Source of the DNA: a virus
Lineage: Duplodnaviria > Heunggongvirae > Uroviricota > Caudoviricetes
Strand: one strand, 5' to 3'
Virus record (IMG/VR): IMGVR_UViG_2690316316_000017
Location: 1 to 19,353 of that record
Length of the DNA stretch: 19,353 nucleotides
How positions within the stretch are numbered: the first letter of the stretch is position 1; every line of letters starts with the position of its first letter. Of the stretch, positions 1 through 19,353 are shown one piece after another. Made by a program: the position numbers and the translations under genes. The notes below the pieces were generated by a model. The model did not search any database and was not told the origin of the DNA. It saw nothing but the letters and a program-made list of their open reading frames with translations.

Positions 1-168
1 TCAAGCATTATGCAGGCTGTTTCTTTTTATCACCGGCCACAGCAATACCACAATGCCGCAGACCAGCACCCCATCCGCCAGCACCGACATGATTCTGGTG
101 GTGAAATCCACCATCACCACCAGAAACAGCAGGAGTGCAGCCACAGCCAGGCGCAGTTTTACCGTCAC
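1..168 (-). CDS. small hydrophobic protein, about 55 aa, probable membrane peptide (GTG start)
   Basis: Hand translation of the minus strand: GTG at 168-166 overlaps the TGA stop of the upstream TerB-like gene (GTGA), GGAG lies about 10 nt upstream, and the product VTVKLRLAVAALLLFLVVMVDFTTRIMSVLADGVLVCGIVVLLWPVIKRNSLHNA is strongly hydrophobic. Not in the ORF track (below size cut-off, non-ATG start). The track ORF 8..295 is a different frame. Confidence 0.3.
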   Translation of the reverse strand: MTVKLRLAVAALLLFLVVMVDFTTRIMSVLADGVLVCGIVVLLWPVIKRNSLHNA

Positions 169-596
169 AGGTGATTCTCCAGACGAAGACCCAGAACACC
201 GGCAATCTCTTCCAGCACCTTGCGCTCTTCCGGCTCAATTTCGCCGTCTGCCTCCGCAATGGCCACCGCCACATCCAGCACATCTTCCGCTTCACGCGTA
301 TCGTGTTTCACATCCTCAATCTCGCGTAACGCGGCACGACGACCAATTTTAAAATTGGTATCCAGCTGACCGATAATGGTTGCGCTAATCGCATTAATTT
401 CCGAGGTAAACGCAGACAACGCAGGCTGATTACGTAAGACCTGTTCGATCTTCGCTTTCTCGGATGCCTCGCATTCACCATCTGCATAGGCCACCAGGTA
501 TGCAGCGTTAATCACCGCCTGTGCCAGATCGCGTTTCTCAAACTTTTTAATTTCCGCTGCCGCTCTGCGGGTTTTCTTTTTGAAGATTCCAAACAT
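165..596 (-). CDS. TerB-family (tellurite-resistance-like) protein, about 143 aa
   Basis: Track ORF 165..668 trimmed to the internal ATG at 596 (MFGIFKKK...), which has AGGAA 9 nt upstream. Two repeats of the acidic A-x-ADG-E motif (LVAYADGECEASE, IAEADGEIEPEE) are typical of the TerB fold. Family assignment is from motif recollection only. Confidence 0.55.
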   Translation of the reverse strand: MFGIFKKKTRRAAAEIKKFEKRDLAQAVINAAYLVAYADGECEASEKAKIEQVLRNQPALSAFTSEINAISATIIGQLDTNFKIGRRAALREIEDVKHDTREAEDVLDVAVAIAEADGEIEPEERKVLEEIAGVLGLRLENHL

Positions 597-765
597 CGTG
601 ACGTTCCTTTGGGTGGGTGAGCCAACGCCCGGGAGCGATCTGCCCACAGAGAAAGTCACACTGACCACTCCGTAAGCTCACCCCCGAAAGGCTCTGTGGT
701 TGATATGCGCCGGGCGTGGCGCAGATACAAAAAAGGCCCGCCGAAGCGAGCCTGGAAAATAAGTG

Positions 766-842
766 TGGCGCGTTGTAGTGGAGTCTAACCACTGACCGAT
801 TGCTTAGAAGGCAATTGCTCTGTCCGACTGAGCTAACAACGC
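766..842 (-). tRNA. tRNA-Arg (anticodon UCU), 77 nt, phage-borne
   Basis: Reverse complement GCGTTGTTAGCTCAGTCGGACAGAGCAATTGCCTTCTAAGCAATCGGTCAGTGGTTAGACTCCACTACAACGCGCCA folds as a cloverleaf: acceptor GCGTTGT/ACAACGC, D stem GCTC/GAGC, anticodon stem ATTGC/GCAAT with loop CTTCTAA, T stem AGTGG/CCACT, 3' GCCA. The T loop TTAGACT is non-canonical. Confidence 0.7.
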
Positions 843-922
843 ATGATGCTGATAATGGACCGCCACCGGGGACTCCGAATCTCGCACAGGGTGACGTTCT
901 TTCCTGATGAGCTAGTGGCGGT

Positions 923-998
923 TGGTGGCCCTTGCTGGATTTGAACCAGCGACCTGGCGATTATGAGTCACTCGCTCTCACCACTGAGCTAAAGGGCC
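923..998 (-). tRNA. tRNA with CAU anticodon, most likely tRNA-Ile2 (lysidine type, ileX/ileZ-like), 76 nt
   Basis: Reverse complement GGCCCTTTAGCTCAGTGGTGAGAGCGAGTGACTCATAATCGCCAGGTCGCTGGTTCAAATCCAGCAAGGGCCACCA: acceptor GGCCCTT/AAGGGCC, anticodon loop CTCATAA, T arm GCTGG-TTCAAAT-CCAGC, CCA end. Closely resembles E. coli tRNA-Ile2 as I recall it. Met versus Ile2 cannot be settled from the anticodon alone. Confidence 0.75.
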
Positions 999-1038
999 GA
1001 TAACATAATGATAACGTTACAGAATAAATTCAGCAATA

Positions 1039-2097
1039 TCACTCTCTCTTTCTGATTAAATTCTGTACATCCCTTGCGGTCTGCTCAAAACGTCCGGTCT
1101 CCAGCTCAACGCCAATTGCACGACGCCCCAGTGCATTCGCTGCTTTGACTGTCGAACCGGACCCCATGAAGAAATCTGCAACCAGGTCTCCCGGACGACT
1201 GCTGGCGGTAATCATTTGCCGCAACATATCTGCCGATTTTTCACAGGGATGTTTGCCCGGATAATACTGCACAGGCTTGTGCGTCCAGACATCCGTATAA
1301 GGAACGGCTGCCGATACGGAAAAATAACGCCGCAGTGATTTGTACTCTTCCAGCAGGCTGGCATACTGCCGGTTCAGCTCACTGTATGTGCTGACCAGTT
1401 GGTGATGTGGCTTTTCCAGTTCACCCCGCTGATGTTTCTCTTCTGCCACCCGGGCAAACAGCACCTGAAGTTTTCTGTAATCATCCTCGTTCGGTAACTG
1501 CCACTGGCTGGCACTGAACCAGTGCGACACCATGTTTTTCTTTCCTGTGGCATCCACAATCTGTTTTGCCGTTATCCCCAGAGCAGCACGCGCATCACGA
1601 AAGTAAGAAATCAGCGGGGCCATCACATGCTGTTTCAGTGCCCTGCCCTTCGCCTCATACCCGGCATCTTTCGGGCGATATGGCCCCTGGTAATGTTCAG
1701 CAAACAGAACGCGCTCTGTGGCAGGAAAATATGCGCGCAGACGTTCTTTATTACACCCATTCCAACGTCCGGACGGCTTCGCCCAGATGATATGGTTAAG
1801 CACGTTGAAACGTTCACGCATCATGATCTCAATATCAGATGCCAGGCGATGCCCACAGAACAGGTAAAGGCTTCCGGCAGGTTTTAACACCCGCCAGAAC
1901 TGGGCCAGACAGTGGTCCAGCCACTTAAGGTAATCTTCGTCCCCTTTCCACTGATTGTCCCAACCGTTGGGTTTCACCTTGAAGTAAGGCGGATCGGTAA
2001 CAATCAGGTCAATGGAATCATCAGGCAGGGACTGAATAAAATGCAGGCAATCAGCGTTGATTAAATCAACACTGTTTATTTTTACAGTATTTTTCAT
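1039..2097 (-). CDS. site-specific DNA methyltransferase (N6-adenine/N4-cytosine class, DPPY motif), likely orphan phage MTase
   Basis: 352-aa ORF with IVTDPPYF near the N-terminus and FMGSGST (FxGxG AdoMet motif) near the C-terminus, the order expected for beta-class amino-MTases. No adjacent restriction endonuclease gene. Confidence 0.8.
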   Translation of the reverse strand: MKNTVKINSVDLINADCLHFIQSLPDDSIDLIVTDPPYFKVKPNGWDNQWKGDEDYLKWLDHCLAQFWRVLKPAGSLYLFCGHRLASDIEIMMRERFNVLNHIIWAKPSGRWNGCNKERLRAYFPATERVLFAEHYQGPYRPKDAGYEAKGRALKQHVMAPLISYFRDARAALGITAKQIVDATGKKNMVSHWFSASQWQLPNEDDYRKLQVLFARVAEEKHQRGELEKPHHQLVSTYSELNRQYASLLEEYKSLRRYFSVSAAVPYTDVWTHKPVQYYPGKHPCEKSADMLRQMITASSRPGDLVADFFMGSGSTVKAANALGRRAIGVELETGRFEQTARDVQNLIRKRE

Positions 2098-2247
2098 GGA
2101 TCAGTAAGCGTAACTCTGGTAGGCTCACTCTGCTTTTGCGCTAAAGCAGTGGGCCGTGGTTCGCTTGTGACCAGTAAGCATGAGCGAATGGCTGGCAGGT
2201 GCTACCAACACCCACCAGCCGCCCATTTTCACAGCAGGAAACCGCCA

Positions 2248-2451
2248 TTACTGGCAGCGTCTGAATTTATTCCCGTACCCGCCGTTATCCTTCGCCAGAC
2301 CCGCCAGAACTAACTGAGTCAGTATTAACTGGCACTGGGCTTCGCTTACTCCGGTAGTTCTCGTCATCATGCGTGGCGTTACCCACTTTTCAGCAGGTAA
2401 GAAATGAAGGACTGCGGCGGCGGTTTCTGTCATATCTTGCTGTTTTATCAT
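2248..2451 (-). CDS. hypothetical small protein, about 67 aa, possible helix-turn-helix
   Basis: Track ORF 2248..2475 trimmed to the ATG at 2451, which has a purine-rich AAGGGAA upstream. First ORF after the putative late-operon terminator. Function unknown. Confidence 0.4.
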   Translation of the reverse strand: MIKQQDMTETAAAVLHFLPAEKWVTPRMMTRTTGVSEAQCQLILTQLVLAGLAKDNGGYGNKFRRCQ

Positions 2452-2573
2452 GTCTTTTTCCCTTCTGGTTAACATGACATACCAATAACTCTTGTCTAAA
2501 AAGCCAGCAAGATAAAAAGTCAGTATTCACGACCACCAGCGTGTTTACTGTACTGCACCAAGTTTACAGGTAC

Positions 2574-2594
2574 AAAAAACCGCTCGACGGCGGG
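2574..2594 (-). terminator. short intrinsic terminator on the minus strand (candidate tR'-like late-operon terminator)
   Basis: Minus-strand RNA CCGC-CGUCGA-GCGG followed by UUUUUU (plus-strand A6 at 2574-2579). The stem is only 4 bp, so it is weak. Confidence 0.35.
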
Positions 2595-2728
2595 TTTAAG
2601 CTGTGTGGCGAAGTAACCACTCTTAACAGATTAAGATAAAATTTGCGGACCGCGGTAATTTTTTTTGCTAAATTAAAGCCATATAAAAATAAGCCCCATA
2701 AGAAATTATTAGCATACTAAGGTTTAGC

Positions 2729-3670
2729 ATGGCTACTATTGCGCAATCAAAGAAACAAAAAAAACTTAAAATTGGTTTTTACACCAGCAGTTCTGGGACT
2801 ATCCGCAGCCATTCAGTTGCTAAGCAAGCAATTGAAAATCTGTATAATACTTGCGTAACCGTTACGAATAATCATTTTGATACCATCTATAGAAATAAAA
2901 AGTTAAAAATAGCTTTTATAAATAAAGATACAAAAGCTAAATATTTCTTCGGCTACATGTCATGCTCACGAGAAGAGTATCTCCTTCCTTATATTGGTGA
3001 TGAACACTGGAATGAGCACAACATACCACTAGATGATAAAAAATACATAGTCGAAAGAACCTATTTTTTATATTATTACGATAGTGATATTTTAATATTA
3101 ACTCAAAATCATCTTGGGCCGAAAGAATCGGATTTAGCTTATCTGCTTTACAGCCAGAGTGGTAATCCTGGAAATAACTTTGCATTCCAAGCCATCTGGA
3201 AAAAAGAGAGCGTCAAAGAGCTACTTGAAACAGGAAGTACTTTGAGAAGTTGTGATATTGTCCTGGCTGCTCCCAGGAACTTTGATGCAACAAATTACCA
3301 GCTAAATAGTTCATTTTCTAAGGAACTGGTAAATATGATGGTAGGGCTGGGTGGAACACGTCTCAAGTTAAATCTAAGGGGACGTGCATCAGGGAGAGTA
3401 AAAGTCAAAGGTTATTTATCAGATCTCGTTAAGGATGGTATTAAAGAACTCCTTGAAAAAATGCCGGGAATTGTAAAAAAAGCGGCAGTAACACAGCCCA
3501 AAAATACCGTTGAACAAAGTCTTCTTGATCAGGTACTCATTTCAGAAAAAAACATATATACCGTTAATGGTTATGGCACTGATAGTGATGTTCTGCAAGC
3601 CATGATTTCTGCTAAAATTGATAACAATGAATACCTTAAGCAATACGATATCAGCAAAAAGAAGGTATAG
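2729..3670 (+). CDS. hypothetical 313-aa soluble protein, first gene of the AT-rich two-gene cassette
   Basis: Long ORF with AAGG 6 nt upstream of the ATG. AT-rich codon usage unlike the flanking phage genes. Opposite strand to Q and the late genes. No catalytic motif recognised. Confidence 0.75.
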   Translation: MATIAQSKKQKKLKIGFYTSSSGTIRSHSVAKQAIENLYNTCVTVTNNHFDTIYRNKKLKIAFINKDTKAKYFFGYMSCSREEYLLPYIGDEHWNEHNIPLDDKKYIVERTYFLYYYDSDILILTQNHLGPKESDLAYLLYSQSGNPGNNFAFQAIWKKESVKELLETGSTLRSCDIVLAAPRNFDATNYQLNSSFSKELVNMMVGLGGTRLKLNLRGRASGRVKVKGYLSDLVKDGIKELLEKMPGIVKKAAVTQPKNTVEQSLLDQVLISEKNIYTVNGYGTDSDVLQAMISAKIDNNEYLKQYDISKKKV

Positions 3671-3673
3671 GAT

Positions 3674-4117
3674 ATGTTATTGAAATACTTAAGAAACCTG
3701 ATTGTAAGTGTTTTTTGCACCTTGTTCCTACTGAGGTATATCCCTCAGATGGGGCATGCTGACATACTTACAGCCTCCGGGGTTATTTCAACTGTATCCG
3801 GTATTTTATTTGGTTTTATTTTAGCCACAATATCAATTTTTAGTGCTGCTAGCGAAAACTCAAATGGAATAATAAAAGCATTAAAAAACAACAACATACT
3901 TCAAGTTATTATTGTAAATCTATTAACCGCAGGTGCATCTTTAATTACGGCATGCGTTATTGCTTTGATAGCAATGTTTGCCAATGAAAAGACATTGTTA
4001 CATGGAGAAAAAATAGAATTTATTTTAATTATCGAATCGTTATCTCTTCTTATCATTTCAGTAATAACTTTTGCCTTTACATGGAGAAAAGTAAACTGGA
4101 TACTCCCCCACATTTAA
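3674..4117 (+). CDS. hypothetical 147-aa multi-pass membrane protein (3-4 predicted TM helices), second gene of the cassette
   Basis: Starts 4 nt after the upstream stop. Hydrophobic stretches LIVSVFCTLFLL, ILTASGVISTVSGILFGFILATISIFSAA, ILQVIIVNLLTAGASLITACVIALIAMF, IEFILIIESLSLLIISVITFAFTW. Ends directly at the terminator. Confidence 0.7.
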   Translation: MLLKYLRNLIVSVFCTLFLLRYIPQMGHADILTASGVISTVSGILFGFILATISIFSAASENSNGIIKALKNNNILQVIIVNLLTAGASLITACVIALIAMFANEKTLLHGEKIEFILIIESLSLLIISVITFAFTWRKVNWILPHI

Positions 4118-4140
4118 AAAGGGCAGAAATGCCCTTTTTT
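4116..4140. terminator. bidirectional rho-independent terminator between the cassette and Q
   Basis: AAAAAGGGCA-GAAA-TGCCCTTTTTT: perfect GC-rich stem flanked by an A-run and a T-run, abutting the cassette stop (4117) and the Q stop (4141). Confidence 0.7.
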
Positions 4141-4503
4141 CTACTCCATTTCAAGTTTAACATCCAGCATTGAAAGGCATCCATCAATAAACCCTTCAGC
4201 CATCTGTATCTCTATACGTATCAATTTCTCATCTTTTTTGCGAGCTCTTGCAAGCTTTCTTTTCGAGATGCCATACAGGTAATGGGCCACAATCAAAGAA
4301 TGCTCGTACGGTTTTCGCTTTTTAAGAAGAGCAAGACAACCTTCAATAATTAATGCATCACTATCTGAACAAGCCTGACGTGTTTTGCTTGTATAGGGAA
4401 GAAGCCCTTTAAACCCAGCAGCTATAGGAGAATAGTCTACTCCTGAACTATCACTCGCCGCCCATGCTCCCCAACGATCCAGAACCATTTGAATATCACG
4501 CAT
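4141..4503 (-). CDS. late-gene antitermination protein Q (short QuuD-like type), about 120 aa
   Basis: N-terminus MRDIQMVLDRWGAWAA... matches my recollection of DLP12 QuuD-type Q proteins. The track ORF starts at TTG 4518; the ATG at 4503 has GGAG 8 nt upstream. Sits at the end of the nin-like region, as Q does. Confidence 0.75.
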   Translation of the reverse strand: MRDIQMVLDRWGAWAASDSSGVDYSPIAAGFKGLLPYTSKTRQACSDSDALIIEGCLALLKKRKPYEHSLIVAHYLYGISKRKLARARKKDEKLIRIEIQMAEGFIDGCLSMLDVKLEME

Positions 4504-4520
4504 CAACTTTCTCCACAAAA

Positions 4521-5510
4521 TCAGGCCAGCACGCCAATTGCCAGCGCACGATCGATAAAACGAAATATCAGCTCCAGCTGGGAGCCATACTTCTCTTCAA
4601 ATGCCACGGTATCCGCATGCAGCTCGTCGTGATGCTTTCTGCACAAAGGCAACACAAAGAGGTCATGCGCTTTTGTTCCCATTCCACCCTGACCGTGACC
4701 TATCAGGTGGTGGGGATCATCAGCGGGCTTTCCACAACATGCACACGGCTGTGTCTTAACCCAGCGCGTGTACTTTTCATTAACCCAGCGGCGACGTTTT
4801 GGGCGTAACATAAAAGACTCCGGCGACTCCGGATCCACTTTCAGCGCCAGCACCTTTTTCGCCTTATCCTGGATGATGCTGGTGGCAGGAACCGAAGGCA
4901 CAAGGTCACTTTCCCGGGTAACAGACGGCACAACAGGCTTCGGTAATCTCAGTGCCTTACGGGCTGCACTTTCCGGTAAGGCATCCGCCAGATCATTACG
5001 AATCAGCCACCAGCACAGTTCCGGCATTGTCACAACGTGACTGTCATCAAAACCGAGATCCCGACGCACAACAGACAACACCCAGCGGGCACAGTTATCC
5101 GTTGCCATTGATTCCAGCCGTTCCGTGAACTGATCGCGCAGCTGGTTATCGCAGTGCCAGCACAGACGGATTGCACCCGGAGCGTGTCGCATTGTGGTCA
5201 TGTTCTCGCTGTGCCAGTCGGAATGAGGCCACTGGCAGCCTTTTTCACGAAGTAACCAGCTTTCAAGACATTCCACGCCACCAGCACGACGGATCACTGC
5301 CTCATTGCGGAACACGGCCCGAACGGCAGGATCATCCGCCAGCGGTTGTGATGCCGCCGGAACGGCACCACTGGCGAAAGATGAATAACGCTCCGGCTCA
5401 GGCTCCAGCAGGACACGCCCCTGCATAAACAGGGGCATCAGCTCTGAACCTGGCCTGAACAATACGATCCCCATACGCGGGGCAATTTCAGGGGTCAGTA
5501 GTGCTCTCAC
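4521..5510 (-). CDS. DUF968-like phage protein (putative nuclease domain)
   Basis: C-terminal Cys/His-rich block (CACCGKPADDPHHLIGHGQGGMGTKAHDLFVLPLCRKHHDELH) resembles the DUF968 signature of lambdoid nin-region proteins. GTG start; exact start uncertain between 5516 and 5510. Confidence 0.65.
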   Translation of the reverse strand: MRALLTPEIAPRMGIVLFRPGSELMPLFMQGRVLLEPEPERYSSFASGAVPAASQPLADDPAVRAVFRNEAVIRRAGGVECLESWLLREKGCQWPHSDWHSENMTTMRHAPGAIRLCWHCDNQLRDQFTERLESMATDNCARWVLSVVRRDLGFDDSHVVTMPELCWWLIRNDLADALPESAARKALRLPKPVVPSVTRESDLVPSVPATSIIQDKAKKVLALKVDPESPESFMLRPKRRRWVNEKYTRWVKTQPCACCGKPADDPHHLIGHGQGGMGTKAHDLFVLPLCRKHHDELHADTVAFEEKYGSQLELIFRFIDRALAIGVLA

Positions 5511-5517
5511 GGTCACC

Positions 5518-6327
5518 TCAATGAACGGTATCGAGCAGCTTTAACAGCTCAGGGAATCGGGATTCGAAGAAATGCGGCTGCGTCTCGCGCGGATTTGCGG
5601 GACTGGTGATGTTCTTGCCGAACATGCAGCCTTTCGCTGTCAGCGACCAGAATTTTTTGATGTTGTTAATCGCGGTACGACTGTATCGTTCGCGCTGCTC
5701 GACGATCCCCAGTTTCACCATCTGGTGATATGCCTGATTAGCCGTCAGGCGTATACCATACTGTTTCAGCAGTGCACTCAGTGACAGTGTCGGGCGACTT
5801 GAGCCATCGTGTGCATCAGCAGGAGCATCAATGGCATAGCGCGGTGCCAGATTCGGTAAGCCAACAGCCTCCTGGAGTTTCTGACAGGCACCAAGCACAG
5901 ATGAGTTAGACAGGTTTAACTCCCGACGCATAAAGTCCAGCAGAATCACACCAGCCTGCATCTTGTCAGCAGCCTGTCCGGATAATTTTTCCGGTGCGCT
6001 GGTTACCATGTCGAAAGTACGGATCACCTTAAGATGGAATGACGGGCTTATCCACATTGCATAGGCATACACCAGTTCTTTGCAGACATACGTTCCCCGT
6101 TCATTTCCCCCATGAATCACACTCACCGGGTCAACACCCAAATTCTGGGTGTTGGTCAATTCATGAACAAGTTCAACAGTTTGTTGGCTGGAAAGAAACT
6201 TTCCTGGCTCCTTGGTTCTGGCATTTGCACCAGATGCTACTGCTGCGCGATGTAGATCGTTCAGGCTGTAACGCCCATAAACATCACGACGAACTTCAAT
6301 ACCATCAATGACCATCAGATTATTCAT
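5518..6327 (-). CDS. KilA-N domain antirepressor-like protein (Roi/Ant-like)
   Basis: N-terminal KilA-N-like block (...GTYVCKELVYAYAMWISPSFHLKVIRTF...). Start taken at the ATG at 6327 (MNNLMVIDG...), which has AGGAG 9 nt upstream, rather than the GTG used by the track. Confidence 0.7.
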   Translation of the reverse strand: MNNLMVIDGIEVRRDVYGRYSLNDLHRAAVASGANARTKEPGKFLSSQQTVELVHELTNTQNLGVDPVSVIHGGNERGTYVCKELVYAYAMWISPSFHLKVIRTFDMVTSAPEKLSGQAADKMQAGVILLDFMRRELNLSNSSVLGACQKLQEAVGLPNLAPRYAIDAPADAHDGSSRPTLSLSALLKQYGIRLTANQAYHQMVKLGIVEQRERYSRTAINNIKKFWSLTAKGCMFGKNITSPANPRETQPHFFESRFPELLKLLDTVH

Positions 6328-6346
6328 ACTTCGTTTCTCCTCTTGA

Positions 6347-6736
6347 TCAGGCGGCTGCACCCGCCGTTTTCTCGTACTTACTGATAGTGATCTCGACCTT
6401 CCCTTTCGGGATAACCGGTCCCCACTCCACCAGCATTCTTTTCACCTGACTGTCGTCTTCCCACACACCCGCGTGGGTCAGGGCGTCAAACAGCGCCTTG
6501 TTATAGTTGTCCAGATCGCGGATCCTGTTATCCGGAGGAAACAACACGATCTCCACTGAAGCAGGTGCCGACGTTGGTTTCGGCAGACGACGTAACTGCT
6601 CAATGATGGCGGCACACGCCGCGCTCTGAAATTTTCGCCCCGCCTCGCTTATCAGGCTCTTACCAGCAAATGCCCCTTTGTTGGGGTGTCGCCAGTACGT
6701 GTTCACGCTGGGCGGAAAAGGCAGTATTAGCTTCAT
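6347..6736 (-). CDS. rusA: RusA-family Holliday-junction resolvase (crossover junction endodeoxyribonuclease)
   Basis: 129 aa with N-terminal MKLILPFPPSVNTYW and acidic residues in the DLDNYNKALFDAL block, typical of RusA. ATGA overlap with the upstream MTase stop. Confidence 0.85.
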   Translation of the reverse strand: MKLILPFPPSVNTYWRHPNKGAFAGKSLISEAGRKFQSAACAAIIEQLRRLPKPTSAPASVEIVLFPPDNRIRDLDNYNKALFDALTHAGVWEDDSQVKRMLVEWGPVIPKGKVEITISKYEKTAGAAA

Positions 6737-7386
6737 GCCACCATCTCCCTGACCAGTTTTTCCGCCTGCTGGCGAACCTGCGCCAGAAATGCCTCACCAC
6801 ATGCCTCAAGTTCATCGCGCCCGATGTAGCTGATTGCCGGTCCCTTCCAGGTCTTGTCGAAAACAGCAATAGCACCAGCGAAGAAAGCACCTGTTGGCAC
6901 CTGCTTTTCGTCTTTCGGGATAAACCAGGCAGGCAGTTCAAAACCAATACGCCCGCGAATAAAAGCAATATGATCTGCACCTTCCGGCCACCACACTTCG
7001 CCGGTGGCAGCTTTGATCAGGAAAACATAGCGCCCGCCTTTATCACGCATGGCACTGGCATGCTTCATGATGTAACGCATGCCGGTGATGTATTGCCCCT
7101 CATGCTGACTGGCGCGGCTGTACGGGGGATTGCCAAAGGCAGCACCTTTAAGCTCCGCAAGACGTTCTGACCAGTCATGCGCCAGCGCGTTGTCTTCCGC
7201 CGTGTAATACGCGGCACATTTGGCGTTATCACCGTCAGTGAACAGATCCAGAACAAACGGACCAAACAAGGTGTTAATTCCCCAGAAAATGTTGTCCGGC
7301 GTGCGCCACTGATCGCCCACTTCCTTCAGTTCATGGGCTGGTTTGTTCCGCAGTTCTACCAGCGCCTGGCAATATTTATTACTCAT
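6733..7386 (-). CDS. phage Dam-like N6-adenine DNA methyltransferase
   Basis: 217 aa with the catalytic motif NPPY (GAAFGNPPYSRA), matching the phage N-6-adenine-methyltransferase family. Lies between the replication gene and rusA, as in other lambdoid phages. Confidence 0.8.
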   Translation of the reverse strand: MSNKYCQALVELRNKPAHELKEVGDQWRTPDNIFWGINTLFGPFVLDLFTDGDNAKCAAYYTAEDNALAHDWSERLAELKGAAFGNPPYSRASQHEGQYITGMRYIMKHASAMRDKGGRYVFLIKAATGEVWWPEGADHIAFIRGRIGFELPAWFIPKDEKQVPTGAFFAGAIAVFDKTWKGPAISYIGRDELEACGEAFLAQVRQQAEKLVREMVA

Positions 7387-7478
7387 TAAGCCCCCACGTA
7401 AAAAGCATCCGCAATGTCTCCGGAAGTACAGCCCGGATGGGCTTCAATGAATTTCTGAACGTCATTTAACAGACTCAT
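7386..7478 (-). CDS. possible 30-aa small protein, translationally coupled on both sides
   Basis: Hand translation: ATG at 7478 preceded by AGGGGGTGA, product MSLLNDVQKFIEAHPGCTSGDIADAFYVGA. Its TAA overlaps the MTase ATG (TAATG) and its start lies 5 nt after the replication-gene stop. Not in the ORF track. Confidence 0.3.
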   Translation of the reverse strand: MSLLNDVQKFIEAHPGCTSGDIADAFYVGA

Positions 7479-7480
7479 GA

Positions 7481-8473
7481 TCACCCCCTGAATCCTGCCG
7501 GGATCTGGCTGTAGTCCACGTTGTCGTAACTGGCTTTGAAGTACGGGTCTTCACGTTTTTCTGTGTGCGTGCTGACGGACGGCGATAAGCGCAGGGAAAG
7601 CTCATCCCATTTTTCCCGCAACTTCGACGGGCTGAGCACGTTACGGCACCAGAACGGATCGCGGCTGACGCGGCTGTACATCTCGCAGATTTGTTTGTGA
7701 GTACGACCATCCTGCACACACATCAGGCGAATTTCGTTTGCCCATGCTGTCCAGTTCGGTTCTTTGGGACGAACCACCTCGCCGTCACATTCGGCGGCCT
7801 GCTCGTACAGGGCGATGATTTTTTTCCAGAGCCACTGTGCGCAGGTCAAATCATCCTGCGTTCCCCACTGGCGCTTTTTAGGGCTGAATACAACCGCATC
7901 AGGATGGCGAGTTAAAAACTCCTGTTCAGCCGTTTGCGTGTCCGGTTGCGAAGCGTCCGGACGAGAAGAGGTTTTATTCTCTGTAGTAATCTCTGTTGTA
8001 TTCTCTGTAAGATCATTGGGCCATTTTGACCCGATGACAGCGTGTCGTTTTGAACCAATGGATCGTATCATTTTGCGCCCATCCATCAGGTCACTTTGAC
8101 CCGATGGAGAAGTGCATTTTGACCTGATGGATTCGTTCACTTTGACCTCTTCTAAAAGCTCACTTTCATAGTTGATCGTGTAGAAGTTGGTCATGTCACG
8201 CTTCGATTTATTGAGTTGCTCGCGACGCAAAACCCCAAGTGATTTCAGGCTTGCAAATGTGCGTTTCAGAGTGGACTCTGACCAGAACGGAAACTGCTCC
8301 AGCCACTGTTCTGTCGTGTTATAAACCCAGCGAATTCCGCCATGCTCAGTGCCTGAATTCGTTTCATTCAGCCAGTAATGAAGCTGCTGCAACACAATTG
8401 CCTCATTCAGACCAATACGGCATGCAAGATCACGATTTATCACAATGGGCTGGGATGTCATTAACAGGCTCAT
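7481..8473 (-). CDS. replication initiator protein (O-like, origin-binding) with internal iteron origin
   Basis: 330-aa ORF directly downstream of the cro operon. AGAGG 6 nt upstream of the ATG. Contains an iteron array inside the coding sequence, as lambda O contains ori. Family assignment is by position and architecture, not by recognised motif. Confidence 0.7.
   Translation of the reverse strand: MSLLMTSQPIVINRDLACRIGLNEAIVLQQLHYWLNETNSGTEHGGIRWVYNTTEQWLEQFPFWSESTLKRTFASLKSLGVLRREQLNKSKRDMTNFYTINYESELLEEVKVNESIRSKCTSPSGQSDLMDGRKMIRSIGSKRHAVIGSKWPNDLTENTTEITTENKTSSRPDASQPDTQTAEQEFLTRHPDAVVFSPKKRQWGTQDDLTCAQWLWKKIIALYEQAAECDGEVVRPKEPNWTAWANEIRLMCVQDGRTHKQICEMYSRVSRDPFWCRNVLSPSKLREKWDELSLRLSPSVSTHTEKREDPYFKASYDNVDYSQIPAGFRG
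8019..8150. repeat. iteron array (putative phage replication origin) inside the replication initiator gene
   Basis: Six direct repeats of about 17 bp, consensus TCAYTTTGACCYGATGG, at about 23-bp spacing (8021, 8046, 8068, 8091, 8114, 8137), flanked at 7975-8012 by the repetitive tract attctctgtagtaatctctgttgtattctctgtaag. Confidence 0.6.
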
Positions 8474-8642
8474 GACCGACCTCTATTTCCCTGAATTTAC
8501 GACGAAACTGTTCGAGCGGGCTGAAGCACTCATGCTCATAGCCTTCGCGGAGGTAGATAACCCGTTGTGTTTCCGGTTCCCAACGAATGACTCTGACGGG
8601 CACTCCGTAGTGATCTTTGAACCAGCGGTTAACTTGTCGCAA
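8430..8642 (-). CDS. hypothetical 70-aa protein (TTG start), overlaps the YmfM-like frame and the replication gene start
   Basis: Track ORF with a TTG start that has AAGGAG 8 nt upstream. Product is a balanced charged/hydrophobic sequence ([54 protein letters not shown]...). Overlaps 8483..8821 in another frame, so at most one frame is coding across 8483-8642. Confidence 0.3.
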
Positions 8643-8821
8643 AGGACTGTCTCCTTCTGCCGGTTGAAATCACCCACAGCCCACTCTGCAAAGCTGTGGG
8701 TTACAATTTCCCTGTCACCTGGTACATTTACTGCATAGCAATACTCCACCTTCGCTTTTCCACCCGGTACAGGAAGCGCAATCAGTTGCGAGCGACGGTA
8801 GTGTGTTGTTAAACTGTTCAT
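8483..8821 (-). CDS. YmfM-like protein (e14-type early gene), 112-aa ORF as drawn
   Basis: ATGA overlap with the upstream YmfL-like stop. Position and length match e14 ymfM as I recall it. The C-terminal 50 residues are low-complexity (S/A-rich) and overlap the better-looking TTG ORF, so the true 3' end is uncertain. Confidence 0.4.
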
Positions 8822-9402
8822 GCGTTAGTTTCTCCACAACCAGAAGCAATCGACGCCACGACGCCCGGAGCTGCACACTCGCGGGCGTTACTCTTTTCCG
8901 GCGCACAAAAAACACGAAATAACAGTGTTAAATGCTCCTGCCACTTCGCCATTACTTGGTAGCTGTTCTCTTCGATTTGCTCACGCTCAGCCTGGTCAAT
9001 AACTCCATCAGCAGTTGCCTTGCGTAAGTACTGGGAATGCTTGCCAATCCATTCTATTGACTCCATCAGCCGCTGATTAATGTCACCATTGTCAATGTCA
9101 TCAATGACCACCAGCGGCACAAACACCCCATTACTACGACGGGCTATTGCATCTGTTACATGCCTGGTACCACTGGCATCCTGTAAAACCATGGCCCACT
9201 CAAGTGGAAAAATTTGATCCCCACCGCTACGCAGTCTGTTATGCAATTGATCTTTTGCTGGGGTGATATCATCAGATTTATACAAACCAAGAATTTCTGC
9301 TGCTTCCTCATAGCCATGAGGTAAATCAGCAATCGTTCTTCGTATTGCTGCCACCAGCCATGCTGGTTGTTTATCAACTTTCCATTCAGGTTCTTTACCC
9401 AC
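8818..9402 (-). CDS. YmfL-like early protein (e14-type, putative regulatory), 194 aa, GTG start
   Basis: Long ORF directly downstream of cro. GTG at 9402 has GAGGAA 6 nt upstream. Size and position match e14 ymfL (recollection). Confidence 0.6.
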
Positions 9403-9429
9403 GGTTAATTCCTCATTTCTGTGGTGTTT

Positions 9430-9627
9430 TTATGCCGCAGCACTGTTAGTCTTTTGATATAAAGACACGTCAACTTTCAGTTTCCCGTTAGTAATTTTTT
9501 CTAACTGGTACGCTCGGCCTTCAGGAATAATCTCAGGCCACTCTGAAACAGACGGATGCTTAATACCTAGGGCTTCGGCGGTTTTACAAACTCCGCCGAA
9601 ATAATTAATCACGTCGGATTTCCGCAT
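9430..9627 (-). CDS. Cro-like HTH repressor, 65 aa
   Basis: Small ORF divergent from cI. GGGAGA 5 nt upstream of the ATG. HTH-like segment FGGVCKTAEALGIKHPSVSEW. Sits immediately downstream of the PR-like promoter and operator. Confidence 0.75.
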   Translation of the reverse strand: MRKSDVINYFGGVCKTAEALGIKHPSVSEWPEIIPEGRAYQLEKITNGKLKVDVSLYQKTNSAAA

Positions 9628-9654
9628 TTCTGTCTCCCGTTAAATTACGTTAAG

Positions 9655-9722
9655 CAGAAATGTAGGATATCCAACATGCCAATGTCAAGAATCCTACATG
9701 GGCATGTGGTAGGATTGCCTAC
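9655..9722. promoter_or_regulatory. OR-like operator/promoter region (PR for cro on the minus strand, PRM-like for cI on the plus strand)
   Basis: Operator TGTAGGATATCCAACATG (9661-9678) plus inverted half-site copies ATCCTACA (9691-9698) and GGTAGGATT (9709-9717). On the minus strand, TTGACA - 18 bp - TACATT with the operator in the spacer. cI ATG at 9723 has almost no leader. Confidence 0.6.
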
Positions 9723-10376
9723 ATGATGAACATGAGTGATCGTATTCGCCAAAGGCGAAAAGAACTGAACCTGACACAACAAGCACTGGCTGATTTGACT
9801 GGTGTGAACCGTGTCACGGTTACTGGATGGGAAAAGGACGACTACCAACCAAATGGAGCCAACCTTCAAGCCCTAGCCAACGCACTTAAATGCGATCCTC
9901 TGTGGCTTGTTAGCGGAAAAGGCTCGCCTGAACCAAAGATAAATCTAAAACCTGAAATATTCGCAGTTAAAAAAGTCCCCCTAATCTCGTGGGTTCAGGC
10001 GGGTTCATGGACAATGACGGAGCCTGGTGTCAGGAAAGAAGATGCTGAAGAGTGGGTTTATACTACCGCCCTTGTATCAGAAATGGCATTTGCACTACGG
10101 GTCCGTGGTGATTCAATGACCAATCCCCTCGGCTCACCATCGATACCAGAAGGTTCTATCGTTATCGTAGAGCCAGATATTATTGATACAGAGTGTATTA
10201 ACGGAAAAATCGTTGTTGCCCATATCAATGGTGGGCAAGAAGCGACACTCAAAAAATTTGTTGAGGACTGGCCGAACAGGTATCTCGTCCCACTAAATCC
10301 TAACTATAAAACTATTGAATGCGGTGAGAACTGCAGAATAGTTGGTCTTGTCAAACAAGTAATAATGGATTTTTGA
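9723..10376 (+). CDS. cI-type prophage repressor (HTH_XRE N-terminal domain plus LexA-like S24 autopeptidase domain)
   Basis: 217 aa. HTH LTQQALADLTGVNRVTVTGWE. Catalytic Ser in RVRGDSMTNP and Lys in GQEATLKKF, the Ser-Lys dyad of SOS-cleavable repressors. Divergent from cro. Confidence 0.9.
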   Translation: MMNMSDRIRQRRKELNLTQQALADLTGVNRVTVTGWEKDDYQPNGANLQALANALKCDPLWLVSGKGSPEPKINLKPEIFAVKKVPLISWVQAGSWTMTEPGVRKEDAEEWVYTTALVSEMAFALRVRGDSMTNPLGSPSIPEGSIVIVEPDIIDTECINGKIVVAHINGGQEATLKKFVEDWPNRYLVPLNPNYKTIECGENCRIVGLVKQVIMDF

Positions 10377-10396
10377 CACATCTTCCTCACTATCGC

Positions 10397-10422
10397 AAAA
10401 CCGGGGTATCCCCGGTTTTTTT
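10397..10422 (+). terminator. rho-independent terminator after cI
   Basis: AAAACCGGGG-TAT-CCCCGG-TTTTTTT beginning 21 nt after the cI stop. Confidence 0.7.
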
Positions 10423-10439
10423 ATGAGCCTATCTTTTTA

Positions 10440-10495
10440 TGTAGGATAACCAACATAAACTCTTGACACTCACATGTTGGATATCCTACATTTGT
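10440..10495 (+). promoter_or_regulatory. OL/PL-like operator-promoter module driving the plus-strand early operon
   Basis: TGTAGGATAACCAACAT (10440-10456) and inverted ACATGTTGGATATCCTACA (10472-10490) bracket TTGACA (10463-10468); -10 candidate TACATT (10487-10492) with 18-bp spacer. Almost identical to the PR module. Confidence 0.6.
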
Positions 10496-10650
10496 TTTTA
10501 GAGTTGTGGTGAATGCGCAGGCTGATGCGCGAAAGACATTGCAGCTATTGCGGAAAAGAGCTGTTCGGCGGGGCAATTAAACGCCCGTGAGAGTCTGAAA
10601 TAACCGCAAGCCGGAGATCAGCACCGGTCACCACAACAGCCACTGCTTTG

Positions 10651-10698
10651 GCGGTACCAGTTTGTACACTTGCTTCCGGCTGGTACCGCTCTTTTTAC
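10651..10698 (+). terminator. terminator-like hairpin in the PL leader, followed by a boxA-like motif
   Basis: GCGGTACCAG - 19 nt - CTGGTACCGC (perfect 10-bp arms) followed by TCTTTTT. The T-tract is part of GCTCTTTTTACAA, which resembles the boxA consensus. Confidence 0.4.
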
Positions 10699-10833
10699 AA
10701 AACAGAGAAGAGCATCACCGGACGACGGGCTCATAACCCAATCCATCCGGGCGGCTGCCACCGCAGGTGTTCTTCTCTGTTTTGTGGAGAAACCAACCGA
10801 CCTTACAGGGTCGATATGATGAGGAGCAGCAAA

Positions 10834-11196
10834 ATGGCTAGCGAACGCAGTACTGATGTGCAGGCATTTATCGGGGAGCTGGACGGCGGCGTATTTGAAA
10901 CCAAAATCGGCGCTGTTCTCAGTGAAGTCGCTTCCGGTGTGATGAACACGAAAACCAAAGGTAAGGTCTCGCTCAACCTGGAAATCGAACCGTTTGATGA
11001 GAACCGTGTGAAAATCAAACACAAACTCTCATATGTTCGCCCGACTAACCGCGGGAAAATTTCTGAAGAAGACACCACCGAAACGCCGATGTATGTCAAT
11101 CGCGGTGGTCGCCTGACTATTCTGCAGGAAGACCAGGGACAATTACTGACTCTTGCCGGTGAACCTGACGGAAAACTCCGCGCAGCAGGTCATTAA
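10834..11196 (+). CDS. hypothetical early protein, 120 aa (YfdP-like by position and size)
   Basis: Track ORF 10648..11196 trimmed to the ATG at 10834 (MASERSTDVQ...), which has GAGGAG 7 nt upstream. First gene after a 330-nt leader. Size matches K-12 yfdP from memory. Confidence 0.55.
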   Translation: MASERSTDVQAFIGELDGGVFETKIGAVLSEVASGVMNTKTKGKVSLNLEIEPFDENRVKIKHKLSYVRPTNRGKISEEDTTETPMYVNRGGRLTILQEDQGQLLTLAGEPDGKLRAAGH

Positions 11197-11261
11197 TATC
11201 GTTCTTAATTAACTGATTATTTATCTCATCACTGAATATCTTTATATAGTGAGGACTTATT

Positions 11262-12086
11262 ATGTCTCAGAACTTAGACGCAACCGCAATTAATCAAATC
11301 CATGCCCTTATTTCTGCTCAGGGTGTTAATGAAATTATCAGTAAGATTGGTGCCGATGCTGTGGCATTGCCTGAGAATTTCCGCATTCATGATCTGGAAA
11401 AATTTAATTTAAATCGCTTCCGTTTCCGTGGTGCGCTTTCCACTGCCAGTATCGATGACTTTACCCGTTATTCTAAAGATCTTGCAGATGAAGGCACCCG
11501 CTGCTTTATCGATGCCGATAATATGCGTGCCGTCAGTGTGCTTAACCTGGGTACTATTGATGAACCAGGTCACGCAGATAACACCGCCACTCTCAAACTG
11601 AAAAAGACAGCACCGTTCTCTGCCCTGTTGTCTGTTAACGGCGAGCGTAACTCCCAGAAATCACTGGCAGAATGGATTGAAGACTGGGCCGACTACCTTG
11701 TGGGCTTTGATGCTAATGGTGACGCCATTCAGGCAACAAAAGCGGCGGCGGCAATCCGTAAAATCACGATTGAAGCAAACCAGACCGCTGATTTTGAAGA
11801 TAATGACTTCAGCGGCAAACGCTCCCTGATGGAATCTGTCGAAGCGAAGACCAAAGACATTATGCCAGTGGCATTTGAATTTAAATGCGTTCCATTTGAA
11901 GGCCTGAAAGAACGTCCGTTTAAATTACGACTCAGCATTATCACTGGCGATCGTCCTGTACTGGTTCTGCGCATTATTCAGCTGGAAGCGGTGCAGGAAG
12001 AAATGGCTAACGAATTTCGTGATCTGCTTGTTGAGAAATTCAAAGACAGCAAAGTAGAAACCTTTATTGGTACTTTCACCGCCTGA
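11262..12086 (+). CDS. yfdQ: YfdQ-like protein (DUF2303 family), 274 aa
   Basis: GAGGA 6 nt upstream of the ATG. Length equals K-12 yfdQ as I recall it and it sits directly upstream of an HD-domain gene, the KplE1 yfdQ-yfdR arrangement. Symbol is by synteny and size, not alignment. Confidence 0.55.
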
Positions 12087-12098
12087 TTTCATTACTGC

Positions 12099-12122
12099 AA
12101 ATGCCCCTGCGGGGGCATTTAT
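12099..12122 (+). terminator. intra-operon hairpin (possible attenuator/weak terminator) after the yfdQ-like gene
   Basis: ATGCCCC-TGCG-GGGGCAT (7-bp GC-rich stem) followed by TTTAT; the T-tract is short. Confidence 0.35.
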
Positions 12123-12214
12123 GGAAACGTAATTAACTCAATAATCACCGGATGGTGAGGGCTTCCTTTTACCAGAATTCAGTGCGGTGCAGCGCAAATA
12201 ACGTGGAGAACAAA

Positions 12215-12751
12215 ATGTCATTTATTAAAACTTTTTCTGGGAAGCATTTTTATTATGACAGGATAAATAAAGACGACATCGTTATTAACGATATCGCGGT
12301 TTCCCTTTCAAATATCTGTCGCTTTGCAGGACATCTTTCACACTTCTACAGCGTCGCCCAACATGCGGTTCTTTGCAGCCAACTGGTACCGCAGGAATTT
12401 GCTTTTGAAGCGTTAATGCATGATGCAACAGAAGCATATTGCCAGGACATCCCCGCACCACTGAAACGCCTTCTTCCTGACTATAAACGGATGGAAGAAA
12501 AAATAGACGCCGTAATCCGTGAGAAATACGGGTTACCTCCTGTTATGAGCACGCCAGTGAAATATGCCGATCTCATTATGCTGGCAACCGAACGCCGCGA
12601 TCTCGGGCTTGATGATGGCTCTTTCTGGCCTGTACTGGAAGGTATCCCGGCGACAGAGATGTTCAAAGTTATTCCACTGTCACCAGGCCATGCCTACGGG
12701 ATGTTTATGGAACGTTTTAACGAGTTATCGGAGTTACGCAAATGCGCATGA
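12215..12751 (+). CDS. yfdR: HD-domain phosphohydrolase, YfdR-like 5'-deoxynucleotidase, 178 aa
   Basis: Track ORF trimmed to the ATG at 12215, which has GGAGA 5 nt upstream. HD metal-binding motifs H (SVAQHAV) and HD (ALMHDATEAY). Length equals K-12 yfdR (recollection). Confidence 0.7.
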   Translation: MSFIKTFSGKHFYYDRINKDDIVINDIAVSLSNICRFAGHLSHFYSVAQHAVLCSQLVPQEFAFEALMHDATEAYCQDIPAPLKRLLPDYKRMEEKIDAVIREKYGLPPVMSTPVKYADLIMLATERRDLGLDDGSFWPVLEGIPATEMFKVIPLSPGHAYGMFMERFNELSELRKCA

Positions 12752-13104
12752 ATGTTTTCGAAATGGAAGGGGTTCTTCGCGGGAAATGTGTACCGCGAGA
12801 TCTGAAAGTGAACGAAACAAATGCTGAGTACCTGGTACGTAAATTCGATGCGCTTGAAGCTAAATGTGCGGCACTGGAAAACAAAATAATACCAGTGTCA
12901 GTTGAACTGCCACCAGCAAATGAAAGTGTTCTGTTATTTGATGCTAACGGAGAAGGCTGGCTAATTGGCTGGCGTTCTCTCTGGTACACCTGGGGACAAA
13001 AAGAAACCGGAGAATGGCAGTGGACATTTCAGGTCGGGGACCTTGAAAACGTCAATATCACTCACTGGGCAGTAATGCCGAAAGCACCGGAGAATAAGAA
13101 ATGA
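12742..13104 (+). CDS. YfdS-like protein with DUF551-like C-terminal region, 120 aa
   Basis: GGAG 8 nt upstream of the ATG. C-terminal W-rich block GEGWLIGWRSLWYTWGQKETGEWQW...THWAVMP resembles the C-terminus of the 396-aa protein at 15001..16191. Confidence 0.6.
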   Translation: MRMNVFEMEGVLRGKCVPRDLKVNETNAEYLVRKFDALEAKCAALENKIIPVSVELPPANESVLLFDANGEGWLIGWRSLWYTWGQKETGEWQWTFQVGDLENVNITHWAVMPKAPENKK

Positions 13105-13304
13105 GCGTGATAAAAACTCATACAGGAATTGTTATCACCCGAGACGGTCCGCAGGTAAAAAAACTGCACCAGACAAAGCGGATGTGGGTCGTCGGAAAAA
13201 ACGAGTTTTACCACAAAGAAACCGGACGCCGCCACTTTGCAGAAAATACGCGCCGCCGACTGCTGATCGACAGCATCAAGCCTATCGAGGTGATGCATGT
13301 TTAA
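13101..13304 (+). CDS. hypothetical small basic protein, 67 aa
   Basis: ATGA overlap with the upstream stop; GGAGA 7 nt upstream of the ATG. Confidence 0.5.
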   Translation: MSVIKTHTGIVITRDGPQVKKLHQTKRMWVVGKNEFYHKETGRRHFAENTRRRLLIDSIKPIEVMHV

Positions 13305-13536
13305 CCAGAACGAAAAATCTATCGCTCAAATTGCTGAGTATATCCCACGTGCGTGCCGGGGTATGCAGTTGCAGGAAGCCAAAGCGCGCCTGGAGAAAAA
13401 AATTGCGCTCTATATCGATGACGGCTGTGATGCTGCCGTTCTTAACGCAGCGTTCGCGCCAGCTCTTAACAGTCATACGCGGGAGTCTTTTTTTTCGCGC
13501 ATCGCAGCGCAGATCCGTAAAGGAGGCAACCAGTGA
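13297..13536 (+). CDS. hypothetical protein, 79 aa
   Basis: ATG with GAGGTG upstream; overlaps the upstream stop by 8 nt and the next gene by GTGA. Confidence 0.5.
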   Translation: MFNQNEKSIAQIAEYIPRACRGMQLQEAKARLEKKIALYIDDGCDAAVLNAAFAPALNSHTRESFFSRIAAQIRKGGNQ

Positions 13537-14231
13537 GCGAGATTAACTATCAGGCTCTGCGACTGGCGGCAGAAAATGCAACACCAGGCGAATGGTGTGC
13601 TGATGACTACCATGGAGTAATTGCCGATGCCGGACTGAACGCCAATTACTACATAGCATCATGCTCAGGACCGGATAATCGCTCCAATAAACGATTCATA
13701 GCCGCAGCCAATCCGGCTACCGTGCTGGCACTGCTGGATGAGAACGAAAGCATGTGCCGCGACCTCATTGCTCGCAATGGTGAGATTGAAGGGCTTCGAA
13801 AACTGGTTGCTGAACTTGAGGAGACAAAATCAAAACTCAACGAGCAGCGTGAATATTACGAAGGTGTTATCTCGGATGGAAGTAAGCGTATTGCTGAACT
13901 GGAGAAAAGCGAAGAGCAACTCATCAGCGAGCGTGATCATGCTGAGTCTGCTTTAGCTGATATGTATTTTGCAGCAACCGGGGATAGGCCGGAGTGGAGC
14001 AACTTGTTCGGCTTTTCAGATGCTGTAGATGCCGTGGTTGACAGAATTGCTGATTTAGAAGCTAAACAGCCATCGCCAGTAGTACCGGAAGGACTGATTA
14101 AAGCGGTGCGTTTTTATGAGCAGGTAAAACGTGAGAACCCGCCAGTCGAAACCGGAGCATGGAAAGACGCTGTTGACTGGGTGCTCAAAGAGGCTTGCCC
14201 GGCTGTAAACATTGGCATCAAAGGAGAGTGA
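13533..14231 (+). CDS. Ea22-like coiled-coil early protein, 232 aa (GTG start)
   Basis: GTG at 13533 has AAGGAGG 6 nt upstream. N-terminus MSEINYQALRLAAENATPGEW resembles ead/Ea22-like proteins (recollection). Central region is heptad-like and charged. Confidence 0.55.
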   Translation: MSEINYQALRLAAENATPGEWCADDYHGVIADAGLNANYYIASCSGPDNRSNKRFIAAANPATVLALLDENESMCRDLIARNGEIEGLRKLVAELEETKSKLNEQREYYEGVISDGSKRIAELEKSEEQLISERDHAESALADMYFAATGDRPEWSNLFGFSDAVDAVVDRIADLEAKQPSPVVPEGLIKAVRFYEQVKRENPPVETGAWKDAVDWVLKEACPAVNIGIKGE

Positions 14232-14233
14232 GA

Positions 14234-14725
14234 GTGCAGATTTCACCGGTTACTCTTCGTGTTGCGAAGGCGTTTATATCCAGACATCACCGACACAATA
14301 AACCCCCGGTGGGGCATAAATTCAGCATTGGTCTGAGAAATGATGCCGGAGAATTGATAGGTGTGGCGACAGCCGGTAGACCTGTTGCACGACATTTGGA
14401 CGATGGATTAACGCTTGAAGTAAATCGCACATGTACCACAGGAGAACGCAACGCTAACAGCGCGCTTTATGGTGCTGTCTGGCGGGCAGCAAAGGCTATG
14501 GGTTATCAACGTTGTATTACGTACACCCAGGCAGATGAATCAGGAGCATCTCTTCGCGCAGTTGGTTTTGTTCGTGTGAAAGAGCTTCCTCCAAGAAAAA
14601 GCTGGGCGGAATCAAGCGTCGCCCTGCGGAGTAAACGCGATCCGGTCGGAAACGGTGGTGTTCCTCGTGTGCTCTGGGAAATCAGGAGAATGAGTACCAC
14701 TGGCATTCGCATCAAAGGAGAGTGA
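14234..14725 (+). CDS. hypothetical protein, about 163 aa (GTG start)
   Basis: Track ORF 14195..14725 trimmed to GTG 14234, which has AAGGAG 7 nt upstream inside the 17-bp junction repeat. Ends with ...IRIKGE, as the previous gene ends with ...IGIKGE. Confidence 0.5.
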   Translation: MQISPVTLRVAKAFISRHHRHNKPPVGHKFSIGLRNDAGELIGVATAGRPVARHLDDGLTLEVNRTCTTGERNANSALYGAVWRAAKAMGYQRCITYTQADESGASLRAVGFVRVKELPPRKSWAESSVALRSKRDPVGNGGVPRVLWEIRRMSTTGIRIKGE

Positions 14726-14726
14726 T

Positions 14727-14990
14727 ATGGCAACTTTGACAAAAAAGGAACAGGCATGGTTGAGCGAATTACAGAACGTTCTTGATCGCTGCCCGTCACC
14801 GAAAAAAATTGGTTTTTACACCATTGGCGATAAAAACATTTACCTGTATGACCTACGCCGCATGGATGAAATCATGGAGGCTCTTGATAATCGTTCGTCA
14901 ATGGATTGGTGTGTTGCTGTCCATGATATGAATGCCGGATTTGAAGAAAAGATTTTGTTCCCCTCGTCAGTTGAAAGCACAGCGGGTTAA
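14727..14990 (+). CDS. hypothetical protein, 87 aa
   Basis: ATG 1 nt after the upstream stop, with the SD supplied by the junction repeat. Confidence 0.55.
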   Translation: MATLTKKEQAWLSELQNVLDRCPSPKKIGFYTIGDKNIYLYDLRRMDEIMEALDNRSSMDWCVAVHDMNAGFEEKILFPSSVESTAG

Positions 14991-15000
14991 GGAGTAACAC

Positions 15001-16191
15001 ATGACCACTATTACCAAAGAGCGACTACTGACAATCAAGCAGTGGCGCGAAACATACGGACCTGGTAGCAACGTTGTACTGCCAGCAGAAGAAGCGGAAG
15101 AACTGGCACGAATTGCTCTGGCATCGCTGGAAGCAGAGCCTGTGGCGTCATGCATTATTGAAGATGGGTGCATGTGTGTTGACGGGTTCGGTGAGTATGT
15201 TGGTCACTCGCTGCCTGATGGAACGCACCAGCTATACGCCGCCCCGCCAGTGCCTGATAAGTTGCCGCGTGAATACAGAAACGGTTGGCCTCTTGCGTAT
15301 AGTGATTATGCTGAAGGCTGGAACGACTGCCGCGAAGCCATGCTTCAGTCCGGAAACTTTCGGGAAAACAAGAATTCGTCAACCAATAATTTTCGGGAAA
15401 TCGCGGAAACGTCAACCAACTATCCGGTAATTCCTAGTGAGGTGTTGTCCGCAATCCTGAAGGTTGCCAAGATTCGTGCCGATTTCAATGATTTTGACGG
15501 TGACAGGCGAGGTATCGGTGATTGTCTGGATGAGGCCGAGCAAGAGCTTATCGTTACCATTAACAAATATGCCAGTCGGTTGGCAGTAGAGCCGGTAGTG
15601 CCTGCTGTTCTGGAACGTTTGCGAACCATTGTAGCGGACCCACGCGCATTACCTCGCAGAAAAGAATGGGTTAGTGGGCAGCAGTACAGTTACGTACTTC
15701 TCGAAAACGTAGAAGCTATGGTTGATGAAGCCTGCCACGCTGCCATGCTTCAGGGTAGCCAACCTGTAAGCCAAACTTACAACTTGCCAGAATTAATCGA
15801 AGGCATGGAAGTTTCCATTGATGTAAGCACTTGTGATGCTGATTTAGGTAATCGCTATTTCGGCACCGTCACCGAGGCGTTAGAACTTGATACAGCCAAG
15901 AATGGTTACATCCTCCTGGTTCAGGACGCAGAGCCAAACTTCGATGTAAATGGCAACTCTCCGGGAACTCCGGATAGTTGGATAAGCTGTAGTGATCGAA
16001 TGCCTGAAAAGGGCCAGAACGTGCTTATTTCGGTGAATTTCGATAGCTCTCTGGTTGAACCGCTAATATGCTCCGCACGCTATACCGGAAGCACCTTTCG
16101 GCGCGGAGATGCAACGATTAAGCCGGGTAATGGTATTGAGCAAGCAACTCACTGGATGCCGCTACCGGAACCGCCGCAGGAGGTGAAGTGA
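15001..16191 (+). CDS. DUF551-domain phage protein, 396 aa
   Basis: AAGGAG 6 nt upstream of the ATG. C-terminal block SWISCSDRMPEKGQNVLISVN...THWMPLPEPP is typical of DUF551. Contains a 33-bp in-frame tandem duplication. Confidence 0.7.
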   Translation: MTTITKERLLTIKQWRETYGPGSNVVLPAEEAEELARIALASLEAEPVASCIIEDGCMCVDGFGEYVGHSLPDGTHQLYAAPPVPDKLPREYRNGWPLAYSDYAEGWNDCREAMLQSGNFRENKNSSTNNFREIAETSTNYPVIPSEVLSAILKVAKIRADFNDFDGDRRGIGDCLDEAEQELIVTINKYASRLAVEPVVPAVLERLRTIVADPRALPRRKEWVSGQQYSYVLLENVEAMVDEACHAAMLQGSQPVSQTYNLPELIEGMEVSIDVSTCDADLGNRYFGTVTEALELDTAKNGYILLVQDAEPNFDVNGNSPGTPDSWISCSDRMPEKGQNVLISVNFDSSLVEPLICSARYTGSTFRRGDATIKPGNGIEQATHWMPLPEPPQEVK

Positions 16192-16763
16192 TGAACAACT
16201 TAATGATCGACCTTGAGACGATGGGGAAAAATAAGGATGCACCGATCGTTTCCATTGGCGCGGTGTTCTTCACTCCAGAAACCGGAGACATCGGACAAGA
16301 ATTCTATACGGTTGTTAGCCTGGAAAGTGCTATGGGGCAAGGAGCTACACCTGACGGCGATACCATCCTGTGGTGGTTGAAACAAAGCCCTGAAGCACGA
16401 GCTGCAATCTGTATTGATGATACTTTGTCGATCAGCGATGCACTCTCTGAACTGAACCATTTCATTAACCGGCACGCAGACAATACGAAATATTTAAAAG
16501 TCTGGGGTAACGGAGCCACCTTCGACAACGTAATTTTACGTGGGGCTTATGAGCGAGCAGGACAAATCTGTCCATGGGCGTACTGGAATGACCACGATGT
16601 ACGCACGATCGTTACGCTTGGGCGTTTCATCGGATTCGACCCCAAAATGGACATGCCTTTCGATGGCGAACGGCACAACGCCCTGGCTGATGCCCGTCAT
16701 CAGGCAAAATATGTTTCCGCTATCTGGCAGAAATTAATTCCTGCCACCAGCACAGAATTATGA
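16191..16763 (+). CDS. DEDD-family 3'-5' exonuclease (DnaQ/epsilon-like), about 190 aa
   Basis: Exo I motif MIDLETMG and Exo III motif HNALADARH. GGAGG 7 nt upstream of the ATG at 16191, which overlaps the upstream stop. Confidence 0.75.
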   Translation: MNNLMIDLETMGKNKDAPIVSIGAVFFTPETGDIGQEFYTVVSLESAMGQGATPDGDTILWWLKQSPEARAAICIDDTLSISDALSELNHFINRHADNTKYLKVWGNGATFDNVILRGAYERAGQICPWAYWNDHDVRTIVTLGRFIGFDPKMDMPFDGERHNALADARHQAKYVSAIWQKLIPATSTEL

Positions 16764-16799
16764 TTTTCCCGGGTGCAGCCGGTTTTGATGGAGAAAATT

Positions 16800-17081
16800 A
16801 TGAACACCTTGTTTTTACTGATGGCTGAATTCAATACCCCTAACATTGAACTCTCAGCAGTTAGCCAAAAGTACTTTGGCATGAGTCCAGCCACGGCAGA
16901 AGCAAAAGCAAACGCTTGTAAGTTGCCCGTTCCAACATATCGCATCGGCACATCACAAAAAGCAAAACGTTGCATCAATATTCAGGATCTTGCGGAATAC
17001 ATAGACAAAAGACGAGAAGAAGGACGTATCGAGTGGGAACAGGTCAGAACAGGCAAACAGAAGGGCAAAGAACATCACTAA
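16800..17081 (+). CDS. PrtN-family DNA-binding protein (putative excisionase-like regulator), about 93 aa
   Basis: Track ORF 16773..17081 trimmed to the ATG at 16800, which has GGAGA 5 nt upstream. N-terminus MNTLFLLMAEF resembles PrtN/excisionase-like proteins (recollection). Last gene of the operon. Confidence 0.5.
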   Translation: MNTLFLLMAEFNTPNIELSAVSQKYFGMSPATAEAKANACKLPVPTYRIGTSQKAKRCINIQDLAEYIDKRREEGRIEWEQVRTGKQKGKEHH

Positions 17082-17083
17082 AG

Positions 17084-17110
17084 AAAAAACCCGCCTAAAG
17101 GCGGGTTTTC
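17084..17110. terminator. bidirectional rho-independent terminator
   Basis: AAAAAA-CCCGCC-TAAA-GGCGGG-TTTTC between the convergent genes ending at 17081 (plus) and 17129 (minus). Confidence 0.7.
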
Positions 17111-17128
17111 AAAAAGCACCAGCTATGA

Positions 17129-17302
17129 TCATGCTGCTTTGCGACGACGAAGCTTACCCTGCTGCTCTTTACCAGAGACAGTAGCGTGAGTGAACGCATT
17201 AGGAGCAGCCTTCATCAGAACTTCAACAGCAGCACCCATACCTGCGAATGCTTTCATTGTGTCGAACTTAACCTGTGGCTTGGTTGCTTTTTGATCTTTC
17301 AT
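17129..17302 (-). CDS. small protein, 57 aa, unknown function
   Basis: Hand translation: ATG at 17302 with GGGAG 6 nt upstream; product MKDQKATKPQVKFDTMKAFAGMGAAVEVLMKAAPNAFTHATVSGKEQQGKLRRRKAA. Codon choice (CGT, GGT, GCT, CTG, AAA) resembles highly expressed E. coli genes. Not in the ORF track. Confidence 0.45.
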   Translation of the reverse strand: MKDQKATKPQVKFDTMKAFAGMGAAVEVLMKAAPNAFTHATVSGKEQQGKLRRRKAA

Positions 17303-17498
17303 AGAAAACTCCCGAGACAGTAAAGGCGTCTCTAACCCTCTCTTTAAAGCTAGCTTGTTTCGCTAACTTATGCCAATCGATCATGTCGATTGGTGACATC
17401 GTTTCTTAGTAGTTTAAGCACAAAACGACTGCCATAGATGTACCTTTAAGGTAATCTGGACGGGTATCCTACAATTTGTAGCCCCTTCTCGTCTATAC

Positions 17499-18035
17499 CT
17501 ACTGAGCAAATTTAAGAAAGATATCCTGCAGCTCATCAATGACTGCAGACATCACATAACCGCACTGTTCCATGCGGAAACCAAAAGACTCGTAATACTG
17601 CACCAGTTCTGGTACTGGCTCTACAATGTGGACAACTTTACATTCAACAGCTTTACAAAATATAAAAGCACTCATAAGAGTGAGTAAAACCATGCGCCCT
17701 TTCAATGGGTGAGATTCATCTTCTCTAGAAAACCTTTCGATCATATGGATACGAAAGATGTTTTCTTCAACCCCATAAACACAAATTGCTGCTCCTGATG
17801 GTATTCCCTGAACCCGACCTTGCTGAACAAGTTTTATGCAGAACTCATACTTTTCTCTGGAGTTGCCATAGGTGCTTAACGCATAGTCCCATTCAAGCTC
17901 ACCATAGCCACCACACAGAATCTTGTAATCATCATCACTGAGCGGACCAACAGCAAGAGGTAAGCCGACATGATCAATAATCAACTGGATATTGTTACGT
18001 ACAGATTGACCTATCTCGTCTAGGGTAAGCATCAT
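17499..18035 (-). CDS. hypothetical 178-aa protein, possibly GNAT-fold acetyltransferase-like
   Basis: Track ORF. C-terminal ...VPELVQYYESFGFRME resembles the GNAT beta6-alpha4 region, but no clear acetyl-CoA motif A is present. AT-rich codon usage. Confidence 0.45.
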   Translation of the reverse strand: MMLTLDEIGQSVRNNIQLIIDHVGLPLAVGPLSDDDYKILCGGYGELEWDYALSTYGNSREKYEFCIKLVQQGRVQGIPSGAAICVYGVEENIFRIHMIERFSREDESHPLKGRMVLLTLMSAFIFCKAVECKVVHIVEPVPELVQYYESFGFRMEQCGYVMSAVIDELQDIFLKFAQ

Positions 18036-18574
18036 AGACTCTCAAGCGGAACACTAAAAATCTCATTATATCTCATTCTGATGCCCCGCATGGATTACAC
18101 CTTGAAATGAAAACACCGGGTTCCCAATAGGCACCCACAAAGTGTATAACTACTTGTTTTTCAAAAGCGGTACATCCTATCGAGCATTGGTGCAACGCTA
18201 AACCGACCACTCCAGTGAACGTCAGTTTTTTCAGGCATTGCGCTGGTTTGGTTGATTTTTTGCATTTCAGAATTACCGTGCATTTTCAAATGTAGAGATT
18301 ATTTTATCGATATATCATGGGTTTATGTTATTCAGCATCACTATTCAGGAGGCTCAATAGCGGGGTACTATACCATAACAACAGGAAGCGCCTGTCTCAT
18401 TGCAAAAGAAAATTGAGATCCTCTCAAGGCATGAAGCTCTCACGAAGTGATGGAAATAATCTTATTAGCCGTTAACTTTGTTAAGGCCAATGATAAACAA
18501 TCCAGGTTCGACGATAAATAAAAAATCACACATTAAACTCTGGTGATATATCTCCCTGCTAATAGCATTGATAG

Positions 18575-18610
18575 AGAAAAAAGAACCCAATAAATATTGG
18601 GTCCTTTTAT
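18575..18610 (-). terminator. rho-independent terminator downstream of the AT-rich right-end gene
   Basis: ACCCAATA-AA-TATTGGGT stem with T-rich tracts on both strands (minus-strand TTCTTTTTTCTC), about 45 nt after the stop at 18646. Confidence 0.5.
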
Positions 18611-18645
18611 ATAATGCCTTCCATACTATCGAAGAACTTCACATA

Positions 18646-19353
18646 TTATTTCTCCGATTTAACCCCGAACAAATCATAAATTAATTTAGAAGTGTCTGTA
18701 AGTATTTTAATCTCTTCCTTTGAGGTTGGGTCAAACGACTTCGCGAAGCTAATTAATTGTGGTGCAGCATCTCGCATTTTGCTTAAAATATCAGGATCGA
18801 GCGTTCCTTCATTCACCAGATGTGACATCTTATCCAGATAGCCATCAAAATTCATTTCTCCCCCATCAGCCAGACGCTTCATCTCTCCCAGGTACTTCTT
18901 CATATCACGTTGAGATAATTTTTCAAACTGAGCTTTCAGGTAGCTCTCATTATTTTCATTAATATACACTGTTTCTGATAAATCTGCGTAGGCACTAGAA
19001 TATGAAAGTGAAATTAACAGCGAAGCAAATAATTTTAAGCTGTTGTCATCATGTTCCTGGCAGGCATTAACAAACGTTAAAAAACCAGAACCTATTGCTT
19101 GAAAATGTATATTCGCTAAAGGTTCATTATCCTTAGATTCCTCATAAAATAGCTGAACCGTGGAGGGAAGGCCATTCTTAGTTTCTACATCAAAAGTACA
19201 TTGTTCAATGGGAGTCGCATCTTTATTATCCCCAGGATTACATATACTATTAATCGCGAAATGAAAAATAGCCCGGTCAACAACTGATGCAATAAAGTCA
19301 CGATCGTTTAAATCCTCATCAGTGCAATCGTCAATATACTTATTGACCCACAT
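18646..19353 (-). CDS. hypothetical AT-rich protein, at least 235 aa; N-terminus may lie beyond the window edge
   Basis: Track ORF running to the window end. Strongly AT-biased codons. No recognisable integrase or recombinase motifs. Confidence 0.55.
   Translation of the reverse strand: MWVNKYIDDCTDEDLNDRDFIASVVDRAIFHFAINSICNPGDNKDATPIEQCTFDVETKNGLPSTVQLFYEESKDNEPLANIHFQAIGSGFLTFVNACQEHDDNSLKLFASLLISLSYSSAYADLSETVYINENNESYLKAQFEKLSQRDMKKYLGEMKRLADGGEMNFDGYLDKMSHLVNEGTLDPDILSKMRDAAPQLISFAKSFDPTSKEEIKILTDTSKLIYDLFGVKSEK

Follow-up and report, generated by a model that had tools for sequence, protein, structure and literature searches.

The tciA-tciB (TerB-DUF3927) gene pair of a lambdoid prophage and its probable structured leader RNA

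What does a lambdoid prophage gain from a TerB-family protein followed at once by a very small hydrophobic reading frame, and are both of these reading frames phage genes at all? The question is raised by the first 596 bp of IMG/VR record IMGVR_UViG_2690316316_000017 (Caudoviricetes), of which positions 1 to 19,353 were analysed and are here called the window (19,353 nt). The window matches a lambdoid prophage of Escherichia coli fS25a at 100% identity, and everything within 1-1100 is read on the minus strand. The initial annotation saw here a 143-aa TerB protein overlapped by a hydrophobic ORF of approximately 55 aa, regarded this as unexpected next to phage tRNAs, and suggested either a moron cargo pair or host sequence at the prophage boundary. 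The names tciA and tciB used below are found in some phage records, after phage P1.

165..596, minus strand: tciA, a 143-aa soluble, acidic TerB-family protein (matches to Pfam, PHROG 632 and PDB 2JXU)
1..168, minus strand: tciB, a 55-aa DUF3927 protein; predicted membrane hairpin of two segments, N- and C-terminus cytoplasmic (Pfam, PHROG 1470, hydropathy)
165..180, minus strand: putative coupling junction GGAG-AATCACCT-GTGA, the tciB Shine-Dalgarno lying within the end of tciA (read from the sequence)

Two overlapping genes and their products

The tciA frame starts with ATG at 596-594 and ends with TGA at 167-165. The Pfam TerB profile (PF05099) matches its product over residues 26-138 (E 2.9e-16, 60.2 bits, cutoff 24.4), which bears out the TerB assignment of the initial annotation. 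PHROG 632 matches over the full length (E 1.7e-69), and residues 14-137 align with 20-144 of the Klebsiella pneumoniae TerB structure 2JXU_A (E 4.4e-8). TciA also weakly resembles the TerB-clan families DjlA (E 1e-6) and DUF533 (E 3.4e-5), both below threshold. Two ADG...E motifs can be recognized (A38-D39-G40...E46 and D117-G118...E123-E124); in an alignment of 10 diverse homologues D39, E46, D117, E123 and E124 never vary, and A38, G40 and G118 hardly do. The net charge is +7 over the first 22 residues (MFGIFKKKTRR...) and -13 over the remainder, and hydropathy analysis detected no segment of transmembrane grade. By these comparisons tciA encodes a TerB-fold protein, predicted to be cytoplasmic. 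A single-sequence AlphaFold2 model (pLDDT 57) was too poor for use.

A start codon upstream of the tciA ATG was considered and rejected. An in-frame GTG at 668 would give a 167-aa protein; this extension is not conserved in the relatives, hence 143 aa is the correct length. An upstream leader peptide, beginning at the GTG/ATG behind the Shine-Dalgarno-like GGGGGUGA that opens this 167-aa frame in the window, was rejected because many relatives have lost the start codon and the frame. As to the selection acting on tciA, pairwise Nei-Gojobori comparisons gave median dN/dS values of 0.064, 0.040 and 0.019 in bins of rising dS, and one example comparison comprised 45 synonymous changes and a single amino acid change. 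Judged from these values, purifying selection on the TerB protein is extreme and unusually strong for an accessory gene.

The tciB frame starts with GTG at 168-166, and its stop codon (3-1) is formed by the first three bases of the window. Its 55-aa product matches Pfam DUF3927 (PF13064; E 3.9e-16, 59.2 bits, cutoff 25) and PHROG 1470, 'TciB-like' (E 5.1e-29). There are two hydrophobic segments, at residues 5-20 (Kyte-Doolittle 2.83) and 26-47 (2.39), separated by DFTTR, and the net charge is +2 at each terminus; charge and hydropathy fit a hairpin having both the N- and the C-terminus inside the cell. When the enterobacterial and the P1/N4-like versions are aligned, the conserved residues are the D21-F22-T23 turn, D32 and W44-P45. 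The version found in jumbo phages keeps only the hydrophobic pattern and LVWPxIK, and since it lacks the conserved Asp residues, an ion-binding role cannot be generalized to the family. In other genera the homologues start with ATG. The dN/dS of tciB is approximately 0.4; by inspection, the changes cluster in the C-terminal tail. In the module, tciB encodes a hydrophobic protein of 50-60 aa with two segments.

DUF3927 is a small family: a profile search found 112 clusters (50% identity) among 1.84 billion representative sequences, and a word-index search with TciB returned near-identical E. coli proteins only. No convincing natural fusion of TerB with DUF3927 was found among the 112 clusters; the few long fusion candidates are apparent chimeras or frameshifts, e.g., the N-terminus of a phosphatase or an ABC ATPase joined to a TciB fragment. 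TerB is not a constant partner of DUF3927. In phage 434 the gene preceding that for DUF3927 encodes a 247-aa membrane protein having no similarity to TerB, and the possibility that this partner is a hidden TerB was rejected (hhalign probability 0.1%).

The two frames meet in the sequence GTGA (168-165, minus strand), in which the GTG of tciB overlaps the TGA of tciA by 4 nt, and GGAG is found at 180-177, 8 nt before the GTG. The initial annotation had pointed out this overlap and had proposed that its conservation be checked. Full-length TerB relatives of at least 40% identity were examined at 99 loci, a redundant set that comprises 54 different haplotypes and 32 different TciB proteins. In 97 of these loci the TerB stop codon is overlapped by a start codon (86 GTGA, 1 ATGA and 10 TAATG/TGATG), and 92 have an intact tciB homologue of 50-63 aa, with three disrupted. 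Across genera the overlap is either 4 nt or 1 nt, while the jumbo phages have a 3-nt gap instead. RefSeq annotates exactly these two coding sequences in E. coli fS25a. All of this argues that tciA and tciB are both real genes, far from a product of chance. In the conserved arrangement the start of the second cistron overlaps the stop of the first, and its Shine-Dalgarno sequence lies inside the first. What the initial annotation observed in these 596 bp is thereby confirmed in full.

Genomic setting and distribution of the pair

The surroundings of the pair are described by the following features, all upstream of tciA in the direction of reading.

4141..4506, minus strand: antiterminator Q gene (121 aa), upstream of tciAB on the same strand (Pfam Phage_antitermQ, E 4.6e-52; RefSeq)
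2729-4117, opposite strand: two-gene cassette between Q and the late-leader segment
2574..2629, minus strand: putative late-leader segment ending in a terminator (GCCGUCGAGCGGU + U6), probably tR' (terminator scan, comparison)
923..998, minus strand: tRNA with anticodon CAU (Met according to ARAGORN; Ile, ileX-like, according to RefSeq)
766..842, minus strand: tRNA-Arg with anticodon UCU (ARAGORN, RefSeq)
734..753, minus strand: intrinsic terminator AGGCUCGC-UUCG-GCGGGCCU + U6, between tRNA-Arg and the leader (terminator scan)
597..726, minus strand: probable structured 5' leader RNA of tciA, approximately 130 nt, pseudoknotted (conservation, covariance model R1)

The order of genes on the minus strand is cro ... 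O ... RusA, KilA-N, DUF968, Q, the late-leader segment, a 67-aa ORF, a DNA methyltransferase, the tRNAs, the terminator, tciA and tciB. Beyond the window, tciB is followed by the STnc100 sRNA with a convergent AgvB, an esterase (DUF1737-SASA-DUF6645), and the holin, lysozyme, Rz, terminase, head and tail genes. The segment 2574-2629 is probably the late leader with tR', because the same 56 nt also precede holin genes elsewhere, namely essD of the K-12 prophage DLP12 (by approximately 120 bp) and the holin gene of strain M11957. The terminator at 734-753 folds with -14.6 kcal/mol (z -5.0), and the stem variants seen in relatives are compensatory. A promoter scan found no sigma-70-like promoter between this terminator and the start of tciA. 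In lambdoid prophages, gene order places tciAB in the predicted late operon between Q and the holin gene, and from the same gene order we infer that the operon depends on Q. The late-side position given in the initial annotation is therefore upheld, the pair lying downstream of Q on the strand of the lysis genes. Its suggestion of host sequence at a prophage boundary is refuted: in the 100%-identical genome tciAB is located approximately 17 kb from the integration-side end of the prophage, and lysis to tail genes lie beyond it. No terZ, terA, terC, terD or terE gene was found within 20 kb on either side.

The 596-bp unit is present in 1145 of 5426 complete E. coli genomes, at a median of 4 places per carrier and up to 10, and nearly all copies are annotated as 'tellurite resistance TerB family protein' next to 'DUF3927 family protein'. 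A pair located between DUF968/Q and holin-lysozyme-Rz was found in Pantoea, Franconibacter, Pseudescherichia, Enterobacter and another Enterobacterales genome. The strictly lytic N4-like phages also have the pair (gp27/gp28 of Pollock, among early/middle genes). In jumbo Erwinia and Salmonella phages tRNA-Trp, tRNA-Cys and a TerB protein (68-76% identical) are followed by a divergent hairpin protein of 59-60 aa. tRNA genes adjoin the pair at 5 of 20 species-level loci, and the order tRNA-tciA-tciB recurs in P1, E. coli prophages, the jumbo phages and other genera; together with the routine annotation of the pair, this disposes of the view that a TerB protein is unexpected next to phage tRNAs. 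By gene content and position, then, the locus is the tciA/tciB module, already known, commonly annotated and found here where it is usually located; it is not novel. The pair itself is ordinary: roughly one in five complete E. coli genomes has it annotated, as do many phages. What deserves attention is that unrelated phage lineages keep it, that the TerB protein is under near-absolute purifying selection, and that a conserved, probably pseudoknotted leader precedes it.

Two phage systems are particularly close to the arrangement in the window. In P1, TciA is a 141-aa protein (42% identical) and TciB (54 aa) a DUF3927 protein whose frame opens at the tciA stop codon, the pair is flanked by tRNA genes, and a DNA methyltransferase gene (dmt) lies upstream. 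In P1 tciC is directly followed by a gene for tRNA-Ile2 (CAT), and one of the tRNAs in the window has the anticodon CAU. P1 differs in having a third gene, tciC, encoding a 35-aa single-helix peptide; in the fS25a prophage tciB is followed by the STnc100 sRNA, and no TciC-like ORF was found after tciB. Furthermore, P1 tciABC belongs to the C1-controlled ban operon, whereas the pair in the window is, by gene order, in a Q-dependent late operon. The late region of Stx phages (Q - tRNAs - stxAB - nanS-p esterase - holin) has the same gene order and the same slot. The tRNA and methyltransferase segment of the window is 83-96% identical to Stx2c phages and phiP27, and in both cases an esterase precedes the holin (DUF1737-SASA-DUF6645 domains in the fS25a prophage, beyond the window). 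The place occupied by stxAB in Stx phages is taken in the window by the leader RNA and tciA-tciB.

Possible roles of the TerB-membrane peptide unit

No experimental work on the function of tciA/tciB, or on their part in tellurite resistance, was found in the literature. The names were given by homology to the ter operons. In P1, tciA, tciB and tciC were reported to be non-essential in a CRISPRi screen, so any role would be accessory, and the operon is missing from about half of one P1 subgroup. One phage paper doubts the tellurite role of a solitary phage TerB, stating that other ter genes are necessary for resistance. TerB domains have been reported to be membrane-associated, and membrane surveillance has been proposed for the systems Bunzi, Shango and Dionysus.

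Several known systems combine a TerB domain with a membrane component. Canonical TerB (terZABCDE, 2JXU) aligns with TciA along its whole length and has the same duplicated ADG...E motifs. In the ter operon terB also precedes a gene for a membrane protein, terC. Here, however, the membrane partner is a 55-aa hairpin and not the multi-pass TerC, and the setting is a phage late operon. The anti-phage proteins SngA of Shango, BnzA of Bunzi and DinB of Dionysus resemble the pair in joining a TerB domain with membrane-associated components, but the pair has no helicase, ATPase, MAEBL or four-helix pore-former partner, and it is borne by phages, including lytic ones. The N-terminal domain of E. coli DjlA and DUF533/YebE belong to the TerB clan and are membrane-tethered; in these proteins the anchor is fused, whereas here it is a separate, overlapping cistron, and the J domain of DjlA is absent from TciA.

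The explanation that we favor, at slightly better than an even chance, is that the pair forms a coupled, membrane-anchored TerB complex that is made during lytic growth and has a protective or guarding function at the inner membrane. TciA and TciB would be made together by translational coupling. TciB would insert as an N-in/C-in hairpin and hold TciA to the inner membrane from the cytoplasmic side, with help from the basic amphipathic N-terminus of TciA; canonical TerB with TerC, the product of the next gene, would be the parallel. The pair would be produced mainly in lytic growth, by read-through of Q-modified RNA polymerase at the terminators, and the leader RNA would set the translation of tciA or the stability of its mRNA. 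Lytic-programme settings are found in the C1-repressed ban operon of P1, in the early/middle region of the N4-like Pollock, and in the jumbo phages. The complex might then keep the inner membrane of the phage-producing cell intact or closed until programmed lysis by the holin, the possible targets being DNA entry by superinfecting phages, pore-forming colicins, and host (abortive) defences that collapse the membrane. This specific protective role is the weakest step of the explanation.

Three other readings were weighed against the membrane-guarding complex. That the small ORF is a chance frame, or that the region is host chromosome by the prophage end, might be suggested by an ORF that is short, starts with GTG and lies at the very edge of the window. 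This reading is refuted by the Pfam DUF3927 and PHROG matches, the signs of purifying selection, the ATG starts elsewhere, the RefSeq annotation, and the genes for lysis, terminase, head and tail of the same prophage beyond the pair. Lysogenic conversion is an unlikely alternative of more substance: the pair would be a moron expressed from the repressed prophage and giving the host a trait such as resistance to tellurite, to pore-forming colicins or to phages. The stx-equivalent cargo slot, the occurrence of the pair at as many as 10 places in a pathogenic E. coli genome and the presence of TerB domains in defence systems speak for it. Against it, there is a strong terminator directly upstream, the scan gave no sigma-70-like promoter before the start, the same pair is found in strictly lytic N4-like and jumbo phages that have no lysogen to convert, and in P1 it belongs to an operon that C1 represses in the lysogen. 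Other ter genes, called necessary for tellurite resistance in one paper, are absent nearby. Nor does PADLOC (PADLOC-DB 2.0) recognize a known defence system in the pair, the best match being PDC-S48 (14.5 bits, E 0.0035, over 35 residues), with nothing for tciB. The cargo suggestion of the initial annotation accordingly holds for location, while its lysogenic-conversion part is made doubtful by the terminator, the missing promoter match and the lytic carriers.

A still less probable reading makes TciB a membrane-damaging, holin-like effector and TciA its cytoplasmic regulator, the two acting as a switch in lysis timing or in abortive infection and exclusion. TciB has a suitable size, two hydrophobic segments, charges consistent with N-in/C-in topology and a basic C-terminal tail. 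Such size, topology and charge pattern are typical of class II holins. In addition, tciB ends 100-250 bp upstream of the holin gene in several genera, and in the Dionysus system a pore-forming membrane protein accompanies a TerB protein. On the other hand, a Pfam scan (E at most 1) found no holin or toxin family matching TciB, all these phages already have a holin of their own, and in P1 and the N4-like phages the pair lies in early/middle regions and not in the lysis cassette. Knock-down of P1 tciA, which would free a toxic TciB, came with no reported plating defect. Knowledge of the role of so minimal a unit of TerB and membrane hairpin would illuminate the TerB domain, which recurs in tellurite operons and in several new anti-phage systems.

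The leader upstream of tciA

The region between the terminator and tciA (597-726) is quite probably a real structured RNA, as judged from its conservation and covariation. Over 600-699 there are zero differences among alleles whose coding sequences differ by approximately 10%. The element consists of hairpin P0, helix A (CCACAGAG/CTCTGTGG) and an inner hairpin P3, and the P0 loop (CGCCC) can pair with a downstream GGGCG (P1) to give an H-type pseudoknot. An invariant pair of elements, GGGUGAGC/GCUCACCC, adjoins the Shine-Dalgarno AAAGGAA of tciA (610-604). The helix that they would form is only plausible, since there is no compensating variation and a U-to-G change breaks one pair in 4 of 24 aligned leaders.

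The covariance model R1, built from 28 sequences, scores 145 bits in the window and 87 bits for a diverged copy in an Enterobacterales genome. Leader copies of 56-70 bits are found between tRNA-Cys and TerB in four jumbo phages, while in P1, Pollock and 434 the covariance-model search found nothing; in this P1 differs from the window. The leader is recognizable in other genera and also precedes the P1-like type of TciA (approximately 42% protein identity). When viral contigs were scanned for the pattern, 119 copies came up, almost every one of them immediately before a TerB ORF or what remains of one. Elsewhere, a diverged copy of 80 bits lies upstream of an HNH endonuclease gene after the lysis genes of another prophage, and a second, weak copy (37 bits) precedes a 246-aa late ORF.

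The helices are changed on both sides in the distant copies. The P0 stem, GCGCC/GGCGC in the window, is CUGUC/GACAG, CACAUC/GAUGUG or CACAC/GUGUG in the jumbo phages, and helix A shows the compensatory change from CCACAGAG/CUCUGUGG to CCGUAGAG/CUCUACGG in the jumbo-phage copies. In the model-guided alignment, which is fitted to three of its helices and made of related sequences, 95.3% of cells pair, compared to 33-51% when the partners are slid, and 17 of 32 pairs are changed on both sides, compared to 6.1 ± 1.6 in shuffles (0 of 500 reaching the observed number). Although the model did not include the pairing of the P0 loop with GGGCG, covariation is seen at two of its positions (C-G/G-C and C-G/U-A/A-U). 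The many G-U pairs and the compensatory changes point to an RNA on the sense strand. A promoter was rejected as an explanation of the conservation on the same grounds and because there is no sigma-70-like match by scan and no sigma-54-like one by eye. An apparent 'circularly permuted' copy of the motif was also rejected, being the reverse complement of the same element.

Searching Rfam 15 at E up to 10 returned no family for 597-726 besides terminator-only and noise matches. The leader may be a new structured RNA family, and it offers a testable handle on tciAB expression. Tentatively, and with somewhat more doubt than confidence, we propose a previously undescribed class of cis-acting phage RNA, defined by the H-type pseudoknot P0/P1, the long helix A and the invariant GGGUGAGC/GCUCACCC, and common to lambdoid prophages of several genera and jumbo Erwinia and Salmonella phages. 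By this proposal the RNA would regulate translation or stability, usually that of the TerB-membrane peptide unit and now and then that of other late genes, and a ligand or the ribosome might be what it responds to. Post hoc, a resemblance was noted between the invariant 3' element and the 16S rRNA 3' end, and between its partner and an extended Shine-Dalgarno sequence.

Leader RNA and selection on tciA

Among the prophage copies compared, the TerB-family gene tciA (window 165-596, minus strand) is under extreme purifying selection, with dN/dS values of about 0.005-0.02 and, in one example comparison, 45 synonymous differences vs. 1 non-synonymous. Accessory genes of phages do not usually show constraint of this strength. 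The region upstream of tciA is occupied by a conserved RNA:

597-726, minus strand: pseudoknotted leader RNA of approximately 130 nt, with a terminator at 734-753 (minus strand)

This leader RNA is common to lambdoid prophages of several genera and to jumbo phages of Erwinia and Salmonella, and compensatory changes are present in it; no Rfam family was matched. Diverged copies are found upstream of an HNH endonuclease (L116, 6923-7062) and upstream of a late ORF of 246 aa (L016, 6479-6596). In some viral contigs (L054 and L055), the leader RNA (1331-1463) and the start codon of tciA (at 4001) are separated by an insertion of approximately 2.5 kb that falls precisely between the two.

tRNA genes and the adjacent terminator

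The pair formed by tciA and tciB, the gene of a small hydrophobic DUF3927 protein, has tRNA genes as its direct neighbours in four or more mutually unrelated groups of phages (jumbo phages L233-L236, P1 (L109), L012, L003 and L019). The tRNA with anticodon CAT in the window (923-998, minus strand) was assigned to Met by ARAGORN and to Ile in RefSeq, and is probably an ileX-type tRNA-Ile2, comparable to trnI of P1, a tRNA-Ile2 gene that likewise adjoins the tciABC operon. The terminator hairpin 3' of tRNA-Arg (728-766, minus strand) is conserved and its stem variants are compensatory, while the sequence 5' of it is variable. The prophage sRNA PasA, as described in the literature, is similar: it has a conserved 3' end, is processed out of a longer transcript and lies near TerB and tRNAs.

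Downstream side of tciB

Two sRNA genes are located just past window position 1, within 19727-19993 of L001, the locus of the host prophage:

minus strand: STnc100 sRNA (155.8 bits)
plus strand: AgvB, anti-GcvB sRNA (96.5 bits)

The two are convergent, and STnc100 starts 8 nt 3' of the tciB stop codon. The variable C-terminal tail of tciB abuts a mosaic joint at STnc100/AgvB. In phage Pollock, a group I intron (L110, 4059-4411; Rfam RF00028, 101 bits) is situated approximately 450 bp downstream of tciB.

Possible cargo and state of the host prophage

A cassette lies between the antiterminator gene Q and the late leader, on the opposite strand:

2729-4117, plus strand: two genes, encoding a DUF6731 protein of 313 aa and a 147-aa protein

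PADLOC found nothing in this cassette. Other E. coli genomes have, at this spot, a gene for a KAP NTPase or for an SDH-family Clp-fold protease, or different genes of unknown function; the spot looks like a variable cargo hotspot, and the cargo is possibly defensive. The host prophage is probably defective: its portal gene is frameshifted, and an IS66-family element resides inside the DUF1327 gene between holin and lysozyme (lesions in L001 regions 4396-6980 and 14305-17356).

Follow-up and report, generated by a model that had tools for sequence, protein, structure and literature searches.

A two-gene cassette at the Q/late-leader junction of an Escherichia coli lambdoid prophage as a candidate anti-phage module distantly related to lambda RexA/RexB

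In the 19,353-nucleotide stretch of DNA analysed here (the window), two small GC-poor genes stand beside the antiterminator gene Q and run against the late operon, raising the question of what such a cassette is and what it might do for the cell that carries it. Its two genes probably form a phage-exclusion (abortive-infection) module of the RexAB type that was acquired horizontally and is expressed in the lysogen. Judged from sequence, the cassette is very distantly related to lambda RexA/RexB and, because of this relationship, a credible candidate for an anti-phage module of a known kind. The first protein (A) belongs to the DUF6731 family and is supported as a highly divergent homologue of RexA, the second (B) is a four-transmembrane (4-TM) protein of RexB size with weak but register-consistent similarity to RexB, and both genes are under purifying selection. 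A preliminary description had guessed at Rex homologues, a guess that holds at the level of remote homology only, through the DUF6731-RexA profile match, the RexA fold of A and the four membrane spans of B; every testable point of that earlier proposal found support.

The host element is a lambdoid prophage of E. coli with phage cdtI among its relatives. Gene A (2729-3670, 313 aa) and gene B (3674-4117, 147 aa) lie on the plus strand exactly where they were first placed, separated by a measured gap of 3 nt (3671-3673) rather than the 4 nt originally claimed. The insert that carries them spans 2657-4140 (1,484 bp, 34% GC), between Q and the conserved late-region leader, with the cassette oriented antisense to the late operon and convergent with Q. 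Its edges were fixed by alignment with the empty-site phage 1720a-02, where homology stops at about 2656. The left border is the late-region leader (2476-2656, minus strand), which an alignment of 1720a-02, PhiR40_1 and Ayreon reveals to be common to phages without the cassette. Within this leader, at about 2566-2591, lies a terminator hairpin resembling tR', whose counterpart in phage Ayreon carries a terminator annotation, and consensus promoter scans gave no convincing late promoter PR'. The right border is the Q antiterminator gene (4141-4518, minus strand), identified by PF06530 (E 5.2e-52), phrog_79 and RefSeq annotation.

Between B and Q lies a bidirectional intrinsic terminator (4116-4139), a perfect 10-bp hairpin with A and T runs on its flanks. 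Its folding energy is -13.4 kcal/mol (z -4.25) for the plus strand, with -13.0 kcal/mol (z -2.46) for the minus strand, in agreement with the perfect bidirectional terminator first described toward Q. The AT-rich tract reported upstream of A divides into two parts, with 2657-2728 (plus strand, 25% GC) being specific to the cassette and 2595-2656 belonging to the conserved leader. An AAGG at 2719-2722 is presumably the ribosome-binding site before A. Promoter scans found no match to a consensus sigma-70 promoter upstream of A, and for this reason the cassette's own promoter is placed only presumably, within 2657-2728. With an upstream region of its own at one end and the bidirectional terminator at the other, the cassette could be transcribed in the lysogen independently of the late operon.

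The base composition of the cassette points to foreign origin: A has 35.5% GC and B 32.7%, whereas the flanks lie at about 50-51%. Third-position GC (GC3) is 0.30-0.31 in A and B, compared with 0.51-0.65 in six of the seven neighbouring genes measured. The early statement that the cassette differs from all flanking genes does not extend to Q, since Q is likewise GC-poor (41.8%, GC3 0.34). Two observations could suggest that the cassette is a decaying, non-functional remnant, namely the lack of an identified promoter upstream of A and its rarity, the cassette being found in 25 of 5,426 complete E. coli genomes. This reading is very improbable, as both reading frames are intact and under strong purifying selection. 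Compared with a 77%-nucleotide-identical copy, pN/pS is 0.08/0.79 (about 0.1) for A and 0.18/0.77 (about 0.23) for B, ratios taken at saturated synonymous divergence. The pair is also conserved across genera, and Citrobacter braakii and phage cdtI carry it at 99% identity.

The junction between Q and the late leader varies among relatives. It is empty in phage 1720a-02, PhiR40_1, Ayreon and mEp460 have different cargo there, and vB_EcoS-716R3 has the same cassette at 77% nucleotide identity. This agrees with the earlier proposal of an insertion at the junction, and the cassette is not universal at this site. The interval is thereby documented as a cargo hotspot for antisense, self-contained modules. 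RefSeq annotates both genes likewise in a 100%-identical E. coli chromosome, and a scan of genome contigs with A returned 3 loci only. The DUF6731 family itself comprises at least 230 clusters at 50% identity. An open reading frame of 118-153 aa stands directly behind A, both in the window and at each of the 13 further loci inspected, drawn from Escherichia, Xenorhabdus, Vibrio, a Pseudomonas phage and metagenomes, so that DUF6731 travels with a RexB-like membrane partner in every inspected locus. Elsewhere the pair is found beside cI, beside integrase, in the vicinity of tail genes and in islands that are not of phage origin. The cI-adjacent case is Pseudomonas phage AUS531phi, where a pair with a bona fide DUF6731 gene lies directly downstream of a cI-like repressor gene, at the place that rex occupies in lambda. 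In vB_EcoS-716R3 and 733R5 the A homologue is annotated as a 'portal (connector) protein', an annotation that was rejected, the protein having no portal Pfam match and a RexA-like fold.

The position of the cassette, convergent with Q and adjoining the conserved late leader, invites the view that its main role is to tune the development of its own prophage, with A modulating the late switch or convergent transcription modulating Q. A precedent exists in lambda, where RexA modulates the lysogenic-lytic (CI/Cro) switch without RexB and exclusion may be a by-product (PMC11077077). Close relatives with the same Q and leader lack the cassette or carry unrelated cargo instead, and the pair occurs in the other genomic settings described above, which together count against any function tied to the Q junction. 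The strong bidirectional terminator further insulates the cassette from Q, and a purely developmental role is accordingly given little credence. A related and broader proposal is that DUF6731 proteins and their 4-TM partners form a large, previously unlinked Rex branch in which A doubles as a late-switch regulator, for which there is a small but real chance. On this view E. coli lambdoid prophages have captured the DUF6731 branch at the Q/late-leader site, where A might act on the late switch in the way that lambda RexA acts on CI/Cro; if true, the cassette would be a dual regulator of defence and development rather than a plain abortive-infection module.

Protein A is a cytoplasmic protein that scores 41.3 bits against PF20505 (DUF6731; E 1.8e-10), above the gathering threshold of 27. 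In an exhaustive HMM search the same model is matched by 123 of 134 relatives of A. Structurally, A clearly finds its best PDB match in RexA (8TWQ), with its split globular domain and dimerisation domain, a two-domain fold that is also common to RdgC, CHL4 and CENP-N. At the profile level, hhalign matched a DUF6731 profile of 134 sequences to one of RexA across 253 columns (E 4.7e-6, probability 86%), with a score of 46.4 against 16.5 for the reversed control and at most 21.3 for block-permuted controls. The signal fades in narrower comparisons. The profile of A's own subfamily aligned with RexA in the motif region only, with E values of 0.08 against the single sequence and 0.054 against the profile, and BLASTP between A and RexA gave only a short, non-significant match.

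In that short match BLASTP pairs residues 129-140 of A (LGPKESDLAYLL) with residues 108-119 of RexA (FGPTTSDLTDFL). The GPxxSDL motif suggested in the preliminary description is therefore real and common to both proteins. A's subfamily shows no variation at G130, P131, D135 and L140, and within the RexA family P110 is invariant, with G109 and L115 nearly so. Curated RexA models do not match A in Pfam (PF15969, E up to 10) or PADLOC (E up to 1), the same libraries detecting lambda RexA at E 1e-97 and 9e-110. HMM searches of PDB sequences with A profiles returned no RexA, only weak noise from IF3 and eIF2-alpha. Read by eye, the DUF6731 hhalign alignment shows no evident conservation of R219 and K221, with which RexA binds DNA, or of the RexA hinge residue G140. 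No homology of A to a metabolic or structural phage protein was found, and no enzymatic or toxin motif is recognisable in it, in agreement with the original failure to recognise a catalytic motif. The literature searched contains no mention of DUF6731.

Protein B was first described as having three to four membrane spans; its multi-pass character stands, and the count is exactly four. Hydropathy places the hydrophobic spans at about 8-26, 30-61, 74-109 and 112-138, at positions matching those of RexB, and an AF2 model consists of four long helices (pLDDT 84), consistent with a four-helix inner-membrane protein and a putative RexB-like effector. Direct comparison with RexB by BLASTP gave a short, non-significant match (E 0.012). 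Alignment of the B-family profile with the RexB profile reached E 1.4e-4 with a probability of 53%, over 59 columns only, scoring 31.6 against null maxima of 16.4-24.2. Two orthologous partners match the PADLOC RexB model (L013, E 4.6e-5; L007, E 1.1e-3) and one matches Pfam RexB (E 0.13), while B of the window matches neither curated RexB model (Pfam PF15968, PADLOC RexB), permissive thresholds included. NCBIfam and PADLOC 2.0 likewise gave nothing for A or B of the window. Among the best 50 BFVD fold matches of B, all with E 0.014 or worse, lambda RexB is absent. The second-best viral fold match in BFVD is a 165-aa Sbash protein (a weak E of 0.064) with the length of gp31, and Sbash gp31 is a validated RexB-like protein of 165 aa (PMC6426596).

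These misses by the curated Rex models, the weak similarity of B to RexB and a fold in A that RdgC, CHL4 and CENP-N use in non-defence roles would also suit a different kind of membrane-acting moron. The pair could then be a superinfection-exclusion or injection-blocking device, or an addiction pair resembling a toxin-antitoxin system, with the fold of A reflecting an ancient DNA-binding scaffold. Such an identity is unlikely, though not negligibly so.

For the preferred RexAB-type module, a mechanism can be proposed on the analogy of RexA. A would form a dimeric, non-specific DNA-binding clamp and, as a putative sensor, would recognise a protein or DNA-protein complex of the infecting phage. 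It would then stimulate B, which may oligomerise or open and, through depolarisation or permeabilisation of the inner membrane, arrest the infected cell before the incoming phage has finished its cycle. Expression would come from the lysogen, with the cassette transcribed independently of the late operon.

The same fold could also operate with the logic reversed, as in Butters gp30/gp31. A would then act as the toxic or antiviral effector, and infection would free it from sequestration by B. PMC12894663 summarises that in Butters the RexA-like gp30 acts as the effector, whereas defence does not need gp31. The computations made here are silent on which of A and B signals to the other, and conservation is higher in A (pN 0.08) than in B (pN 0.18). 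Reversed signalling nonetheless appears improbable, as both genes are needed and the membrane protein acts as the effector in four of the five Rex-like systems described (PMC12894663) and in Sucellos. B accompanies A in all inspected loci, a strict co-occurrence which suggests that B is essential, and the absence of a recognisable enzymatic or toxin motif speaks against A as effector.

The RexAB-type reading supplies a functional hypothesis, a RexA-like sensor, for a Pfam family of unknown function, DUF6731. It adds a RexAB-type candidate that is native to E. coli, easily testable and carried by the sequenced phage cdtI. Divergent Rex homologues in a tractable host would provide comparative leverage on lambda Rex, whose trigger and mechanism, to our knowledge, are still unresolved after 70 years. 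Known Rex-like systems number only five by one recent count (PMC12894663).

Lambda RexA/RexB is the natural reference for the cassette. Both are two-gene operons with A followed by B, encoding 279 and 144 aa in lambda and 313 and 147 aa here, and the lambda order of rexA then rexB is matched by the 3-nt gap and the 4-TM partner immediately behind A. Each is carried by a prophage, and each probably has its expression in the lysogen. The differences lie in sequence, with pairwise identities of about 10-13%, and in location, as lambda Rex belongs to the cI-rexA-rexB immunity operon, whereas the window cassette sits between Q and the late leader and the cI of the window lies at 9723-10376. Even for lambda Rex, exclusion as the primary function is debated (PMC11077077). 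RdgC and the kinetochore proteins CHL4/IML3/CENP-N match A much more weakly than RexA does, have no membrane partner and belong to different biology. RdgC as the best structural or sequence match of A was ruled out, the RexA fold matching best.

Among computational candidates, PADLOC PDC-M67A is matched by 7 of the 134 DUF6731 relatives (best E 1.6e-8) and PDC-M67B by one orthologous partner of A (E 9.7e-4), so that some DUF6731 members already count among computationally proposed defence candidates. A and B of the window match no PADLOC 2.0 model, PDC-M67A/B included. PDC-M67 is itself an unvalidated candidate with no mention in the literature searched.

The actinobacteriophage systems Sbash gp30/gp31, CarolAnn gp44/gp43 and Butters gp30/gp31 resemble the cassette in pairing a cytoplasmic protein with a 4-TM protein. 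They are prophage-expressed and confer heterotypic defence, in a host phylum different from that of the cassette. Single sequences of Sbash gp30 and gp31 gave no hhalign signal against the family profiles of A and B. Sbash gp30 has been assigned to DUF4747 (PMC6426596), and the Pfam search performed here found no DUF4747 match for it.

RexAB-like pairs recognised by structure only have been shown to defend, namely Sucellos SclA/SclB (bioRxiv 10.1101/2024.07.02.601686) and P. putida RexABpp (PMC12894663). RexABpp (PP_5643/PP_5644), from the P. putida prophage P1, was compared by description only; its RexBpp is longer than B, with mutations reaching residue 181 against 147 aa in total, and it lies near a cI-like repressor, unlike the window cassette (PMC12894663). 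Sucellos is a Vibrio cholerae superintegron cassette, RexAB-like in structure and missed by the Rex Pfam domains, with two genes that are both required, its own promoter and a predicted pore in SclB; outside integrons it occurs mainly in enterobacterial prophages, 'often in Salmonella' (bioRxiv 10.1101/2024.07.02.601686). No Salmonella homologue of A appears among the matches listed. The description of Sucellos fits the window cassette, a likeness drawn from description only, and A has homologues in Vibrio, although the Vibrio loci found here lie outside the superintegron in which Sucellos resides. A DUF6731 branch of its own kind, if there is one, may stand apart from lambda Rex and from the systems of actinophages, and possibly also from RexABpp and Sucellos.

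The cassette comprises two plus-strand genes, A (2729-3670, 313 aa) and B (3674-4117, 147 aa), as in the preliminary description, except that they are 3 nt apart rather than the 4 nt claimed. A perfect 10-bp hairpin bordered by runs of A and of T (4116-4139, both strands) lies between the stop codons of B and Q and folds equally well on both strands, bearing out the bidirectional terminator proposed there. GC content is 35.5% in A and 32.7% in B, with GC3 of about 0.30 in both, against about 50-56% and 0.51-0.65 in neighbouring genes other than Q. The sharp compositional difference claimed thus holds for the neighbours, but not for all flanking genes, as Q is itself GC-poor (41.8%, with GC3 of 0.34 against 0.51-0.65 in its upstream neighbours); the low-GC tract therefore reaches beyond the cassette. 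In comparison with a copy sharing 77% (A) and 69% (B) nucleotide identity, synonymous sites were saturated (pS about 0.78) and non-synonymous change was low (pN 0.08 in A, 0.18 in B). Both are real genes; one rival explanation takes the cassette for a dead remnant, and these values speak against it.

The borders of the insert were set by alignment with related phages. Phage 1720a-02 has homologous flanks, with the same late leader and a Q that is 82% identical, and its Q stop lies about 25 nt from the equivalent of position 2656. Since these flanks nearly abut, the window holds a 1,484-bp insert (2657-4140, 34.2% GC) at a site empty in 1720a-02, in agreement with the suggested insertion at the Q/late-operon junction. 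Among related phages this junction is empty, differently filled or occupied by the same A-B pair, as expected of a variable hotspot: vB_EcoS-716R3 carries the pair, Ayreon, mEp460 and Stx2c phages carry other cargo, and PhiR40_1 has a different 148-aa antisense ORF between Q and the late leader (L023:1223-1669, plus strand). The latter, with no significant Pfam match and no PADLOC match, is another uncharacterised cargo gene of the hotspot. The cassette occurs in only 25 of 5,426 complete E. coli genomes, and other E. coli prophages have a variant with 44% protein identity at the equivalent site near Q. The two genes form a self-contained operon of foreign origin within a prophage hotspot whose contents vary. 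Gene A is also present at 99% protein identity in Citrobacter braakii ATCC 51113 (NZ_NAEW01000002.1), which indicates that the prophage or the cassette has recently spread between genera.

Upstream, cassette-specific DNA is confined to 2657-2728 (25% GC). Consensus scanning located neither the late promoter nor the cassette's own promoter, so that the promoter-like character of the AT-rich tract described earlier stays inferential. The adjoining late leader contains a conserved block (2476-2656) with a terminator-like hairpin at about 2566-2591 on the minus strand, for which the Ayreon record has a terminator annotation. Taken from the window alone, it folds with no better energy than shuffled sequences do; compensatory changes between phages keep the pairing in the variants of the window and of the equivalent loci L022, L023 (PhiR40_1) and L024 (CCGCCGTCGAGCGG, CCCGCCGCGAGCGGG and CCGCCGCTGAGCGG), which is consistent with the hairpin serving as the tR'-type terminator of the late-operon leader.

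The window covers the early-right and late-left parts of an E. coli lambdoid prophage; the cassette interval matches the fS25a strain's chromosome at 100% identity and the sequenced phage cdtI at 99.5%. The minus-strand gene order is cro-like, O-like, Dam-like methylase, RusA, KilA-N, DUF968/HNH and Q, followed past the cassette by a small ORF, a DNA methyltransferase, two tRNAs and a TerB-like gene, with holin and lysozyme coming next in the matching genome. The Q antiterminator (4141-4518, minus strand; PF06530, E 5e-52) starts at TTG 4518 in the mechanical call, and the RefSeq gene is 366 nt. The Dam-like N6-adenine methyltransferase of the early-right operon (6733-7386, minus strand) and the N6/N4 type II-like orphan methyltransferase of the late operon (1039-2097, minus strand; PADLOC MTase_II, E 2.9e-153) may serve anti-restriction or self-marking functions. 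Downstream of the latter, minus-strand tRNA genes at 766-842 and 923-998 encode a tRNA-Arg (anticodon tct) and a CAT-anticodon tRNA, called Met by ARAGORN and Ile by RefSeq, which we take to resemble the ileZ/arg tRNA cluster of Stx-type lambdoid phages. The TerB-family (tellurite-resistance-like) gene after the tRNAs (165-668, minus strand), adjoined in the matching genome by a DUF3927 gene, is a probable further moron. The right end of the prophage (about 16770-19353) carries a PrtN-family gene and two hypothetical ORFs, followed by a tRNA-dihydrouridine synthase fragment (truncated, about 18179-18283) and a DUF2713 gene with a frameshift; the annotation shows no integrase there, and this end may therefore be degraded.

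Protein A is a member of phrog_7651 and of Pfam DUF6731, scoring 41.3 bits where the cut-off is 27; the latter family is without mention in the literature searched. Its AlphaFold2 model, built with 38 homologues (pLDDT 81), shows a split two-domain protein with an alternating beta-sheet/helix layout, and Foldseek against the PDB ranked lambda RexA (8TWQ) first (E 2.4e-7), followed by RdgC. BLASTP pairs residues 129-140 of A (LGPKESDLAYLL) with residues 108-119 of RexA (FGPTTSDLTDFL), recovering the RexA-shared motif proposed in the preliminary description, whose G, P, D and L residues show little or no variation in either family. A narrow-subfamily profile lacked the depth to detect RexA (E 0.054). 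An exhaustive HMM search gave 230 clusters at 50% identity and yielded a 134-sequence DUF6731 alignment, which matched an alignment of 25 RexA sequences at almost full length, over 253 columns (E 4.7e-6, probability 86%), scoring 46.4 against at most 21.3 for reversed or block-permuted RexA alignments. We conclude that DUF6731, and hence protein A, is a distant RexA homologue, and membership of A in the RexA superfamily is very likely. The 'portal (connector) protein' label on the A homologue in vB_EcoS-716R3 (L025:1481-2422, ON470622.1) and 733R5 (ON470608.1) appears to be a mis-annotation of a DUF6731 member with a RexA-like fold.

Protein B has four hydrophobic spans coinciding with those of RexB (144 aa), as anticipated for a small multi-pass membrane protein, and its AlphaFold2 model consists of four long helices (pLDDT 84); the architecture is the same as that of RexB. 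BLASTP aligned B with RexB over TM1-TM2 (E 0.012), and a 12-sequence partner profile matched a 5-sequence RexB profile over 59 columns (E 1.4e-4, probability 53%), spanning the end of TM1, the loop, TM2 and the central loop, with a score of 31.6; controls scored 12.6 when reversed, up to 16.4 when column-permuted and up to 24.2 when block-permuted. The PADLOC RexB model gave no match to B itself and, in the same register, matched the orthologous partners of a metagenomic DUF6731 protein (E 4.6e-5) and of a Vibrio homologue (E 1.1e-3). In a viral structure library all matches of B were weak; lambda RexB was absent from the top 50, and the second best was a mycobacteriophage Sbash protein of 165 aa, exactly the length of gp31, a validated RexB-like protein (PMC6426596). 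Homology of B to RexB is plausible. A rival explanation is that the cassette is a different membrane-acting moron.

An ORF of 118-153 aa directly follows the A homologue in the window and in 13 of 13 other loci inspected, so that pairing is obligatory across them. The pair is convergent to Q in the E. coli variants and Xenorhabdus stockiae, lies beside tail-fibre-like genes in a second Xenorhabdus locus and in an island near toxRS in Vibrio, and recurs in five metagenomic DUF6731 loci. In Vibrio phage 10N.286.54.F4_PE001 (PQ189356.1, L032), a 14.6-kb small element classified in Vinavirales (tectivirus-like), it directly follows the integrase (351 aa and 150 aa, 1389-2896); tailed prophages are therefore not the only carriers of Rex-like cargo. 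The unvalidated PADLOC candidate PDC-M67 A/B matches some DUF6731 members and one partner. Pseudomonas phage AUS531phi has a bona fide DUF6731 gene (Pfam E 8.6e-13; 100% by hhalign against the family profile) just downstream of a cI-like repressor, the lambda cI-rexA-rexB arrangement. Another rival explanation gives the pair a role in the prophage's own developmental switch.

The RexAB-like architecture first suspected is thus upheld, A having a RexA fold with family-level RexA homology and B a RexB-like topology. By analogy with lambda Rex, Sbash, CarolAnn, RexABpp and Sucellos (PMC11077077; PMC6426596; PMC12894663; bioRxiv 10.1101/2024.07.02.601686), A would be a dimeric DNA-binding sensor that, once activated by a component of an infecting phage, would activate B, which would permeabilise or depolarise the membrane, leading to cell arrest and aborted infection. 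The cassette probably functions by this sensor and membrane-effector mechanism, with a Butters-type reversed logic as the rival on the same two components.

The cassette would work as lambda RexAB does, differing as a DUF6731 member outside the curated definitions: A matched neither PADLOC 2.0, NCBIfam nor the Pfam RexA model, and with the curated RexA and RexB models giving no match to the cassette, A and B are not RexA/RexB members by those definitions. Recent work has validated two RexAB-like pairs, Sucellos, from the V. cholerae superintegron and reported in enterobacterial prophages (bioRxiv 10.1101/2024.07.02.601686), and RexABpp, from a P. putida prophage (PMC12894663); compared here by description, both are, like the present cassette, recognisable only by structure or HHpred. 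The RexAB-like system type is already known, and what is new is its E. coli (phage cdtI) member, the location of that member between Q and the late leader, and the link drawn explicitly from DUF6731 to RexA.

Follow-up and report, generated by a model that had tools for sequence, protein, structure and literature searches.

Results

Genomic context of the leader

All coordinates are positions within the window, meaning the whole 19,353-nt stretch of DNA that was analysed. It comes from a lambdoid prophage of the Stx2c, mEp460 and SfV type, of which it forms the immunity and early region, and the piece of interest (10496-10833) is the leader separating the promoter PL from the first gene of the early-left operon. 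The leader is 99.8% identical to Stx2c phage records, and 100% identical to one E. coli chromosome. The surrounding features are as follows.

Minus strand, read leftwards: genes for Cro, a CII-like protein, an O-like replication protein, Dam, RusA, KilA-N, DUF968 and Q
4141-4518, minus strand: Q antiterminator, the sole antiterminator found by Pfam and PHROGs
9688-9659, minus strand: PR-side promoter, with the same hexamers as PL
9723-10376, plus strand: cI-like HTH/S24 repressor gene, followed by its own terminator and then PL
10439-10456 and 10474-10491: operator-like inverted repeats flanking PL
10463-10492, plus strand: PL-type promoter (-35 TTGACA, 18-nt spacer, -10 TACATT)
10821-10826, plus strand: SD of the first gene (GAGGAG), the AUG being at 10834
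10834-11196, plus strand: first gene of the PL operon, yfdP family (phrog_204, unknown function)
Plus strand, after the yfdP-family gene: DUF2303 (yfdQ), HD phosphatase, DUF551, an Ead/Ea22-family gene and others

The original prediction was correct in naming the promoter PL: it is of the early-left type, and the long leader behind it is highly structured and non-coding. The first gene begins at 10834, not 10835, behind an SD at 10821-10826. Transcription from PL probably starts near 10499. Homology with mEp460 begins at approximately 10500, placing a mosaic joint at this presumed transcript start. Neither Pfam nor PHROGs assigned an N-like antiterminator to the PL operon, in agreement with the earlier claim that none of the downstream proteins is of this type. 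A scan of the plus strand from 10800 to 17080 detected no terminator-like sites with more than four G-C pairs. Hence nothing within the PL operon requires processive antitermination.

A modular and mosaic leader

Four features had been predicted in the leader, namely a hairpin, a boxA-like string, an inverted repeat and a 25-codon ORF, and all were found where they had been placed. Folding, which had been proposed as a check, found the leader to be far more stable than shuffled sequences (-140.9 kcal/mol, z -6.13; 0 of 100 shuffles equally good), with 10638-10649 pairing with the SD and AUG region in the whole-leader fold. The Rfam search proposed alongside it returned no match to the leader, either at the gathering score across the whole window, or at E <= 10 across 10380-10900. 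The leader was divided into a first module (M1), a terminator (T2) and a second module (M2), with a conserved tail and a small hairpin lying between M2 and the SD.

10503-10637, plus strand: M1, an STnc100/PasD-like RNA body with a closing helix, two hairpins and a variable interior
10503-10511 with 10629-10637: closing helix of M1 (GUUGUGGUG/CACCACAAC)
10651-10698, plus strand: T2, an intrinsic terminator with a G+C-rich stem of 10-13 bp and a loop of 15-19 nt, followed by CUCUUUUU
10697-10785, plus strand: M2, a three-way hairpin, in which P1 pairs 10697-10716 with 10766-10785
10718-10750, plus strand: P2 of M2, with the loop CUCAUAA at 10730-10736
10726-10739, plus strand: CGGGCUCAUAACCC, 14 nt, the same as the E. 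coli initiator-tRNA anticodon stem-loop, three G-C pairs included
10751-10764, plus strand: P3 of M2
10786-10813, plus strand: conserved tail GGAGAAACCAAC and then hairpin H4 (10798-10813, CGACC-UUACAG-GGUCG)

Relatives share the leader block by block, and it is therefore mosaic: the shared sequence starts at approximately 10500 in mEp460, only at 10629 in many Stx2c and cdt phages, and at approximately 10649 in SfV, while Salmonella ST64B shares only 10691-10797, at 85% identity. Sequences matching the 338-nt leader are present in 2611 of 5426 complete E. coli genomes. The CPS-53 element of E. coli K-12, which carries yfdP to yfdT, has had the leader deleted, with approximately 25 nt left before yfdP. 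Longer leaders, including those of ST64B, phiNP and LLS among others, contain extra modules that have T-arm-like hairpins and are closed by ACACAAC...GUUGUG stems, along with a second terminator. H4 recurs with differing stems and a loop of the U(U/G)GCAG type, and by itself folds no better than shuffles (z -1.0).

A conserved terminator between the modules

The hairpin and U tract predicted at 10651-10698 are present, with arms at 10651-10660 and 10680-10689 that form the expected 10-bp stem and can be extended to 13 bp. This fold has a stability of -21.2 kcal/mol (z -4.65), which none of 200 shuffles equalled. T2 was kept in 23 of 26 lineages, in which 7-13 bp of G+C-rich stem are followed at once by C/U-U5-7-AC and then by the stem of M2, and at least eight different stem sequences were observed, including GGCGGUACCAG, GUCGGCGUC, UGCCCAUCG, GCGGCGCCAG, GCGGCAUCC, GGCGGUUAUCCA, GGGGCGGUAACA and CUGGCGG. 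Such a variety of stems before an invariant U tract is the signature that a selected intrinsic terminator would be expected to leave. T2 has the G+C-rich hairpin, the immediate U tract and the retention in relatives by which intrinsic terminators are recognised, although its loop is longer than usual. It was missed by a simple terminator scan because this loop is 15-19 nt. The three explanations originally offered for the leader were a nut-like or put-like antitermination element, a riboregulator, and a terminator gating the operon; the last is the best fit, both through these covarying stems and through the coincidence of T2 with the 3' end of STnc100 in relatives.

The boxA-like string GCTCTTTTTACAA is indeed present at 10688-10700, but the part of it that resembles boxA is not conserved, with GCUC reading GCCC, GACC, CACC, GCAU or AGCC in relatives, because these are the last four bases of the variable T2 stem. 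This bears on the proposal that the leader contains a lambda-type nut site, consisting of boxA and a boxB-like hairpin, on which an N-like protein would act, the Arg-rich peptide of 25 residues being a candidate for it. GCUCUUUUUACAA does resemble boxA and is followed by a hairpin, and the 25-codon ORF (10513-10590), whose translation is as originally given, begins MRRLMRER. However, the AUG of this ORF lies inside a conserved RNA motif, GGUGAAUGCG, and neither its length, nor its sequence, nor even the AUG is conserved: other M1 variants encode MRLSARG (7 aa), unrelated peptides of 18, 35, 38 or 39 aa, or have no AUG. Its only SD-like bases are 1 nt from the AUG and paired in the closing helix of M1, and the peptide matched no family in Pfam or PHROGs. 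Its Arg-rich start is the translation of the GCGC...GCGC hairpin, and the reading of the ORF as a gene was rejected. A lambda-type nut site was likewise rejected as a candidate, as no CGCUCUUUA-like boxA is conserved, no cognate Arg-rich N protein is encoded, and no nutR-like copy is found in the window, the PR side included. Hence the nut-like element suggested by the original prediction is extremely improbable.

M1 and the STnc100/PasD family of small RNAs

Within its closing helix, M1 begins with GAAU and a 5' hairpin (GCGC-AGGCUGAU-GCGC) and ends with a 3' hairpin (CCGG-AGAUCAGCA-CCGG), the interior between them being variable. The covariation that had been put forward as a further check was found in the stems of M2 and T2; in the closing helix of M1, three compensatory pairs were seen, with a score that did not exceed shuffles. 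Once aligned, the interiors of M1 proved too heterogeneous for a third covariance model, which was therefore dropped.

STnc100, a multi-copy sRNA of prophages with no known function, is expressed in EDL933, where a Northern blot detected a 191-nt copy (PMC5331693), and one copy lies 75 nt after stx2 (PMC12370729). PasD, an sRNA detected by Hfq RIL-seq, is reported to be a structural relative of STnc100 (2026 preprint, bioRxiv 10.64898/2026.05.13.724894). The M1 variant in the window did not match the Rfam STnc100 model (RF02076; gathering score 47 bits) at E <= 10 within 10380-10900. In the related loci L044, L040, L092 and L009, whose T2 and M2 are nearly identical to those of the window, the M1 slot together with T2 is a full-length match to this model, at 49.1 bits in L044 and at 44.7, 43.2 and 43.0 bits among the other three (gathering score 47). 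In all four loci, the model ends within the U tract of T2. Partial matches were found in ST64B and in one P1-like plasmid. When the Rfam consensus was compared with the fold of the window by inspection, M1 and T2 had the architecture of STnc100. As true STnc100 variants fill the same slot in near-identical relatives, M1 and T2 are read as a divergent allele of the STnc100/PasD family, with the kinship being one of shared architecture and position.

M1 also occurs outside phage leaders. P1-like plasmids have a copy 98.5% identical to that in the window, located after tRNA-Asn and tRNA-Thr, with a compensatory change in the closing helix (GUUGUGAUG/CAUCACAAC). This copy sits inside a tandem array of M1-like and M2-like modules, of approximately 930 nt, that extends up to tciA. 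Furthermore, the module in the M1 position of two related loci scores as a tRNA (43.9 bits in L106 and 40 bits in L088), with 64 nt replacing the anticodon arm.

M2 is a covarying RNA with an initiator-like anticodon arm

The perfect 15-bp inverted repeat noticed originally (10697-10711 and 10771-10785) was confirmed as the core of a 25-nt repeat (10697-10721 and 10761-10785), which is 84% complementary. The perfect 15 bp are particular to the lineage of the window, and most M2 copies have a mismatch at one stem position. The element folds at -47.8 kcal/mol (z -6.96). Across 22 diverse copies, 94.8% of cells were paired in the M2 structure, compared with 38-50% when partners were slid; nine pairs had changed on both sides (one being GC in 12 copies and CG in 10), and 0 of 500 shuffles reached the observed covariation score. 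With the M2 covariance model, the copy in the window scored 109 bits on the plus strand, as against 41.5 bits on the minus strand, and no second copy was found in the window, the PR side included.

Some records instead annotate this region as encoding small proteins on the opposite strand (for example, mEp460_036 and mEp460_037). Open reading frames do exist mechanically at 10618-11022 and 10421-10576 on the minus strand, and several phage records have hypothetical proteins annotated where the match lies. However, P3 of M2 varies from 14 to approximately 40 nt, and the total lengths of M2 copies differ by 1, 2, 3, 4, 23 and 27 nt, which breaks any frame and thereby excludes coding on either strand. 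The substitutions are changes in paired helices, and the M2 model strongly favours the plus strand. Hence we give the annotated proteins almost no credence.

The invariant part of M2 is the P2 arm, which is more conserved than the long stem, and which contains CGGGCUCAUAACCC. A 45-nt query containing CGGGCUCAUAACCC had matches of 100% identity in 5426 of 5426 E. coli genomes, with a median of four copies, annotated as tRNA-Met. Among viral contigs, changes at the three positions of the CAU were found at 4, 3 and 0 loci, compared with at least 120 canonical loci, such that CAU is strongly, though not absolutely, kept.

Further copies of the M2 core were sought by a pattern scan of viral contigs, which returned at least 120, of which 79 were distinct. 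A relaxed scan of genome contigs returned many chance matches outside of Enterobacterales, and was filtered with the M2 model. The copies form two classes. Class A, which has the long stem, was found at at least 120 loci, and 105 of the 112 that were testable follow a cI-like gene encoded on the same strand. The tail GGAGAAACCAAC is invariant among these copies, and in species-representative genomes the M2 model scored them at 94 bits or above in at least 12 genera of Enterobacterales. They precede, at differing distances, four unrelated types of first gene: the yfdP family, a gene for a 305-aa protein, which we take to be RdgC-like, an HD/YfdR-like gene, and an Xis-like gene. These unrelated first genes and the cI-linked position mean that M2 is associated with the position of the promoter rather than with a particular gene. 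Class B comprises 14 loci in Klebsiella-type phages, where the stem is 6 bp (GGCCUG/CAGGCC) and is followed by (A/G)CCA. Here M2 closes an array of tRNAs downstream of Q: it begins approximately 6 nt beyond the final tRNA, a gap equal to those between the tRNAs themselves, and conservation ends directly after the CCA.

Neither form is recognised as a tRNA: ARAGORN (standard and -mt) and the Rfam tRNA model made no tRNA call for M2 or for class B, and lowering the thresholds of ARAGORN yielded only noise. Because tRNA detectors reject both forms, the M2 core is called tRNA-like here on the grounds of its position, its CCA end and its anticodon arm. Only the last of these is seen in the M2 of the window, at 14 of 14 bases, whereas the CCA end and placement in arrays are traits of the class B relatives. 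No Rfam family matched M2, at the gathering score on the whole window or at E <= 10 on 10380-10900, and no prior description was found in the literature on tRNA-like leaders in lambdoid or P1 phages. M2 therefore appears to be an undescribed element.

An alternative is that M2 is mainly a cis-regulatory element of the 5' UTR, either an RNase III site, as in the N leader of lambda, or a stabilising structure at the 5' end by which translation or half-life of the early-left mRNA is set. A covarying 20-bp stem directly upstream of the SD region would suit such a role, as would the pairing of 10638-10649 with the SD and AUG region in the whole-leader fold, and the ST64B feature covering M2 and the first gene is expressed approximately five-fold above the next gene. 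Yet the core, with a 6-bp stem and CCA, occurs in tRNA arrays far from start codons, with several copies in the P1-like arrays, while class A precedes unrelated genes at varying distances, and it is the anticodon-like arm, not the long stem, that is most conserved. This makes a primarily cis-regulatory function rather unlikely.

Expression of a homologous leader

The leader of the ST64B prophage shares T2 and M2 with the window, at the 85% identity described above, and published data are available for its expression in S. Typhimurium D23580. STnc1310, an annotated ncRNA of this prophage, shares its induction with the two genes that follow cI (PMC7067206). It maps to the PL leader of ST64B, and its end falls within the U tract of another leader terminator, upstream of T2, rather than that of T2 itself. 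Under peroxide and nitric oxide shock, respectively, expression was 2249 and 2373 TPM for STnc1310, 1085 and 1276 TPM for the feature covering M2 and the first gene, 188 and 224 TPM for the second gene, 58 and 63 TPM for the third, and 25 and 34 TPM for the fourth (PMC7067206, supplement). Such polarity fits attenuation and stable leader RNAs, rather than processive antitermination, although differences in RNA stability could contribute to it, or even account for it in place of termination.

These data bear on whether the leader is a cis-acting processive antiterminator RNA, analogous to put, in which M1 or M2 would bind RNA polymerase with no phage protein being needed. Such an RNA would explain how expression of the operon is allowed despite the terminator inside the leader, in the absence of any N-like protein from the PL operon. 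In addition, the leader RNA is strongly structured and conserved, and M1 begins approximately 4 nt after the presumed transcript start, as does putL. However, several observations stand against it. Firstly, a put covariance model (R1), built from six put RNAs (putL and putR of HK022, and putL of HK639, CobraSix, S9-5 and phiEt88), recovered the training members that were searched at 55-97 bits, but even with filters off it matched nothing in the window at E <= 10, and it scored at most 10 bits in the related loci searched. Secondly, the element is single-copy, with none in the PR operon. Thirdly, M2 is downstream of T2, and hence cannot act upon it. Fourthly, M1 and M2 occur in tRNA arrays, and copies of the STnc100 family after stx2, settings to which antitermination is irrelevant. 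Fifthly, the plus strand between 10800 and 17080 lacks terminator-like sites of more than four G-C pairs that would need to be overcome. Finally, expression of the homologous ST64B operon drops approximately 40-fold or more along its length, rather than remaining level. The put-like option of the original prediction is therefore improbable. M0, the module directly after PL in ST64B and phiNP, was also considered, as it is put-like by eye through a GGAUGA motif; the put model did not match it, and it was rejected.

Discussion

Two RNA modules separated by a terminator

Taken together, these results make it reasonably probable that the leader consists of two exchangeable non-coding RNA modules behind PL, separated by a terminator, rather than being a site of antitermination. 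Once PL is derepressed, RNA polymerase would start near 10499 and transcribe M1, and a large share of PL transcripts would stop at T2, at approximately 10696-10698. This would release an sRNA of approximately 200 nt with STnc100/PasD architecture; the predicted transcript (10499-10698, plus strand), comprising M1 and T2, is drawn from the promoter, the terminator and the boundaries of STnc100 in syntenic relatives. By stopping transcription there, T2 would also be an attenuator, limiting flow into the early-left operon. The polymerases that read through would transcribe M2, a very stable three-way hairpin approximately 50 nt before the first gene. M2 may then act as an RNA, and may be excised from the leader via its 20-bp stem. 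The data show the structures, how they are conserved and covary, how the modules are distributed, and that nut and put do not fit; for the phage in the window, termination at T2, release of the sRNA and any activity of M2 are what we infer.

M1, M2 and the modules at the M1 position recur in tRNA arrays or score as tRNAs, which suggests that the leader was assembled from a pool of tRNA-derived RNA modules, common to the early promoters and tRNA arrays of temperate enterobacterial phages. As the M2 core is elsewhere the last unit of a tRNA array, ending in CCA, M2 would be an RNA that mimics tRNA. Its distribution argues in favour of an RNA with an action of its own, and its anticodon arm points to a partner that reads initiator tRNA. 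We tentatively raise the possibility that M2 belongs to an undescribed class of phage tRNA mimics, without D or T arms, that act in trans on readers of the initiator anticodon arm, with leaders and tRNA arrays drawing on the same tRNA-derived pool. In such a mimic, the acceptor-like stem, carrying CCA in the array form, and P3 would stack like the acceptor/T minihelix, while the long arm would end in a copy of the anticodon stem-loop. It would be made early from PL, or together with phage tRNAs. M2 could be a decoy for nucleases that cut the anticodon loop of initiator tRNA, such as VapC-type toxins and defence nucleases; alternatively, it could bind the 30S P site, IF3 or MetRS.

The phages that carry M2 or the leader include Shiga-toxin, cdt and serotype-converting phages, in which this region is annotated as empty, or as encoding spurious small proteins. 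In N-less lambdoid phages of the window type, a terminated sRNA and a second structured RNA, rather than nut or put at PL, would precede the early-left genes, and models of early regulation in these phages need changing accordingly. The STnc100/PasD family would be linked with a defined promoter, with a defined moment, namely prophage induction, and with a tRNA-like ancestry. M2 provides a concrete candidate for a phage tRNA mimic of the initiator anticodon arm, with a bearing on tRNA-targeting defence and on the counter-measures of phages.

Comparison with known systems

[quoted passage not shown] The PL leader of lambda is long and untranslated, with an RNase III hairpin in the N leader. Hence nutL and this hairpin share with the window a long untranslated PL leader and a long duplex just before the first SD, whereas the conserved boxA, the boxB-type hairpin and the N protein have no equivalent in the window. 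In the lambda 6S RNA and StxS, as in the window, a strong phage promoter is followed within approximately 200 nt by an intrinsic terminator, such that an sRNA is the default product and read-through generates the operon mRNA. Sy et al. (2020) are said to have described StxS, from PR'-tR', as a short terminated phage transcript with sRNA activity. These transcripts come from a late promoter with override by Q, whereas that of the window comes from PL, with no antiterminator evident.

The closest likeness of M1 and T2 is to STnc100/PasD, with which they share the closing helix (UGGUG.../...CACCA), the 5' hairpin after GAAU, the 3' hairpin before the closing strand, the short spacer, the U-tailed terminator and the location in lambdoid prophages. 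The differences are that M1 has a different interior, is transcribed from PL under repressor control, and has M2 and an operon behind it, while most of the STnc100/PasD copies reported to date are in late regions or downstream of stx2.

The C4-type RNAs offer a comparison for M2. P1 c4 and P4 CI, which are processed by RNase P, and the stable RNAs of the T4 tRNA cluster are small phage RNAs that lie within leaders or tRNA clusters. They have an acceptor-like stem and CCA, and owe their maturation to tRNA-processing enzymes; class B M2 resembles them in its tRNA-like end with CCA. M2 in the window is unlike C4-type RNAs in having a 20-bp stem, no CCA and no evident antisense target, and the Rfam C4 model (RF01695), which detects a true C4 elsewhere in the relative L092, had no match in the leader at the gathering score or at E <= 10. 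M1 and T2 belong to a known kind of sRNA, of which they are a new variant, while M2 appears to be undescribed.

Structured modules in related leaders

The early-left promoter PL is immediately followed by a conserved module of ~65 nt, AGCGAACAGGCAGGACGCCCACGAAGUAGCCGCC...GGAUGAUUCGCU, in several phages, ST64B and phiNP among them (loci L006 1930-2010, L007 1830-1905 and L101). This module was considered as a put RNA, being put-like by eye, and was rejected on finding no match with the covariance model of six HK022-type put RNAs. A second motif, CCACCG(A/C)GCCUGA(U/A)GUGGU(G/U)AAAAG(A/C)CAGGC, recurs in the leaders of L008, L009, L012, L020, L040, L041, L044, L092 and L101. In it, CCAC is complementary to GUGG and GCCUG to CAGGC, and the two pairs are interleaved, an arrangement suggestive of a pseudoknot close to where many of the related leaders begin.

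At the position of the STnc100-like module M1, the modules of L106 (1077-1203, minus strand) and L088 (1800-1925, plus strand) match the Rfam tRNA family at 43.9 and 40 bits, respectively. Their acceptor, D and T arms are present, with the anticodon arm replaced by ~64 nt; ARAGORN made no tRNA call on either.

The three-way hairpin M2 of L092 (9212-9335) is a mosaic, in which the 5' arm comes from the window's lineage, and arm P3 and the 3' arm from another, with one mismatch left in the stem. Recombination therefore occurs within the M2 element. Two small RNAs of the same locus lie adjacent to each other, ~3 kb from its PL leader:

L092 5934-6021, minus strand, C4 antisense RNA (82 bits)
L092 6046-6122, minus strand, isrK RNA (60 bits)

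In CPS-53 of E. coli K-12 (L134 5240-5615), the leader upstream of yfdP is entirely lost, and the last ~25 nt before this gene now border directly on tandem repeats of the GATTTTGACGGGTCA type that come from the yfdO side.

Leader folding and neighbouring genes in the window

When the window's whole leader was folded, the spacer between M1 and the T2 terminator (10638-10649, AGCCACUGCUUU) paired with 10823-10839, the SD/AUG of the first gene (GGAGCAG...AUGGCU), a predicted pairing that might form a long-range block to this gene's translation. The distal early-left operon encodes:

16188-16763, plus strand, Rv2179c-like 3'-5' exoribonuclease
16773-17081, plus strand, PrtN-like protein

This phage exoribonuclease could be relevant to trimming of the leader RNAs.

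Downstream of Q are:

766-842 and 923-998, minus strand, two tRNA genes, one with a CAU anticodon (its arm tRNA-Ile2-like), the other tRNA-Arg(UCU)
843-922, minus strand, 80-nt inter-tRNA spacer
165-668 and 1039-2097, minus strand, two protein genes, one for a DNA methylase and one of the TerB family

Between Q and the methylase gene, two genes oriented opposite to those surrounding them look like an inserted accessory or defence-type pair:

2729-3670, plus strand, DUF6731 protein gene
3674-4117, plus strand, gene for a 147-aa protein of no family

The inter-tRNA spacer contains a long-range pairing, ACCGCCAC...GUGGCGGU, and may be a further degenerate tRNA-like module. The order of tRNAs followed by a TerB gene (tciA) is also present on P1-like plasmids, where the gap between them is occupied by an array of RNA modules.

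Follow-up and report, generated by a model that had tools for sequence, protein, structure and literature searches.

The dusA-specific integrase family is known to replace the 5' end of dusA (Farrugia et al. 2015, PMC4482086), and for a related phage, the Stx2 phage 1720a-02, integration was located 100 bp into this gene, with the core inside TCCAGTCGAGCATGGGAGC, and formation of attP was shown experimentally to need int (Balasubramanian et al. 2019, PMC6328086). The locus described here, situated at the right end of a window of 19,353 bp (positions 1 to 19,353 of the IMG/VR virus record IMGVR_UViG_2690316316_000017), belongs to this published system. It shares with the dusA-specific elements (PMC4482086), and in particular with the phages mEp460 and 1720a-02 (PMC6328086), the divergent tyrosine integrase beside dusA, the insertion depth of around 100 bp, the short core in a semi-conserved repeat, the in-frame replacement of the 5' end by one of phage origin, and the displaced native 5' end at the other junction. 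From the exonuclease gene through gp24, gp23, and the dusA-derived repeat, up to position 18286, the window is 97% identical to mEp460, and nothing essential differs between the two; differences are confined to the remaining prophage (late genes and other cargo).

The region from 17084 to 19353 is almost certainly attR, the junction distal to int, of a lambda-like prophage of the mEp460 type that is inserted around 100 bp into the chromosomal dusA. A four-way alignment, in which the window, the attB of K-12, the attP of mEp460, and the far junction of a genome of 99.8% identity were compared, locates the crossover between phage and chromosome at TCGAGCAT (18180..18187), which is the same in attB, attP, attL, and attR. 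To the left of this core, the match is to mEp460 attP and not to K-12, whereas to the right the window equals K-12 exactly and mEp460 diverges; over the approximately 520 columns aligned to the right of the core, window and K-12 differ by 2 mismatches. The far junction, between dusA and int, was taken from the genome fS25a, which contains the whole window at 99.8% identity, and it exhibits the reciprocal pattern of matches. The joined attP is present in the isolated phage mEp460, which, with the need for int in 1720a-02, gives indirect support to an int-dependent excision into a circle. Both the attB published for 1720a-02 (TCCAGTCGAGCATGGGAGC) and its core agree with TCGAGCAT (PMC6328086). 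The phage arm of the junction (P arm, 18036..18179) follows mEp460 attP closely as far as the core, with a few mismatches, and bears no relation to K-12; it contains CGGGTTCCCA (18117-18126), a candidate arm-type site of the integrase, of which a perfect 10-nt inverted copy is found in the P' arm beside int. Exactly the junction of the window occurs in 332 of 5426 complete E. coli genomes.

On the chromosomal side, the native 5' end that was displaced from dusA (18179..18283, minus strand) encodes codons 1-35 with the same translation as in K-12 DusA, and the core is situated 97-104 nt into the gene. After codon 35 the frame continues with RMYRF and then reaches a stop inside phage DNA; RefSeq labels the remnant as a partial tRNA-dihydrouridine synthase. 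The remnant is followed by the native upstream region of dusA and the intergenic DNA between yjbM and dusA (18284..18578), which is chromosomal and near-identical to K-12, by a terminator of yjbM on the minus strand (18579..18608, terminator scan), and by yjbM itself (DUF2713; 18646..19353, minus strand), an AT-rich chromosomal gene outside the prophage (Pfam PF10897, E 1e-165, positions 1-235 of 235). As in K-12, yjbM has a length of exactly 235 aa, the last bases of the window being its ATG, and the K-12 gene b4048 occupies the same position relative to dusA.

An earlier note on this DNA had described three genes on the minus strand, of 57 aa, 178 aa, and at least 235 aa, all of which are present as ORFs (17129-17302, 17499-18035, and 18646-19353, the last of 235 aa), and had considered them, together with around 600 bp of non-coding DNA, to be a single AT-rich accessory island at the position expected for int. 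The AT-richness is real (G+C content of 0.43 in 17111-18179 and 0.37 in 18188-19353 vs. 0.48 in the early-left operon, 10800-17081), and 18036-18645 are indeed 610 bp devoid of a long ORF; however, this stretch contains the recombination core and the 35-codon dusA remnant, such that it is non-coding only in part. A single island is contradicted by the end of the prophage at 18180-18187, with K-12-type chromosome on its right side, and the large AT-rich gene, previously regarded as an accessory gene of unknown function, is yjbM. Horizontal acquisition of the yjbM region as phage cargo was likewise considered and rejected, because K-12 possesses yjbM at the same place beside an intact dusA and because the part of the query including the yjbM region matches 4383 of the 5426 genomes, compared with 332 for the whole junction.

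The early-left operon ends with a candidate excisionase (recombination directionality factor) gene of the PrtN family (16800..17081, plus strand). Its product matches Pfam PF11112 (E 4e-23) and PHROG 1300, 'excisionase' (E 8e-40), and its homologue in mEp460 is annotated as excisionase; the longest possible reading frame begins with GTG at 16773, the likely start being the ATG at 16800, which is also the RefSeq start. Between this gene and the 57-aa gene, which converge, a G+C-rich hairpin terminator is situated (17085..17110), with the better T-run on the minus strand. The same hairpin is also found 3' of the small gene in loci of Citrobacter, Pseudescherichia, Franconibacter, and Enterobacter that contain no xis. 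Because it thus accompanies the 57-aa gene also in unrelated surroundings, the terminator is part of the cassette described below no less than of the PL-like early-left operon. Profile searches and the terminator scan agree with the previous description of this part, i.e., a PrtN-like ORF ending at 17081, a terminator behind it, and no integrase within 17084-19353; none of the 57-, 178-, and 235-aa ORFs, nor the 42-aa ORF of the dusA remnant, matched an integrase family.

Three sources give the position of int, which lies at the prophage end outside the window: fS25a, the 331 further genomes that share this junction, and the free phage. At the left end of the prophage, fS25a has the gene of a 345-aa DusA, that of a tyrosine integrase in divergent orientation, and DinI; the integrase gene (6456-7553 of the extracted fS25a locus, L004; Pfam Phage_integrase, E 1e-20) lies 88 bp from the start of the rebuilt dusA, from which it diverges, and is located around 52 kb to the left of the junction in the window. 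In the free phage mEp460, the order is excisionase, gp24, gp23, approximately 340 bp that hold attP, integrase, and DinI. Since attP is thus situated between xis and int in the free phage, integration sends int around 52 kb to the left, beside the rebuilt dusA, and the presence of xis without int is a textbook consequence of the attP position in dusA-integrating phages. That the integrase gene would come next to the right of the window, three genes and 600 bp of cargo then separating xis from int, has next to no probability: it is true of the excised form, in which int of the free phage lies around 340 bp beyond the 178-aa gene, whereas in the integrated form everything to the right of 18187 is K-12-type chromosome, of which the 235-aa gene is already part. 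Extension to the right, which had been proposed in search of int and attL, leads in fS25a into yjbL/yjbM, zur, yjbJ, dinF, and lexA, and not to int, such that for a near-identical genome this reading is refuted.

Nor has the integrase been lost, as the earlier note had offered as its second explanation. A defective prophage without integrase might be suspected from the prophage of strain 01G17CRGN001, which comprises only around 17 kb and has truncated structural genes, and from that of fS25a, which carries an inserted IS66 and has a frameshift in its portal gene; yet both keep an intact integrase of 365 aa beside dusA, a full-length int is found in 728 of the 5426 complete E. coli genomes, and mEp460, with the same module, is an isolated phage, all of which makes a loss very improbable. 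The occurrence of xis without int at this place should accordingly be counted neither as a lost integrase nor as a 2-kb defence island. In scans for prophages, a short housekeeping-gene remnant behind an early-left operon whose last gene is xis indicates a prophage boundary. Two parts of the suggestion that cargo had entered between xis and int hold true, namely that these genes are separated and that the slot from xis to attP is variable, but the cargo consists of the 57-aa and 178-aa genes only.

The DusA reconstituted at the far end in fS25a is a hybrid of 345 aa with a phage-supplied N-terminus (MHDNHETLK...APMLD) followed by host sequence, and the attP of mEp460 encodes a surrogate dusA 5' end of the same kind. 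The two 104-bp copies of the dusA 5' end, which form the att repeats, are identical at 85 of 104 positions, with TCGAGCAT being identical in all four sites. Integration very probably takes the following course. The circular phage contains, in this order, the early-left operon, xis of the PrtN family, the 57-aa gene, the 178-aa gene, the P arm, and the core TCGAGCAT, followed by codons 1-35 of dusA in a phage-borne copy that has an upstream region of its own, and then by int. The tyrosine integrase recombines the core of the phage with the identical core in dusA. At the attL end, int and the phage-borne dusA 5' end thereby become joined to the body of dusA, such that a full-length DusA of 345 aa is kept. 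At the attR end, xis and the two small genes remain and border on the native dusA 5' end displaced by the insertion, with its promoter region and yjbM; in this integrated state, no integrase can come after xis. The PrtN-like protein would, to judge from its annotation, act as the excisionase. In lysogens, the two small genes might be expressed either from a promoter of their own or by transcription that continues from the native dusA promoter; between this promoter and the cassette, no terminator was revealed.

This arrangement follows the same logic as the attP-int-xis region of lambda, i.e., a tyrosine integrase, a small directionality factor that ends the early-left operon, and cargo tolerated nearby. 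There is one difference: The int and xis genes of lambda are direct neighbours to one side of attP and remain together in the prophage, whereas here attP lies between them, such that they come to opposite prophage ends. Adjacency of the lambda type is found neither in mEp460, in which attP is situated between gp23 and int, nor in the window, which contains no integrase.

The sole cargo of the region is a moron-like, self-contained cassette of around 1 kb on the minus strand (approximately 18078-17085). It consists of a -10 element, the gene of a GNAT-fold protein, a spacer with conserved hairpins, the gene of a 57-aa protein, and the terminator. The TATAAT element (18065..18070, minus strand), situated 30 nt upstream of the 178-aa gene, is a candidate promoter; TAnAAT is found at the same position in 7 of 13 aligned cassettes (the window, L009, L018-L021, and, in shifted position, L026), and at this site no good -35 was present and the promoter scan made no call. 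The 178-aa protein (17499..18035, minus strand; mEp460 gp23, PHROG 4350) exhibits the alpha/beta fold of GNATs; in the viral structure library, its matches were generic GNATs only. Neither Pfam nor NCBIfam gave a match at E<=0.1, and PDB gave no meaningful sequence or profile match. A profile search of the full library revealed only 93 representative clusters of this family, and since ten remote members were equally devoid of Pfam matches (E<=0.01), sequence could not place it within the GNATs. GNATs usually possess an acetyl-CoA pyrophosphate loop of the form Q/R-x-x-G-x-G/A, plus a catalytic Tyr or Glu. The invariant loop H109-P-L-K-G113-R-M of the 178-aa protein is atypical in this respect, the central Gly alone being kept. 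Y148, within YYxSFGF, is also invariant and presumably corresponds to the position at which many GNATs have their catalytic Tyr. The 57-aa protein (17129..17302, minus strand; mEp460 gp24, PHROG 2741) has a basic C-terminus (...GKLRRRKAA), whose last residues, RRRKAA, we take to resemble ClpX recognition signals; AlphaFold2 predicts a single helix (residues 15-32) at an overall pLDDT of 61, with low confidence for the rest. In family searches, both proteins matched only PHROGs of unknown function, with no informative match in Pfam, NCBIfam, PADLOC, or a PDB profile search, and a literature search by protein accession or by GNAT, moron, or defence topic revealed nothing specific to either of them.

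Concerning its distribution, the cassette is present in around 7% of the complete E. coli genomes, among them many O157:H7, O111, and O26 strains; of the 5426 genomes, 358 possess the GNAT-fold gene and 562 the 57-aa gene. Each of the 19 examined loci with the GNAT gene has it paired with the 57-aa gene at a distance of 93-248 nt, which points to a functional link between the two genes of this uncharacterised, tightly linked cassette. In most of these loci the cassette lies in the slot between Q and the lysis genes; elsewhere it was found directly behind the repressor gene, in a cluster of tail genes, and at a chromosomal site outside phage DNA. The slot between xis and attP is itself variable, with SocA/Panacea-domain pairs or a YafO-annotated toxin pair in related phages, and it holds other genes in SKA5, Lys8385Vzw, phiSTEC1575-Stx2k, and PhiR40_1. 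The residual value of the region is modest and lies in this cassette and in the variable cargo slot in a group of phages that includes Shiga-toxin phages.

The morons of lambdoid phages were reportedly described by Hendrix and colleagues as self-contained inserts of promoter, gene, and terminator. The cassette resembles them in its compactness, its own conserved terminator, its conserved -10 element with a weak -35 (candidate promoter), a G+C content below that of its neighbours, its occurrence in several classic moron slots, and its presence or absence between otherwise near-identical phages. It differs from them in having two genes, in the conserved structured spacer, and in its occurrence outside prophages.

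Concerning the role of the cassette, its products can tentatively be regarded as an acyltransferase and a small partner or regulator that together work like a toxin-antitoxin or exclusion module. A possible form of this, put forward with the same reserve, is a toxin-antitoxin or abortive-infection defence in which the GNAT-fold effector is checked by the small, labile, basic protein: The genes stay linked across roughly 40% sequence identity in every one of the 19 loci, the cassette moves between classic moron slots, of which the position directly behind the repressor gene is one, sister phages carry Panacea-domain or YafO-annotated pairs of toxin-antitoxin type between xis and attP, and the small protein has a single confidently predicted helix. 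On the other hand, PADLOC 2.0 gave zero matches at E<=1 for the 57-, 178-, and 235-aa proteins, and the 57-aa gene is retained in cases of GNAT-gene replacement; it occurs without the GNAT gene in around 200 E. coli genomes and in the phages SKA5 and Lys8385Vzw. The cassette also departs from the GNAT tRNA-acetylating toxins with RHH antitoxins (TacT, AtaT, KacT): It has no upstream RHH gene, with only the 144 bp of the attachment-site arm upstream of the 178-aa gene, and the partner, of 57 aa, follows downstream at a distance of around 190 nt, such that enzyme-first order and spacer are unlike GNAT/RHH operons. To these toxins the 178-aa protein shows no sequence similarity and a structural similarity no greater than to many other GNATs. 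A lysogenic-conversion or phage-lifecycle accessory, in which the acyltransferase modifies a small molecule or protein of host or phage and the 57-aa protein is unrelated or co-regulated, appears rather unlikely; the very diverse substrates of GNAT enzymes, the late transcript to be expected at the position seen most often, that between Q and the lysis genes, and the occurrence of the 57-aa gene alone would fit it, whereas it hardly accounts for the pair being kept in 19 of 19 GNAT-gene contexts, including the non-phage chromosomal site. The fuller proposal, that the cassette is a hitherto undescribed mobile module in prophages of Enterobacterales, with two genes joined by a spacer with conserved RNA-like hairpins, expressed in lysogens, with an acyltransferase effector under a small, largely unstructured basic partner in a toxin-antitoxin-like or phage-exclusion role, is put forward as a doubtful one.

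The spacer between the two genes (17303..17498, minus strand) contains conserved hairpins at 17441-17453, 17373-17393, 17347-17369, and 17314-17332. A search of 16700-19353 against Rfam yielded sub-threshold, terminator-like matches only, and sRNA-17, published for mEp460-like prophages, was rejected as an occupant of the spacer, its probe and primer mapping to 10564-10695 of the window. In an alignment of 9 sequences, the consensus fold exhibits 6 compensatory pairs, and pairing amounts to 86.6% vs. 82.6% in shuffled alignments (0 of 500 shuffles reach the observed value); the covariation score is attained in 10 of 500 shuffles, which with 9 sequences is suggestive, not decisive. Together with a z-score of -2.3 for the single-sequence fold, these alignment-based values are consistent with a spacer that may fold as RNA. 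The last of its hairpins, 17314-17332, adjoins the ribosome-binding site of the 57-aa gene.

The region at 17084-19353, which the earlier note had read as a single AT-rich accessory island in the place where an integrase gene was expected, consists of two unrelated parts abutting each other: phage DNA at 17084-18179 and bacterial chromosome from 18188. All the features listed for it were found, namely the PrtN-family ORF (excisionase candidate, xis) ending at 17081 (Pfam PF11112, E 4e-23; PHROG 1300 'excisionase', E 8e-40), a G+C-rich hairpin terminator at 17085-17110, three minus-strand ORFs of 57 aa (17129-17302), 178 aa (17499-18035) and 235 aa (18646-19353), and an ORF-poor stretch of 610 bp between the latter two. 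The region indeed contains no integrase gene, as these three ORFs and a 42-aa ORF representing a dusA remnant were unlike any integrase in family searches. The G+C content is lower than that of the early-left operon (0.48), with 0.43 at 17111-18179 and 0.37 at 18188-19353. As posed, the finding is accounted for by known biology and is ordinary.

The border between the two parts was located by a four-way alignment of window positions 17950-18700 with the yjbM-dusA region of E. coli K-12, the attP region of the lambda-like phage mEp460, and the dusA-int junction of E. coli strain fS25a. To the left of the 8-bp sequence TCGAGCAT (18180-18187), the window follows mEp460, whereas the far junction of fS25a follows K-12; to its right, the window equals K-12 (2 mismatches in about 520 columns), whereas the far junction follows the phage. 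Such a reciprocal swap is the pattern expected from site-specific recombination at an 8-bp core. The native dusA start codon (ATG at 18283, minus strand) opens 35 codons identical to K-12 DusA, after which the remnant frame runs through five codons of phage DNA (RMYRF) into a stop. At the other end of the fS25a prophage a full-length DusA of 345 aa is encoded, with residues 1-35 supplied by the phage, and the two 104-bp dusA 5' ends (85/104 identical) form imperfect direct repeats flanking the prophage. Judged from these sequences, the window almost certainly contains a prophage/chromosome junction in dusA with its core at 18180-18187, in agreement with experiments on a sister phage.

Farrugia et al. 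described an integrase family that targets the 5' end of dusA, swaps in element-borne sequence and leaves semi-conserved att repeats (PMC4482086). According to Balasubramanian et al., the related Stx2 phage 1720a-02 integrates 100 bp into dusA with its core within TCCAGTCGAGCATGGGAGC, a phage 'dusA-prime' ORF is fused in frame at attL, and int is required for attP formation (PMC6328086). The window has the same core at the same position, and under the convention of that study its junction is attR. Concerning the arms of the attachment site, the P arm (144 bp on the phage side of the core) contains CGGGTTCCCA at 18117-18126, and a perfect inverted copy lies beside int. A single copy of the motif GGTTCCC lies in the P arm (18117-18126), and further, inverted copies are found in the P' arm (7645-7654 in compared locus L002; about 6390-6450 in L004, the dusA-int end of fS25a), in the interval separating int from the phage-borne dusA 5' end. 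These copies are candidate arm-type integrase binding sites.

The integrase itself lies at the opposite end of the prophage. Free phage mEp460 carries exonuclease and excisionase genes, then gp24 (57 aa) and gp23 (178 aa), and, after an attP-containing stretch of about 340 bp, integrase and DinI. In fS25a, an integrase of 365 aa (Pfam Phage_integrase, E 1e-20) is encoded 88 bp from the rebuilt dusA, some 52 kb leftward of the junction seen in the window. The rightward extension proposed for finding int leads, in fS25a, into the remainder of the split DUF2713 gene (yjbL/yjbM), zur, yjbJ, dinF and lexA, and the alternative of a lost integrase is contradicted by another carrier of this junction that, although heavily degraded, still has the integrase adjoining dusA. 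Full-length copies of this int gene were found in 728 of 5426 genomes.

The chromosomal part, from 18188 rightward, opens with the dusA remnant and the DNA natively upstream of dusA; beyond these come a terminator for yjbM (18579-18608) and yjbM (18646-19353), which encodes exactly 235 aa and matches Pfam DUF2713 at E 1e-165. The AT-richness right of the core belongs to this chromosomal locus. The window ends exactly at the ATG of yjbM. It corresponds to the C-terminal portion of a DUF2713 gene extending past the window (compared locus L003, 46217-47202). Some strains have this gene as one uninterrupted ORF of 338 aa, whereas it is split into yjbL and yjbM in K-12 and annotated as frameshifted in fS25a.

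Among complete E. coli genomes, the final 2.65 kb of the window has matches covering 80% or more of it in 332 of 5426 and partial matches in 4383; the genes annotated under those matches are, in order, 3'-5' exonuclease, PrtN family protein, two hypotheticals, a partial 'tRNA-dihydrouridine synthase' and a DUF2713 protein. fS25a is 99.8% identical to the whole window. In the phage search mEp460 matched positions 16700-18286 at 97% identity, and 1720a-02 was also among the window's phage matches.

The only part of the finding that deserves further study is the uncharacterised two-gene cassette between xis and attP. Its 178-aa GNAT-fold protein (PHROG 4350; confident AlphaFold2 model from 32 sequences, pLDDT 92.7) has homologues across Enterobacterales and one in Shewanella (39-43% identity), and no match in Pfam, NCBIfam or PADLOC; ten remote members had no Pfam match either. 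The family, whose invariant residues include H109-P-L, G113 and Y148-x3-G-F, forms only 93 clusters among 1.84 billion representative proteins. Conservation is higher still in the 57-aa protein (PHROG 2741), which has a basic C-terminal tail (...QGKxRRRKAA) and is modelled with low confidence as a single helix at residues 15-32 (AlphaFold2, pLDDT 61). The spacer of about 190 nt between the two genes (17303-17498, minus strand) contains hairpins at 17373-17393, 17347-17369 and 17314-17332 that are conserved among Enterobacteriaceae across genera, the last one adjoining the ribosome-binding site of the 57-aa gene. In the consensus fold derived from nine sequences, six of the 24 pairs show compensatory changes, and one-sided changes lead mostly to G-U on the minus strand. 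Pairing was found in 86.6% of cells versus 82.6% in shuffles (the observed value attained by 0/500) and 23-44% with partners slid; the covariation score was attained by 10/500 shuffles, the single-sequence fold gave z = -2.3, and an Rfam search returned no family. This is suggestive of a structured intergenic RNA within a two-gene transcript.

A homologue of the 57-aa gene was situated 93-248 nt downstream of the GNAT-fold gene on the same strand in all 19 loci examined, including phage Eeyore (GNAT-fold protein 42% identical), where the small gene is present yet unannotated. The cassette occupies the xis-attP slot in this window and mEp460, but it lies between antiterminator Q and lysis genes in Citrobacter freundii-type loci (P0018; L009-L011), Atlantibacter, Cronobacter, Serratia, Enterobacter mori and Eeyore, and directly upstream of holin with no Q gene called in Edwardsiella. 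In Franconibacter it follows RusA, no lysis genes being identified there, in Brenneria it follows a repressor gene at a distance of 40 nt, and in Photorhabdus it is embedded in a tail-gene cluster. In Escherichia sp. ESNIH1 (L019, 4001-4873) it stands alone, flanked by an EamA transporter gene on one side and Rieske/ferredoxin oxygenase genes on the other, in surroundings devoid of phage genes, which indicates that it moves independently of prophages. Similarity among copies extends from just upstream of a conserved TAnAAT element (18065-18070) to the terminator hairpin, which is therefore part of the cassette; the hairpin had been assigned to the early-left (PL-like) operon, and it is able to serve both convergent transcripts.

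The slot has various occupants in related dusA phages: a SocA/Panacea-domain protein, a 139-aa partner and the 57-aa gene in SKA5 and Lys8385Vzw, a Panacea-domain protein together with a partner of 182 aa in phiSTEC1575-Stx2k (the 182-aa gene also in 1720a-02), and two genes with YafO toxin and antitoxin annotations in PhiR40_1 (slot pairs at L006 and L007, 4643-5631; L008, 4407-5451; L031, 2900-3890). PADLOC 2.0 gave no match for the four Panacea-pair proteins of L006 and L008. The suggestion of cargo next to int/xis thus holds for about 1 kb of the region.

Tentatively, the cassette may encode a lysogen-expressed GNAT-fold acyltransferase and a small partner controlling it, in the manner of toxin-antitoxin or exclusion systems. 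Gene order, the long spacer, the lack of a defence-profile match and orphan 57-aa genes (without the GNAT gene in SKA5 and Lys8385Vzw; 562 genomes carrying the 57-aa gene vs 358 the GNAT gene) speak against a toxin-antitoxin pair, and it is nearly as likely that the enzyme serves lysogenic conversion or the phage life cycle, the small gene beside it being unrelated. Transcription would start from the cassette's own -10 element or read through from the native dusA promoter, the latter being considered because a terminator scan detected none between that promoter and the cassette.

Elsewhere in the window, a second AT-rich insert with the look of cargo (2729-4117, plus strand, GC 0.33-0.38) separates a DNA methyltransferase gene from antiterminator Q and lies on the other strand than the late genes. 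Its two products, of 313 aa (DUF6731) and 147 aa, had no match in PADLOC. The ArcA-repressed, 193-nt prophage sRNA-17 of E. coli K1 RS218 (PMC7719688) maps to 10564-10695 on the minus strand, between a cI-like repressor gene (9723-10376) and yfdP, with exact matches there to its Northern probe and full-length forward primer. The prophage also carries two minus-strand tRNA genes at 766-842 and 923-998, one for Arg(UCU) and the other with a CAU anticodon (Ile in the RefSeq annotation); they lie upstream of the late region, as is typical for Stx-type lambdoid phages.
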